Shown here: piece after piece, positions 1 to 64,000 of the stretch | Layout: each line of letters starts with the position of its first letter | How positions within the stretch are numbered: position 1 is the first letter of the stretch | NCBI GenBank assembly: GCA_900544545.1 | Contig: UQVY01000003.1 | Coordinates: 10,862-74,861, forward strand | Direction of reading: 5' to 3' | Source: an uncultured Eubacteriales bacterium | GTDB taxonomy: Bacteria > Bacillota > Clostridia > Christensenellales > CAG-314 | DNA: 64,000 bases | Notes under the pieces: model-generated | Databases searched by the model: none | Told to the model about the DNA's origin: nothing | What the model saw: the letters and a program-made list of their open reading frames with translations, nothing else | Made by a program: the position numbers and the translations under genes

Positions 1-1467
1 TATGCGGTGAGAGGAAACGACAGGATTTCGGCGAAGGACGCTCTTTCGGCGGATAACGCCCTTACTCTTATAGAAGTCGATTTCAGCGCGTCGCGGTGGG
101 ATATTTTCGTCGGGCAGGCTGCTTTTTCCGATAAGAACGAGAGTGTCGCGATCTTTTCCGCGGAATACTCCTCTCCCTCGCGGAATCTCCGTCTGCTGCG
201 GTCTTTTACCGACAAAGTAGCCCTTTTCGTCAACGGTAAGGAGGCTTCGGTTTCGGGCGAAGAGCTTTTTGCGGTGATTGAAGGCGTCGGCGAAGTTTCC
301 GTCCGCGGCGAGCTTGCCTTTTTCGATAAACTCGGGATAAGTTCCCGTCTTTCCGAGGGTTACGGAATAACACGGATACGCACCGAGGTCGAAGGTATCG
401 AAAATTACGGAAAGGACCACCGAAAACAGGGCTACGTTTTTGAAGAAAATCTCGTTATCCGCACCAATCGCGACGAAAATACGGCTGTTCTCGGTTTCGG
501 CGAGATAAAAATCAACCTTTTCGTAACTGTCGAGAAGCTCGTTCGTCTTGAGGTAACGAGCGCGGGCGTTACGATAAATTACGGAGAAATCGATGACAGC
601 GAGGACGGAGTTTTGTTTCTTGCGAAGAACTATCCCGCCGTTCTGACTGCGGTTGTAACGGGCGGATTCGATTTCAGCGGACTTTACTATAACGGAAAGC
701 GGCTCGAAAACGTAGCTTCCGCCGGCGAGGATTTCAGGTGCGTTCTTACTCCCGACGAGGACGGATTCATCGACGTAATCGGTTTCGCGGGTACGGTAAC
801 TCTCACGGTCGACGCGGCGGACGAGGTTTCGATTTCGGAGGGCGGGAAGGAAATGCTCGGCGAATACGAATTTCAACGCTATACGCGGCTTATCCTCACG
901 CTTACCGCCGCCGAAGGTTACGACGGGATTCCCGTGCTTACCGGCGAAAACGGAAAGCTTCTCGATGTCGGAAGGCGTGCGAGCGGAGAATACGTTATCG
1001 TCCTCACCGAAAATATGACTCTTTCGGCTTACGCGTCGGTCAGAACCTTTGCGATAAGCTACGACCTTTCGGGCGGCTCCTACGAAAGCGGCTCCAACCC
1101 CTCGTTTATCACCTATTTCGACGAGGCGGAGCTGATTTCTCCCGTAAAGAAGGGCTATACTTTTCTCGGCTGGCGGATAGTCGGTTCGGAGGATTACGTT
1201 TCGAAGCTTTCGGGCGTGAAAAACGACCTCTATCTCGTGGCTGTTTTCGAGAAAAATCCCGACAATCCCGACAATCCCAACAATCCCGACGATCCGAATA
1301 ATCCCGACGACAATCAAGGCTGCGGAGGCTGCGGCGGCTGTAACGGCTGCGGAAGCTGCGGAAACGAGCTTTCGGGAGCGACGATTCTTCCGTCGGTTGC
1401 GGCTGTTCTGCTGCTCGTCGCGCCCTCTCGGCGCAAAAAAGACGATTCCGACGATAAGTCCGAATAG
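1..1467 (+). CDS. Cell-surface protein, 5' end outside window; Listeria-Bacteroides-type (Flg_new-like) repeat, NPD linker, Cys/Gly tract, hydrophobic C-terminal anchor
   Basis: The frame is open from nt 1; GTG at 7 is only the first in-window start. GYTFLGWRIVG...DLYLVAVFEKN repeat signature. PDNPDNPNNPDDPNNPDD linker, then GCGGCGGCNGCGSCG, then ILPSVAAVLLLVAPSRRKK. Stop TAG at 1465-1467. Confidence 0.7.
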   Translation, partial: YAVRGNDRISAKDALSADNALTLIEVDFSASRWDIFVGQAAFSDKNESVAIFSAEYSSPSRNLRLLRSFTDKVALFVNGKEASVSGEELFAVIEGVGEVSVRGELAFFDKLGISSRLSEGYGITRIRTEVEGIENYGKDHRKQGYVFEENLVIRTNRDENTAVLGFGEIKINLFVTVEKLVRLEVTSAGVTINYGEIDDSEDGVLFLAKNYPAVLTAVVTGGFDFSGLYYNGKRLENVASAGEDFRCVLTPDEDGFIDVIGFAGTVTLTVDAADEVSISEGGKEMLGEYEFQRYTRLILTLTAAEGYDGIPVLTGENGKLLDVGRRASGEYVIVLTENMTLSAYASVRTFAISYDLSGGSYESGSNPSFITYFDEAELISPVKKGYTFLGWRIVGSEDYVSKLSGVKNDLYLVAVFEKNPDNPDNPNNPDDPNNPDDNQGCGGCGGCNGCGSCGNELSGATILPSVAAVLLLVAPSRRKKDDSDDKSE

Positions 1468-1656
1468 CCCGTTCCCCGTCCCGCTTTCGAAATCTCTCCG
1501 ACGGGCGAATCGCAAGTGTGAAATCCAAAGTGATAACTTTGTGATATAAAAACACAAAACTGCCAACTTGCTTTACAGTATTAAAAATCAAAAGCAAAAT
1601 TTTGCGAAAAGAAGGTGATTTTTTATAAAAAATTGACAAAAATAGCAAATTTGTCG

Positions 1657-1685
1657 TTGACAGAATGTATTTTTTATGGTAGAAT
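1657..1685 (+). promoter_or_regulatory. Sigma-A-type promoter for the 1782 lipoprotein gene
   Basis: TTGACA (1657-1662), 17-nt spacer, TGg-TAGAAT (extended -10, 1680-1685). Confidence 0.6.
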
Positions 1686-1781
1686 TATGGCAAGAAAAGG
1701 CAAACGGAGCGTAATAAAGTGAAAATTCAGACAAATCCGTTTTTCACGAAGCGTTTGTCCGTGCCGATAGGAGGAAAATTT

Positions 1782-2870
1782 ATGAATAAGAAAGCATTGT
1801 TTATGTGTCTTGCCGTCGCGCTCATTCTGTGTGCGGGAACGATGGTGATGGTTGCCTGCGGAAATCGGGTTGACGAAAGAGATCTTGCTTACGTTACGAT
1901 GAGCATCAACCCGTCCATCGAGCTTGTAGTCAACGGTAAGAACGAGGTTCTTGCGATCAACGGAACCAACGACGACGGTAAGATTCTTCTTCAGGACGAA
2001 GATCTCGTCGGAAAGGATCTCGATCTGGTTACGGTGAGGATTGCCGACCTTCTCGTAGAGCTTAAATACGTTACGGAAGAGAACGGCGAAGACAAGACTC
2101 TTCAGCTCAACGTATCCACCGGCAACGCTCAGTTCGAAGCCAATATCGAAAAGAGTTTCGACAAGGCTATGAAGAAGCTTAAGGATACTTATAACGTTAC
2201 CGTAGAAAAGGTTCAGAAGCTTACTCACGACCAGCTCGTAAAGCTTGCGCTCAAGGCTCATCCCGAAAAGACGCAGGAAGAGCTTGAGGCTATGACCGAT
2301 AAGGAGCTCGTTACTCTCCTTCAGGTCGATGTACTCGAAAGGGCTCATTTCGCTCTCGTATCCATCGAAGAAGAGTACTACAAGTTCAAGGATATGGAAT
2401 TCAAGTTCCGTTATTACGAAGAAATCAAGACGGCTATCTCCGCAATCGACGATATCGCTCTTCAGGCGAAGAAACTTGCCTTCAACGTAGCTATGGGAAC
2501 TCTCGAAGCGAGCGTAAACACTCTCCGCGCTTTCGAAGAACAGTTCCTCGATAAGGTCTGCGACTCGGTAGTAATAATCGTCGGCGGCGTCAACTGGTCG
2601 GAAGAAGTAGTTTCGGCTATCAAGGAAAAGATTGACGAAATCATCGTCGAGATAAACAAGACCTACGCCAAGCTTGACGAATATCAGAAGGAACTCTGCA
2701 AGAACATCGACGTAGACGCTCTTCTCAGGCAGGTCGAACAGGATATAACCGACGCGAAGAACGGTATTCTTGCTCAGTACGAAGAAAGATTCCTTGCCGC
2801 TATACAGAAGGCGGATCAGAAGGTTTCCGACGCTAAGAAGGCTCTTCTCGAAGGTCAGAAGGCTGCTTAA
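1782..2870 (+). CDS. Lipoprotein, K/E/L-rich helical (coiled-coil-like), unknown function
   Basis: GGAGG lies 7 nt upstream of ATG 1782. Signal peptide with lipobox MVMVAC-GN. The upstream part of the listed ORF (1719) lacks an RBS. Confidence 0.75.
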   Translation: MNKKALFMCLAVALILCAGTMVMVACGNRVDERDLAYVTMSINPSIELVVNGKNEVLAINGTNDDGKILLQDEDLVGKDLDLVTVRIADLLVELKYVTEENGEDKTLQLNVSTGNAQFEANIEKSFDKAMKKLKDTYNVTVEKVQKLTHDQLVKLALKAHPEKTQEELEAMTDKELVTLLQVDVLERAHFALVSIEEEYYKFKDMEFKFRYYEEIKTAISAIDDIALQAKKLAFNVAMGTLEASVNTLRAFEEQFLDKVCDSVVIIVGGVNWSEEVVSAIKEKIDEIIVEINKTYAKLDEYQKELCKNIDVDALLRQVEQDITDAKNGILAQYEERFLAAIQKADQKVSDAKKALLEGQKAA

Positions 2871-2958
2871 CTGAAAATAAACGGGCAGCTTAACGAAGGA
2901 TAAATCCGATAAATTCAAGAACTTATATCCGTAATATAAGTTACGTTATTCCTATAAA

Positions 2959-2986
2959 AGACCGGTGTACCCACATCGGTCTTTTT
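2959..2986 (+). terminator. Rho-independent terminator after the lipoprotein gene
   Basis: agaccggtgt / acatcggtct form a 10-bp stem (one G-U pair) with loop accc, followed by TTTTT. A second hairpin agccttttt-gt-aaaaaggct follows immediately. Confidence 0.65.
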
Positions 2987-3148
2987 CCAGCCTTTTTGTA
3001 AAAAGGCTTCGGCGAAAAACACCGATAGCTTCGCCCGACCATAGAAATTCTCTCTTTATAGAAAACAGATTCGCCCGAACTTCACGATTTGGTCGTTTGA
3101 AAGTAAATTCGGCGAACGACTTTTCCTACGAAGAAGAATCTGAGATTC

Positions 3149-3364
3149 CGCGAAGCTAATGGGTCCAGCGTCACGCTATGCGGTCTGCCAATTCGGATTT
3201 TCGGAATTATTTAGACGTCGCGAAGCTAATGGGTCCGGCGTCACGCTGGTTCTCGAAAGAAAGTGGAAGTGTCACGCCGAGCGGTCTGCTAATTCGGATT
3301 TCCGGAATTATTTGGACGTCGCGAAGCTAATGGGTCCGGCGTCACGCTGGTTCTCGAAAGAAAG
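3149..3364. repeat. Composite tandem repeat directly upstream of a consensus promoter
   Basis: The 29-nt unit cgcgaagctaatgggtccRgcgtcacgct occurs at 3149, 3219 and 3320. An 83-nt block at 3181-3263 is repeated at 3282-3364 with 3 mismatches (period 101 bp). Confidence 0.9.
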
Positions 3365-3372
3365 CGTGCCGG

Positions 3373-3401
3373 TTGACAAAAGGAGGAAGATATACTATAA
3401 T
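3373..3401 (+). promoter_or_regulatory. Perfect-consensus sigma-A promoter for the 3444 surface protein gene
   Basis: TTGACA (3373-3378), 17 nt, TATAAT (3396-3401); about 40 nt upstream of ATG 3444. Confidence 0.75.
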
Positions 3402-3443
3402 AAAATAACACGACAGAATAAAAAACATCGCGAGGTGGCGCAA

Positions 3444-6014
3444 ATGAAAAGGGCGATATTGATAATACTGATGATTTCGGCTGTTCTGAGTTTAGCCGCG
3501 TGCAACGGAGAATTCAGGGTTACCGTAACCGCGGGCGAAGGCGGGAGTGTAACGGGCGGCGGCGTATTCAACGGCGGCGATCTTGCGACGGTTCGGGCTT
3601 TTCCCGACGATAACGCGATATTCGTTGGCTGGTATTCCGGGGACGATTTGGTAAGCGGGCAATCCGAGTACACGTTCATAGTCGAAGGCAATCTCAATCT
3701 TCGCGCGGTTTTCAGCAAGCGTGCGGTTCTGGTTCTTGATTCGGATTTGACCGAACCCTACGGAGCGGGCGAATACGTTTCGGGCGCGAGGGTTACGGTT
3801 TATACGGCCGTTCCCGAGCATTACGAATTTCTTGGCTGGTACGAAGGAGAGGCGTTGGTTTCCGGTGATGCGGAATTCTCGTTCGTTCTCGATTCGGACA
3901 GGCGTTTCGAGGCTCGTTTCGTTGCGATAAGGTACGGTTTTTCGGTTGAAAGCACGGACGGCGGAGAGGTTGAAGGGGATTTTTCGGGAAGCTGCGTGTT
4001 CGGCGACGAAGTAAATCTCCGCGCTGTGAGCCACGAGGGTTTCCGATTTGCGGGCTGGTTCGAAAACGGAGTATTCTTTTCGGATAAGGAGGAGATAACC
4101 TATACGGTCAGGGGCGAAACCAGGCTTCTCGCTCGTTTTGCGAAGGGCTACGTGCTTACGGTGATTGCGGGCGAAGGAATAACGACCAATATCGACGAGC
4201 TTACGACCTACGAAGGCGACGATATAAGGCTCGAAGCCGCTTTGGACGGCGGTTATACGTTTCTGGGCTGGAGAGTCGGAGGACGGACGGTTTCGGCGGA
4301 TACGGTCTACGAATTCGTGATGCCCGCCGCCGATCTGACGGTATACGCTCTTTGCCGCGACGAATTTTCGGGCTACACGAGCGTGCGGACCGCCGAGGAG
4401 TTGTCTGCGATAAGGAACGAGCCGAGCGGAAGTTACGTTCTGAGGCGGAATATCGACCTTTCGGATTATGAATGGACGCCGATATGCGGAGGAGCGGTCG
4501 GATTTTCGGGTGTTTTAGAGGGTGCGGGCTGCGTTATAACGGGGCTTTCGGCTGAGGGCGACTGCGGTTATATCGGCGGCTACAAGCATACTCTCGAGCT
4601 TGGTCTTTTCGGTTTCGTAAGCGGCGGCGAAATAAGAAATCTTACGATTCGCGCCTCTTTCGACGTAACTCCCGATTCTGCCGCGTTTACGACGGTCTAT
4701 GCGGGCGCGTTTTTCGGGAGAGCCGAAGCTCTCACGGCGTCCGGTCTTACAGCCGAGTGTGCAATACGGATTAACTCCGACGGAAAGCTGCTTTATGCGG
4801 GCGGAATAGGCGGGCTCGTATCCGAGGGTTCGGTTCTGAGCGACTTGAAGGTCGAAGGGAGCGAAATCGACTGTATTTCGGGCGGCGCGGCCTTCGTCGG
4901 GGGGATTTTCGGCGGACTCAAAGCCTCCGAGATGACGGGATTTTCGGCGGAATCTTCGGTTTCGGCTCGCTCGGGCAGCGGTAGCGGCTACGTCGGCGGA
5001 GTCGTCGGATACAGCTGCGGACTGATAAGCCGAGGCGATTTCGTCGGAAACGTGAAGGCTCTTTCGCCCGAAGGAGTTTCGCCTCTTTACGCCGGCGGAA
5101 TAGTCGGCTGTGCGAATTTCACCGAGGTTTCGGGAAAGGTAACTTTCGGGAGCCGCGGCTATGCGGAGAACTGCCGTTCCGAAGGAAAAGTGGAGGCCGA
5201 GAGCGGTAAAAGGCCGGTGGTTTCGGGCGGAATAATCGGAGCCGCGATAGGAGCCGTGAAGGTTTTGCGGAGCCGATCGGACGGGGAGATAACGGCTGCA
5301 AGCGGAGGAAGCTATGCCTACGCCGGCGGAATAATCGGACAGACGGTCTTTGCGGACGGAGCGATGAGCGTAGAGGGCTGCGTCGCGCGCGGAAGCGTGA
5401 ATTCTTCCGGGAAGGCCTCTTCGGGCGCGGAAACTCTCGTTTCGGTTGCGGGCGGAATAGTCGGTTACGCCGTTTCCGTCAGCGTAAAGAGGTCGTATTC
5501 TTTTGCGGATATATCCGCGGAAAGCTCTTTGGGGATAGTTTCGGCAGGCGGTCTTTTGGGTGCCGCCGTTTCCTACGAATCCTCGGTTCTGCTCGAAGAA
5601 AGCTATTCCGCGGCGGGTAAGATTTCCGTTTCGGGCGCGCCGATAAAGGTTTACGCGGGCGGGCTTGTCGGTTATCTCCGGAAGGGAGTGAAGCTCTCCG
5701 CTTGTTTTTCTCACGTTTATTCTTACGAAGTCGCGATAAGTCCCGCCGATTCTTTTATCGGCTGCTTTGTCGGCAATCTCGTCGGCGACTCGGCTGAGAG
5801 CGATTATTCCGAAAACTGCGCCGCTTATAAGCTTCCCGAGGTTTCGATAAAGGTCGGCGAAGACTCTCTCGATTTGAATGAAAACGAAGGAGCCGCGCTT
5901 TTCGATGTCCTTTCGGTCGATTTTCTCGAAAGCAATCTCGGTTGGAGCGAAACGGTCTGGGATTTCTCGGCGATAAGCCAAGGCGGTTTCCCCGTTTTAA
6001 GGGAAGCCGAGTAA
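3444..6014 (+). CDS. Large surface lipoprotein: four InlB-B-repeat-like modules followed by GLUG-type Gly-rich repeats
   Basis: Signal peptide with lipobox LSLAAC-NG starts at ATG 3444. Modules end in FVGWY, FLGWY, FAGWF and FLGWR. The C-terminal half has iterated YAGGIGG, YVGGVVG, YAGGIVG and YAGGLVG motifs. The listed ORF start 3159 only reads through the upstream repeat. Confidence 0.8.
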   Translation: MKRAILIILMISAVLSLAACNGEFRVTVTAGEGGSVTGGGVFNGGDLATVRAFPDDNAIFVGWYSGDDLVSGQSEYTFIVEGNLNLRAVFSKRAVLVLDSDLTEPYGAGEYVSGARVTVYTAVPEHYEFLGWYEGEALVSGDAEFSFVLDSDRRFEARFVAIRYGFSVESTDGGEVEGDFSGSCVFGDEVNLRAVSHEGFRFAGWFENGVFFSDKEEITYTVRGETRLLARFAKGYVLTVIAGEGITTNIDELTTYEGDDIRLEAALDGGYTFLGWRVGGRTVSADTVYEFVMPAADLTVYALCRDEFSGYTSVRTAEELSAIRNEPSGSYVLRRNIDLSDYEWTPICGGAVGFSGVLEGAGCVITGLSAEGDCGYIGGYKHTLELGLFGFVSGGEIRNLTIRASFDVTPDSAAFTTVYAGAFFGRAEALTASGLTAECAIRINSDGKLLYAGGIGGLVSEGSVLSDLKVEGSEIDCISGGAAFVGGIFGGLKASEMTGFSAESSVSARSGSGSGYVGGVVGYSCGLISRGDFVGNVKALSPEGVSPLYAGGIVGCANFTEVSGKVTFGSRGYAENCRSEGKVEAESGKRPVVSGGIIGAAIGAVKVLRSRSDGEITAASGGSYAYAGGIIGQTVFADGAMSVEGCVARGSVNSSGKASSGAETLVSVAGGIVGYAVSVSVKRSYSFADISAESSLGIVSAGGLLGAAVSYESSVLLEESYSAAGKISVSGAPIKVYAGGLVGYLRKGVKLSACFSHVYSYEVAISPADSFIGCFVGNLVGDSAESDYSENCAAYKLPEVSIKVGEDSLDLNENEGAALFDVLSVDFLESNLGWSETVWDFSAISQGGFPVLREAE

Positions 6015-6024
6015 ATCGAAATAT

Positions 6025-6158
6025 CCCCGATTCTTATAAGTCGAACTCCCCCCCGATTCTCATAAGTCGAACTTCCAGTAATTTTCCCCCTGATTTTCGT
6101 TCCGATTCCGAAAAATCCGAGTAATTCTCCCGCGGATTTTCATTCCGATTCCGAAAAA
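6025..6158. repeat. Two adjacent 2-copy degenerate tandem duplications in the 3' spacer
   Basis: ccccgattctYataagtcgaact at 6025 and 6051 (period 26). A 39-nt unit agtaatt..gattttcRttccgattccgaaaaa at 6077 and 6120 (period 43). Confidence 0.85.
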
Positions 6159-6223
6159 AGAGCGAGAAAATCCGTTCCGATTCTCGGAAAGAGGAAAATA
6201 TCGGTAAAAAAAGCCCTATTGCC

Positions 6224-6252
6224 TTGCAATCGCGTGAGAAAAGTAGTATAAT
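6224..6252 (+). promoter_or_regulatory. Sigma-A-type promoter for ppiB-maf
   Basis: TTGCAA, 17 nt, TATAAT (6247-6252). Confidence 0.6.
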
Positions 6253-6328
6253 TGACTAAATGCGGAAGTGTACTTCTTCCGCGCGCCGCGAAATTTGCGG
6301 AAATGAAAATCAGGAGCAAAATAACAGA

Positions 6329-6865
6329 ATGTTCAATATCAACGAAAAGCGCAATCCGTTAGTAACCGTAACAATGAAAAACGGCGGAACCGTCGTAATC
6401 GAGCTTTATCCCGAAATCGCGCCCAATACCGTCAACAACTTTCTTTCTCTGGTAAACAAAGGCTTTTACAACGGTCTGAAGTTCCACAGAGTAATAAGAG
6501 GCTTTATGATACAGGGCGGCGATCCTATGGGAACGGGCATAGGGGGCTGCGGATACCGGATAAGGGGAGAATTCGGAATGAACGGATTCGACAACAGGCT
6601 TCGTCATACCGCCGGCGTTATAAGTATGGCGAGAACGGCTATGCCCGACAGTGCGGGCAGTCAGTTTTTCATTATGCACGAGGACGCGCCTCATCTTGAC
6701 GGAGCGTACGCTGCGTTCGGAAAGGTAATCGAAGGAATGGACGTAATCGACGCGATAGCCTGCGTCCCCACGGGAAGGAACGATATGCCTCTCGAGGATC
6801 AGGTAATGACCGTCGTAACGGCGGAAACCTTCGGGATCGACTATCCCGAGCCGGAGAAACTTTAA
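6329..6865 (+). CDS. ppiB: Peptidyl-prolyl cis-trans isomerase, cyclophilin type
   Basis: FHRVIRGFMIQGGDP and SMARTAMPDSAGSQFFI cyclophilin signatures. AGGAG lies upstream of ATG 6329. Confidence 0.9.
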   Translation: MFNINEKRNPLVTVTMKNGGTVVIELYPEIAPNTVNNFLSLVNKGFYNGLKFHRVIRGFMIQGGDPMGTGIGGCGYRIRGEFGMNGFDNRLRHTAGVISMARTAMPDSAGSQFFIMHEDAPHLDGAYAAFGKVIEGMDVIDAIACVPTGRNDMPLEDQVMTVVTAETFGIDYPEPEKL

Positions 6866-7431
6866 TGAAGGTGATTCTCGGTTCGCTTTCTCCTCGGCGG
6901 AGGGAGCTTATAGGGAAGGTAATCCGCGTTGACGAAACGATAGCCTCGAAGGCGGACGAGCATTGCGGCGAATCCCGACCCGAACTTGCGGTGAAGGAGG
7001 TCGCTTTGCAGAAGATGGGTTATTTCTGCGGAAAGGAATACGACGACGCCTTGATTATAACGGCGGATACGATAGTTTATTTCGGCGGGAGGATTCTCGG
7101 GAAGCCGCATTCTCGGGAGGAAGCCGAAGTTATGCTCGGCGGGCTTTCGGGGAATACGCATACGGTCTATACGGGCGTATGTCTGAAGAGGGGCGACGAG
7201 GTCCGTACTTTCGTCGAAACGAGCGAAGTGACCTTCCGCGTTCTTTCGGAGAAGGAGATTTCGGATTATATAGATACGGGTTCGCCCTTCGATAAAGCGG
7301 GCGGTTACGGAGTGCAGGACAGCGGTTTCGTCGAGAGGATTGACGGGAGCTACGACAACGTAATGGGGCTTCCGACCGAAAGGCTCGGCTCGGAGCTTAA
7401 AACCTTCCTCGAAGAATCCGAAAGCGAATAA
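6865..7431 (+). CDS. maf: Maf-like nucleoside triphosphate pyrophosphatase / septum formation protein
   Basis: ILGSLSPRRRELI at the N-terminus and DKAGGYGVQ with DNVMGLP at the C-terminus. Start overlaps the ppiB stop (TAATG). Confidence 0.9.
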   Translation: MKVILGSLSPRRRELIGKVIRVDETIASKADEHCGESRPELAVKEVALQKMGYFCGKEYDDALIITADTIVYFGGRILGKPHSREEAEVMLGGLSGNTHTVYTGVCLKRGDEVRTFVETSEVTFRVLSEKEISDYIDTGSPFDKAGGYGVQDSGFVERIDGSYDNVMGLPTERLGSELKTFLEESESE

Positions 7432-7590
7432 TCGGATTTTCCATAAAGATTCTTGAAACGAAAAACGAGCCTTCTTTTTGAGAATCGCAGCTTAGACTTT
7501 CCTCGGAGAATCGTAGTCCGATATTTTCCCGAATAGTCTGGAAACGAACGATAAGACTTTCCCTGAAGAATCCGAAAGGCAATAATCCGA
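7401..7590. repeat. Degenerate copies of the maf 3' end in the downstream spacer
   Basis: acYttccYYgRagaatc(c)g occurs at 7401 (coding), 7495 and 7556. The 30-nt maf terminus including the stop (7407-7436) recurs at 7561-7590 with 25/30 identity. Confidence 0.8.
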
Positions 7591-7755
7591 GCCAAGGCTC
7601 TTTGAAGGTGCGGAAATCTACCGACGAGCTTTCTCTTTGAGAACGGAAAAAGCAATGAAAACGCGTTTGCAGACTTGTTTGAAAACGGCTGCGGATAGAG
7701 CGATACTGCCGCCGGAATGCAGAAGGCGGCTGACTGAACTGAAATTTGGTGTATT

Positions 7756-8727
7756 ATGAGATCATACGAACTTGCAGTCGATTTAGGCGCGGACAGTATA
7801 AGAGTTGCGCTTTCCGGGGCGTCGGTACCGGCGGTCGAGCCGTCGATAGTCGCGCAGCCCTTGGGGAGCGAAAGTATTCTCTGCGGAGCGGAAGCGGCTC
7901 GAGCTTTTGCGGCGCACAGGCAGAATTACAGATTCATACGTCCGGTAGCCGGCGGGGTGATTGCGGACGAAAGGAACGCGGTGCGGCTGGTCAACGCCGT
8001 TTGCCGCCGATATCTTTCGCAGGCGAGCCGCGAGCCGGAGATTATGGCGACGGTAGCTCTTATGAACGGGATCGACCACGACGAAGTCGCGCGGTACGAG
8101 CGGGTTTTTGCCGAAGCGGGAATTCAGCCGATAAGGTTTGCGGAGAGCGGGCTTGCGGCGTTCGGAGCGATTTCGGAGCAATTCGGAGTACAGAGCGGAA
8201 TGGTTGTGGACATAGGCAGGGACAAGACCGAGATAACCGCGGTTCACGACGGAGCGGCGGTTGACGGCTGCAGTCTTTTCGTCGGCGGAAAGCATATAGA
8301 CTCTGCCGTTCGGGAAGTGGTTTTCGGTAATTTCGGAATATCGGTTACGACGGAGCAGGCGGAGGACATAAAGAAAAGGTGCGTAAGCCTCGATAAGAAG
8401 GACGCTTCGAGCATAATAATTTCCGGGGTGTCCGCTAAGAAAAACGAGCCCGTTTCGACGCGGGTAAGCGCGCGCGACTTTTTTGAAGGAGTCTGCTCGG
8501 TTACGGAGCTTATCGTGCTTGCGGTCAACAGTCTTTTCAATTCATTGAAGGGCGAGGCTTTCGGGCAGATAAGGAATTCGGGCGTATTTTTAACGGGCGG
8601 TTGCGCCAACATTTACGGTATAGGCGAGTTTTTCTGCGATTGTCTTAACGTTCCGTCGAGGGTAGCTGATAAACCCGAGTCGGCGGTAATACGCGGATTG
8701 ACCCGAACGAAAGGAGGCAGGTTTTGA
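7756..8727 (+). CDS. MreB/actin-family protein with degenerate nucleotide-binding motifs
   Basis: Collinear with MreB: VDLGADSIRV, EPSIVA, IRPVAGGVIAD, VDIGRDKTEITAV, LTGGCANIYG, AVIRGL. No obvious RBS. Confidence 0.6.
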   Translation: MRSYELAVDLGADSIRVALSGASVPAVEPSIVAQPLGSESILCGAEAARAFAAHRQNYRFIRPVAGGVIADERNAVRLVNAVCRRYLSQASREPEIMATVALMNGIDHDEVARYERVFAEAGIQPIRFAESGLAAFGAISEQFGVQSGMVVDIGRDKTEITAVHDGAAVDGCSLFVGGKHIDSAVREVVFGNFGISVTTEQAEDIKKRCVSLDKKDASSIIISGVSAKKNEPVSTRVSARDFFEGVCSVTELIVLAVNSLFNSLKGEAFGQIRNSGVFLTGGCANIYGIGEFFCDCLNVPSRVADKPESAVIRGLTRTKGGRF

Positions 8728-10193
8728 CAGACGAAACCTTTATAGACAGAGAGAGGGCTTTCAGGGGCGTAGGGACGATGGTTCTTATGACGATCGTTTT
8801 CTTCGTTCTTGCGGGGGCGATGAGTTATCTCGTATATTTCAGGTCGCTCGAAGGCGCGAACGTATGGGATTTCGTGGCGTTTCTCGCGCTGATCGCGATG
8901 CCCTGCGTAATATTCGACGTATATCTGTGGTCGAGCGAGCGTTCCCTGCTTGCGGAGAAGAGGAAGATAGCGGCTATGTATACGGTTATGACCGTAAGTC
9001 TTGCGCTTGAATTCTGTTTTGCGAGCGTGATTTCTTCCGACTACGGAATATATTGCGCGCCCTTTGCGGTATGCGCCCTGGTTATCGCTCTTCTGATAAA
9101 TCCGAGGTGCAGTTTCTACGCGAATTTCACGGTTCTTCTTATCTTTTTCATCAACGAAATGCGATTTTCGGGCGACGCGACGAGAATGTACTTTTCTCTT
9201 TTCGCGGGTATAGCCACGGGAATACTTGCTTCGTCCTGGATAAGCCGCTGTACGAGGAGGATTCAGTATATAGTTACGGCTGTAAAGCTCGGATTGTTTT
9301 CGCTGCTTATAGGGGCGTCGGTCTCGATTCTTTTCGTAAACGTCGGAGCCATACCCGACGGAATGCTTCAGATATGCCTGTTTTCGCTTCTTTCGGGGGC
9401 GATAGACATAGCCTTGTTTATGCTTCTCGTACCGACCTTCGAGTGGCTCTTCAATCTCGTTTCGGATTTCCGGCTTGCCGAAATAGCCTCTGCGAACCGA
9501 CCTTTGATGAAGAGATTGCGGCGGGACGCGATAGGAACCTTCAACCACAGTCTTCTGCTCGCCAATTACGCGGAAGCCTGTGCCGCTGCGATAGGAGAGG
9601 ACGTCTTTCTTGCGAGAGCGGCGGGATATTATCACGATATAGGTAAGCTTGCCGCGCCCAAGTTTTTCAGCGAGAATCAGATGGGCGGGGAGAATCCGCA
9701 CGACAGTCTTTCGCCCGAGGCGTCGGTGAGGATAATAAAGACTCACGTAACCAAAGGGATCGCGCTTGCCAAGGAGTATCGACTTCCGATAGAGATACAG
9801 AAGGTTATCGCCGAGCATCACGGAACGCTTCCGATTATGTTTTTCTATCATAAGGCGAACAGGATTACGGAGGGCGGCGAGGTGGATATGACCTCTTACA
9901 GTTACGACGGTCCCAAGCCCAGCAGCCGTATAAGCGCGATAATAATGATTTGCGACGCCTGCGAAGCGGCTTTGAGGGCAAACAACGACAAGTCGAGAGC
10001 CAACGAGATAGTTGAGAAGCTCGTACGGCAGAGGTTCGAGCAAGGACAGTTCACCGACTGCGACGTAACGATGAAGCAGCTCGACATAATAAAGGAAACG
10101 ATAGTAACGACGTATATAGGAATCGAACACGACAGGGTTAAGTATCCCGAGCAGAACGCGGTTAAGAAGGACCGAACCGATAATAAGGACTAA
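8724..10193 (+). CDS. pgpH: 7TM receptor with intracellular HD hydrolase domain (PgpH/YqfF-like, short form without the extracellular domain)
   Basis: TTG start 6 nt after AAGGAGG, overlapping the upstream stop. Seven hydrophobic segments, then an HD domain (YYHDIGK, EHHG). Synteny with ybeY-era-recO as in the Bacillus yqfF operon. Confidence 0.8.
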   Translation: MTDETFIDRERAFRGVGTMVLMTIVFFVLAGAMSYLVYFRSLEGANVWDFVAFLALIAMPCVIFDVYLWSSERSLLAEKRKIAAMYTVMTVSLALEFCFASVISSDYGIYCAPFAVCALVIALLINPRCSFYANFTVLLIFFINEMRFSGDATRMYFSLFAGIATGILASSWISRCTRRIQYIVTAVKLGLFSLLIGASVSILFVNVGAIPDGMLQICLFSLLSGAIDIALFMLLVPTFEWLFNLVSDFRLAEIASANRPLMKRLRRDAIGTFNHSLLLANYAEACAAAIGEDVFLARAAGYYHDIGKLAAPKFFSENQMGGENPHDSLSPEASVRIIKTHVTKGIALAKEYRLPIEIQKVIAEHHGTLPIMFFYHKANRITEGGEVDMTSYSYDGPKPSSRISAIIMICDACEAALRANNDKSRANEIVEKLVRQRFEQGQFTDCDVTMKQLDIIKETIVTTYIGIEHDRVKYPEQNAVKKDRTDNKD

Positions 10194-10273
10194 AGCCTGT
10201 AATAAGGACTAAATCCGATAGCGGTTAATAAGGATTAAAGCCGATAATAAGAATTAAATCCGATAATGCGGAT
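10177..10273. repeat. Five-copy degenerate tandem repeat seeded by the last codons plus stop of the 7TM-HD gene
   Basis: Copies are ccgataataaggactaaag, cctgtaataaggactaaat, ccgatagcggttaataaggattaaag, ccgataataagaattaaat and ccgataatgcggat. The first copy contains stop TAA 10191-10193. Confidence 0.85.
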
Positions 10274-10368
10274 ATTTTCCCGAAGAAAATGGCGGGGGTA
10301 TTTCCCCGAAGAAAAGGTTAAGAAGGAATAGAAGCGACGACGGGTATTTGCCCGGGTAAGAGGAAAGA

Positions 10369-11958
10369 ATGCTGAAACTTGACACGAGATATATAGGAAA
10401 AGAAGACAAAGAGCTGATAAAGAAGGTATTGACTCACGCGGCGGAGAAGCTTTCGCAGAAGGAGGATCTGGAGGTAGAGATATCCTTCGTCGGCAGAGAT
10501 GCTATAAGGGAAATCAACGCCGAGGAGCGGAACGTAGACCGTGTAACCGACGTATTGAGTTTTCCCGCTCTTGACGGAATAAAGGGGAAAGTTCTCGACA
10601 AGAAGGACTATTCCGCCGACGTAAATCCCGAAACGGGCTGTATTCTTCTGGGCGAGATAGTTATATGCCGCGATATGGTTCGTAAGCAGGCTCTGGAGTA
10701 CGGACATTCTTACGAAAGGGAGCTTGCGTTTCTGTCCCTGCACGGATTTCTTCATTTAATGGGTTACGACCATATCGAAGAATCCGACCGCACGGAGATG
10801 GAATCTCTTGCCGAGAGCATTCTCCGCGATCTCGAAATAAGCCGCGATTCCGACGATTCCTCCGATTCTTCTGCCTGTAAAAGCGATAAATCTTCCCTCT
10901 GCGAATCCAAATCCGATGAAAGTCCCGAAGATTCCTCCGAATTCCCCGAATTTTCCGACGACGATTCTTTCGATGATGAAGATTCCGATAGCGACGATTT
11001 TGACGACGACGAAGAAAGTCCCGAAAATCCCGTCGAAAACCCCGCTCGCAGGAATTTAAAATCCGGTTATATCGCGATAGTGGGCAAGGCCAACGCGGGT
11101 AAATCCTCTCTTCTGAACAGCATAATCGAGCAGAAGATTTCGATAGTTTCGCCCAAGCCGCAGACGACGAGGAACAAGATTCTGGGGATTTTCACGGAAG
11201 GCGACGTGCAGATGATATTCGTGGACACGCCCGGTTCTCTCCGCGTGAGCAACAAGCTCGGCGATTTTATGGCTAGGAGCATAGTTTCGGCTGTTCGGGA
11301 CGTAAACTGCATTCTGGTGGTTATCGACGGTCATAACGGAATAAAGGACGACGACCTCGAGCTTCTGAGGAAGCATATATCGGGCGGAATTCCGACCGTC
11401 GCGGTAATTTCCAAGACGGACATTTCCCAGCCCGAGAAGCTTATGCCCGAGCTTGCCAAGCTCAATTCCGTGGAAGGTCTGGAGAGCGTCTGGGCGGTTT
11501 CGGCCAAGAGGAACAGAAACGTCCGCGAGCTTCGGGAATATCTGAAGCGTTTTATGACCGACGACGTGTTTTATTTCGACGAAGACGACGTAACGGACAG
11601 GAGCCAGAGGTTTATCGTCTGCGAGATAATAAGAGAGAAGATTCTGCTTGCTCTCGACGAAGAGGTACCTCACGGAACGGGCGTACAGCTCAATAAAATG
11701 GAATACGATCCGAGGCGGCGGCTGTGGGACGTCGACGCGAACATAATCGTCGAGAAGGCTTCGCACAAGCCCATAATAATCGGTAAGCGCGGACAGACCT
11801 TGAAGGAGATAGGGACTCACGCCCGTCAGGGAATCGAAAAGCTTTTGGGCTGTCGGGTATATCTTTCTCTGTGGATAAAGGTCAAGGAAGACTGGAGGAA
11901 CAGCGATTATCTTCTGAAGGACATAGGCTACGACAAGAAAGAGGAGCTTGAAGAATAG
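10369..11958 (+). CDS. era: Fusion protein: YbeY endoribonuclease (N) - acidic Ser/Asp linker - Era GTPase with KH domain (C)
   Basis: One uninterrupted 529-codon frame. YbeY zinc motif HGFLHLMGYDH. About 75 aa of D/S/E-rich linker. Era motifs G1 GKANAGKSS, DTPG, SKTD and KH GKRGQTLKEIG. Confidence 0.9.
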   Translation: MLKLDTRYIGKEDKELIKKVLTHAAEKLSQKEDLEVEISFVGRDAIREINAEERNVDRVTDVLSFPALDGIKGKVLDKKDYSADVNPETGCILLGEIVICRDMVRKQALEYGHSYERELAFLSLHGFLHLMGYDHIEESDRTEMESLAESILRDLEISRDSDDSSDSSACKSDKSSLCESKSDESPEDSSEFPEFSDDDSFDDEDSDSDDFDDDEESPENPVENPARRNLKSGYIAIVGKANAGKSSLLNSIIEQKISIVSPKPQTTRNKILGIFTEGDVQMIFVDTPGSLRVSNKLGDFMARSIVSAVRDVNCILVVIDGHNGIKDDDLELLRKHISGGIPTVAVISKTDISQPEKLMPELAKLNSVEGLESVWAVSAKRNRNVRELREYLKRFMTDDVFYFDEDDVTDRSQRFIVCEIIREKILLALDEEVPHGTGVQLNKMEYDPRRRLWDVDANIIVEKASHKPIIIGKRGQTLKEIGTHARQGIEKLLGCRVYLSLWIKVKEDWRNSDYLLKDIGYDKKEELEE

Positions 11959-12109
11959 CTAAATAACGAATAGCGAAGAGCGAACAGAGACAATAAACGG
12001 ATTACGAATAAAGAATCAGGCTCTCCCGAAGCGGGAAATAATTGTCTTTTCCCGTATAGTTTCCGATTTTTTCCGCACCTTAACGATATACGGTCAAGGA
12101 GGAACGACT

Positions 12110-12250
12110 ATGAGGAGCGCAAAGGATTTGGCTTGGGAGCTTTTCAAGGAAACGGGCAACATATCTTACTATTGTCTTTACCGAAGTTTAGGAGGCTCGT
12201 CCGAAGATGATTATAACCGACGCAATAGTGATAAGAACGGTCGATTATAA
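12110..12250 (+). CDS. yqzL: YqzL-like microprotein (46 aa)
   Basis: AAGGAGG lies 7 nt upstream. Sequence is MRSAKDLAWELFKETGNISYYCLYRSL..., with a W..F..TG motif. It sits between era and recO as yqzL does in Bacillus. Not in the ORF track (<60 aa). Overlaps the recO start by 44 nt. Confidence 0.5.
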   Translation: MRSAKDLAWELFKETGNISYYCLYRSLGGSSEDDYNRRNSDKNGRL

Positions 12251-12836
12251 AGAGAGCGACAGGATTCTCACGCTTTTTTCGCCCGACGAAGGAAAGATAG
12301 CGGCGTCCGCGCGCGGGGTAAGGAACAAGACCTCCAAGCTTAAATACGCCGCGCAGATGTTCAATTACGGGCTTTACGAACTTACGTCCGCAGGCGGCTC
12401 GGTAACGGGCTGTACGCAGAAGGACGGATTTTTCTCGGTAACGGAGGATGTGGCTTCGTTTTACGCGGCGGGAGCGGGCGCGTGGTTTCTTTCCCGTGAC
12501 GAAACCTCTCTCGGCGGCTCTTACGGAGAGCTTTTCGGGAGCTTTCTGAAGTTTATGACGGCTATGAAATACAAGTCCTCGCCCTACTATGCGTTGTCTT
12601 TGTTTCTCTACGAGGTCGGCGAAATCAACGGCGTTCTCCCTCTGCGGGAAAGTCTTGGTTCTGTCGGTTCGGGCGAAGGGATATTTTACGTCGGGAGGAG
12701 GCTTGCGGGTTTGAGCTACGGGGATTACGGCAGATTCTCGGACGAAGAATGCAAGAAGTTTCTGCGGATACTGGAAGGATTTTACGCGAAGGATTACGGC
12801 AGGATAAGCGGGCTCGAAATTCTGCTGAACGTTTGA
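12207..12836 (+). CDS. recO: DNA repair protein RecO
   Basis: N-terminus MIITDAIVIRTVDYKESDRILTLFSPDEGKIAASARG is the typical RecO OB-fold start. Synteny after era. Confidence 0.88.
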   Translation: MIITDAIVIRTVDYKESDRILTLFSPDEGKIAASARGVRNKTSKLKYAAQMFNYGLYELTSAGGSVTGCTQKDGFFSVTEDVASFYAAGAGAWFLSRDETSLGGSYGELFGSFLKFMTAMKYKSSPYYALSLFLYEVGEINGVLPLRESLGSVGSGEGIFYVGRRLAGLSYGDYGRFSDEECKKFLRILEGFYAKDYGRISGLEILLNV

Positions 12837-12859
12837 TTTTTTTCGTGGGGGGAATGGTT

Positions 12860-14350
12860 ATGCGCTACATAATCGCTCTGGACGAAGGTACGACTAGCGC
12901 GAAGGCAGTTATTTACGACGCGGAAGGCGGAAGGATAATCGCAAGTGCGGGGCGCGGATTTTCGCTTACCTATCCGCGTTCTGGCTGGGTTGAAACCGAC
13001 GCCGTGCAGCTCTGGGGAGCGCAGTACGGAGCTTTGAGCGAAGTTCTTGCCGAGAGCGACGTCGATTTGAGGGACGTTTACGGTATAGGCGTCGCCAATC
13101 AGCGGGAAACGGTGGTTGTCTGGGACAGAGCCACGGGCGCGCCTCTCCACAACGCGATTATCTGGCAATGCCGAAGGACTGCGGATTTCTGCGCAAAGCT
13201 TCGCGAGGACGAAGCAACGGCAAGGAAGATTCGGGAAAAGACCGGTCTTACGATAGATCCTTATTTTTCCGCGAGCAAAATGCGCTGGCTTCTCGAGAAC
13301 GTAGACGGTCTGCGGGAGAGAGCCGAGAGGGGCGAGGTCTGTCTGGGGACGGTCGACAGCTATATTATTTTCAGGCTTACGGGCGGGAGTTTCGTGACCG
13401 ACGTAAGCAACGCTTCGCGGACGATGCTTATGAATACCGGGACCTGCGACTGGGATGACGAGCTTTTGGAGCTTTTCGGGATTCCGAGGGTTGCTCTTGC
13501 GGAAATAATCGGGAGCGACGAAAACGCGGGGCATACGATTTCGCTGAAAAGGGACGTTCCCGTAACGGGTATTGCGGGAGATCAGCAGGCTGCTCTTTTC
13601 GGTCAATGCTGTTTTTCCGCGGGCGAAGCCAAAAACACCTACGGTACGGGCTGTTTTATTCTGATGAACACCGGCTCTCGTCAGGTCCGTTCGGAGAAAT
13701 TATTATCGACCGTCGCCTGGAAGGTGGGCGGAAAGGTGACCTACGCTCTCGAAGGAAGCGTCTTTAACGGCGGAAGCTCTGTTCAGTGGCTTCGCGATAA
13801 TCTTAAATTTATGGAAAGCAGCTGCGACAGCGAGAGGATTGCGACGAGTGCGGTATGCTGCGACGGAAGGGCGGGTACGGACGGAGTTTATCTCGTACCT
13901 GCTTTCACGGGAATGGGCGCGCCCTACTGGGAGCCCGACGCCCGCGGAATAATCTGCGGAATCACCCGCAGCACGAATATTTCTCATATAGTCAGAGCCG
14001 CGCTCGAAAGTATGGCTTATTCGGCGAGGGACGTTATCGGACGAATGGAAGAGGATTCGGGCGTAAAGATAAGCGTTCTCAAAGCCGACGGAGGCGCGAG
14101 TTCCAACGGATTTCTTATGCAGTTCCAGTCGGACGTTCTCGGCGTAAAGATAGTCCGTCCGGTTTCGGGCGAAAGCACGGCTATGGGCGCGGTATATCTC
14201 TGCGGTCTGGGGACGGGAGCGTTTTCGTCGGAGGAGGATATTCTTTCGCGTTATCGCACGGACGCCGTTTTTGAGAGGAAGATATCCTCTGAGGAAGCCG
14301 ATATTCTTTACGAAGGCTGGAAAAAGGCAGTCAGCCGCGCTTTGTTGTGA
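12860..14350 (+). CDS. glpK: Glycerol kinase
   Basis: MRYIIALDEGTTSAKAVIYD, GVANQRETVVVWD, IAGDQQAALFGQ. Start may be 12854 or 12860. The listed 12749 start overlaps recO and is an ORF extension. Confidence 0.93.
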   Translation: MRYIIALDEGTTSAKAVIYDAEGGRIIASAGRGFSLTYPRSGWVETDAVQLWGAQYGALSEVLAESDVDLRDVYGIGVANQRETVVVWDRATGAPLHNAIIWQCRRTADFCAKLREDEATARKIREKTGLTIDPYFSASKMRWLLENVDGLRERAERGEVCLGTVDSYIIFRLTGGSFVTDVSNASRTMLMNTGTCDWDDELLELFGIPRVALAEIIGSDENAGHTISLKRDVPVTGIAGDQQAALFGQCCFSAGEAKNTYGTGCFILMNTGSRQVRSEKLLSTVAWKVGGKVTYALEGSVFNGGSSVQWLRDNLKFMESSCDSERIATSAVCCDGRAGTDGVYLVPAFTGMGAPYWEPDARGIICGITRSTNISHIVRAALESMAYSARDVIGRMEEDSGVKISVLKADGGASSNGFLMQFQSDVLGVKIVRPVSGESTAMGAVYLCGLGTGAFSSEEDILSRYRTDAVFERKISSEEADILYEGWKKAVSRALL

Positions 14351-14422
14351 GCGGCTGCGATTCGGTAAGCTCTTTATTGTAATTCCGTATTCAATTCTCT
14401 TTGTAAAAGGGAGGAAATATAA

Positions 14423-15802
14423 ATGAAAAACAAGAAATGTATAGCAATGATCCTTGCGGGCGGACAGGGAAGCAGACTTGCTACTCTCACGAGGGACGTA
14501 GCCAAGCCTGCGGTAAGATTCGGCGCAAAATACAGGATTATCGATTTCGTACTGACCAACTGCGCGCATTCGGGCATAGATACCGTGGGCGTTATGACGC
14601 AGTACAAGCCTCTCGTGCTTAACACCTATATCAGCAGCGGAAAGTCGTGGGATCTGGACCGCGCGGACGGCGGCGTTTACGTGCTTCCGCCCTATATGCA
14701 GGAACATAGCGGAGAGTGGTATAAAGGCACGGCAAACGCGATTTATCAGAACGTGAGCTTTATCGAGCAGTTCGATCCGGAGTACGTCCTCGTTTTATCG
14801 GGCGACCACATCTACAAGATGGACTATAACCGGATGATAAAGTTTCACGAAAAGAAGGGCGCGGACATAACCGTCGCGTATATAACCGTGCCTATGGAGG
14901 AGGCGAGCCGATTCGGAATTCTCTCCACGGACAAGGACGGACGGATAACGAAGTTCGCCGAGAAGCCCGGGAATCCCGAAAGCAACCACGCTTCTATGGG
15001 AATCTATGTTTTCGGCTGGAAGGAGCTTAAGGCTCAGCTCATAGCCGACGAAAGCAACGCGCAGAGCAGCAACGATTTCGGAAAGAACATAATTCCGACT
15101 ATGCTTGCCGAAGAAAAGAAGATGTACGGTTTCCCGTTTGACGGTTATTGGAAGGACGTAGGTACCGTTTTCAGCCTCTGGGAGGCGCATATGGATATGC
15201 TTAAGGGAACCGAGTTCGATTTATACGACGACAACTGGCCCATATACAGTAAGAGTCCCTTGAAGCCTCCTCATTTCGTCGGGAAGCACGCCTGCATACG
15301 CGACAGTTTCATAACCGAAGGCTGCTATATCGACGGAGAGGTCGAGCATTCGGTTCTGAGCGAGGGCGTAAAGGTCGAGAAGGGCGCGGTCGTCCGTCAC
15401 AGCGTGATAATGAACGACGTTACGATAAGGAGCGGAGCCATTCTCGATAAGGTAATCGTCGGTCAGGGCGCGGAGATTCTGGGCGGCGCGGTCGTGGGCG
15501 AAGGAGCTTTGGGGCTGATATCCAAGAAGCCCGACTGCGTGAGAGCCGCCTCCGAAAGCTGTAAGCTCTGCCGCTCTGTGGAAGGGAACTCTGCCGTTTT
15601 CCGCGATTATACCGACGAACTTCGTTCCGACTATTGTACGGGCGGAGTAACTCTCGTTTCCGAGTGCATAAAGGTCGGCTGCGGCGTAAGAGTCGGCGGA
15701 AACTGTCTTATAAGCGGCGATATAGGTAATCTTTCGGGCGCGGATTGCGAACCAAAGCCGTGCTGCGAAGAGGAATGCGGAGAATGTGGAGGTGAAAACT
15801 GA
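14423..15802 (+). CDS. glgC: Glucose-1-phosphate adenylyltransferase with Cys-rich acidic C-terminal tail
   Basis: [16 protein letters not shown] and [15 protein letters not shown]; left-handed beta-helix C-terminal region. Ends in [20 protein letters not shown]. Confidence 0.93.
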
Positions 15803-16917
15803 TGCGCGATACTTTGGGAATAATTTTTGCCGAGGACGAAGGCGCGAGAATGGGCGAACTGACTCAGGTCCGGTCGCTTGCCGCGCTGCCCGTTGCGGGA
15901 AGATACAGGCTTATAGACTTCATTTTAAGCAATATGGTCAACAGCGGTATAGCCAACGTCGGCGTTGCCACGAAGTATAACTACCGCTCTCTTATGGACC
16001 ATCTCGGGGACGGTTCTCCGTGGGATCTGAACAGGAAACGCTACGGTCTGTTTATTTTGCCGCCCTTTTACAAGCAGGACGAGAATCTTGCTTCGGGGAG
16101 CGTCGAAACTCTGAGGAGGATAATGTACTACATAAGGAGGAGCGGACAGAAGCACGTTCTTCTTGCCGACGGTAACGTCGTCTGCAACCTCAGTTTCGAC
16201 GGAATGATGGAGCGTCATCTCTCCGCCAACGCCGATATAACCGTCGCGTACGCCGACGTTTCTTCCGTAGAACCCTACGATTCGACCAAGGATTATCTGA
16301 CCGTCGATTCTTCGGGAAGGATAACCTCTATCGAAAAGGGAAGCGACTATCGCCGTCAGCCCGAAAAGGCTCTGGGCTTTTATCTGATAGACCGAGGTCT
16401 GCTCGAAAGTCTTGTGGAAACGGCTTCGGTTCGCGGCGAGAAGGATATTATCGGCGACGTTTTCGCGAAACAAACCGAAAAGCTCAAGATAGTCGGCTGG
16501 AAATACGACGGTTACGCCAAATCGATAGACGACATAGCCGACTATTACGATTTCGGTATGCAGCTCCTTTCCGAAGGCGTGAGGGAAAGTCTTTTCGAAT
16601 CCGGTTTGCCCGTCTATACGAAGGTCAAGGACAAGGTTCCCGCCCGCTATCTGAAAAACTCCTGCGTCCGCAACAGTATGGTTGCCGACGGCTGCATAAT
16701 AGACGGCTGCGTGGAGAACTGCATTCTTTTCCGCGGAGTAGAGATAAGGAAGGGCTGCGAGGTCAGGAACAGTATAATTATGCAGGACGGCAGAGTAATG
16801 GAAAACTGTCGGCTCAACCACGTGATTTTCGACAAACAGGTTTTCGTCAACAGGGACAAGACTCTTTCGGGCGACGGAAACTATCCGTTCGTAGTCGGAA
16901 AAAACAGAAGGATCTGA
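15802..16917 (+). CDS. glgD: Glucose-1-phosphate adenylyltransferase regulatory subunit GlgD
   Basis: GlgC paralog lacking the GGxGxRL motif (GIIFAEDEGARMGELT). ATG overlaps the glgC stop (TGATG). Position between glgC and glgA. Confidence 0.88.
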   Translation: MRDTLGIIFAEDEGARMGELTQVRSLAALPVAGRYRLIDFILSNMVNSGIANVGVATKYNYRSLMDHLGDGSPWDLNRKRYGLFILPPFYKQDENLASGSVETLRRIMYYIRRSGQKHVLLADGNVVCNLSFDGMMERHLSANADITVAYADVSSVEPYDSTKDYLTVDSSGRITSIEKGSDYRRQPEKALGFYLIDRGLLESLVETASVRGEKDIIGDVFAKQTEKLKIVGWKYDGYAKSIDDIADYYDFGMQLLSEGVRESLFESGLPVYTKVKDKVPARYLKNSCVRNSMVADGCIIDGCVENCILFRGVEIRKGCEVRNSIIMQDGRVMENCRLNHVIFDKQVFVNRDKTLSGDGNYPFVVGKNRRI

Positions 16918-16984
16918 TTCCTTCCCGAAGAGCTTCGCGCGCGGATACGTGCGGGGCGAAAAGGTACATAAACGGAGGTATTTC

Positions 16985-18427
16985 GTGAAAATTTACTTTG
17001 TATCGGCCGAAGTCGAGCCGTTTGCGAAAAGCGGAGGAATGGGCGACGTAGTTGGCGCGCTTCCCAAGAGTCTTGCGGATAAAAGAATACACGACGTCCG
17101 CGTGATTATGCCCTGCTACGCGGTGATTCCGAAGCAATACAGGGACGCGATGAAGCCAGTGGCGACCTTCGAGGTGTGGCTCGGCTGGCGCAAGCGGCAG
17201 TGTCGGCTGCTCGAATTCAGAAGGGACTGGGTAACCTACTATTTCGTGGATTGTCCGTACTACTACGGTGGGGCTTCGATTTACGACAACAACGACCTCG
17301 AGCGTTTTGCGTTTTTCTGCAAAGTCGCTCTCGACGCTCTCGTACACGTGAATTTCCGTCCCGATATAATTCACTGCAACGACTGGTCCACCGCCCTCGT
17401 GCCGGTAATGTTCAACTGCTTCTACAAGAGGACTAAGACCTATGCTAAAACGAAGACGGTGTTCACCATCCATAATCTGAAGTATCAGGGAATCTACGAC
17501 ATCGGCGAAGTAGTCGACAGGACAGGGCTTCCGGGCGAATATATGACCGTCGATAAGCTCGAATTCTACGGAAAGTGCAACCTTATGAAGGGCGCGATAG
17601 TCTACAGCGACGCGATAACGACGGTTTCCGAAAGATACGCCGAGGAAATAACCGGCTCGGATTACGGAGAAGGTCTTCAGGACGTAATAAGGCAGTACGC
17701 CCATAAGCTCACGGGTATCACCAACGGCGTTGACTATTCGATATATTCCCCGAGGTTCGACGGAAAGCTTTACAAGACCTACGGAATCGAAGATTACGCC
17801 GAAGGAAAGGTCGAAAACAAGCGTATGGTTCTTTTCGAGCTTGGTATCGAGAATCGCGATTTGCCTTTGGTTTCGATGATTTCCCGTCTTTACGAGCAAA
17901 AAGGACCGGATTTTGTCCTCGGCGTAATCGACGATCTCGTGAAAAAGGGCGTCAACGTCGTGATTTTGGGAAGCGGCGATCGCTCAATAGAGCTTGCGTT
18001 CCTCGAGGCTGCGGCGCGGCACCCCGACAACGTCCGCGTAATAATCGGCTTCGACGACCGGCTCGCGCACCGCTTGTACGCGGGGTCCGACCTGCTGATG
18101 ATGCCGTCGCGGTTCGAGCCGTGCGGCCTGAGCCAGCTGATCGCGATGCGTTACGGGACGATACCGGTCGTTCGTGCGACGGGCGGGCTTGCCGACACGG
18201 TGAAACGTCCGAAGGACGGCGACGAAAAGGCTGGAAAAGGTTTCGTATTCAAGCAACCGTTCACTTTTGACTTCAGGACTGCGCTGTTTGACGGAATAGA
18301 AATGTTGACTTCGCGAAGAAGTGATTTTGAAAAGTTGATAGAATGGGATATGACTCGTGATTATTCGTGGAGAACGGGCGCGGATAAGTATCTTTCGCTG
18401 TACGAGTCGCTTCTTTCGGCGGAATAG
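16985..18427 (+). CDS. glgA: Glycogen synthase (ADP-glucose type)
   Basis: VKIYFVSAEVEPFAKSGGMGDV is the canonical N-terminus. GTG 16985 lies 7 nt after GGAGG. PSRFEPCGLSQL motif. Confidence 0.92.
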   Translation: MKIYFVSAEVEPFAKSGGMGDVVGALPKSLADKRIHDVRVIMPCYAVIPKQYRDAMKPVATFEVWLGWRKRQCRLLEFRRDWVTYYFVDCPYYYGGASIYDNNDLERFAFFCKVALDALVHVNFRPDIIHCNDWSTALVPVMFNCFYKRTKTYAKTKTVFTIHNLKYQGIYDIGEVVDRTGLPGEYMTVDKLEFYGKCNLMKGAIVYSDAITTVSERYAEEITGSDYGEGLQDVIRQYAHKLTGITNGVDYSIYSPRFDGKLYKTYGIEDYAEGKVENKRMVLFELGIENRDLPLVSMISRLYEQKGPDFVLGVIDDLVKKGVNVVILGSGDRSIELAFLEAAARHPDNVRVIIGFDDRLAHRLYAGSDLLMMPSRFEPCGLSQLIAMRYGTIPVVRATGGLADTVKRPKDGDEKAGKGFVFKQPFTFDFRTALFDGIEMLTSRRSDFEKLIEWDMTRDYSWRTGADKYLSLYESLLSAE

Positions 18428-18444
18428 AGAATTTTTTGGAAAAT

Positions 18445-18480
18445 AAGACGCTCCGAACTGTTTTCGGGGCGTCTTTTCGT
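18445..18480 (+). terminator. Rho-independent terminator after glgA (between convergent genes)
   Basis: A 13-bp stem aagacgctccgaa / ttcggggcgtctt with loop ctgtt, followed by a T-rich tract. Confidence 0.8.
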
Positions 18481-18588
18481 GTTTTTTCGGGGTAAAATCG
18501 AGGCTTTTTCGATAAAAAATCGCCGTTTTTGCGTTAACTAATCGTTAAATTTTTATTAACTAATGTATGTAAAAATAAACGGACAGCC

Positions 18589-19353
18589 TTAATCGTTTTT
18601 ATCTTCGGGAACGTCGTCGTCAGTCTCAATGTCGTCCTGCGGGGCATCGTTTTCGATTTTATCGCAAGTATTTTTATTTTTAGTGATTGCGTTATAAATC
18701 AAAAGTCCTGCGATACTTACGACCGCGGTAACTGAAAAGACTATGATTGCAGCTTTATAGTTCTTTTCCGCGAGATATTTTCCGCCGACGGTAGAGCTTA
18801 CAATCGAAGGTAGTCTTGCTATTCCCGAAATCAGAAGAAAATCCGCCAGCTTAATTTTCGTTAATCCCGCGACATAAGTAAGCAGGTCCTTTGGTGTCCC
18901 GGGAATGAAGTACAGAATAAAAACAATCCGTTTTAATTTAGAAATTTTTTTCTCCCCCCTCATCCCCCTCATCCCATCTATCTTCTCCTTCTTTACAAAC
19001 AGTTCTACGAACTTAATTCCCCATTTTTTGGTCAGTAAGAATATGATAGTTGAAGCAATTGTGACACCTATGAGGCAGATAAGTGTTCCTCCGATTGCGC
19101 CAAAAGCATAACCTACCCCGATTTCGACGGCCTCACCGGGAATAAGCGCGATGACAACCTGAAGAATCTGGATTCCGAGCGCGACCAACCATGCAGCCCA
19201 GCCGTAACTTTCTATTTGTTCGCGGAATTCTTGCGGATTTCTGAAATCGAAATTTTTATACAAAAAAATTGCTATAAATCCGGCAATCACAATAAATACC
19301 AGAAAACTACATATTCCTATCGCGCGTTTTACAGCAAGTTGTTTCTTGTCCAT
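18589..19353 (-). CDS. TVP38/TMEM64 (DedA-related, SNARE-associated) family membrane protein
   Basis: LIPGEAVEIGVGYAFG core, multiple TM segments, acidic C-terminal tail. Lies in the lower-GC segment. Confidence 0.8.
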   Translation of the reverse strand: MDKKQLAVKRAIGICSFLVFIVIAGFIAIFLYKNFDFRNPQEFREQIESYGWAAWLVALGIQILQVVIALIPGEAVEIGVGYAFGAIGGTLICLIGVTIASTIIFLLTKKWGIKFVELFVKKEKIDGMRGMRGEKKISKLKRIVFILYFIPGTPKDLLTYVAGLTKIKLADFLLISGIARLPSIVSSTVGGKYLAEKNYKAAIIVFSVTAVVSIAGLLIYNAITKNKNTCDKIENDAPQDDIETDDDVPEDKND

Positions 19354-19550
19354 AACATTTCCTATATTTTTGTTTAATATTTTCAGCTTATTGATTTTAT
19401 TATCAACACTTTACTTTAACTTATTTTTAATTAAAGCAACAAATCCTTAACTTATATCGTTCAAGTGAAGAATTCATTGTTTTTTAAAAACAAATCCACG
19501 GCGCAAGTATAGCACAAATTATGCTCCGATGCAACCGTTTAAAACCTTTT

Positions 19551-19604
19551 TGCCGAAAAACCGCCTTCTTTTGCCATTTTTTTACCGGATTTATGCGATA
19601 TAAT
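19551..19604 (+). promoter_or_regulatory. spoIIG-type promoter: 0A-box-like TGCCGAA plus TTGCCA-22 nt-TATAAT
   Basis: TGCCGAA (19551-19557) fits TGNCGAA. TTGCCA at 19571-19576, a 22-nt spacer, then TATAAT at 19599-19604. An over-long spacer plus Spo0A boxes is the known B. subtilis spoIIG architecture. Confidence 0.45.
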
Positions 19605-19710
19605 TGTGAAAAACAAGCATCGGAATAATATTCAAAGCTGCAACTTAATCATTATAAAATAATTTTTGAAAATTAAAGGTGTATTAAGTGGTAAATACAA
19701 GGGTGTTGCA

Positions 19711-20502
19711 ATGAAGATTTATATTGAATTTGTGATAATCGACAATATAGTGATCGACGGATTGCTACTTTGGCTTACAAACAAGACTCTTAAAGTTAGC
19801 TCGAATCCTGTGAGAATTTTTCTCGCGGCGTTTTTGGGAACGGTCGGAGCTATTGTTTTTTCACTTATAAATATACATTTTTTTGTTGCGTTTTTGCTGA
19901 AAATTGCGCTCGGATTGAGTATGATTTTTGTATCTTGTGGCAAAAATAAGCGATTTTTCAGGCATTTTTTGGTTTTTTCGGCATATACTTTCGTGACGGG
20001 CGGCGTGATTCTCGGGCTGATTTTTTTGATGCGCGGGAGGATTATTGACGCGTTGACTTTCAGCTATTCGGCGGGCGTCCCGGTCGGAGTAATTGTCGGC
20101 GGGGTTGCGATTGCGGTCGCGCTTGGTGTCAGAACGGTAAAGTTGCTTTATTTGAAGAAAGCCGAAAATAAGGCGAAATTTTTGAACGTCAGGCTGATTC
20201 TCGATAAAGAATACGAATTAAAAGGATTGGCTGATTCGGGAAATCTCCTTGAATTCGAGGGCAAAAAGGTATTTTTTGCGGTTAGTAAGAGGCTAAAAGC
20301 CGTAATTATCGAAAAATATTCGGAAAATCTTCTTCGCGATACGGGCAGGAATTTTCGGGTTCCCTTCTCGACGGTAAGCGGAAAGACAAGTTGTCTGGCG
20401 ATAAAACCCGACGGATTTTTTATTAACGATGAAAAAATCGATTGCTTGATTGCGTTTGGAAAGGTGTGCTCGGAGGATTTTGACATTATAGTTCATGGCT
20501 GA
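19711..20502 (+). CDS. spoIIGA: Sigma-E processing peptidase SpoIIGA
   Basis: Five N-terminal TM segments. GLADSGN aspartic-protease motif (KGLADSGNLL). Immediately upstream of sigE. Confidence 0.85.
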   Translation: MKIYIEFVIIDNIVIDGLLLWLTNKTLKVSSNPVRIFLAAFLGTVGAIVFSLINIHFFVAFLLKIALGLSMIFVSCGKNKRFFRHFLVFSAYTFVTGGVILGLIFLMRGRIIDALTFSYSAGVPVGVIVGGVAIAVALGVRTVKLLYLKKAENKAKFLNVRLILDKEYELKGLADSGNLLEFEGKKVFFAVSKRLKAVIIEKYSENLLRDTGRNFRVPFSTVSGKTSCLAIKPDGFFINDEKIDCLIAFGKVCSEDFDIIVHG

Positions 20503-20699
20503 ATTTGGGAATTTCGAACGGCATTTTAGGATTTCGAGCGGCGCAGGAGTACGGAAAGTTGAGTTTGCGGCGGAAAAACAAAGAGTAAAACTCGTTTTTT
20601 GAGATTTTTAAGGACTTAAAACAATCGTCGGAATTCAGATTGTCAAAAAAGAATAAAAATTAAAATAAAATTATAATTATTCAAAAGGAGAAAGAAAAA

Positions 20700-21413
20700 A
20701 TGAAGGCAATTTTGAAGTTTTTAAGGTCGTTTTTCGGAATGGACAGCCTTTTCGACAGGCTCGTGGCGTATCTTTGCGGCGGCGAAACGCTTCCGAAACC
20801 GCTTGCGCCAGAGGAGGAAGCAAGGCTGATCGGGCTGAAACTTTCGGGAGATGAAGCGGCGAAGAACGCTCTCGTCGAACATAATCTCAGATTGGTCATT
20901 TTCCTCGCACGAAAGTTTGACAATACTAACACAGAAATGGACGATTTGATCTCCGTCGGAACCATCGGGCTTATCAAAGCGGTCAACAGCTTCGAGCCGG
21001 AGAAAAATATCAAGCTCGCGACCTACGCTTCGCGCTGCATCGAGAACGAAATTTTGATGTATCTCCGCAAAATGTCGCGCAGACGCGCAGAAATTTCGCT
21101 CGACGAGCCGCTTAACGTGGACGGCGACGGCAACGAATTGCTGCTTTCGGACGTTCTCGGCACCGACGCGGACTCGGTTTCGGGAAGTCTTGACGCAGGC
21201 TGCGATATCGAGGTCCTTTACGAGTGTATGAGGTTTCTTTCGGATAGGGAAAGGAACATAGTTAATTTACGATTTGGACTTTTTGGAAACACTATTTATA
21301 CACAAAAGGAAGTCGCGGACATTATGGGAATATCGCAGTCGTATATTTCACGCCTCGAAAAGAAAATTTTCTTAAAACTTAAAAAAGATATACAGAAAAA
21401 ACTCGTAACATAA
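20700..21413 (+). CDS. sigE: Sporulation sigma factor pro-sigma-E
   Basis: GGAGAAAG RBS. Pro-sequence MKAILKFLRSFFG..., LPKPL, region 2 DLISVGTIGLIKAVNSF, region 4 TQKEVADIMGISQSYISRLEKK. Confidence 0.93.
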   Translation: MKAILKFLRSFFGMDSLFDRLVAYLCGGETLPKPLAPEEEARLIGLKLSGDEAAKNALVEHNLRLVIFLARKFDNTNTEMDDLISVGTIGLIKAVNSFEPEKNIKLATYASRCIENEILMYLRKMSRRRAEISLDEPLNVDGDGNELLLSDVLGTDADSVSGSLDAGCDIEVLYECMRFLSDRERNIVNLRFGLFGNTIYTQKEVADIMGISQSYISRLEKKIFLKLKKDIQKKLVT

Positions 21414-21497
21414 ACACATTTTTGTTTTGTGTTATTAAATGTTTTGAATTTGTGAAAAGTCTTAGGGCTGATTTTTATTATAAAACAGCGATATATA

Positions 21498-22307
21498 TTA
21501 GTGCTTTAAGTGATTATTATATGATGTTATGTCGTAAAGCTCGTTCATAATTCGATTAAGACGGGCAAAATCCGTTCCGTCGAGATAATATTCGGCGCTT
21601 TCGAGCTTATCGGCGATGACTTTCGCAAGATCGTCGGGAATCCCGTTTCGGATGAGAAAGTTTTTGCGAGATTCCGTCTGTGAAAGAAGAGCGTTGCGGT
21701 TGACGGAGGGGGGGAAGTGAGGATTATTTGTGGAATTTAAAGGTAAATCGTGTTTTAAACAGATATCATTGGGGGTTAAATTGTGAAAAATTCTGTCGGA
21801 TGATGGAAGAATTTTTGATTTTTCGCGTCGGGCGTCGGCGTCGATTCTTTCGTAGCGAGTTGTCGTTTCGGAAGCGGTGAAAAGTTTTTGGCGGTTGCGG
21901 TTGGCGTTCAGATTGGAAACGATTTGCTCCTCAAAATCAGTCGCGTTTGTCTTAAAAACGTCAGTATTTTTATCGGAATCGGTTTCGTTTACATTGAAGA
22001 TATCGTTATTTTCATCGGAATCGGTCGCGAATGCGTTAAAATCGGCTGAGGTTGCGTTAAAATCAGTCGCGTTTTCACTGAAGACGGCTGAAATTTCATC
22101 GGAAATACAACTTTCTTTCGCGAAATCTTCTTTATTATTACCGCAAACGAATGCTTTTTTATCAAAATCGGCGGATTTTCGGGAAAAATCAGTGTCATCG
22201 TCGGGTTTTTCGGCGGATTTACGGGCAAAAAAAATCTCTTCGGCAAGCGAAAGGGATATGACGTACAGGGAAATCGCGATTATCGCGGCAAAGGTCGGAA
22301 GCAGCAT
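21498..22307 (-). CDS. Hypothetical membrane-anchored protein with degenerate (A/S)(T/A)DF acidic repeats
   Basis: GAGGTGA RBS 5 nt upstream on the minus strand. N-terminal TM segment. Central repeats SADF, ATDF, TDSD, NDIF. No family recognised. Confidence 0.6.
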   Translation of the reverse strand: MLLPTFAAIIAISLYVISLSLAEEIFFARKSAEKPDDDTDFSRKSADFDKKAFVCGNNKEDFAKESCISDEISAVFSENATDFNATSADFNAFATDSDENNDIFNVNETDSDKNTDVFKTNATDFEEQIVSNLNANRNRQKLFTASETTTRYERIDADARREKSKILPSSDRIFHNLTPNDICLKHDLPLNSTNNPHFPPSVNRNALLSQTESRKNFLIRNGIPDDLAKVIADKLESAEYYLDGTDFARLNRIMNELYDITSYNNHLKH

Positions 22308-22497
22308 AGTTCACCTCGTTTTTGTCGGATTATCGACGATTTTTCGGAATTTATACCCGAAATTTACGCGAATTTTTTGCGAATTTATCTCGGATAGTCA
22401 AAATTTATATAAAAGTCGTTTGAATAACGAAAAATATCGCGAAACTTCGGATTGGCGGCGGATTTTTGCGAATTGTGTTTTTAAAATGTCCGAACAA

Positions 22498-22523
22498 TAA
22501 AAAAACCCTCGCGGAAACGAGGG
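22498..22523 (-). terminator. Rho-independent terminator of rplI
   Basis: On the minus strand: ccctcg-tttccg-cgaggg followed by TTTTTTT, 25 nt after the rplI stop. Confidence 0.75.
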
Positions 22524-22547
22524 TGGTTTGCGTTATTTTCGTGTTAA

Positions 22548-22994
22548 TCAGACCTCGGGAACGACGTTGATTACGATGTCGGACGAAACGTTGGCGTAAA
22601 GTTTGACCGAAACGGGATGGGTTCCGACCGTTTTTATAGGCTCTTTGATGACGAGCTGTTTTTTGTCGATTTCGTAGCCCGCGGCAACGAGCGCGTCGCT
22701 GATTTCTTTGGCGGTAACGCTGCCGAAAAGCCGTCCGTTTTCGCCGCACCTGATGGGAAGCGTGAATTCCTTGCCCTTGATTTCCTTCGCCATAGCCGCG
22801 TAGGCAGCCTTTTCTTCCGCAAGTTTGCGCGCCTGAGCCGCTTCGTGAAGCTTCACGCTGTTGACCGTATCGGAGGTAGCGACCGTTCCGAGTTTTTTGG
22901 GAGCCAGAAAGTTCTTGTAATAACCCTCCGAAACGTCTACGATCTGACCTTTTTTGCCCTGTCCTTTAACGTCGGCAAGAAGCAGAATTTTCAT
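22548..22994 (-). CDS. rplI: 50S ribosomal protein L9
   Basis: MKILLLADVKGQGKKGQIVDVSEGYYKNFLAPKKLG is the canonical L9 N-terminus. 148 aa. Confidence 0.95.
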   Translation of the reverse strand: MKILLLADVKGQGKKGQIVDVSEGYYKNFLAPKKLGTVATSDTVNSVKLHEAAQARKLAEEKAAYAAMAKEIKGKEFTLPIRCGENGRLFGSVTAKEISDALVAAGYEIDKKQLVIKEPIKTVGTHPVSVKLYANVSSDIVINVVPEV

Positions 22995-23045
22995 TTTTTC
23001 CTCCTTTTCGGAGATTCGGGCGAACCTCCGTCGATTCTCGTGCGT

Positions 23046-23074
23046 ATTTTACCATATAATCCTCCGCGTGTCAA
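23046..23074 (-). promoter_or_regulatory. Consensus sigma-A promoter for rplI
   Basis: Minus strand reads TTGACA, 17 nt, TGg-TAAAAT. Confidence 0.7.
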
Positions 23075-23353
23075 GCGTATGCGTTTAAAGCGGCTTCGGG
23101 AGCTTATCGGCGGAGAAAGAGAGTCCGGGATTTTTCGGAGAATCAGCGGCGGGGAGGGAGATTCGGGGCGCGAGGACGGGAATAATAAAAAGCTTTACGG
23201 AGTTTGCGTTTATTTTATTGCCTGAAAAGGAAGGATATGGTATAATTCGCCCGAAGGATATGGTATAAACGGTATAATTCGTCCGAGAGTATGAGCGTTT
23301 TTACGAGAAAAGGGGCGAATTTATCCGAGAGAAGGGACGCGGAGAGGAATTTT

Positions 23354-23908
23354 ATGAGCAAATCGAAAACTTCGGGCGAGGGATTCACCGCGAGAAAAAT
23401 CGTTCTGACGGCGGTTTTCGCGGCGGCAAGCCTCGTTATGTTTATGGTGGAGAACCTTTTTCCGCCGCTTTTCGTCCCGGGCGCAAAGGCGGGACTTTCG
23501 AATATTCCGACGCTTTTTTTGCTGTATACGCTCGGCTTTCCCTACGCCTTTTCCGCCCTCGTAACGCGAATCGTCCTCGGAAATCTTCTGACCGGCTCGC
23601 TTTCGTCGCTTATTTATTCGCTTCCGTCGGGAATTATCGCGATGATCGTCGCTTTTATCCTCAAAAAGACGCTGAAATGCTCGGTAGTCGCGGTCAGCGC
23701 GGCCTGCGCGGTCGTTCATAACCTCGTACAGAACACGGTGTTTATTTTCGTTTCGGAAACCCCGGGAATGGCGGCGTATTATCCGTATCTCGCGCTCGTC
23801 GGAATCCTCGCGGGGCTCGTTGTCGGCGCGGGCGTAACCTTATTGCTGCGGTCGGAAACGATAGAAAAAGCCTTCAAACACAAAGAGTCGGAGGAAAATC
23901 CGTTATGA
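23354..23908 (+). CDS. Gx-transporter / heptaprenyl-diphosphate-synthase-component-I-like membrane protein
   Basis: GGAGAGG RBS. Five to six TM segments; AASLVMFMVENLFPP resembles the family's N-terminal motif. Classic neighbourhood with ApbE and a NusG-II-domain protein. Confidence 0.65.
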   Translation: MSKSKTSGEGFTARKIVLTAVFAAASLVMFMVENLFPPLFVPGAKAGLSNIPTLFLLYTLGFPYAFSALVTRIVLGNLLTGSLSSLIYSLPSGIIAMIVAFILKKTLKCSVVAVSAACAVVHNLVQNTVFIFVSETPGMAAYYPYLALVGILAGLVVGAGVTLLLRSETIEKAFKHKESEENPL

Positions 23909-25056
23909 GAAAAAGTTCGCGTTCAATCGGGAGAATACTGATTTTTGCGGCGGTATTTGTGATTTTCGCGAGCCTTTGCGGCTGCGGAGAGAGATTCTAT
24001 ACCGTCTATAAGACTTATTACGGAGTTTTCGGGACGAATCTCGACGTTCTTCTCGTGGTGAGCGAAAAGGAGGATTATTCGCGGGCGGAAAAAGCCGCGG
24101 AGGAGGTCAGAAATCTGCTTCTCGATCTCGAAAGCAAAATCAGCTCGAATCAATCGTCCTTTTCCGAGTCGGATATTTGCAGATTCAACAGGCTTTCCGA
24201 GGGAGAGGAAATCCGAGTTTCCGCAGAGACCGCGGAGCTTTTCGGAATATCGGAAAGAGTATACCGCGAAACGGACGGGCTTTTCGACCCGAGCGTGTAT
24301 TATCTTACGGAATACTGGGGATTCGGGAATTACGGCAAGGACTCGGGAATATGCAGAAGCAAGGAAAAATCCGACGAAGAGGCGGTCGAAGAGTTGCTTA
24401 AGACGGTCAATTTCGAGGGCGCGGAGCTGTACGAAAAAGAGGACGGATATTACCTCCGCAAAAACGCGGCCGCCGTCGATTACGAGGGGAAAAAGCTCGG
24501 ACTGAGGCTGGATTTCGGCGGAATCGGAAAGGGCTTCGCGGCGGACAAGGCGGCGGAATTACTCGGAAATTCGGGCTATTCGGGCGGATACGTTTCTCTG
24601 GGGGGAAGCAGTATAGCCGTTTTCGGAAATCCCGCCGAGAAGTCGGGCGAAATCACCGTGAATATCGTCAACCCGCGGGCAAAAGAGACCGGCTCGAATT
24701 ATTACGCGTCGACGAAACTTAAGGATACGGGGATTTCGAGCAGCGGAGATTACGAGAGATTCTTCGTCGAGGACGGACGGCGGTATTGCCACATAATCAA
24801 TCCGAAAACGGGCTTCCCGATAAGCGGCGGCGGGATTATGTCCACGGTCGTGGGGCGGAATTCGGCTTACGGGGACGCGCTTGCGACGGTTTTACTGTGT
24901 ATGGACGAGGAGAAAGCGCTTTCTTTCGTGAAAGGAGAGTTTTTCGCGTCCGTGACCGAGGGGTATTCGCTCGTTTATCCCGCGGAAAAGGGCTTTTCGG
25001 TCAGGACCAATCTTGCGCTGACTATGGTCAACGATAAATATTTATGCGTAAAATGA
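23905..25056 (+). CDS. apbE: FAD:protein FMN transferase (ApbE family) lipoprotein
   Basis: Lipobox FASLCGCG. ApbE-like LDFGGIGKGFAADKAA and GISSSGDYERFF motifs. Start overlaps the upstream stop. Confidence 0.85.
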   Translation: MRKSSRSIGRILIFAAVFVIFASLCGCGERFYTVYKTYYGVFGTNLDVLLVVSEKEDYSRAEKAAEEVRNLLLDLESKISSNQSSFSESDICRFNRLSEGEEIRVSAETAELFGISERVYRETDGLFDPSVYYLTEYWGFGNYGKDSGICRSKEKSDEEAVEELLKTVNFEGAELYEKEDGYYLRKNAAAVDYEGKKLGLRLDFGGIGKGFAADKAAELLGNSGYSGGYVSLGGSSIAVFGNPAEKSGEITVNIVNPRAKETGSNYYASTKLKDTGISSSGDYERFFVEDGRRYCHIINPKTGFPISGGGIMSTVVGRNSAYGDALATVLLCMDEEKALSFVKGEFFASVTEGYSLVYPAEKGFSVRTNLALTMVNDKYLCVK

Positions 25057-25499
25057 AAAAATATCCGTTCTTTCGTATGAGGGATATCGCAGTCTACGCG
25101 GCTCTCGCTCTGATAACCGTAATTCTCGCGATTGTTCCTTTTTCGGGCGGTGGAGAGGCGGAGATATACGAGGTTTCGCTTTGGGGAGAGGTCGTTTACA
25201 GCTACGATTGCAGGACGGGGAAGGGAACCGCATATTCTTCGGTTTGCAGCGAAAACGTCAGCGGGAACGAGGTTTTTCTGACTGTCAGGAGCGGAGAAAA
25301 CCTGAACGAAATCAGGTTTTGCGACGGGAAGGCGGAAATGGTCGGGAGCAATTGTCCGCACGGAGAATGCGTGAATAACTTCGCTCCGCTTACGGGAAAC
25401 GGAGTTATAATCTGTCTTCCGCACGGACTCAAAATCACGGGAAAATCGGGGGGCGGAATCGTAGTTCCTTCGGGGAAAACGAATAATTATAGATTTTAA
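25044..25499 (+). CDS. NusG-domain-II-containing membrane-anchored protein (DUF1312-like)
   Basis: N-terminal TM segment. C-terminal CPHGECV...GVIICLPHGLKI pattern typical of the family. Start may be 25044 or 25053. Confidence 0.55.
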   Translation: MRKMKKYPFFRMRDIAVYAALALITVILAIVPFSGGGEAEIYEVSLWGEVVYSYDCRTGKGTAYSSVCSENVSGNEVFLTVRSGENLNEIRFCDGKAEMVGSNCPHGECVNNFAPLTGNGVIICLPHGLKITGKSGGGIVVPSGKTNNYRF

Positions 25500-25786
25500 C
25501 GCGGATTCGAGGGGGAGAAAAATTGCTCCGGAAAGGCGGATTCGAGGAGAGAAAAGGCGGATTTGCTTCGGGAGGCAGGCGGGATTACCCGAGAAAAAGA
25601 GACTGCCGGGAGACGAGGAAGGCGACGGAATCGCCCGAGCGGAAAGGAATCACGGAGAAAACCGCCGTAAACTACGGGGAAAAGCTTTTTTGAAGGCTCA
25701 AAAACTTGACAAAGACCGCAAAAAAGTATACGATAGAGTATCATATTGCGGCTTTAACCGAAGCCGCTTTCAAGAGGTAATAATCA

Positions 25787-27157
25787 ATGGAAAAATTCGA
25801 CGTTTTAGTTATCGGCGGAGGCCCGGGCGGATACCTTGCCGCGGAAAGAGCCGCAGTTGCGGGCAAAAAGACTCTCGTTATCGAGAAAAGAGAATTCGGC
25901 GGAGTGTGCCTTAACGAGGGCTGCATACCGTCCAAGAGCCTTCTTCAGTCGGCTAAAGTCCTCGAGTACGTCAGACACGCGGGCGGATACGGAGTCAAAG
26001 CGGACTGCGTCCCTTCGGTCGATCAGGCGGAGGTCATAAAGAGAAAACAGAAGGTCGTCAGAACTCTCGTTGCGGGAGTAAAGGCTCAGCTCAAATCGGC
26101 GGGCGCGGTTGCGATAAAAGGAGAGGCTTATATCGAGGGAAGAAACGAGGAAGGTTTCGTCGTCAGGTGCGGAGAAGAAAGCTATCTCGCGGAAAATCTT
26201 ATCGTTGCTACGGGAAGCAGCCCGGTCGTTCCGCCTATAAAGGGACTTAAAGAAGGACTCGAGGCGGGATTCGTCCTCACGAACAGAGAGGTCCTCGACC
26301 TCAAAACGATACCCGAATCGATGGTCGTTATCGGCGGAGGAGTCATCGGTCTCGAAATGGCGGCGTATTACGGAACGGTCGGAACCAAAGTCACCGTAGT
26401 CGAAATGCTGAACAAGATAGCCGGACCTACCGATAAAAAGGCGTCGGAGGCCCTTCAGAACGCTCTTTCCGCAAAGGGAATAGAATTCAGGCTCGGCTGC
26501 GCGGTCACGGAAATAACCGGGGACGGAGTTAAATATACCTCCGAGGGAACCGAAAACGAAATCAAAGCCGAGAAGGTCCTTCTCTGTATAGGAAGAAGAG
26601 CCGTTACGACGGGATTCGGGCTCGAAAATCTCGGCGTCGAAACTAACAGAGGCGCAATCGTTACGGATCTGCAGACGAGAACGAACGTCCCGAATCTTTA
26701 CGCGGTGGGCGACGTCAACGGAAAGGTTATGCTGGCTCATACGGCTTACAGAGAAGCCGAAGTCGCGGTCAATACCATTCTCGGAAAAGAGGACAGAGTG
26801 AATTATAACTGCATTCCTTCGGTCATCTATACCGTACCGGAAATAGCCTCCGTGGGAGAAACCGAGGAAAGCGCGATCGGCCGCGGACTCAATATAAAGG
26901 TCAACGAGCTTCCTATGACCTATTCGGGAAGATACGTCGCCGAAAACAACACCAAGGACGGATTCATAAGACTTATTATCGACACGGATTCGGATAAGCT
27001 CGTCGGCGCGCAGATAGTCGGAGCTTACGCGGGAGAGATTATTTCGTCGGTAACTTCGCTCATCGACCTCGAGGTGGATTTCGAGAGAATCAAGACTCTG
27101 ATTTTCCCGCACCCGACGGTCTGCGAGATAATTCACGAAGCCGTGCATAAGCACTGA
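25787..27157 (+). CDS. lpdA: Dihydrolipoyl dehydrogenase / class I pyridine nucleotide-disulfide oxidoreductase
   Basis: VLVIGGGPGGY, redox-active GGVCLNEGCIPSK, C-terminal dimerisation HPT motif (FPHPTVCE). No E1/E2 genes nearby. Confidence 0.9.
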   Translation: MEKFDVLVIGGGPGGYLAAERAAVAGKKTLVIEKREFGGVCLNEGCIPSKSLLQSAKVLEYVRHAGGYGVKADCVPSVDQAEVIKRKQKVVRTLVAGVKAQLKSAGAVAIKGEAYIEGRNEEGFVVRCGEESYLAENLIVATGSSPVVPPIKGLKEGLEAGFVLTNREVLDLKTIPESMVVIGGGVIGLEMAAYYGTVGTKVTVVEMLNKIAGPTDKKASEALQNALSAKGIEFRLGCAVTEITGDGVKYTSEGTENEIKAEKVLLCIGRRAVTTGFGLENLGVETNRGAIVTDLQTRTNVPNLYAVGDVNGKVMLAHTAYREAEVAVNTILGKEDRVNYNCIPSVIYTVPEIASVGETEESAIGRGLNIKVNELPMTYSGRYVAENNTKDGFIRLIIDTDSDKLVGAQIVGAYAGEIISSVTSLIDLEVDFERIKTLIFPHPTVCEIIHEAVHKH

Positions 27158-27231
27158 TTTACGGATAACCCGCCGAGGAAAAACCACGGCTCGGAAATAC
27201 GTATCGGAAATACATAGAGGAGGAAAAGAGT

Positions 27232-27693
27232 ATGAACAGAAATTATCTTTCGGGCAGATGGCTTCTCGGAGTTCTGCTTATCGTGGCGGGAATCCTTTTC
27301 TGCTTTTGCGGGGATAAGCTTATCCAGTTTATAATCATCGGCGCGGGCGCGTTGTTTATCGTTCAGGCGGTAATGGATCTGATTCAGAAAATGACGCTTT
27401 TCGGCGTGATAGAAGCCGTTATCGGCGTAATCATCATTCTCTGCGGAAGTCTTATCCTGACCATTGCGCTTTACGTCGTGGGAGCGCTTCTCGTCGGAGC
27501 GGGAGTGCTTGCGATCGTCAGGCTCGGAGCCGCGGACAAAACGTCGCTGATTATGTCGATTTGCGCGATAATCCTCGGCGTTATGCTTATCGTCGCGGAG
27601 ATAAACAAAGACCTCGACTGGCTGTATATCGTCATCGGAATCATTTCGATAATCGGCGGCGTTTCGGTTTTCGTCAAGGACAAAAACTCCTGA
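27232..27693 (+). CDS. Small integral membrane protein (4-5 TM), unknown function
   Basis: GGAGGAAAAG RBS. Almost entirely hydrophobic, G/I/L/V-rich. Confidence 0.6.
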   Translation: MNRNYLSGRWLLGVLLIVAGILFCFCGDKLIQFIIIGAGALFIVQAVMDLIQKMTLFGVIEAVIGVIIILCGSLILTIALYVVGALLVGAGVLAIVRLGAADKTSLIMSICAIILGVMLIVAEINKDLDWLYIVIGIISIIGGVSVFVKDKNS

Positions 27694-28076
27694 GATCGTA
27701 CGATTCCGCATAGCGGAAGAGAAGAATTTCCGAGGAATTAAGAAACTTCCGGATAGGGAAACTTCCCGAATCGGAGAACTTTCCGAACCACGGGACTTCG
27801 GTTTTTTAGCCGGGGTCCTTTTTTCTTTTTCAGGGGGATTTTCGTGCTGCTTTTTGGGAGAGAATCGTTTTGCTTTTGAGAGAGAATCGAGAGCTTTTCG
27901 GTTTCAGGGAGATTTTGCGGCGGGCGTCAGTATAGGCTTGCTTTAAAAGAGGAGAGAGGGGGAGCGATTACGTTCGATTCGGTACGTCCGCGCGTTTCAG
28001 AGGCGTTTTTAAGGCTCGTATGGGGCGAAGGAAGAAAAAAACCTTCGCAGAGAAGAGAAAAAATGCCTTAAAACAG

Positions 28077-30111
<2,035 letters not shown>

Positions 30112-30123
30112 CCGAGGTGAAAG

Positions 30124-32706
30124 ATGAAGAAGAATAAAGATATATCGGGAGTGGAGTACGTCAAAGCCCTCGAAACGACCAACGTCGTACCCGTCAATCT
30201 CGAAGAGGAAATGAAACGCTCGTTTATCGCGTACGCTATGGCGGTAAACGTTTCGAGAGCCATTCCCGACGTCAGGGACGGTCTTAAACCCGTCCACAGA
30301 AGAATACTCTACGCTATGGGCGAACTCAATATGTTCTACGACAAGCCCACGAGAAAGTGCGCGCGTATCGTAGGCGACGTCCTCGGTAAATATCACCCGC
30401 ACGGCGACAGCGCGGTTTACGAGGCTCTCGTAAGACTTGCGCAGGACTTTTCCATAAGATGTCCGCTCGTGGACGGTCAGGGAAATTTCGGAAGCGTGGA
30501 CGGGGATCCGCCGGCGGCTCAGCGTTACACCGAGGCAAGACTCAGCAAAATCGCGGGGGAAATGCTCAGGGATATAGATAAGGAAACCGTGGACTTCTAT
30601 CCCAACTTCGACGACACGCTTATGCAGCCCGTGGTCCTTCCCGCAAGATTTCCCAATCTCCTCGTGAACGGCGCGGACGGAATAGCCGTGGGTATGGCGA
30701 CGAATATCCCCCCCCATAACCTCGGCGAGGTCATAAACGGCGTCATCGCGCAGATGAAAAATCCCGATATCACGATAGACGAGCTTATGGATTATATACC
30801 CGCTCCGGATTTCCCGACGGGCGGACTCATTATGGGCAGAAACGCCATAAGAAAGGCTTATAAGACGGGCAAGGGAACCATTATCGTAAGAGCGAGAACC
30901 GAAATAGAGGAATATACCTCGCACGGACAGCAGAAAAGCCGCATAGTCGTCTACGAGCTTCCCTATCAGGTCAACAAGGCTAAGCTCATCGAAAACATCG
31001 CCGACCTCGTAAAGGATAAAAGACTCGAGGGAATCAGCGATATTACCGAAGAAAGCGACAGAAACGGAATGCGTATAGTCATCGAGGTCAAAAAGGACTT
31101 CAACGCGCAGGTCGTCCTCAATAACCTCTTCAAGCATACGCAGATGCAGGTCTCGGACGGACTTATTATGCTCGCGCTCGACAAGGGACAGCCAAAGCTC
31201 CTCAATCTCAAGGAAATCATAGGCTGCTATATAGAGCATCAGAGAGAGGTTATCGTCAGAAGGACGAAATTCGACCTCAGAAAAGCCGAGGAAAGAAGCC
31301 ATATCCTCGAAGGTCTCATTATCGCGCAGGACAATATAGACCGAGTCGTGGAAATCATTCGCTCGAGCAGGGACAGCGCGGAAGCCGCGGAAAGGCTTAC
31401 GGCGGAATTCTCCCTCTCGGACAGGCAGACCAAAGCCATTCTCGAAATGCAGCTTCAGAGGCTCACGCATCTTCAGGCGGATAACCTCAGGAACGAGTAC
31501 GAAAAACTCCGCGAGACCATTATCGACCTCAGGGATATTCTCGACAAGCCCGAAAGAGTGGATTCGATAATCGAAACCGAGCTTACCGAATGCAGGGATA
31601 AATACGATTCGCCGAGAAGAACCGAAATCGCGACCGATTACGAGGAGATGGAGGTCGGGGATTTCATCGAAAAAGAGGACGTGGTCATTTCGATGACTCA
31701 CGACGGCTACATAAAGCGTATTTCGCTCTCCGAATATAAGGTTCAGGACAGAGGCGGAGTCGGAGTTACCGCGCACAAGACCAAGGACGAGGACTTCATA
31801 GAAAAGATGTTCGTTTCTTCGACGCACGACAGCCTCCTCTTCTTCAGCAACCGCGGAAAGGTCTACAGCATAAAGGCTTACGAGATTCCCGAAACGCTCA
31901 AGGCAGCCCGCGGAAGAGCCATAATCAACCTCATTCAGGTGGAAACGGGCGAGAAAATCACCGCCGTTATACCGATGAAAGAGAAATGCGAAGGCTTTAT
32001 GTTTATGGCGACGGCTCACGGAGTCGTAAAGAAAACCGAAATGGCGGAATTCGCTTCGATAAGAAAGAGCGGAAAAATCGCCGTCAGACTCGACGAGGGC
32101 GACGAACTCGTAGCGGTGGATTTCACCGAGGGCGACGAGGATATCATAATCGCGAGCAATTCCGGAAAGTGTATAAGATTCAGCGAAAGGGACGTTTCCG
32201 ATATGGGAAGAAACAGCCGCGGAGTCAGAAGTATGAAGCTCGACGAGGACGATTATATCGTGGATATGGCGGTGCTTAAAGAGGGTTGCGAAATTCTTAC
32301 CGTTACCGAAAACGGCTTCGGAAAACGCAGCGAACTCGACGCTTACCGCAGACAGACGAGAGCCGGAAAGGGCGTCAAGGCAGGCGAATTCACCGAGGAA
32401 ACGGGAAATCTCGTCGGACTTAAACTCGTTTCGCCCGACGACGATATAGTCGTTATCGCGGACAACGGAGTCGCCATAAGAATGAGAGCGTCGGGTATAA
32501 GCAAATTCGGAAGAGCCACAAAGGGCGTCAGAATTATGAGGCTCAAGGGCGACGCGAAAATCGTCAGCGTAACCAAATGCGTTTCGTCCGAGAACGACAA
32601 GGCAATTATGAATACCGAGGAAAAGCATTACGACAACCCGCCTTTACCCGAGGAGGACGCTGCCGAAAACGCCGAAGAACAGGAATTCGTAGACAGAGAA
32701 TTGTAA
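30124..32706 (+). CDS. gyrA: DNA gyrase subunit A
   Basis: [36 protein letters not shown], active-site [10 protein letters not shown], GyrA-box-like QDRGGVG before the beta-pinwheel repeats. Confidence 0.97.
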
Positions 32707-32796
32707 TTATCAAAGCAAGAATCTGTCGGAGTCGTAATTTACAAACAGCATAATAAGGGAGCTTTTCGGCTCCCTTTTAGAAAGGAGGATCAGCCG

Positions 32797-33621
32797 ATGT
32801 ACAAAATTCTGAAGATAAGGAGGCTTTCGCCCGACGTCAACGAATACGTCGTCGAAGCTCCTTTGGTTGCGAAACGGGCAAAACCCGGACAGTTCGTTAT
32901 CCTTATGACCGACGAACGGGGAGAGAGAGTTCCCTTCACGATAGCCGATTCCGACCCCGAAAAAGGCTCGGTTACCGTCATCGTACAGACGGTCGGCGCA
33001 ACGACTTATAAGTTGTCGCAGAAGAAGGAGGGAGAGAGCCTTTTCGCCTTCGCGGGACCGCTCGGAAAACCCACGGACCTCGACGGAGAGGACAAAATCC
33101 TTCTCGTAGGCGGAGGAATAGGCGCGGCAGTGATTTATCCGCAAGCCAAGCACAGAGCCAAAATCGGAAAAAAAGCCGACGTTATTCTCGGCGCGAGAAC
33201 CGAGGAATTGCTTTTGTACAGAGAGGAATTCGGGAAGGTCGCGGATAAATTCGTCGTTATGACCGACGACGGAAGCGCGGGCGGAAAAGGCTTCGTTACC
33301 GACGCGGAAAGAGAAATGCTCGGGAAGGAGAATTACGACGCGGTTTTCGCGGTAGGTCCGCTCCCGATGATGAGGGCGGTCTGTAAAGTCGCGGAGGAAT
33401 TCGGAGTCAGAACCGTGATTTCGATGAACTCGATTATGGTGGACGGAACGGGAATGTGCGGCTGCTGCAGACTGAAGGTGGACGGAAAAACGCTTTACGC
33501 CTGCGTGGACGGACCGGAATTCGACGGAAGCAAGGTGGATTTCGACGAAGCCATAAAAAGAAGCAGAACCTATCACGAATGCGAGAAAGAATGCTACCTG
33601 AGAGCGAAGGAGGAGAAATGA
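32797..33621 (+). CDS. nfnA: Sulfide/dihydroorotate-dehydrogenase-like FAD/NAD-binding protein (NfnA-type small subunit)
   Basis: MYKILKIRRLSPDVNEYVVEAP, PFTIAD, C-terminal [2Fe-2S] Cys cluster DGTGMCGCCRL...YACVDGP. Confidence 0.85.
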   Translation: MYKILKIRRLSPDVNEYVVEAPLVAKRAKPGQFVILMTDERGERVPFTIADSDPEKGSVTVIVQTVGATTYKLSQKKEGESLFAFAGPLGKPTDLDGEDKILLVGGGIGAAVIYPQAKHRAKIGKKADVILGARTEELLLYREEFGKVADKFVVMTDDGSAGGKGFVTDAEREMLGKENYDAVFAVGPLPMMRAVCKVAEEFGVRTVISMNSIMVDGTGMCGCCRLKVDGKTLYACVDGPEFDGSKVDFDEAIKRSRTYHECEKECYLRAKEEK

Positions 33622-34985
33622 GCGACAGACAGATTCCTTTTACGAGAGAACCTTCGGAGAGAATCCGCGATTTCAGCGAGGTCAATCTCGGCTTCGATAA
33701 GGAAAAAGCCCTGACCGAAGCAAAAAGATGCCTGCAATGCGCAAATCCGCGCTGCCGCGAAGGCTGTCCGGTAAGAGTCAATATCCCCGAATTCATAAAA
33801 AAACTCGCCGAAAACGACGCGAACGGGGCAAAAAGCGTTATTTACGAGGACAATATCCTCCCGAGAGTCTGCGGAAGAGTATGTCCGCAGGAAAGACAGT
33901 GCGAGAGCAGATGCGTCCTCGGATTAAAAGGAAAACCCGTGGCTATCGGTCAGCTCGAACGCTACGCCGGTGAAAACGGAAGCTGCGACATCGGACGGAC
34001 GGAGGAATTCCGCGGAAAGAAAGTCGCCGTCGCAGGCTCGGGACCGGCTTCGCTGACCTGCGCGTTTTTCCTCGCGAAAAAGGGCGTGGAGGTTACGGTT
34101 TTCGAGGCGTTTCACGTCGCGGGAGGAGTTCTGGTTTACGGAATACCCGAATTCAGACTCCCCAAAGCCGTCGTCGCGGACGAAATAAACGCTCTCAGGC
34201 ACTTCGGAGTGAAATTCGAGACCAACTGCGTAATCGGAAAAACCGTAACCGTAGAGGAGCTGAGGAGAGATTTCGACGCGGTATTTATCGGTACGGGCGC
34301 GGGACTTCCTATGTTTATGAATATCCCCGGCGAAGAGCTTTCGGGAGTGTATTCGGCAAACGAGTACCTCACGAGAATCAACCTTATGAAGGCTTACCGA
34401 GAGGGCTACGACACGCCTGCGCCGAAGGGCGGAAAGATCGTCGTCGTAGGAGCAGGAAACGTCGCTATGGACGCGGCGAGAACAGCCCGTCGTATGGGAG
34501 CCGAAGTCGACCTCGTTTATCGCAGAGGAAGAGAGGAAATGCCCGCAAGAGCCGAGGAAATCGAACACGCAGAGGAGGAGGGCGTTAATTTCAGGCTGCT
34601 ATGCAATCCCGTGGAGTTTCTCGGAAAGGACAGAGTTACGGGCGCGAAATGTATAAAAATGCAGCTCGGCGAACCCGATTCCTCCGGAAGAAGACGCCCG
34701 GAAGAAATCCCCGGGAGCGAATTCGTTATAGATTGCGACGCAGTAATCGTGGCTTTGGGAACGATTCCCAACCCGATGATAAGGGACACGGAGCCGAAAC
34801 TCGGCGTCGGCAGGAAGGGAACGATCGAGGCAGACGAACGCGGAAGAACTTCGATTAAAGGAGTTTATGCGGGCGGGGACGCGGTTACGGGAGCGGCTAC
34901 GGTCATTCTCGCTATGGGCGCGGGCAAAACCGCCGCCGAGACTATCCTCGAGGACTTCGGAAAGAACGAAAATTCCGCGGAATAA
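33618..34985 (+). CDS. nfnB: NADPH-dependent glutamate-synthase-small-chain-like oxidoreductase (NfnB type)
   Basis: ATGA overlap with nfnA. CLQCANPRC and RVCPQERQCESRC Fe-S motifs. GSGPASL and VVGAGNVAMD dinucleotide folds. The listed 33456 start is an ORF extension. Confidence 0.88.
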   Translation: MSDRQIPFTREPSERIRDFSEVNLGFDKEKALTEAKRCLQCANPRCREGCPVRVNIPEFIKKLAENDANGAKSVIYEDNILPRVCGRVCPQERQCESRCVLGLKGKPVAIGQLERYAGENGSCDIGRTEEFRGKKVAVAGSGPASLTCAFFLAKKGVEVTVFEAFHVAGGVLVYGIPEFRLPKAVVADEINALRHFGVKFETNCVIGKTVTVEELRRDFDAVFIGTGAGLPMFMNIPGEELSGVYSANEYLTRINLMKAYREGYDTPAPKGGKIVVVGAGNVAMDAARTARRMGAEVDLVYRRGREEMPARAEEIEHAEEEGVNFRLLCNPVEFLGKDRVTGAKCIKMQLGEPDSSGRRRPEEIPGSEFVIDCDAVIVALGTIPNPMIRDTEPKLGVGRKGTIEADERGRTSIKGVYAGGDAVTGAATVILAMGAGKTAAETILEDFGKNENSAE

Positions 34986-35219
34986 TAAAAGAAACGACTT
35001 CCGAAAAGGAAGGCAGAAATTACTATTCGTTATAGGGCGCGTCTTCGGGCGCGTCTTTTTTTATTGGCTTGAGAAAACCGATTTTACGGGCTTGAGAAAA
35101 CCGAAGAATCGGAGGGGAAAAGCCTTTTTTACTCATTAAGAGGAGCTTCGACGGTTTCTCTTTTTTTTCGCGCGGGCGGAGGACGTATAATCGGGACAAA
35201 GCTTTCGGAGGTATCGTTT

Positions 35220-35387
35220 ATGGCTTTGACTTACTTCTTCATCGTTTTCTTCGGAATCGCTGCGGTCGCGGCTTTCGCGGAGCTTATACGGACGCTTTCG
35301 GCGGCGGTCAGAGAGCGGAGAGAAATCAAAAAATCCCTGCGGCTCAGGAGATGTTTTTATCGCCACGACGACCGCAGGAAAGGCTGA
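35220..35387 (+). CDS. Possible 55-aa single-TM microprotein
   Basis: GGAGG lies 8 nt upstream of the ATG. MALTYFFIVFFGIAAVAAFA followed by an Arg/Lys-rich tail. Not in the ORF track. No homology recognised. Confidence 0.3.
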   Translation: MALTYFFIVFFGIAAVAAFAELIRTLSAAVRERREIKKSLRLRRCFYRHDDRRKG

Positions 35388-35510
35388 TTTACCGAGCGGC
35401 AAAGACTTTCCGATTCTCGGCAAACGATTTCCAAATGATTTCCTGAATTCTGCGCAAGCGGATAAGCCCGAGGGCGTAAACTCCGCGAGCGCGGTCGGAA
35501 CGCGGGAATA

Positions 35511-35537
35511 AGAAAAAGGCTGCCCGAAAGCAGCCTT
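35511..35537 (-). terminator. Hairpin terminator downstream of the 802-aa gene (possibly bidirectional)
   Basis: aaggctgc-ccgaaa-gcagcctt. T-run on the minus strand (TTTTTCT) and TATTTT on the plus strand. Confidence 0.55.
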
Positions 35538-35683
35538 TATTTTCGTTTAATTCGGGATAAAGCCCGTAAGTCGAGTTTAAGTCGGACAAGCCGAACTTGA
35601 CGAACGTCAAGCCGAGTCAAACCGAGTTTAACGCAGGCAAGTCGGAATTCACGACCGCAGAGCCGAGGTTATCGCGCGCGATT

Positions 35684-38092
35684 TCAGCGTTTCTTGTTGC
35701 GCTTGACGATTACGACCACTACGTAAACGACAGCCGCAATCATAAGAAGCGAAGCCGCGGAAAGCACTATCGTCAGCCAGTTGACCTGATAGTTGCCCTT
35801 GGTTTCTTTGTTTCCGTCCGTGTCGGAGGGCGGATTCTCTCTCGTGTCGCCCTGCTCGTTGACGAAGTCGAAGCCGACTACGTTGGAGAATCTGGATTTA
35901 AGCTCGATCTTTTCGACGAGTTTTCCGTCAACCTTCTGTTTTCTGTCGTAGGAATCGAATACCTGAATCTCGTCTTCGCTTTCCGCGCTGAGAGCCTTGA
36001 ATTCGTCCTCGGTCATCTTCACGTAATCAGCCATATCGAATACCACCGCGCCCGTAGCTCTGTCAGCGTCGTCGGTAGAGCCTCTCTTTCCGTTATAGAG
36101 GTGAAGGTAAACCGTCTTTGCCTGAGAACCGGTAGCTACGTAGAAGTTGAACTGAACGAAGCCGTTCGCGAGTTCGATCTTATCGGAGGAGTAGCTCGAA
36201 AGCTCGGACGCGCTTATGCCCGCGTAGCTCATTTCCGCTTCAACGTCGCCGGTAAGATAAACGTAAGCCTTTCCGCCGAGTTCCTTCGCGGTAACGCTGA
36301 TTCTGTAGTAGCCGTTGGCTTCGAGAGTAATCTTGGAGCTTGAGATACCGAAGGAGGCAAGCGAATTGTTGTTGATGTAGAGCTGAGAAATAATGCCCGC
36401 ATTATTGAAGGCGAAGTCGCCCGCAGTAACCGCAACGGGAAGATTTTCGTTCCGGCTGTCGTCGTTGACTACGATACCGTAGGTAATCTGACCTACGCCG
36501 TAGCTCGTAACCGCGCTCCAGTCGGAAACCGCGTAGGGATATACGCTTCCGGGGACGTTGGTCGCGAAGCTGTCGAAGGAGCCGTTGGTAAGAGTCGAGG
36601 AGCCCTGAGGCGTGAAGGACGAGGACGAAAGGTCTACTTTCTTGGACTGAGAGCCGGAAGAAGCTCCGGAATAGTCGCTCATCGTGATTTCTTCGACGCT
36701 GATTTCGGTAACGTAGAGGGTACCGGTCACGGCTTCGTCGATGCTTTCGGGGTTAATCATATTGCCCAGCCACATTTCGAGCTGAAGAGTGAAGTCCCTG
36801 ACGTTGGAGGGCTTGATATAGAAAGAGTATCTTACCCAGCCGTTGAAGGAATCGTCCGCAGCGTCCGCCTGAGCGCGAACCTTGGAGAAATACGTGGTAT
36901 AGGTGTTGTCGTTTTTGTTTTCGACGTCGTAGAGATAGATATTGGCTCCCTTATCGACGCGGATATCCTTGGTCCTTACGTAGAAGGAAATGCGGTAGTG
37001 AGTACCGTTGGAGGGATGGTTGACCGTAACGGGATTGATGAGAGAACCGCCTACGGATTTGCTGCTGCCGTCGTTGACGAGCTTATAGATTTCGTCGTCG
37101 TCCGAGAAGGGATAGAGGTCGATATCGTTTTCCTGCATAAACTGAGCGACGGAAATCGATTCGAAACCTTCGACGTTCATTTCGGCTTTATTCTCGATAT
37201 TGTCCGATTCGCTGTAGAAGGAAGCGGTTTTGATAAAGTCGGTTTCATTATTCACATAGGACTTGTATTCGCCCTTGGAAGTGGAGGAAAGGACGACATC
37301 GTCGATGAAAACGGTACCCGTGGCGTTGTCGTAGCCTTCGGTATTGTTTTCGCCGAGACCTACTTCAACCCAGAGCGACTGAGCCTTGGAAGCCTGTCCT
37401 TCGATATAGAACGTATATTTCTGCCATTCGCCGTTAGTGTTGATCGCGGAAACGGAGATGGGGAAATCGCTGCTCTGGGAGGAGGAGGATTTAATGCGGA
37501 GATAAACTTCGCTTGCCGTTTCGTGAACGCCTACGGTCTTTATCCAGACGGTAATCTTACTGTAGGAGTTGGAGGAAACGGAGAAGCTCGTGTTGTTCTT
37601 TATGTTTGCGTAGGAAGCCGCTCTGTTATGAATCATATAGACAGATTTGGTATCCTTGTCGTCGTTCTTTTCCTTTTCGGAGGCTTCGGGCGTACCGGGA
37701 TTGGATACGGCGACGCCGAGCGCGCCGAGCTGCTTCGAAACTTCGAGCCATTCTGCTTCGTCGGTGGGAACGATGCCCGCGACCGTTACCGAGTTGTTCC
37801 TGCGGGAGAGAGCCCACGCCTGCGCGGCGTAAGGAACGCCCGTCTTGTTGGCGTCGAGAACGAAATCGAAACCGCCGTTCTTGATGGTAGCGGAACTTGT
37901 GTCGGGACTCGTCGTAGTGTTGGTGACTTCCGACAATTCGGGTTCTTTGTAATTAACGTAGACCAGTGTGCCGGCGATGACCGCTGCCGCAACGATGAAT
38001 ACGATTACGGTGAGGAGTATCTTCTTTCCGAACATCGGGTCTTTTGTCTGGGCAGCCGCAGCGGCTGCGCTGGTTTTCTTGTTTTTACTCAT
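35684..38092 (-). CDS. Large protein anchored by both N- and C-terminal TM helices; tandem CBM-like (NG[GS]F(D/E)-type) beta-sandwich modules
   Basis: ATG 38092 lies 6 nt after AGGTGG; the listed 38101 is a GTG inside the RBS. N-terminal TM LLTVIVFIVAAAVIAG. IKNGGFDF and TNGSFDSF module starts. C-terminal TM followed by KRNKKR. Confidence 0.75.
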   Translation of the reverse strand: MSKNKKTSAAAAAAQTKDPMFGKKILLTVIVFIVAAAVIAGTLVYVNYKEPELSEVTNTTTSPDTSSATIKNGGFDFVLDANKTGVPYAAQAWALSRRNNSVTVAGIVPTDEAEWLEVSKQLGALGVAVSNPGTPEASEKEKNDDKDTKSVYMIHNRAASYANIKNNTSFSVSSNSYSKITVWIKTVGVHETASEVYLRIKSSSSQSSDFPISVSAINTNGEWQKYTFYIEGQASKAQSLWVEVGLGENNTEGYDNATGTVFIDDVVLSSTSKGEYKSYVNNETDFIKTASFYSESDNIENKAEMNVEGFESISVAQFMQENDIDLYPFSDDDEIYKLVNDGSSKSVGGSLINPVTVNHPSNGTHYRISFYVRTKDIRVDKGANIYLYDVENKNDNTYTTYFSKVRAQADAADDSFNGWVRYSFYIKPSNVRDFTLQLEMWLGNMINPESIDEAVTGTLYVTEISVEEITMSDYSGASSGSQSKKVDLSSSSFTPQGSSTLTNGSFDSFATNVPGSVYPYAVSDWSAVTSYGVGQITYGIVVNDDSRNENLPVAVTAGDFAFNNAGIISQLYINNNSLASFGISSSKITLEANGYYRISVTAKELGGKAYVYLTGDVEAEMSYAGISASELSSYSSDKIELANGFVQFNFYVATGSQAKTVYLHLYNGKRGSTDDADRATGAVVFDMADYVKMTEDEFKALSAESEDEIQVFDSYDRKQKVDGKLVEKIELKSRFSNVVGFDFVNEQGDTRENPPSDTDGNKETKGNYQVNWLTIVLSAASLLMIAAVVYVVVVIVKRNKKR

Positions 38093-38401
38093 CTTAACCA
38101 CCTGTAATAGAATGATGTGTTTGCGCGGAAAAAACCGCGCGCTTCGTAAAGGAAACGAGCGGCTCAGAAGAGCCTGAGCCGTTTCCGTATAAACTTACTT
38201 ATCTATTTTATAACATAATCCGTAAAAAATCAAATAATTTTAGCTATTTTCTTCGCCGAATTTGCAATAAAAACCGTCCGTCTGCTTAAACTAAACGGGA
38301 AAAGAGGCGTAATCCGCAGAGAAAAGGCTTTTTATAAGCCTAAAAAACCAAGGACGGATATTTTTTCTCTTTTACTTTATCGGACTAAATCGGAGGCTCT
38401 T

Positions 38402-38761
38402 ATGTCGGACGGATTCAGAAAAACGGCCCTTATAATTATGGGACTCGCCGCGGGACTTATAAACGGATTTCTCGGAGGAGGCGGGGGAGTCGTATGTGTG
38501 GCGGCTCTTTTGTGGCTCCTTAAGCTCAAACCCAAGGAGGCTCACGCGACCGCGCTTTTCGTGATTCTTCCGATAACCGCGCTCTCCGCGCTCGTTTATA
38601 TTATCGGAGGGAAAACCGACCTTGACCTCACTATTCTCGCGTCGCTCGGAGTTACGGCGGGAGGAATCGTCGGAGCAAAACTCCTCGGGAAACTGAAAAC
38701 GCCGACGGTAGAGCTGATTTTCGCGGGGATACTCGTTTTCGCGGGGATAAGTATGCTCTGA
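38402..38761 (+). CDS. Half-size (4-TM) TauE/SafE-family membrane protein, first of a pair
   Basis: GGAGG RBS. GLAAGLINGFLGGGGGVV N-terminal motif and a TauE-like C-terminus IFAGILVFAGISML. 119 aa. Confidence 0.75.
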   Translation: MSDGFRKTALIIMGLAAGLINGFLGGGGGVVCVAALLWLLKLKPKEAHATALFVILPITALSALVYIIGGKTDLDLTILASLGVTAGGIVGAKLLGKLKTPTVELIFAGILVFAGISML

Positions 38762-38814
38762 GCCGATTAAAAGGAGATTGTATGTAAACCGATAAAGCGG
38801 AGATTTGTGCGAGC

Positions 38815-38952
38815 GAGGATTATACGAGTGATTATATGAGCAGATATATAAACCGCGCATATAGACCGCGCATATATAAATAAGGATTACGGTTACGAAG
38901 GATTATATCAAAATAAAGGGTTATATTAAGGATTATATTAAGGATTATATCG
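38815..38952. repeat. AT-rich degenerate short tandem repeats between the two TauE halves
   Basis: aaggattata(t) variants occur about 6 times (38815, 38881, 38898, 38916, 38928, 38940). accgcgcatata occurs twice (38851, 38864). Confidence 0.8.
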
Positions 38953-38965
38953 AAGAGGTGAAAAA

Positions 38966-39361
38966 ATGAACGGATTTCTCGTGGCGGTTTTCGGATTTCT
39001 GTCGGGAATAGCCGGCGGAATGGGTATGGGCGGAGGCACTTTTCTTATTCCGCTGCTTTTAAGACTCGGAATCCCGCAGCACGCGGCTCAGGCCGCCAAT
39101 CTCATAAGCTTCCTGCCGATGTGCGCGGCGTCCCTCGTCATTCACGCAAAAAACGGACTTCTGAAAACCTCCGGAACGGGCTGGACGGTGCTTTTCGCGC
39201 TTATCGGTTCGGCAATCGGAGCGGTTTTCGCTCAAAGCACTCCGCCGTCGGCTCTCAGGAAGTGTTTCGGCGTACTTCTCGTTCTGTTCGGGATATATCA
39301 GCTCGTCCTCGCCTTGCGCGCTGGGAAAAAGAAACCTTTCGGCTCGGTAAAAGAGGAATAG
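38966..39361 (+). CDS. Half-size (4-TM) TauE/SafE-family membrane protein, second of a pair
   Basis: GAGGTG RBS. GFLSGIAGGMGMGGGTFLIPLL motif. 131 aa. Confidence 0.75.
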   Translation: MNGFLVAVFGFLSGIAGGMGMGGGTFLIPLLLRLGIPQHAAQAANLISFLPMCAASLVIHAKNGLLKTSGTGWTVLFALIGSAIGAVFAQSTPPSALRKCFGVLLVLFGIYQLVLALRAGKKKPFGSVKEE

Positions 39362-39530
39362 CTCCGAAAAGGAAACAAGCCTCGGATTACATCGGGGAGG
39401 AAGGAAAGGAAACAAGCTTTGAATTCGTCGGGAAAAGAGAAGCTTTGGAATTGCTTCGGAAAAGGAAAGAGAAATAGCTTCGGAATCGCAGCCGGAAGAG
39501 AAAGGGGAAATTACGGAAGGATAAGGGAAT

Positions 39531-40718
39531 ATGGATATTTATAAAAAACTCGGAATAATATTCGCAGTCGCTCTCGCGTTTCTTATATTCGCGGGATTTT
39601 ACGACAGCTCTCCGCTGACCGAAAAGGTCATAGTTTTAAGCGTAGGAATAGACCTCCCCGAATCGGGAGAGGGCTTCGACGTGTCTTACGAGGTCGCGCA
39701 GGCTTCGATGAAGGCTCAGGGAGATTCGGCGGGCGGAAGCGACGGCGGAAACGTAATAAAAGGAAGCGGCCCCACGCTTTCCACCGCCCTTCAGGACGCA
39801 AGCGAAAAGGCGGGGAAACTCGTTTCTCTCGGGCAGAGCAGCGTTATCGTAATAGGGGAGGACTATTGCAGAAAGGCAAACGTCGCGCAGGTACTTTCTT
39901 ACTTCTCGCTCTCGGACGCTTTCAGGGACGGGACGAGCGTAATCGCCTGCCGCGGAAAAGCCGCCGACCTTCTCAGCGTCAAGCTCCCTCTCGGAGGATA
40001 CGTCGGACTGGTTCTCGAAAACACCGTTCAGCACGACGGGAAAAAGCTCGGGATTCCTTACGTGAACGTAGTGGATTTCACGAAAATGCAGCTTTCCGAA
40101 AAACAGAGCAGCTATCTTCCGCTCGCGGAATTCGTTCGGGAGCCGCAGTCGGCTTCAGGTCAGCCGCAGACCAACGGAAAACCCGTCGGCCGTTTCGAGA
40201 TAAGAAAGACTATGCTTTTCGGGGGAGGGAGGTTTCTTTTCGAGGCGGATAAGGAATTCACCGAAAATCTCGTTTTTATGACGGAAAGCGAGAGCTTCAG
40301 GACCTACGTCATAAACGATCCGCTCTCGAATCCCGCCTTCACCAAAAAAGCCGCCGTCGGTATAACCGAGAAAAAGCTCTCCTTCGGCTGCCGCACGGAG
40401 AATGACAGAGCGGTTCTCGAGGTTTCTGTAAGACTCAAGGTCAAAAGGCTCAGGACGGATACCGACGGGAACGTTTCCTTCTTTACTGCAAAATCCTACG
40501 GGGAAATCTCGCAGCTCAACAAGATAGAGGTTCAGAACAAAGTCAAAGCCGACGTCGAAGGATTTTACGCGCTCCTCAGGAAATACGACTGCGACGCGAC
40601 GGGCCTGTGGCAGACGTTTTACAAGAAGCTCGGCTCGGAATGGACGGAATTCACGGCGACGAGAAGCGACTGGCTCGAAAAAATGAAAACGGAGGTCTAC
40701 GTGGACGTGTCCAACTGA
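39531..40718 (+). CDS. Ger(x)C-family spore-germination-protein-like, without lipobox cysteine
   Basis: N-terminal TM then FAGFYDSSPLTEKVIVLSVGID, collinear with LTGCWD....GID of the GerAC family but with Phe in place of Cys. About 395 aa. No GerA/GerB partner in the window. Confidence 0.6.
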   Translation: MDIYKKLGIIFAVALAFLIFAGFYDSSPLTEKVIVLSVGIDLPESGEGFDVSYEVAQASMKAQGDSAGGSDGGNVIKGSGPTLSTALQDASEKAGKLVSLGQSSVIVIGEDYCRKANVAQVLSYFSLSDAFRDGTSVIACRGKAADLLSVKLPLGGYVGLVLENTVQHDGKKLGIPYVNVVDFTKMQLSEKQSSYLPLAEFVREPQSASGQPQTNGKPVGRFEIRKTMLFGGGRFLFEADKEFTENLVFMTESESFRTYVINDPLSNPAFTKKAAVGITEKKLSFGCRTENDRAVLEVSVRLKVKRLRTDTDGNVSFFTAKSYGEISQLNKIEVQNKVKADVEGFYALLRKYDCDATGLWQTFYKKLGSEWTEFTATRSDWLEKMKTEVYVDVSN

Positions 40719-40866
40719 CGGACAGTCCGACCGAGGATTTCCGAGAGAAAAAGAGGAGCATCGGTCTGAGTCGGAATATCGGGCTGCTGAATATCGGACG
40801 GCGGAGGATTTTCGGGAGAAAACGAGGGTTTTCGGCGTTATGAGGAAGGGAAATACCGGCAGGTTA

Positions 40867-40895
40867 TTGATTTATGAAAAAAAATATGCTATAAT
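40867..40895 (+). promoter_or_regulatory. Candidate promoter for tldD-pmbA with extended -10
   Basis: TTGATT, 17 nt, TGc-TATAAT. An 8-bp hairpin gacggaag/cttccgtc starts at about the +1 position. Confidence 0.45.
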
Positions 40896-40994
40896 CAGGA
40901 CGGAAGACGAAAAGCTTCCGTCTTTATTATCGTAAGCAAACGGCTGCCGACGGCTTTCCGCCGAATCCCAACGGCACCGTAAGAGAGAAGAATT

Positions 40995-42335
40995 ATGTAT
41001 AACTTCAGAAAAGGATACTATTCGGACGTAAGAATCGAGAACCGTTTCGATACGACCCTTGCCTTTCAGGACAAGAAAGTCCGGCAGGTTCTCGAGAGAA
41101 CGGAAAAAAGAGCGTTCATAAGAGTTTATAACGGAAAGATGTGGTATTACTCGTCCGTTACGGATATCGACCATATCCAGAAGGAGCTGGACGCGCTCTA
41201 CGACCTCGCCGAACCCGCTCCGGATATCGACGAAAATCCCGTAGTCAGAAAATTCGAGGTCAATAAAGCCGACGTCAGAAAATTCAACGGCGAAAACAGC
41301 GTAAGGAACGTTTCCGTCGAAGAAAAGAGAGCGTTTACGGAACGTTATCTCGATGTGGCGGCGGAAGGAAAATACACCGTTATGAGCAACGTTATGTATA
41401 TGGACAAGAACTACGACTTCTGTTTCTGTTCCTCCAAGGGAGCGGAACTCCGCCACGATTTTCAGGTAGCCGGAATCGTCGTTCTTATGCAGCTCGCCGA
41501 CGGCGACAGAAGAGAGTCGGCGTATATGGTTTCCTCCGCGTCGGATTTCGCGGGGATCAAGGACCCCGCGGAGAAAATCAGAAAGGAATACGCGGAGTCG
41601 GAGAACTTCCTCCTCAACAGCGTTCCCTGCGAAAAGGGAGATTTCCCCGTCATTCTCTCGCCGAAGGTTGCGGGAGTTTTCGCGCACGAGAGCTTCGGAC
41701 ACAAGAGCGAAGCGGACTTTATGGTGGGCGACGAAACGATGAAGAAGGAATGGACCATCGGAAAACAGATCGCTTCGCCCATACTTTCGATAGTGGATTC
41801 GGGGCTCGAGGAAGGCTCGGGCTACGTTCCCTTCGACGACGACGGAACAGCCGCGAAAAAGACCTACCTCATCGAAAAGGGCGTTCTCAAGGGACGTCTG
41901 CATTCGGCGGTAACGGCGGACATTCTCGGCGAGGAACTTACCGGTAACTCGAGGGCTTTGGACTGCACCTTCGAACCCATCGTAAGAATGACCACGACCT
42001 ATATAGAAGGAGGCGACAGCACCTTCGAGGAACTCGTGAGCAAGGTCAAATTCGGATACTTCATCAAGGATTACAAGCACGGCTCGGGTATGAGTACGTT
42101 TACTATCGCGCCCAACAAGGCTTACGAAATCAAGGACGGTAAAATCACCCGCCCCGTAAGAATCTCGGTCATCTCCGGAAACGTCTTCGAAACCCTCGGA
42201 CTCATCGACGGACTCAGCAAAAATACCGAAATCGAAATCGACGTTACCGGCGGCTGCGGCAAGATGGAGCAGAGCCCGCTTCCCGTAGGACTCGGAGGAC
42301 CGTACGTTTCCGTTTCCAGAATGAGCGTAAAGTAG
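40995..42335 (+). CDS. tldD: TldD-family metalloprotease
   Basis: HEXXXGH-type motif AHESFGHKSE. GGCGK near the C-terminus. 446 aa. Confidence 0.85.
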   Translation: MYNFRKGYYSDVRIENRFDTTLAFQDKKVRQVLERTEKRAFIRVYNGKMWYYSSVTDIDHIQKELDALYDLAEPAPDIDENPVVRKFEVNKADVRKFNGENSVRNVSVEEKRAFTERYLDVAAEGKYTVMSNVMYMDKNYDFCFCSSKGAELRHDFQVAGIVVLMQLADGDRRESAYMVSSASDFAGIKDPAEKIRKEYAESENFLLNSVPCEKGDFPVILSPKVAGVFAHESFGHKSEADFMVGDETMKKEWTIGKQIASPILSIVDSGLEEGSGYVPFDDDGTAAKKTYLIEKGVLKGRLHSAVTADILGEELTGNSRALDCTFEPIVRMTTTYIEGGDSTFEELVSKVKFGYFIKDYKHGSGMSTFTIAPNKAYEIKDGKITRPVRISVISGNVFETLGLIDGLSKNTEIEIDVTGGCGKMEQSPLPVGLGGPYVSVSRMSVK

Positions 42336-42347
42336 GAGGTCAGAACA

Positions 42348-43574
42348 ATGAAAGAGAAAATCAGGAGAAGCACCGAAAGCATTACCGTAGGAATTATGGG
42401 CGGAAAGGTCAGCTCTTACAGAAAGAAACAGGAGGAGACCACGACGGTCAGAGTCTATAAGGACGGATACATAGGCGTCGCGGGAGCAATCGGAGAATGC
42501 GACGAAAAGGAACTCGAAAATAAAGCCGCGAAAATGCTCGACAACAGGATTGTCTACCCGTGCGTTGCGGGCGAAAAGCTCGTAAGAAGCGAATCCGGTC
42601 CCGTGCTTAACGTAAGTGACGCGGACATAATCAGACTCACCGAAAAGCTTCTTTCCCGTCTCGAAAAGGAAACGCCGAACTTTATTTACAGCCAGAGCGT
42701 GAAGATTTACAGGCTTTCGACCGCTTACGAAAACGACGACTGTACGAAGCTCTCCCACCGCGGAGCCTTTATCGTAGTCGGACTCGTCATCAAGGACAAG
42801 GGCAGCGCGAACGTCTTCGACGCAAGCTATTTCGTGAGCCTTACCGATTACGACGAGGATAAGGTCGTCGCGGACATAAAGAATCTTTACGAAGCGTATT
42901 ACAGGGAAGCCGAAATCCAAGAGGGCGAGTATGTCGTGGCTATGAATCCGGGGGAGCTTATCGGCGGATTCGTTTACCAAAACTTCGAGGGCGAAAAGTA
43001 CGCAAAGGGCGCGTCGCTGCTTTCCGGGAAACTCGGAGAAAAGCTTTTCGGCGAAAAAGTAACGATGTATTCCGATTACGCGAAGAATCCCGAATCGGAG
43101 CCGTTCTTCGATGCGGAAGGCACGGTTATCCCGGGCGACAGGTTCTACTATATAAAGGACGGCATATTCTGCGGAGTAGCCGCAAGCAAGAGAGTTTCCG
43201 CACTTTATGACCTTCCTCTTTCGGGAAGCGGAGCTTCGGGTTACGATACCGTACCTTCCTGCTCGATGAGAGGCTCTCTCATCGTCGCAAAGGACGGAAG
43301 AACCTTCGACGAAATCGCGGGCGGTCGTCCCGTTATCATTCCGTGTATGGCTTCGGGCGGAGATTTCACGCCCACGGGCGACTTCTCCACTCCCGTGCAG
43401 ATGGCTCTTCTCTATAAGGACGGAAAACTCGTCGGAAGAATCAGGGGCGATTTCAGCATCTCGGCAAACTTCTTCGATATGCTCGGAAAAGACTTCGAGG
43501 GAAGCGCCGTCAACGTTATGACCAAAGCCAGGGACGAGGACGCGATTCTCGTCAGAATGACGGTCAGGAAATAA
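42348..43574 (+). CDS. pmbA: TldE/PmbA-family protein (partner of TldD)
   Basis: Paralogous fold without the HExxxH motif, adjacent to tldD. 408 aa. Confidence 0.78.
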   Translation: MKEKIRRSTESITVGIMGGKVSSYRKKQEETTTVRVYKDGYIGVAGAIGECDEKELENKAAKMLDNRIVYPCVAGEKLVRSESGPVLNVSDADIIRLTEKLLSRLEKETPNFIYSQSVKIYRLSTAYENDDCTKLSHRGAFIVVGLVIKDKGSANVFDASYFVSLTDYDEDKVVADIKNLYEAYYREAEIQEGEYVVAMNPGELIGGFVYQNFEGEKYAKGASLLSGKLGEKLFGEKVTMYSDYAKNPESEPFFDAEGTVIPGDRFYYIKDGIFCGVAASKRVSALYDLPLSGSGASGYDTVPSCSMRGSLIVAKDGRTFDEIAGGRPVIIPCMASGGDFTPTGDFSTPVQMALLYKDGKLVGRIRGDFSISANFFDMLGKDFEGSAVNVMTKARDEDAILVRMTVRK

Positions 43575-43642
43575 AAGAGCTTTCGCCGCCGTGCGTAATA
43601 GCGAAAACAGACGGGCGGAATTCTTTTAAAAGATACGAAATC

Positions 43643-43677
43643 GGGGCGGTTGACGTTGACAACCGCCCCTTTTTTTG
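43643..43677 (+). terminator. Rho-independent terminator after pmbA
   Basis: ggggcggttg-acgttga-caaccgcccc, a perfect 10-bp stem, followed by TTTTTTT. Confidence 0.85.
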
Positions 43678-43769
43678 TTAAAATGTAAAATGTAATAGTA
43701 GCGCGCGTAAATAAACCGTAATACGGAGTATAATAAAACGAGGCTGCCGTTATCAAGGAGGAATGAATT

Positions 43770-44420
43770 TTGATCAGGTTCGAGGACGTTAAAAACAGTC
43801 CGGAAATCAATAGTTTTATAAAGGCGGGCAACGAAGTTCTCGGCGAACTCGGATATACCGAGCACGGCTTCGGACACGCTATGAAATGCGCTACTCTCGC
43901 GGGAAGCATAGTGGAGGAATTCGGCGGCTCGGAAAGAGAAGCCGAGCTTGCGAGAATAGCGGGTTATATGCACGATATAGGGAACATGGTCAACAGATAC
44001 GACCACGCTCAGACGGGAGCGATTCTCGCCATAGATATTTTAAGAAGAATGGGTATGGCTTCCGAAGAATACGCCCGTATCGCCGCAGCCATAGGCAATC
44101 ACGACGAAGGCACGGGCAAGGTCGTCAGCAATATCTCGGCGGCTCTTATTCTCGCCGATAAGGCGGACGTCCACAGAGCGCGCGTCAGAAGCCTTTTCAT
44201 CAACGACGATATTCACGACAGAGTCAATTACGCGGTTACCGAGAGCGGACTTTACGTCGAAAACAAGAAGATAGTGCTCAAGCTCACCATAGACACGGAG
44301 ATATGCTCGGTCATAGAGTATTTCAAGATATTCCTTAACCGTATGTATATGTGTCAGTCGGCGGCTCATTATCTCGGAACGCAGTTTTCGCTCTGCATAA
44401 ACAATACGGTTCTGATGTAG
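43770..44420 (+). CDS. HD-domain phosphohydrolase
   Basis: TTG start 9 nt after AGGAGG. HGFGH...YMHDIGN HD signature. 216 aa. Confidence 0.75.
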   Translation: MIRFEDVKNSPEINSFIKAGNEVLGELGYTEHGFGHAMKCATLAGSIVEEFGGSEREAELARIAGYMHDIGNMVNRYDHAQTGAILAIDILRRMGMASEEYARIAAAIGNHDEGTGKVVSNISAALILADKADVHRARVRSLFINDDIHDRVNYAVTESGLYVENKKIVLKLTIDTEICSVIEYFKIFLNRMYMCQSAAHYLGTQFSLCINNTVLM

Positions 44421-44532
44421 GATTATTCCGCTTTGCCGAGGGCGGAAGGAATTCTTCCCGAGGACGGGCGGTTTTATATAGATATTCTCAGGACGGGAAT
44501 CGTCCGCTTACACGGGGAGAAAGTGAAGTAAT

Positions 44533-46182
44533 ATGGATCTCGTATCAAACATAGTTTTCCTGTTCGCAGGCGTGGGCATCTTTATGCTCGCGATACATAT
44601 GACCAGCGAAAGTATGGAAAAAATCGCCAGCGACAAGCTCAGGAAGCTTCTCGACAAGCTTTCGGGAAACAAGCTTTCGGGCGTGGGCATAGGCGCGGGA
44701 GTCACCGCGATTATTCAGAGCTCGTCGGCGACTACGGTTATGGTCGTGGGTATGGTAAACGCGGGCATAATGACGCTGACTCAGGCGACGAATATCATTA
44801 TGGGCGCGAACATCGGTACGACCGTCACCGGTCTTATAGCCGCTCTTCCGACGCTCTCGGCAGGCTCGGATTTTCCGTCGCCCACGGATCTGCTGATGCT
44901 TTTAAGCTTCATCGGCGTGATTATGAATATGGTCGGAAGAAACGACCGCATAAAGACCTGGGGAAACTTCCTCGCCGGATTCGGAGCGGTTTTCGTCGGA
45001 CTTAAATGTATGTCGATGTCGATGGAATTTATGGCCGAGCTTCCGGAATTCAAAAACGCGCTCATAGCCGTTACCAATCCCTTCCTTCTTCTTATGATAG
45101 GAGCGGTGTTTACGGGTATAATCCAGAGTTCCGCCGCGGTTGCGGGTATCCTCATAACTATGGCGAGCAACGGACTCATTATCGGCGGGGGCGGAAACGC
45201 GATGCTTTACGTCGTACTCGGAACCAACATCGGAACGTGCGTCACCGCGGTCATCGCGAGTATCGGCGGAGCGACCAACGGTAAGAGAGCCTCTCTTATC
45301 CACCTGATGTTCAATATCCTCGGCTCGGTATTCTTCTTCATAGTTATGGTGCTGTGGACGGACTTCTACGACGGATTCCTCTGCAGAATCCTCGGCGGAA
45401 ACCACGGACTCGCAATTGCGGTGTTCCACGTCGTGTTCAACCTTATTTCCACGCTGATTTTGCTCCCGTTTTCCAAGGTTCTCGTCAAAATCGCGGAAAA
45501 GCTCGTCAGGTCCAGACCCGAAAAAGCCAAGTATAAACTCGCTTTCATCGAGGACAGAATCCTTAAAACTCCTTCCATAGCCATAGACCAGCTTCTCAAG
45601 GAAACCAAAAGGCTCGCGGAGCTTTCGAGAAGAATCCTCAGAACGAGCGTGGAAGCCTTCCTCGACGCGGATGCGTCCAAGGACGGCAGCGTCAGGGAAG
45701 CTATGGAGGAAATAAGCTTCATCGTCGGAGAAATCAATAAATTCCTCGTCAAGGTCAACGCCGTGGACCTTTCGGCAAGAGATAAACTCGCGGCGTCCAA
45801 TCTCCATCACGTTATAAGCGACTTCGAAAGAATAGCCGACCTCGCGACGAATATTATGAGATATACCGTCAACGCGAGGGACAGGAATCTTTGCTTCTCG
45901 GAGGCGATTCAGAGCGAAGTCAGGGGAATGTATCAGGATATAGACGATATGTTCGAACTCGTAATCGGAGATATTGCGAGAAGATCGTCCGAGAACAGAG
46001 CCTCCATCTACGAAATAGAGGACGAGGTAGACTCTTACAGGACGAACAACCTCGAAAACCATATAGAAAGAATGAACCGCGGAGAATGTAATCCCGACAG
46101 CGGCGGAATCTATATGAATACGATAAACAACCTCGAAAGAGCAGCCGACCACCTCGTGTTTATCGCGGAAAGAGACCTTTAA
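44533..46182 (+). CDS. Na+/phosphate cotransporter family protein with C-terminal PhoU-like repeats
   Basis: Duplicated QSSSATT / QSSAAV motifs in the TM region. Helical cytoplasmic C-terminal half. Confidence 0.88.
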   Translation: MDLVSNIVFLFAGVGIFMLAIHMTSESMEKIASDKLRKLLDKLSGNKLSGVGIGAGVTAIIQSSSATTVMVVGMVNAGIMTLTQATNIIMGANIGTTVTGLIAALPTLSAGSDFPSPTDLLMLLSFIGVIMNMVGRNDRIKTWGNFLAGFGAVFVGLKCMSMSMEFMAELPEFKNALIAVTNPFLLLMIGAVFTGIIQSSAAVAGILITMASNGLIIGGGGNAMLYVVLGTNIGTCVTAVIASIGGATNGKRASLIHLMFNILGSVFFFIVMVLWTDFYDGFLCRILGGNHGLAIAVFHVVFNLISTLILLPFSKVLVKIAEKLVRSRPEKAKYKLAFIEDRILKTPSIAIDQLLKETKRLAELSRRILRTSVEAFLDADASKDGSVREAMEEISFIVGEINKFLVKVNAVDLSARDKLAASNLHHVISDFERIADLATNIMRYTVNARDRNLCFSEAIQSEVRGMYQDIDDMFELVIGDIARRSSENRASIYEIEDEVDSYRTNNLENHIERMNRGECNPDSGGIYMNTINNLERAADHLVFIAERDL

Positions 46183-46340
46183 GCAAAAACAGCCAAGCCT
46201 TTGCGGAATAAAGCCGCAAGGGCGTTTGCGGTTAAGCGGGAGGATAGATTTCCGCACCGTGAAATACGGGCGGAACCGAAAATTGCATACGCGCCGTCGC
46301 AGGGAGCGGCGGCTTTTATTCGATACGGAGAGAAAACGCT

Positions 46341-48416
46341 ATGAAATCCACGAAAAAAACGGACGAAGGACAAATCGGATTCGATATAAACGCGGCCGAA
46401 ACCGAAAAGCCCGCGAAACGCGGCCGTAAAACCGCCGCAGAAAAGCCCGCGGAAAAGACGGGAACGGATTACGACGTTTCGGCGATAAAGGTCCTCGAGG
46501 GACTGGAAGCCGTAAGAGTGCGTCCGGGTATGTATATAGGAAATACCGACAAGACGGGGCTTCACCATATCTTATGGGAGATTATAGACAACTCCGTGGA
46601 CGAAGCGGCGAACGGATTCGGCGATCTTATAGAAGTTACGATTCACGCGGACGGAAGCGCGACCGTTTCGGACAGAGGAAGGGGAATTCCCGTCGATATT
46701 TCCGCGCAGTATAAGGTTTCGGGCGTGGAACTGGTGTTTACCAGGCTTCACGCGGGCGGAAAGTTCGAGAATAAGGTTTACGGCACGACGGGCGGACTTC
46801 ACGGAGTGGGCGCGAGCGTTACCAACGCGCTCAGCAAGTGGCTTACGGCGGAGATATACAAGGACGGAAAGAAGTATACCTTCAGATTCCGCACGGTAAG
46901 GCGGAGAGGAAAGCTTCTTGCGGGAGAGCCCGACGGAGAACCGACGGTCGAAACGGTAAAGGGAGAAAGGACGGGTACTACGGTTACGTTTATGCCCGAC
47001 GCGGAGGTCTTCGGAGATGCGGAATTCGACGCGGACACCGTCGAAGAAAGGCTCAGAGAGCTTTCTTTCCTCAATAAGGGAGTCAGGTTCGTTTATACCG
47101 ACGAAAGAATCGGACGGAAGGACGAATTCCTCTCGAAAAAAGGTCTTCCCGACTTCCTCAACTTCCTCACGGGCGACGAAACCCTTCTGCGCTCGCCGGT
47201 ATTCATAAGCGGACGGTCGGGCGACGGGAATAAGTTATGGGCGGAGGTGGCTTTCGATTTCGCCAACACCTTCGGCGACAGGATAGTTTCCTACGTCAAC
47301 AATATCCCGACGATAAACGGAGGTTCGCACGAAACGGGCTTCAAGTCGGGACTGACCAAGGTCCTCAACGACTTCGCGAGGGCGAATAAGCTCGTAAAGG
47401 AAAAGGACGATACTCCGCAGGGCGACGATTACAGAGAGGGAATGACCGCCGTCGTTTCCATAAAGCTCGAGGAGGTTCAGTTCGAGGGACAGACCAAAGG
47501 AAAACTCGGAAACGCCGAAGTCAAGAGTATGATGGAGGGCGTGGTAGTTTCGGCTCTCGGAGATTATCTTCAGACGAAGGAAGGCAAAAAGAACGGCGAG
47601 ATCATCGTAAAAAGAGCGCTCGAAGCGCAGAAGCTCAGAGTTAAGATAAGCAAGGAAAAAGAGCTTGCCAAGCTCAACAACACCCTCGACGGACAACTCA
47701 ATCTCGTCGGAAAGCTCAGCGGTTGCACCGGAAGGGACGTTTCGGTAAACGAACTCTATATAGTCGAGGGAGATTCCGCGGGAGGAAGCGCGAAACAAGC
47801 CAGGGACAGAAGATTTCAGGCGATTCTTCCGCTCAAGGGAAAACCCCTCAATACCGAGAAAAGACAGCTCAATTCCATTCTCGACAACGACGAGATGAGG
47901 AGTATTATTTCGGCGATAGGAACCAATCTCGGGAATAAATTCGATATCAGGAAGCTCAAGTACGACAAGATAGTCATTTTAAGCGACGCGGATCAGGACG
48001 GAGCGCACATAAGAGCGATTTTACTGGCGTTTTTCCTTAGGTATATGAGAGAGCTTATCGAGGAGGGACATATTTACATAGGAATGCCGCCGCTTTACAG
48101 GGTTTACAAGAAGGATTTCACGGCTTATTGCTACGACGACGCCGAGCTTAAAGAGGTTATGGAAAAGTCGGGAAAGAACGCTTCTCTTCAGCGTTACAAA
48201 GGTCTCGGCGAAATGAATCCCGAACAGCTCTGGGAAACCACGCTCAATCCTAAATCGAGGTCGCTTATGAGAGTTACGATGGAGGATGCGGCGGCTGCCG
48301 ACAGAATAACGGACATTCTTATGGGCAACAATTCCAAGGTCAGACAGGCTTATATAATGGAACACGCCGACTTCAACAAGGGCGGCGACGAAACCGTCGA
48401 CAAGTATCTCGGTTAG
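46341..48416 (+). CDS. parE: Topoisomerase IV subunit B (second type IIA B subunit) with Lys-rich N-terminal extension
   Basis: [45 protein letters not shown]. Paired with an A subunit that lacks a GyrA box. Confidence 0.88.
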   Translation: MKSTKKTDEGQIGFDINAAETEKPAKRGRKTAAEKPAEKTGTDYDVSAIKVLEGLEAVRVRPGMYIGNTDKTGLHHILWEIIDNSVDEAANGFGDLIEVTIHADGSATVSDRGRGIPVDISAQYKVSGVELVFTRLHAGGKFENKVYGTTGGLHGVGASVTNALSKWLTAEIYKDGKKYTFRFRTVRRRGKLLAGEPDGEPTVETVKGERTGTTVTFMPDAEVFGDAEFDADTVEERLRELSFLNKGVRFVYTDERIGRKDEFLSKKGLPDFLNFLTGDETLLRSPVFISGRSGDGNKLWAEVAFDFANTFGDRIVSYVNNIPTINGGSHETGFKSGLTKVLNDFARANKLVKEKDDTPQGDDYREGMTAVVSIKLEEVQFEGQTKGKLGNAEVKSMMEGVVVSALGDYLQTKEGKKNGEIIVKRALEAQKLRVKISKEKELAKLNNTLDGQLNLVGKLSGCTGRDVSVNELYIVEGDSAGGSAKQARDRRFQAILPLKGKPLNTEKRQLNSILDNDEMRSIISAIGTNLGNKFDIRKLKYDKIVILSDADQDGAHIRAILLAFFLRYMRELIEEGHIYIGMPPLYRVYKKDFTAYCYDDAELKEVMEKSGKNASLQRYKGLGEMNPEQLWETTLNPKSRSLMRVTMEDAAAADRITDILMGNNSKVRQAYIMEHADFNKGGDETVDKYLG

Positions 48417-48443
48417 CGGGATTTCGCGGCGCAGGAGGAAGAA

Positions 48444-50834
48444 ATGGGAAGGACGAAAATCGCGGAAAAGACCGCCGTTCGCAGCGGAACGAATCTTATA
48501 TTCAAGGACATAGAGAAGGTAATGCACGATTCGATGCTGCCTTACGCCGAGCACGTTATTATGGAGCGCGCTCTGCCGAGAGTCGAGGACGGACTCAAAC
48601 CGGTTCAGAGAAGGATTCTCTATACTATGCACGAACTCGGAGTTACTCCCGACAAGCCTACGCTCAAAAGCGCGAGAATCGTCGGCGACTGTATGGGTAA
48701 GTATCATCCGCACGGCGACAGCTCCATTTATCAGGCGCTCGTCAGAATGGCTCAGGATTTCAACCTCTGTATGCCCCTCGTGGACGGTCAGGGCAACTTC
48801 GGAAGCAACGACGGCGACGGCGCGGCTGCTATGCGTTATACCGAAGCAAGGCTTTCTCCCCTCGCTACGGAGCTTCTTGCGGATATAGACGAAGGTACGG
48901 TTTCCTGGAGCCGCAACTACGACGACAGCCGTAAAGAGCCGGATATGCTCCCGGGAAGATTCCCAAATCTCCTCGTAAACGGCGCGAACGGAATCGCGGT
49001 AGGGCTTTCCACGAATATTCCGCCGCATAATTTCGCCGAAGTCATAGACGCCTGCGCGGCTTACATAGACGACGGGGACATAACCTCGGACGGACTTCTC
49101 AGATACGTGAAAGGTCCGGATTTTCCGACGGGCGGATACGTCATAGCTCCGAATCTCAGGGAGATCTACGAAACCGGAAACGGAAAACTCGTTCTTCGCG
49201 GAAAGCTCTCGGTCGAAACCGATTCTTCGGACAGAAAACTTCTCGTGGTTACGGAACTGCCCTATCAGGTCGTTCGCTCGCAATGGCTCGCGGAGGTCGC
49301 TAAACTCAAAGAGAGCAATAATATTCAGGAAATAGTCGATATAGTAGACGAATCGGACAAGGACGGAGTAAGAGCGGTCATAAAGCTCAGAAAGGACGCC
49401 GACGAAAAAGCAATTGCGGAGCTTCTTTATAAAAAGACCTCGCTCGAAGTCGCCTGCGCGGTCAATATGGTGGCTATCGCCGGAAACAAGCCCGTTCTGC
49501 TTTCCCTGAGGGACGCCGTCGCGTATTACGTGGAATATCAGAGAAAGGTAGTTACGGGAAGGACGGAATTCCGCCTCGGAAACGCCCGCGACAGAGAACA
49601 TATAGTCAACGGACTGGTTATAGCGGTCGGAAATATCGACGAAGTTATAGACATAATAAAGAAAGCCGAAAATACTCCCGCCGCAAAACGGAAGCTTATC
49701 GAAAGATTCTCTCTTTCGGATATTCAGGCGCAGGCTATACTCGACCTCAGACTTTCGAGAATAACCAAGCTCGAAACGAGCAGGCTTCTCGACGAACTGA
49801 AAGAACTGAGAGAGCTTATAGAATCGCTCTCGGGAATTCTGGGCGACGGACGAAAACTCGACGAGGTTATAAAGAGCGAGCTTGCGGCAATAAAAAAGAA
49901 ATACCGAGTCCCGAGAAGAAGCACGGTCGTTTCCTCTCCCGACGAATGTAAAATCCTCACCGAAGCAGATATAGTCATAGAGGACTTTTCGGTTACGGTT
50001 TCGGAGGACGGAAGAATAAAGAAAGTCCTTTCTTCCCGCGCGGGCGAATCGGGAAAAACCCTTTCCGTCGCGTCGGTCAAAGCGAAAACTCTCGATACGC
50101 TTCTCGGATTTACCGACGAAGGAAACTGCTTCAGGCTCCCGCTCTCGGAAATCCCCCTTTCGAAACAATCCTCCAAAGGCTCGGATATAAGGGATTACGT
50201 GAAATCTATGGGCGACGGCGAAAAAGTCGTTTCGCTCTTCTCCTACAAGGATATACCCGAAACCACGCTCGTATGGGCGACCGCGGACGGAAATCTCAAA
50301 CGCACCGAATTCAGGGAATGCGTTTCCGGAAAGTCGGAGTTCTTCCCCGTTATAAATCTTCGCGGCGAGGATAAGGTCGTTTCGGTTTCCGCGGCGAACG
50401 ACGGAGGACTTATGATGATAAGTCGCCTCGGAATGGGACTCAACGTTATGATTTCCGCCATTCCCGTTCAGGGCAGAGTTTCTTCGGGCGTACAGGGAAT
50501 GACTCTCGAGGAAGGGGATTCGGTCGTTTCGGCGGAGGCGGTCAGCGACGAGGGAGAAATCGTCCTTATGACCGACAAGGGCAGCGTAAAGAGAGTGTTC
50601 GTATTCGACTTCGAGCCTTCCGCCCGCAGAAGAAAGGGAGTCAAGGCTATCGAATTCGGAATAAACGGCTCGGAACTGGTTTTCGCGTCCTACGTAAGAG
50701 AGCCTTACGACATTCTCGTGAAAACCGACGCGGGCGAATATATCCTCAATACCGAGAATATATCCATAGAAACGCGACAGCATAAAGGCAAGGTCGTCAA
50801 TAAGGGCAAGGTTCTCGCGGCGGGCAGAATCTGA
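48444..50834 (+). CDS. parC: Topoisomerase IV subunit A
   Basis: [45 protein letters not shown]. No QxRGGxG GyrA box seen. Confidence 0.88.
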
Positions 50835-50866
50835 CGACGAACGGACGCGGACAACGGAGGACCGAT

Positions 50867-51814
50867 ATGACTTTTACTCAGACCGTAAAGGCGGAAATAC
50901 TCAGAGGAATCGGAAAACCCGAGCCTTGTTGCAGAAAAGCTTATCTTTCGTCGCTTATCCGCTCGGCAGGCACGATAGGCTTCGGCGCGTCGGGATTTTC
51001 GCTTACCTTTTACAGCAAGAACGAAAAACTCGTCGGTTTTATCGAAAAACTTATAACCGAAGATTATCCGGAATGCGGCTATGCGGTCACGTCTGACGCG
51101 AAAACCAAGGTTTTCGGAACGGAAGTCCGCGACTCCGCGAGAATGCTCAGGGAATGCGGGATTATTTCGGCGGGAAAGTCCCTCGAACTCGTGGACGGAA
51201 TAAGCGACCTTTTCACGGACAGGGAGTGCTGCGCGAAAAGCTATCTCACGGGGCTGTTTCTCGGCTGCGGAACGGTAAAGATCCCCATAGCCTCCGACCT
51301 CACCGAGGACGTCAAGGGAGGCTATCACCTCGAACTCGCTCTTTTCAACTTCGATACGGCTCTCGATACGGTCCATCTTTTTTCGGAATTCGGATTCGAC
51401 GCCGGTCTCGGATACAGAAAAGAGAAACAGCTCGTCTACTTCAAAGACGGAGAAACCATAAGCGATCTTCTCGCGTTTTTCGGAGCGGGCGGAGGAGTTA
51501 TGACCATTCAGAATTCCATCGCGGCGAGAAGTATCCGGGCGGACGCGAACCGCGCGGGCAACTGTATTTCGGCAAACATAGACAAAGCCGTGGCAGCCGC
51601 GCAGAATCAGCTTCGGGCGATAGAATACATAGAAAAGACCGACGGTCTCGACTCGCTTTCTCCGCAGATGAAGGAAACGGCGATTTTAAGGAAGGCTTAT
51701 CCGGAGGCTACGCTCGAGGAGCTTACGGAAAAACATAACGGCGTCAGCAAAAGCGGCGTCAATCACAGACTCAGGGGGATAGTCAGAATTGCTCGGGAAA
51801 GAGAAGAACGCTGA
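50867..51814 (+). CDS. whiA: DNA-binding sporulation/cell-division regulator WhiA
   Basis: MTFTQTVKAEIL...CCRKAYLSSLIRSAG, degenerate LAGLIDADG-like middle region, C-terminal HTH (SKSGVNHRLR). Confidence 0.92.
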   Translation: MTFTQTVKAEILRGIGKPEPCCRKAYLSSLIRSAGTIGFGASGFSLTFYSKNEKLVGFIEKLITEDYPECGYAVTSDAKTKVFGTEVRDSARMLRECGIISAGKSLELVDGISDLFTDRECCAKSYLTGLFLGCGTVKIPIASDLTEDVKGGYHLELALFNFDTALDTVHLFSEFGFDAGLGYRKEKQLVYFKDGETISDLLAFFGAGGGVMTIQNSIAARSIRADANRAGNCISANIDKAVAAAQNQLRAIEYIEKTDGLDSLSPQMKETAILRKAYPEATLEELTEKHNGVSKSGVNHRLRGIVRIAREREER

Positions 51815-51815
51815 T

Positions 51816-52346
51816 TTGACTAAAGAGGCTCTCGGGAACCGCATTATGATCGTGGGCTGCGGAGGAGCCGGGAAAAGCACCTTCGCCGCGAAGCTCGGAG
51901 AACTCACGGGACTGCCCGTCTATCATCTGGACAGGTATTTCTGGCGGGACTGGCAGGAAACGCCCGAAAAGGAATGGACGGATAAGGTTACGGAGCTTGC
52001 GTCGGAGGACAGATGGATTATCGACGGGAACTATTCCGCGACTATGGAAATAAGACTTGAACGCGCGGATACGCTTATATGGCTGGATTACGGGACCTTG
52101 ACCTGTCTTTCGGGCGTATTGAAAAGAGTTTTCCGAAACAAAGGCAAGGTTCGTCCCGATATGGGCGAAGGCTGCTACGAGAAATTCGACTGGAGTTTCA
52201 TAAAATGGGTGCTGACCTTCAGAGGCAAACCTCGGAAAAGAATCGAAAGCCTTATAAACAAGCACTCGGAAAGAGTCAGAATCATAACTTTCAAAAACAG
52301 GAAAGCCGCCGGCGACTTTTTTGCGAATGTTTTTCGGACCCCGTGA
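51816..52346 (+). CDS. Topology-modulation / adenylate-kinase-like P-loop protein (FlaR-like)
   Basis: IMIVGCGGAGKSTFA P-loop followed by LPVYHLDRYFW. Start is uncertain: TTG 51789, TTG 51816 or ATG 51846. Confidence 0.7.
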   Translation: MTKEALGNRIMIVGCGGAGKSTFAAKLGELTGLPVYHLDRYFWRDWQETPEKEWTDKVTELASEDRWIIDGNYSATMEIRLERADTLIWLDYGTLTCLSGVLKRVFRNKGKVRPDMGEGCYEKFDWSFIKWVLTFRGKPRKRIESLINKHSERVRIITFKNRKAAGDFFANVFRTP

Positions 52347-52372
52347 ATATACGATTCGCGGGGCTTGTTTTT
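52339..52372 (+). terminator. Rho-independent terminator overlapping the stop codon
   Basis: ccccgtgaat-atacg-attcgcgggg, a 10-bp stem with one G-U pair, then CTTGTTTTT. Confidence 0.75.
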
Positions 52373-52383
52373 ATGCAGAAAAA

Positions 52384-52457
52384 TGTGGATAAGTGGATAA
52401 CTTTTGTGGATAACCTGTTGATAAAACCCGAAATTACGGTGGAAAACCTGTGGACAA
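52384..52457. promoter_or_regulatory. Cluster of five head-to-tail DnaA boxes
   Basis: TGTGGATAA at 52384-52392 and 52405-52413 is the perfect reverse complement of TTATCCACA. One-mismatch boxes: AGTGGATAA at 52392-52400, TGTTGATAA at 52416-52424 and TGTGGACAA at 52449-52457. Confidence 0.75.
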
Positions 52458-53156
52458 GTGCGAAAACGAGGCGATTTTAAAGCAAAATCACACGATTGCG
52501 CCTTTATACATATTTATAAACGGCAAAAAGCTAAAGAGCGCCGAGAGGTTTTTCGTTTAGGGGAATCCGGCCTCCGCGGCGAGTCGAAGCCTCGGACTTG
52601 CGGGCGGAAAAAAAGCGGAGAAGCTTCCGCGAACCTCGATTATTAAAGTAACAAACTACTTTTCTGCCCGATTAACGCATAATCCGCGCTTTAATCGGTG
52701 ATAAGCCTAAAAATAAGCAACTGCATATCGGATTTTCTTTTTGTTTCTTCCCGTGAAACGGTCGGACTTCGGGAATTTGATTTTAAATAAAAATACATAA
52801 AATGAATAAAAATTCCAAATAAAAAACGTCCGGAGGTTCGGGAAGCCGATTTTTTCGGAAAAAGGGGCATAGGCTCGGAGAAAATTTGAAAAACGGCTTA
52901 TTTAAAACGTTTTTTTCGGAAACGCCTGTCCCGAAACCGTAAAGAATATAAAAAATCCCTTCGTCCGCAATAATCGGGCGCAAAAGCGACTCTCCAATAG
53001 ATATCCAAAAAAGAAGGGAAAATTCGGATTTTCGCTGAAAAATATTCGGATAATATGGAGTTTTTCCGAAAAAATAAAGATATCCGAGTTAACGCAAGGT
53101 TTACTGAGGGTTAATTCTGCGTTCAAAAAAAAGACGAAAGAAAAAGTAATATTTTC

Positions 53157-53185
53157 TTGACATATGGGCTGAAGTATGCTAAAAT
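53157..53185 (+). promoter_or_regulatory. Near-consensus sigma-A promoter of the ABC operon
   Basis: TTGACA, 17 nt, TGc-TAAAAT. Followed by a leader of about 240 nt before ATG 53429. Confidence 0.7.
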
Positions 53186-53428
53186 GATAAAAAACCAAAA
53201 AGGAGATGCCCCGTCCGAGGGCGCCGGAGTACGGTTTTTTCGCGGCGGAGAGGCTTTTTTTAAGCCTGAGCGAGTCCGCGGAGTATGATTTGCGAAATCC
53301 GTTGATAACTGTCTAAAGCAATATAGCGATGACGGAATCGACGGCGGTTCCCTATAAGGATATTAGGAGAGTACGCTCTTCAATATTATAAAAATTATGG
53401 CTACAAGCCAAAAACAGGAGGAACTCTT

Positions 53429-55951
53429 ATGCAGAAAAACACATTAAAGCTCGTGTTGTTACTCGTGCTTTGCCTTGCGTTGGTTTTCGTGTTGGCAGGA
53501 TGTCCGAACACTCCCGATCCCGGTCCGACACCCCCCGGTCCCGGTCCTGGTCCCGATCCCGGTCCCGGTCCCGACCCGCAGCCGCCGACGGATAAGTCTT
53601 ATACTTACACCGACAGCGTATCGACGATGGCTTCCAACTGGAACAACCACATTTACGAGTCCAACGATGACAGCTATCCTATCAGCTTTATCTCCACCGG
53701 TTTCTATGACGTAGTTTTCGCTGACGATACTTACACCAGTTACGAAATAGTTCCCGCTATGGCTGCTTCTTATCCCGTTGACGTTACCAGCGAGTACGTC
53801 GGCGAAAAGTGGGGCATCACCGAGAACGATCAGTATCGTGCCTGGAAGATCGAGCTTAATCCCAACGCTTGCTGGGAAAACGGCGTAAAGATCGACGCTG
53901 AAACCTATCTCTATTCCATCAAGGCTCTCTTCGATCCTCAGAGAATCAACTACAGAGCCGCTGACTGGATGGGCGATACTTCCGACTTCTCCATTAAGGG
54001 CGGTTACGAATACTTCTGGTCGGACAGAACCGAACAGCAGTGCGTCTATTACGCTGAAAACAAGAAGGAAATGACTCCCGAAAACACCGATATGTACCTT
54101 GACGTTGCTTATGCCGGATTCTTCCTCGGTGACAGCATGAAGAACTTCTATGAAGGCGGATACGCTGACTACTTCACCATTACTTATAACGGTGAAACCT
54201 ATGACTTCTACGCTAAATACGCAGAACAGGGCGAAGTTAAGGTTACCGAAGAAATCATCGGCGAGCTCCTTGCTCTTTCCCAGAACTTCGGCGACAGCAG
54301 CGAAATTGCTTGGCAGGAATGGGTTTATTGGTATTACGCTCACCCGCACGCTACCTTCGAGGACGTAGGCGTTATCAAGAACGGCGATTATTCCATCACC
54401 TTCATTCTTTCCAAGTCCCTCGGCGGTAAGACCGGCGACACTTACGCGGAATGCGAAGACGCTTTCTATCTTCTTTATAACCTTTCCGGTAACTTCCTTG
54501 TTTACCCCGAATATTACGAGAAATACGGTAAGTTCGAAGGCGACAACAAGGTTTACTCCAGCACCTATAACACCAGTGTTGAAACCACTATGTCTTACGG
54601 TCCTTATAAGCTCACAAAGTACACCAGAGACGCTTATATGGAATACGAAAGAAACGATAAGTGGTACGGTTACAGCGTAGACGCCTACAAGGGTATGTAC
54701 CAGACCTCCAAGATCACCACCAGAGTCGTTAAAGAATCCGAAACCGCAAAGCTTATGTTCCTCAAGGGACAGCTTATGGCTTACGGTCTCCAGACAGACG
54801 ACTTCGACGAGTACAGATACTCCAGATACGCTTACTTCACTCCTTCGGATTCTATCTTCTTCATGGTTCTTTCCGGACACAAGGATATCCTTAAGAGAGA
54901 AGACGACACCACCAATAAGTCCATGATCCTCAACACCAACTTCAGGAAGGGTATGGCTCTTATCTACGATAAGGATCAGTTCTGCGCTGCTACCAACCCC
55001 GCACAGACCGCTGCTTTCGGTATCTTCGGCAACACCTACGTTGTAGATCCTGCAACCGGTGAAACCTACAGATCCACCGACGCCGCTAAGAAGGTTCTTT
55101 GCGAATACTACGGCGTTAAGTACGGCGAAGGCGAGCTTTACGAAACCCTTGACGAAGCAGTTGCTTCCATCACCGGTTACGACGCAAAACTTGCTAAAGA
55201 ATATCTCCTTAAAGCATACGAAGAAGAAGTTGCTGCCGGCAACCTCAAGGAAGGTCAGACCATCGTTATCGATTACTCCGCATCTACCGTATCCGCAAGA
55301 ATGCAGATGATCGTTAACTACATGACCGAAAAGGTTGACGAAGTAGTTAAGGGCACCGCTCTCGAAGGCAGAATCAAGTTCACGATTTCTTCGGCAGTCG
55401 GCGGACAGTGGTCCACCTACATCAAGAACGGTACCAGAGACGTTTGCCTCTGCGGTTGGACCGGAGCGAGAATGAATCCGTTCGGACTCGTTGACCTTTA
55501 CGTTAACCCCAACAGAGCTTACGACGCAGCTTGGTATGACGGATCTCAGCAGTCTCTTACCATCGACCTCAGCGATTACGAAGACGGTAAGTACGGCGAA
55601 ATCACCCTTACCCTTAAACAGTGGTCCGACGCTCTTCAGGGCGGCAACGTTAAGGATAAAGAAGGTAACACCTACAACTTCGGCGCAAACAGGGCTGAAA
55701 AGGATACCCGTGTTTACATTCTTTCCAGATGCGAACTCGCTATCCTCGGAACCGGTTCTTACATCCCGATGATGCAGGACGCAAGCCTTGCTCTTCGTTC
55801 CGCAAAGGCTCACTTCATCACCGATACTTATAATCCGATGCTCGGTTACGGCGGAATCGCTTACCTTGTATACGATTATGACGACGCAGCATGGGATGAA
55901 TTCGTTAAAGCTAACAACAGCGACCTTAAGGACGTTTATAAGGCAGCTTAA
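53429..55951 (+). CDS. Oversized (840 aa) family-5 (Opp/Dpp-type) ABC substrate-binding lipoprotein
   Basis: AGGAGG RBS. Lipobox VLAGC-PN. Pro/Gly linker PDPGPTPPGPGPGPDPGPGPDPQPP. WENGVKIDAETYLYSIKALFDP is a family-5-like motif. Confidence 0.85.
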   Translation: MQKNTLKLVLLLVLCLALVFVLAGCPNTPDPGPTPPGPGPGPDPGPGPDPQPPTDKSYTYTDSVSTMASNWNNHIYESNDDSYPISFISTGFYDVVFADDTYTSYEIVPAMAASYPVDVTSEYVGEKWGITENDQYRAWKIELNPNACWENGVKIDAETYLYSIKALFDPQRINYRAADWMGDTSDFSIKGGYEYFWSDRTEQQCVYYAENKKEMTPENTDMYLDVAYAGFFLGDSMKNFYEGGYADYFTITYNGETYDFYAKYAEQGEVKVTEEIIGELLALSQNFGDSSEIAWQEWVYWYYAHPHATFEDVGVIKNGDYSITFILSKSLGGKTGDTYAECEDAFYLLYNLSGNFLVYPEYYEKYGKFEGDNKVYSSTYNTSVETTMSYGPYKLTKYTRDAYMEYERNDKWYGYSVDAYKGMYQTSKITTRVVKESETAKLMFLKGQLMAYGLQTDDFDEYRYSRYAYFTPSDSIFFMVLSGHKDILKREDDTTNKSMILNTNFRKGMALIYDKDQFCAATNPAQTAAFGIFGNTYVVDPATGETYRSTDAAKKVLCEYYGVKYGEGELYETLDEAVASITGYDAKLAKEYLLKAYEEEVAAGNLKEGQTIVIDYSASTVSARMQMIVNYMTEKVDEVVKGTALEGRIKFTISSAVGGQWSTYIKNGTRDVCLCGWTGARMNPFGLVDLYVNPNRAYDAAWYDGSQQSLTIDLSDYEDGKYGEITLTLKQWSDALQGGNVKDKEGNTYNFGANRAEKDTRVYILSRCELAILGTGSYIPMMQDASLALRSAKAHFITDTYNPMLGYGGIAYLVYDYDDAAWDEFVKANNSDLKDVYKAA

Positions 55952-55998
55952 CGACTGAATAAGTCCGATTGTTTAAGTTTTATACTTAAATAAATTAC

Positions 55999-56030
55999 CC
56001 GGAGATTCCGATTCGGTTCGGGATCTCCGG
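55999..56030 (+). terminator. Intra-operon hairpin between the SBP and permease genes (partial terminator / processing site)
   Basis: ccggagat...atctccgg stem with an internal tccga/tcgg region, followed by AAATTTT. Confidence 0.45.
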
Positions 56031-56077
56031 AAATTTTACTTGAATTGGCTGCGTAGTTCAGTCAACCCGGAGAAACT

Positions 56078-57055
56078 ATGAAATACTTTTTAAAACGATT
56101 GGCATTGATGGTATTCGTTACGGCGGTTATCTTCCTGATCTGCTTCGTGCTGATCAGAGCGTTACCGCTCAGACCGATATCCGAATCGGCTACGCCTGAA
56201 CAGAAGACGCTTATCATTCTTAACAGGCAGAGAATGGGCTGGACCGACGAAAAAGGTAATAAGTTGCCCATTTTTCAGCAGCTCGGACCGTATCTCAAAC
56301 AAATATTTACCGAATGGAGATGGGGTGAGAGCGAAGTTTCATACAAAGGTTACGACGCAACGGAAGTCGTAGGCGAAAAGCTTCCGAACACGATGTACGT
56401 CAATCTTCTTTCGATTATACTCAGTATTCCTATCGGTATACTGTTAGGTATATATGCGGCACTTAAAAAGAACACGTGGATCGACCACCTTATCAGCACG
56501 GGCGTAATGATCTTCATATCGGTTCCGAGTTTCGTATACGCGTTCCTTGTGCAGAATCTTTTCTGTTATCAGTGGAAGATATTCGAGAGTCCGCTGATGG
56601 ATCTGAGCGTTCCGCTTCTTTCCTGGAAGTGCTTCGTTTCGGTAATAATGCCGATAATCGCGTTGTCTTTCGGAACGGTAGCGGGCTTCACGCGAGTCAC
56701 GAGAGCGGAGCTTACGGAGGTTCTGACGAGCGACTTTATGCTTCTTGCGAGAACCAAAGGACTTACCAAAGCGCAGGCGGTTATGAGACACGGTATGAGA
56801 AACTGTATGATCATAATTCTTCCCGCTATTTTCGGTCAGTTCATCGGAATAATGGGCGGCTCGATGATTATTGAGAATATTTTCTCGATTCCCGGCGTCG
56901 GCGGACTTTACCTCAACTCGATTCAGAACACGGACTACAACTACTTTATGTACATTTCGATGTTCTACACCGTTATCGGTCTGTTATCGGGTATAGTCGT
57001 CGATATAAGCTACGGATTCATTGATCCTAGAGTAAGGATGGGTTCAAGAAAATGA
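56078..57055 (+). CDS. oppB: ABC permease, OppB/DppB type
   Basis: MKYFLKRLALMVF N-terminus. EAA-loop region LARTKGLTKAQAVMRHGMRN. 325 aa (normal size). Confidence 0.88.
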   Translation: MKYFLKRLALMVFVTAVIFLICFVLIRALPLRPISESATPEQKTLIILNRQRMGWTDEKGNKLPIFQQLGPYLKQIFTEWRWGESEVSYKGYDATEVVGEKLPNTMYVNLLSIILSIPIGILLGIYAALKKNTWIDHLISTGVMIFISVPSFVYAFLVQNLFCYQWKIFESPLMDLSVPLLSWKCFVSVIMPIIALSFGTVAGFTRVTRAELTEVLTSDFMLLARTKGLTKAQAVMRHGMRNCMIIILPAIFGQFIGIMGGSMIIENIFSIPGVGGLYLNSIQNTDYNYFMYISMFYTVIGLLSGIVVDISYGFIDPRVRMGSRK

Positions 57056-58776
57056 GAAAGACTAATATTGACATTAATAATATACCGGCGGAGAAGTTTG
57101 CTTTCGCGACCGAAGGCGTTTCTTTGCACGATACGAAGCTTAAAACCAAGCCGCGCAGCTATATGAAAGACGCGTGGACGAGATTTAAGAAGAATAAATC
57201 GTCCGTTGCGGCTGCGATCATTATCGGATTCCTTATTCTGTATTCGATAATCGTCCCCGTCGTATCGCCCTATTCTCTCGCGGATACCGACCTTTACTAC
57301 AAGAACCTTCCCGCTTACACGGTAGGCAGCGAATGGCTCGCGGACGGAGCTAAGGTCGAAACCGTCAACGAACAGAGATACTTCACCTACAAGTTGTGGG
57401 AAAAAGAAACCGGCGACACCATCATCAACAAAGTTCTGGATATTTACGATACCACCAATCAGGACGGCAACACCGAAACGATGTACAAAATCAGACTCAA
57501 TCAGTACACCAAAATCGGTATTTATACTTGGTCGTTCTCGGTTGACGATTTCATAAAGATGCAGAAATGGCAGGATGAAACGGGTATTCAGCTGATTTAT
57601 CCCATGACGAATACCGATACCGCAACCCTCGGTTTCGATATCACGAAGGAAACCGTCGCGACTTTCGCCCCCAACTACTACTATAAGATAAACAAGACCG
57701 GCTTCGCTCTCGACGCGGACGGAAATATCATCAAGCCCGAAATCGACAAGGAAGGCAACGTTCTTAATTACGACGCGATTCAGACCATTTACAGACCGTA
57801 TTCGGCGAGAAGAGTCATGAACATCAAGACTACCGTTACCGAAGTGGACGAAAACGGCAATACCGTCGAGAAAGAAGTACAAAAGAGCGTTTATCAGGGC
57901 GATCTTTATCAGAGTAAATTCGGAAGGAACGAAGACGGAACCTACGACTACGAATATTACAGAACGACCGGTTCGGCTACCAACCCCAAGGACGGTACTC
58001 CGGAAATGGTCGCCTGCAGAATCAAATATTCCGCGTACTTCCAGTACACCAAGGGCTATACGCCTTACTTCCTTTTCGGTACCGAAATCAACGGCCGCGA
58101 TATTTTCACGAGTATCGCAATCGGCGCGCGTTTCTCGCTTCTTCTTGCGGTATGCGTATCCTTCATTAACTTCGTAATCGGTATGATTTACGGTTCGATC
58201 GAAGGTTATTACGGCGGCGCCGTCGACCTTACCCTCGAAAGAATTTCGGATATTCTCTCGGGCGTACCTTTCACGGTCGTCGTTTCGCTGCTGACTTTCT
58301 ATGCGGCAAGTCCGGAGATTCCCTGGAATCCGGCGCCTATCGTAATGCTTGTCATCGCGTTCATAGCGACGGGCTGGATAGGAACGGCTTCGCTCGTCAG
58401 AAAACAGTTCTACAGATTCAAAGGACAGGAGTACGTAACCGTTGCGAAATCGCTGGGCGCGAAGGACACGAGAATTATGTTCAAGCATATTCTTCCCAAC
58501 TCCCTCGGCACCATCGTTACGTCCACCGCTCTTATGATTCCGGGCGTCATTTCTTCGGAAACGATGCTTACCTACCTCAACATTATCAACCTTAACAGCA
58601 ATACGGTCACTACGGTCGGTATTATGCTCAGTGAGGCGAACTCGACCTTCAGCAGCGCGCCGCACGCAATGATAATTCCTTCGCTGTATCTTGCGCTGAT
58701 GCTCATTTCGTTCAACCTCTTCGGTAACGGTCTGAGAGATGCGTTCAACCCGTCACTCAGAGGCTCGGAGGATTAA
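57052..58776 (+). CDS. oppC: ABC permease, OppC/DppC type, with about 270-aa extracytoplasmic insertion after TM1
   Basis: ATGA overlap with oppB. TM1 at aa 50-70. The canonical FGTEINGRDIFTSIAIGARFSL appears only at aa ~341. EAA region VAKSLGAKDTRIMFKHILPN. 574 aa. Confidence 0.85.
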   Translation: MRKTNIDINNIPAEKFAFATEGVSLHDTKLKTKPRSYMKDAWTRFKKNKSSVAAAIIIGFLILYSIIVPVVSPYSLADTDLYYKNLPAYTVGSEWLADGAKVETVNEQRYFTYKLWEKETGDTIINKVLDIYDTTNQDGNTETMYKIRLNQYTKIGIYTWSFSVDDFIKMQKWQDETGIQLIYPMTNTDTATLGFDITKETVATFAPNYYYKINKTGFALDADGNIIKPEIDKEGNVLNYDAIQTIYRPYSARRVMNIKTTVTEVDENGNTVEKEVQKSVYQGDLYQSKFGRNEDGTYDYEYYRTTGSATNPKDGTPEMVACRIKYSAYFQYTKGYTPYFLFGTEINGRDIFTSIAIGARFSLLLAVCVSFINFVIGMIYGSIEGYYGGAVDLTLERISDILSGVPFTVVVSLLTFYAASPEIPWNPAPIVMLVIAFIATGWIGTASLVRKQFYRFKGQEYVTVAKSLGAKDTRIMFKHILPNSLGTIVTSTALMIPGVISSETMLTYLNIINLNSNTVTTVGIMLSEANSTFSSAPHAMIIPSLYLALMLISFNLFGNGLRDAFNPSLRGSED

Positions 58777-58779
58777 AAA

Positions 58780-60939
58780 ATGAAAAAACTTGAAGTTAAC
58801 AATCTTAAAATATCCTTCAGAACCGGTAACGGAAAGGTTCAGGCAGTAAGAGACATCAGTTTCGACCTCGAAGAAGGCGAAACCCTCTGCATAGTAGGCG
58901 AGTCCGGCTCGGGTAAATCCGTTTCGGTCAGAGCAATTCTCGGAATTCTCGCTAACAACGCGATCGTCGAAGGCGGCGAGATATTCTACGACGGTAAAGA
59001 CCTTCTTAAAATCGACGAGGAAGACTTCCACAAGATCAGAGGCGACAAAATCGCGATGATTTTCCAGGATCCTCTTTCCTCCCTCAACCCCGTCGTTCGT
59101 ATCGGTAAACAGCTTACCGAAGCGATGATTCTTAAAAACAAGGTCAACAGAAAGAACTGCAGACACGATTTCAACAGCAAGATCAACGCTCTTCTTCACT
59201 GCACGAACCAGAGCGACGCTTATCGCGGAAACAGTCAGAAAGCCGAGTACAACAAGAAACTCGTAGAAAAGTTCAAGAAGTTCGAAGTCGCTCACGCAAA
59301 GATGGAGAGCGAGTACAACGTTGCTCTCGACTCCGCGCGCGAAGCTTACGAAAACATCAAGGACCTTCTCATAAGTATCCCCAAAAAGGCGATCGATAAA
59401 AAGGAAGTTGCCAGACAGCTCGTTTATATAATGAGGTTCATAAGGCATTCCGAAAACGAGTTCGTCGTCAAGGATATGAAGAGGCTCAACGAGCTTTGCG
59501 ACGAAATCAAGTCTAAGAAGGGCGAGCAGAATACGGACGTGCTTATCGAGCCTCTTACTCAGATAAGCGAAATTCTGAAGGCTGCCGTCGACGCGACGAG
59601 ACCGGACTTCTTCGCTCTCGGTTATTACGTAACCTTCGAATCGGAGGGCGCGATTCCCGCATACAAGACGGTCGAGGAGCTTAACAACATCACGACTCAG
59701 GCGCTCAGCCAGAAATTCCTTCAGGAATTCGTTTCCGTTTTCCAGAACGGTATCGGCTATTCCTTCAAAAACTCCATCGAAACGAAGAAAGTCGTGCTTC
59801 AGAAGCTCGGTCCTCTTCAGGAGAAATTCGTCGCCGCTTCCACTAAGGGCGAAAAGAAAAAGATCGCCGCGGAAATGATCAGGGAAGTCGAATCTTCCAT
59901 CGACAGGCTCGAAATCGAAAAGGACAGCCGTACCTATACCTTCAGAACGAGTATTCTTTCGGCTATCGACAGGTATTACTTCTCCATCAAGAAGAATGTC
60001 AAGGAGCAGAAGAGATACGAACGTCAGTCCGCAAGACGCGACCGTCTTACCGCAAAGGGCAGGACTCTCGACTGGGTTGTGGTCGATCCCGATATCGCCG
60101 ACCTCGACGAGCTTATGGAGAATATGAACCGCGTCGTCGAGCAGATCAAGGAGCATCTCGCTACTCAGATCGAACACGCGTCCGAGATTAATTCGACCGA
60201 GAAGATGATTACTCTTATCGACTTCCTCAAGGACAAATGCTCGGGTATGGTTTACAGAGTGTCCAAGATTGCCGCTAAGAACAAGGCTATCAAGCTTATG
60301 GAAGAGGTCGGTATTCCCAATCCGAGGAAGCGTTACAGACAGTATCCGTTCGAATTCTCCGGCGGTATGAGACAGAGAATAGTCATAGCTATCGCTCTTT
60401 CCGCAAATCCCGACATTCTTATCTGCGACGAACCTACGACGGCTCTCGACGTTACGATTCAGTCCCAGATTCTCGAACTCATCAACAAACTTAAAGTCGA
60501 ACGTAACCTTTCTATCATATTCATAACGCACGACCTCGGCGTCGTCGCGAATATGGCTGACCGTATAGCCGTTATGTACGCGGGTAAAATCGTCGAAACG
60601 GGAACGTCCGAGGACGTTTTCTACGATCCGAGACACCCCTACACGTGGGCTTTGCTTTCGTCGATGCCCGACCTCGATACGGACGAGAAACTGGAATCCA
60701 TTCCGGGTACGCCTCCGAATATGATTTATCCGCCCAAGGGCGACGCTTTTGCAGAAAGAAACAGGTACGCGCTGAAGATCGATTTCGAGGAACAGCCGCC
60801 TATGTTCAAGATAAGCGATACGCATTACGCCGCAACGTGGCTTCTTCACCCCAACGCGCCCAAGATCGATCCGCCTAAGATAGTTACGGAGAGAATTGCC
60901 CGTTCGAAACAAAAAGAAGGAGAAAAGGCTAATGGATAA
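58780..60939 (+). CDS. oppD: ABC ATPase, OppD type, with about 370-aa insertion inside the nucleotide-binding domain
   Basis: Walker A GESGSGKS (aa 41-48), [14 protein letters not shown] (aa 91-104), signature FSGGMRQR (aa ~526), Walker [14 protein letters not shown]-loop FITHDLG, Opp C-terminal domain HPYTWALL. Confidence 0.88.
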
Positions 60940-62386
60940 CAATAATAGAGAGGTTTTGCTTAAAGTCGAACATCTTGCGCAGTATTTCAAAAGCGGTCCC
61001 AGTTTCGAAACCAAGGCAGTAGACGACGTTAGCTTCGAGATTTATAAAGGCGAAGTTTTCGGTCTCGTAGGCGAATCCGGATGCGGAAAAACCACCACCG
61101 GACGAACCATAATGAAGCTTTACGACGCAACCAAGGGTAACGTCTATTTCAAGGGCGAAAGAATAGTCGCAGGACTGAGGAATTACAAGGAAAACATAGA
61201 CGCGGCGAAAATCGACCTTGCAAAGTTCATTACCGAGCATAAGGACGACACGGCTGCGATTTCCGCGGAAACCGAAAGAGTCAATGCCTATATCGCCGAG
61301 CAGAAAAAGGAAATGGAGCTTGCAAAGCACGACCATAAGTACTGCGACAAAGACCATTCCCGTAGGCTCGTGGCGGCTCTCGAAAAAGAAAAGGAAGAGA
61401 AGCTCGCCGAGGCTGCGAAGGGCGGCTATACCGCTAAACTTATGAGGGATCTCGAAGCCGCTCATAAGGAAAAACTCGAAAAGGAAAACAGAAGATACGA
61501 GTCGGAAATGGCTTCCGTCAATCCGAATAAAGCTGCTACGAGCCTCGTCGAAGAGCTTAAAGCGAAACACGAGGAAATCGTTCGCGTAGAAGAGCTGCAT
61601 TTCAAAAAGAAAGCGGAAGAAATCAAGAACAACGATCCGAGCGTCCTCATTACGAAGGATTACGCGGACAAGATTCGTGTCGCTAAAAGAGAAAGACTCA
61701 TCAACGAGATTCAGATGATCTTCCAGGATCCTATCGCTTCGCTCGACCCCCGTATGACCGTCCGCGACATCATCGCCGAAGGACTCATCATCAAAGGAAT
61801 CAAGGATAAGAAGTATATCGACGAGCAGGTCTACGAATATCTCGAAAAGGTCGGTCTCGTTCGCGAACACGCGGGACGTTATCCGCACGAATTCTCCGGC
61901 GGTCAGCGTCAGAGAATCGGTATCGCGAGAGCTATGATTATGCGTCCCGAACTTATCATTGCGGACGAACCCATAAGCGCGCTCGATGTTTCCATTCAGG
62001 CTCAGGTCATCAACCTTCTTAACGACCTCAGAGAAGAACTCGGTCTTACCATTCTTTTCATAGCTCACGACCTTTCGGTAGTCAAGTATTTCTCCGACAG
62101 AATCGGCGTTATGTACTACGGAAATATGGTTGAAATGGCGGATTCCGAAGAGCTTTTCGCTCACCCGATGCACCCGTACACGAAGTCGCTGCTTTCGGCG
62201 ATTCCGCTTCCCGATCCCAACTACGAACGCAGAAGAGTCAGAGTTCCTTATAACGCCGTTCAGGCTCACGATTACAGATTCGATAAACCCTCCTTCAAAG
62301 AAATCGCTCCCGGCCATTGGGTTAAAGCCAACGACGCGGAATTCGAGAAGATGAAGAAGGAGTACGTCGAACAGAGCAAGAAATGA
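60932..62386 (+). CDS. oppF: ABC ATPase, OppF type, with about 170-aa charged helical insertion
   Basis: GAAGGAG RBS. ATG 60932 overlaps the oppD end by 8 nt. Walker A GESGCGKT (aa 48-55), Q-loop [13 protein letters not shown] only at aa 261, [27 protein letters not shown]. Confidence 0.88.
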
Positions 62387-62790
62387 GTACGCGGGACAAA
62401 GTCAGGAACTACCTGACGGTTTCCGGAATTGCGATTTTGTTCGTCGTCGTCGTGCTTTTCCTGAAGGAATCATTTTCCGCGGGACAGCCCGAACGGCTTG
62501 TGCGCGACCTTTGCGACGCATTCTTCATTTCCGCCGTGTTCATTGCCGGAGTAGGCGGGCTTTTTTGGGCGGCGAGCTTCGGAACGTTCGATATTTTCGG
62601 TTACAGCATAGGTCTTACCTTCGACGCGGCGTTTTCCTTCAAGAAGAATTGGAAGAAGAAGGAAGATTTCTACGAATACAAGGTTCGCAAAGGCGCAAAA
62701 AGAGCAGAGTACAGACATTTGCTAATCATCGGCGGAGTAATGTTAGTGATCGCGATGTACGCTTTGTTAATGTACAGCCTGATGTTTTAA
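62383..62790 (+). CDS. Small membrane protein, DUF3899-like, translationally coupled to the ABC operon
   Basis: ATGA overlap with the oppF stop. Three TM segments flanking [13 protein letters not shown]...[10 protein letters not shown]. Confidence 0.5.
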
Positions 62791-63469
62791 AAGTATTTCG
62801 GATACGTCGCCCTCGTCGGCGGCGTATCTTTCGCCCGTTTTATCGAACATATATTCAATTTAAATTTCACCTGAAAATCCGGATTTTTCGGGATTTTCGG
62901 AAGGCTTTTCGGGATTATCCGCGGAGGGCGTTAAAATTGAACGTCCGAGTGAATCATTTAGCTATATCGGCATAATCACGAAGTCGGAAAGGACGCGGGG
63001 CGAAAATCCGCGCAAAAAATCCGAGCGGAAACGACGAATCGGGCGGGAAAATTCTTCAAAATTGCGCAAAAATCGACTTGCAACAGGGACGGAGTTTGTT
63101 GCAAAGGAGGCTTTTCGCGGGAATTTTGCGGAAAAACGTCCGAAAAAGTCCCGCTTACGATGAATTTCAGGGCGAAAAAGCCCGAAGAGCAGGGATTATC
63201 CGCGCGAAGAAGCGAATTCCGCCGAAAAACTCTTCCGAACGCCAAATCGAGGCTAAACTACAAGATATTCAAAATTACTACTAAATTTTAAACGAATATA
63301 AAAAATGCTGAATATTTTGCCGAAAAATCGCCGAAATCGCCAATATCGTTATAAATATATCGATAAAACCGTATCTTTGCAACGGTGACGGTCGATTTAA
63401 CAACGCTTTATCTGAGGAAAAATTTTTGCAAAAAAACCTCAAATTGTTTGAAAATCCGACAGTTTTGAT

Positions 63470-63498
63470 TTGACAACGAAACGATGTTATGTTAAAAT
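63470..63498 (+). promoter_or_regulatory. Consensus sigma-A promoter of dusB
   Basis: TTGACA (63470-63475), 17 nt, TGt-TAAAAT (63493-63498). The -10 element ends only 6 nt before ATG 63505. Confidence 0.7.
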
Positions 63499-63504
63499 CA
63501 ATCG

Positions 63505-64000
63505 ATGAAAAAGCAAGAGATACGAAGGGGCGCACTGATGCTTGCGCCGATGGCGGGGTACACCGACGTCGGATTCAGGGCTTTGTGCGCGAAATACGGC
63601 GCGGATATCACCGTAACCGAAATGGTTTCGTCCAAGGCTCTGGTTTACGAAAATCGCGTGACGCTCGACCTGCTCAGGACCTCCGATTCCGAGGCGTTCA
63701 GGTGCGTTCAGCTTTTCGGCCACGAGCCGGAGGTTATGCGCGCGGCGGCGGAAAAGGCCGAAATCGGGAAATTCGACGCGATCGACGTAAATATGGGCTG
63801 CCCGATGCCCAAGATTTTCGGTAACGGCGACGGCTGTGCGCTTATGGAGAACCCTTCTCTTGCCGCGAAGATCGTACGGGCGGTTAGGGACGCCTCCCGA
63901 AAGCCGGTTACGGTAAAGTTCAGGCTCGGAATCGACGCGGCTTCGATCAACGCGGTTGATTTCGCGAAGGTTTGCGCCGACGCCGGAGCGGACGCGCTGA
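63505..64000 (+). CDS. dusB: tRNA-dihydrouridine synthase, 3' end outside window
   Basis: My own translation of frame 1: MKKQEIRRGALMLAPMAGYTDVGFRALC...DAIDVNMGCPMPKI...VTVKFRLG. Open to nt 64000. Absent from the ORF track, presumably because it has no in-window stop. Confidence 0.85.
   Translation, partial: MKKQEIRRGALMLAPMAGYTDVGFRALCAKYGADITVTEMVSSKALVYENRVTLDLLRTSDSEAFRCVQLFGHEPEVMRAAAEKAEIGKFDAIDVNMGCPMPKIFGNGDGCALMENPSLAAKIVRAVRDASRKPVTVKFRLGIDAASINAVDFAKVCADAGADAL

Follow-up and report, generated by a model that had tools for sequence, protein, structure and literature searches.

The window, by which we mean the whole 64-kb stretch of DNA analyzed here, contains an array of six DnaA boxes, all in the same (minus-strand) orientation, within 74 bp (52384-52457). 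Two of the boxes are perfect, three have one mismatch, and one has two. The array is not oriC; it is probably an extra-origin DnaA-box cluster (DBC) of the type known from B. subtilis, most likely serving as a sink for DnaA. The boxes are clustered, match the consensus perfectly or nearly so, and lie in intergenic DNA outside oriC. To the original observation, the present analysis adds a sixth box, the helical phasing of the boxes, and their deep conservation.

Sequence and Statistics of the Box Array

Direct reading and a consensus search bear out the five same-orientation boxes of the preliminary description, two perfect and three with one mismatch. The spacing given there requires correction. 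The boxes were said to be 8-12 bp apart, but the start-to-start distances of these five are 8, 13, 11, and 33 bp, and boxes 1 and 2 overlap, sharing one base. The supposed 25-bp gap before the last box is mostly filled by a sixth box that had been overlooked (box 5 in Table 1). The cluster had also been placed 12 nt after the terminator of the upstream gene, whereas box 1 begins 20 nt past the stem. A weak box in the opposite orientation precedes box 1, but whether it counts as a box is uncertain, given its overlap with the T-tract of the terminator. Measured from box 1, the starts of all boxes but the second (0, 21, 32, 54, and 65) fall on multiples of about 10.7 bp, which should place these five on the same face of the helix.

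At up to one mismatch, the window contains 19 matches to the DnaA-box consensus, compared with 6.6 +/- 2.7 in shuffled sequences, and none of 100 shuffles reaches 19. Five of the 19 sit within 74 bp. A Poisson estimate that takes the 14 matches outside the cluster as the background rate gives about 7e-8 per window for five matches in 80 bp. When two mismatches are allowed, the array is the sole site in the window with at least four matches per 100 bp. A similar density of boxes elsewhere had been named as an observation that would refute a special locus; within the 64-kb window there is no other cluster.

Table 1. Coordinates of the box array and of the features around it. Offsets are start positions relative to box 1; L011, L020, and L018 are related species described in the text.
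Feature	Position	Strand	Offset (bp)	Sequence	Remarks
Upstream operon	46341-52346	+			Array behind its 3' end; Pfam and NCBIfam matches
parE-like gene	46341-48416	+			Second type-IIA topoisomerase pair
parC-like gene	48444-50834	+			Second type-IIA topoisomerase pair
whiA	50867-51814	+
flaR-like gene	51843-52346	+			P-loop "DNA topology modulation protein"
Intrinsic terminator	52339-52372	+		10-bp stem CCCCGTGAAT...ATTCGCGGGG	Hairpin 52339-52363, then T-tract; terminator scan
Weak opposite-orientation box	52371-52379	+	-13	TTATGCAGA, 2 mismatches	13 bp before box 1
DnaA box 1	52384-52392	-	0	TTATCCACA, perfect (+ strand TGTGGATAA)	Kept in L011 and L020; TGTGTATAA in L018
DnaA box 2	52392-52400	-	8	TTATCCACT, 1 mismatch	Unchanged across all four species
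DnaA box 3	52405-52413	-	21	TTATCCACA, perfect	Perfect across all four species
DnaA box 4	52416-52424	-	32	TTATCAACA, 1 mismatch	Kept in L011 and L020; L018 has a box at +42 instead
DnaA box 5	52438-52446	-	54	TTTTCCACC, 2 mismatches (+ strand GGTGGAAAA)	Only 1 mismatch in L011 (GGTGGATAA) and L018 (AGTGGATAA)
DnaA box 6	52449-52457	-	65	TTGTCCACA, 1 mismatch	Perfect in L020; TGTGGATAT in L018
Near-consensus promoter	53157-53185			TTGACA-17-TAAAAT	Followed by 237-nt leader
Opp-type ABC transporter operon	starts 53429	+			First gene encodes the binding protein

Genomic Surroundings

The operon in front of the array ends with a gene whose earlier label, "FlaR-like", is fair, because its protein matches NCBIfam PRK08118 (E 1.3e-58; 198 bits, slightly below the 215-bit cut-off). 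The terminator behind this gene folds at -17.2 kcal/mol (z -3.3). The non-coding gap, described as about 1.1 kb, measures 1.08 kb (52347-53428). Between 51700 and 53600, the only sigma-70-like promoter is that of the downstream transporter operon, about 700 bp from the array; a promoter scan of both strands revealed none within or beside the array. At gathering thresholds, Rfam gives no match in the whole window, and at E<=1 the gap yields only a sub-threshold chance match (WsnRNA46, 22 bits vs a 65-bit cut-off). The tRNA/tmRNA scan was also negative.

Pfam matches to spoIIGA, sigE, GerAC, and RsgI in the window mark the organism as a spore-former of the Clostridia. It is uncultured and known from metagenome assemblies only; the species is present in more than 300 of these and is commonly found in the gut.

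A 13-nt repeat flanks the gap, and its two copies supply the codons MQKN, one at a short open reading frame beginning at 52373 and the other at the downstream binding-protein gene. The repeat could be taken for the target-site duplication of an insertion, but this is unlikely, as the "insert" would then include the downstream operon's own promoter and ribosome-binding site. A weakly conserved block, TGC..TTATGCAT..TTAT.AAC, lies about 45 nt beyond box 6.

Conservation across Strains and Species

The exact WhiA protein is present in 319 blocks of the assembly collection, and ten strains were compared. Their arrays are identical except for that of L010, which has a single A-to-C change at the last base of box 6. 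In strain L008 a deletion of about 308 bp has removed part of the gap, and with it the AT-rich stretch at 52780-52830.

In a sister species, L011 ("Eubacterium sp.", WhiA 80% identical), the gene order is kept and six boxes stand at the same offsets as in the window. The third-codon-position identity of the flanking genes is only 0.47-0.58 in this comparison, and the remainder of the gap is about 50% identical, with indels. The array region nevertheless contains an exact run of 55 nt (52370-52424), and only one run in the 21 kb of synteny is longer. The array of L020 (WhiA 76%) again has the offsets 0, 8, 21, 32, 54, and 65. In L018/L088 (WhiA 52%; 34% GC vs 50% here), six boxes are found at 0, 8, 21, 42, 53, and 64. 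The sequence that separates boxes 4 and 5 is diverged although both boxes persist, and the weak opposite box (TTATNCANA at offset -13) is kept in all four species. The conservation of the boxes exceeds the neutral expectation, and this pattern of substitutions shows the array to be under selection as DNA.

The position of the array is conserved as well. In the four species it always follows the flaR-like terminator, and the gene order parE-parC-whiA-flaR-like is common to all relatives that carry it. L011, L020, and L018 likewise have a hairpin and U-tract at this site, with differing stem sequences, and the terminator hairpins of the species all fold (z -2.7 to -5.0). The array of L018 lies directly 3' of the terminator of the flaR-like gene; it is followed by a gap of similar size, which contains AT-rich tandem repeats, and the gene past this gap is pilin-like and not an Opp binding protein. 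The array thus goes with the topoisomerase-whiA-flaR operon, at its 3' end, and not with the downstream operon. Relatives with WhiA identity of about 40% or less (L012-L017) have no box cluster near whiA, and the array is confined to one clade.

The comparison between species also bears on a possible coding role of the conserved sequence, as the gene of a small protein. An open reading frame of 35 aa (MQKNVDKWITFVDNLLIKPEITVENLWTSAKTRRF) extends from the ATG at 52373 to the TAA at 52480. No stop codon interrupts it within the array in the window, L011, or L020, and the frame is kept because the diverged spacer stays 22 bp long. DnaA boxes are embedded in real coding sequence elsewhere (trmE, other gut bacteria), and the first four codons of the frame, MQKN, are the same as those of the downstream binding-protein gene by virtue of the 13-nt repeat. 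However, since the box offsets are 0 or 2 modulo 3, an open frame would arise by chance in about 1 in 8 cases. There are no synonymous changes in the boxes despite the saturation of third codon positions in the flanking genes, which points to constraint at the DNA level and not at the protein level. Past the last box, the peptide is unrelated and of very different length among the species. The ATG has no counterpart in L018, no Shine-Dalgarno sequence is present, and the start codon lies inside the T-tract of the terminator. A coding function was rejected on the substitution pattern, the open frame being explained by the phasing of the boxes, and we regard it as highly improbable.

The Three-Box Core at Other Loci

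Public metagenome contigs were scanned for the three-box core TGTGNATAAGTGGATAA-N4-TGTGGATAA (TGTGGATAAGTGGATAA-N4-TGTGGATAA), which was found at 65 loci; L051 and L070 represent the source species. The core is located in the dnaA-dnaN spacers of L026, L042, L048, L065, and L067, where it directly adjoins TAG/TAA trios and AT-rich DNA on their 3' side. For L065, DnaA and DnaN were identified by Pfam, and for the other four by DnaA motif matches and open reading frame layout only. It also stands beside dnaA in L076 and L027/L054. In the largest group among the matches, the core is embedded in trmE/mnmE, within coding sequence that lies downstream of jag. Other non-origin sites occur too, such as L077, where the core lies between a gerA-like gene and tilS/spoIIE, again just after a terminator-like hairpin. 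The range of these loci makes the three-box core a general Firmicute DnaA-binding arrangement, used in and outside origins.

These loci are also relevant to the identity of the binding protein. The array is adjacent to whiA, the gene of a DNA-binding protein, and its direct 9-mer repeats look like iterons. It is conceivable, then, that a protein other than DnaA binds the repeats, for example WhiA in autoregulation, or that they are the iterons of an integrated element. We consider this most improbable because the 9-mers are the exact universal DnaA consensus. The cassette is present in dnaA-dnaN origins or beside dnaA in unrelated genomes without this whiA context, no mobile-element genes are found nearby, and the array is missing from more distant relatives despite the presence of whiA (about 40% identity). 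A literature search on DnaA boxes together with whiA produced nothing relevant.

Comparison with a Replication Origin

A non-origin DnaA-binding locus had been favored over oriC in the preliminary description, and every test that we ran agrees. An origin separated from dnaA, or half of a bipartite origin, would account for a dense cluster (six boxes in 74 bp) within 1.1 kb of non-coding DNA; the L018 array, too, is followed by a gap of about this length. AT-rich DNA occurs downstream (52780-52830), as do the AT-rich tandem repeats at the corresponding place in L018, and the three-box cassette is common to the dnaA-dnaN origin cores of other Firmicutes. In addition, the dnaA gene of this genome was not located within the scope of the search, that is, the window and 10 kb to its right. 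We nevertheless judge an origin at this locus to be very unlikely, on the following grounds.

The genes of a typical origin region are not within reach. Neither dnaA nor dnaN was found in the window or in the 10-kb right flank by a six-frame DnaA motif search and by Pfam (about 40 ORFs), and Pfam scans of the window revealed no recF. The statement that the locus is away from dnaA and dnaN therefore stands for the window and this flank, which contains metabolic genes only. Likewise, gyrB and gyrA, at 28-33 kb, are without the dnaA-dnaN-recF context, as had been noted.

The sequence elements required for opening the DNA are not in place either. Genuine origins with this cassette have trios and AT-rich DNA immediately 5' of TGTGGATAA, whereas here the trio side of the array is occupied by a GC-rich hairpin and coding sequence. 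Neither DnaA-trios (repeated 5'-TAG/TAA-3') nor a GC cluster directly precedes the terminal TGTGGATAA box. Instead, box 1 is preceded by GGGGCTTGTTTTTATGCAGAAAAA, the terminator, while the L065 counterpart is TAGTAGTAATAGTAATAAAGCC-TGTGGATAA. No AT-rich unwinding element adjoins the boxes. The AT-rich stretch to which the preliminary description drew attention, about 330 bp away, is on the wrong side of them, shows little conservation in L011, and has been lost from L008.

The large-scale features point in the same direction. Nearly all genes over about 50 kb to the left are on the + strand, and so are all of the approximately 20 genes over 20 kb to the right, in agreement with the earlier remark that genes on both sides point the same way. 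The GC skew is +0.108 on the left, close to zero over the opp operon (53.4-62 kb), and +0.08 to +0.145 at 62-72 kb. Apart from the dip over the opp operon, it is positive on both sides, without a switch at the array. Skew and gene strands together make the + strand look like the leading strand throughout these 72 kb, with no switch of either kind; neither an origin nor a terminus is indicated at the locus. Contigs of GCA_052288275.1 continue for 93 kb or more on one side of it and for 167 kb or more on the other.

Proposed Function of the Array

From the sequence and its conservation we infer DnaA binding, cooperativity, and a titration role at the array. We propose that domain IV of DnaA would bind the two perfect and the near-perfect boxes, with the perfect boxes nucleating the complex. 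The placement of the boxes, head to tail on the same face, would make contacts between neighbors through their AAA+ domains possible, and therefore also the cooperative filling of the weaker sites. An oligomer of approximately 5-7 DnaA molecules could form in this way. The terminator in front may shield the array from transcription of the co-directional operon. Such a complex would probably be unable to open the DNA, because neither DnaA-trios nor an unwinding element adjoins the array. It would then serve as a high-affinity parking site that withdraws DnaA from the free pool and away from oriC. On passage of the replication fork, the copy number of the array, and hence its capacity, would double, providing a negative buffer on initiation.

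The most likely role of the array, judged by the B. subtilis clusters, is that of a DnaA sink. Several points weigh against this reading. With six boxes, the array is small beside the large B. subtilis DBCs. Titration is debated even in B. subtilis, because the effect of its DBCs on initiation is mild and a multicopy DBC plasmid did not complement. Furthermore, a titration role depends on the distance from the origin. Five of the six B. subtilis DBCs are oriC-proximal.

Alternatively, DnaA bound to the array could act locally as a transcription factor or roadblock, affecting operon termination and read-through, an unannotated transcript of the gap, or an antisense transcript. Several B. subtilis DBCs regulate their neighbors (sda, ywlC, vpr, yydA, trmE-noc) (PMC3245932, PMC4447404). 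The position of the array is locked to the operon terminator in four species, and the operon, with its functions in chromosome topology and segregation, would be a logical target for a signal of replication status. The partly conserved block about 45 nt past the last box and the conserved weak box of opposite orientation at -13 could also belong to such a control. However, there is no sigma-70-like promoter at the array, the nearest being about 700 bp off; the intervening DNA is poorly conserved, with 308 bp of the gap deleted in one strain; and the downstream gene itself is not conserved. The gap has no Rfam family match, and no boxes with up to one mismatch are found near the parE promoter region. 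We therefore regard transcriptional control as an unlikely main explanation, although less so than the other alternatives considered here. The specific suggestion that the array regulates the "adjacent strong promoter" is unlikely, in view of the distance and of L018, which keeps the array with a different downstream gene. Transcriptional control and the sink model are compatible and not mutually exclusive, and the array may have an additional local role in transcription.

A more far-reaching proposal is that the array is a device that couples the initiator to the topology and segregation operon, for instance with DnaA occupancy setting termination or read-through, or that it is a Clostridial counterpart of datA or DARS that alters the nucleotide state of DnaA. 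We consider this improbable. If it were true, the phased head-to-tail geometry would be a mechanistic requirement and not simply a matter of affinity, and the same would apply to the retention of the array through saturated divergence and a 16-point shift in GC content.

As a DnaA sink, the array would leave current concepts unchanged, representing a further example of the known extra-origin clusters that soak up or sense DnaA. Experimental work on such clusters has nearly all been done in B. subtilis and E. coli (datA, DARS), and their use in Clostridia is essentially unexplored. The array offers a clean 74-bp example, with strong comparative evidence of selection, at a position that is unused in B. 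subtilis. It should be a handy test fragment for the way in which spacing and orientation govern cooperative DnaA loading, for the buffering of initiation in anaerobic spore-formers, and for a link between DnaA and the expression of topoisomerase IV and WhiA.

Comparison with Known Systems

Among the E. coli systems, datA resembles the array by functional analogy: it lies outside the origin, carries about five high-affinity DnaA boxes, and reduces the initiation potential. No sequence homology is expected between the two. datA spans about 1 kb, needs an IHF site, and mainly stimulates the hydrolysis of DnaA-ATP (DDAH). To our knowledge, IHF is not a Firmicute protein. DARS1 and DARS2 are likewise small clusters of DnaA boxes outside oriC that act on DnaA, as is predicted for the array. 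Their core, however, has three boxes, one of them opposite, and DARS2 needs IHF/Fis, whereas the six boxes of the array all point one way.

The core of a Firmicute oriC consists of a dnaA-dnaN spacer with boxes, a GC cluster, trios, and an AT-rich DUE, as in B. subtilis incC and C. difficile oriC2 (PMC7561715). The array shares with such cores an identical cassette of overlapping boxes, TGTGGATAAGTGGATAAC-N3-TGTGGATAA, present in dnaA-dnaN spacers such as that of L065. Conversely, it is without trios, DUE, dnaA/dnaN, and a switch in strand bias or skew, and a terminator stands on the trio side.

The closest correspondence is with the DBCs of B. subtilis. Loss of all six DBCs leads to early initiation, and one re-inserted DBC gives partial rescue (PMC3245932). 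In vitro, box arrays are the regions of tightest and most cooperative DnaA binding (PMC4447404). One of the six DBCs is the thdF(trmE)-jag intergenic region, where DnaA appears to repress the trmE-noc operon (PMC3245932, PMC4447404). The array differs from these clusters in its compactness, with six boxes inside 74 bp, in the strictly uniform direction of its boxes, and in its location, the DBC sites of B. subtilis not including the 3' end of a parE-parC-whiA-flaR operon. No adjacent DnaA-regulated promoter was recognized at the array. Like the B. subtilis DBCs, it occurs in a Firmicute, consists of intergenic consensus or near-consensus boxes outside oriC without an unwinding element, and has a location that is conserved among related species. 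Its three-box core is, moreover, also found in the trmE-jag region of other Firmicutes.

Repeats and Variation in the Noncoding Gap

The noncoding gap between the flaR-like gene and the Opp-type operon is bordered at both ends by an exact 13-nt direct repeat, TTATGCAGAAAAA (Table). Both copies are also present in the sister species (L011), and by a rough estimate such a pair is expected by chance at ~0.01.

The gap itself varies. About 308 bp of it (window ~52614–52922) is missing in L008, one strain of the same species; this segment is therefore dispensable, and it includes the AT-rich stretch at 52780–52830. The low-GC relative carries AT-rich tandem repeats in its own gap, built from a 22-nt unit present 2.7 times and a 42-nt unit present 2.8 times in L018. 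The L088 contig ends at these tandem repeats, where that one assembly breaks.

Coordinates of repeats, leader and long open reading frames (window positions unless L018 is named)
Feature	Position	Strand	Remarks
TTATGCAGAAAAA, copy 1	52371–52383		within the terminator T-tract, immediately before box 1 of the DnaA-box array
TTATGCAGAAAAA, copy 2	53427–53439		spans the binding-protein start codon (MQKN...)
Opp-type operon leader	53192–53428		237 nt, behind a near-consensus promoter
AT-rich tandem repeats	L018 11840–11965 and 12040–12164		in the gap, 3' of the array
Long ORF	35684–38101	minus	805 aa
Long ORF	36998–38107	plus	369 aa

Leader and Composition of the Opp-Type Operon

Comparison of the operon leader with that of the sister species revealed two nearly fully conserved blocks, at about 53296–53325, to which CGTTGATAACTGTCTAAAG belongs, and at about 53356–53428. 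Hairpins are present in both, and a search of the leader against Rfam gave no match. It may represent an undescribed cis-regulatory leader.

Over the opp operon only (window 53400–62000), the GC skew is approximately zero or slightly negative, and the GC content is also lower by ~3–5 points. The genes remain on the + strand despite the drop in skew. A possible explanation is that the operon differs in composition or is of foreign origin. The binding protein, a lipoprotein, carries a Pro/Gly/Asp-rich low-complexity linker directly after the lipobox (window 53480–53590), and its length differs among strains, from 830 to 841 aa.

Other Regions of the Window

Two type-IIA topoisomerase gene pairs are found in the window. 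The pair at 28201–32706 passes the equivalog cut-offs for gyrB and gyrA. The pair at 46341–50834 falls under the equivalog cut-offs for gyrase and for Gram-positive ParE/ParC and lies over the looser subfamily cut-offs PRK05644 and PRK05561; it is a putative topoisomerase IV, assigned from context only.

Long ORFs occupy both strands of window 35000–38900, just upstream of a GerAC-like gene, and have no match in Pfam; the Table gives two examples. A low-GC island at 18000–23000 (GC 0.40–0.43, versus about 0.51) contains spoIIGA, sigE and two more ORFs, for which Pfam likewise returned no match.

DnaA Boxes within trmE

The metagenome scan for the three-box core of the array led to trmE/mnmE genes, downstream of jag, whose coding sequence holds 5–7 predicted DnaA boxes in a row (loci L021, L036, L059 and about 45 more). 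The host is an abundant human-gut bacterium, and the peptide encoded across the boxes includes LDNYVDKLDNYVDKWINAVDKLLKSVDN. This run is a coding-sequence version of the extra-origin DnaA-box cluster located at trmE-jag in B. subtilis.
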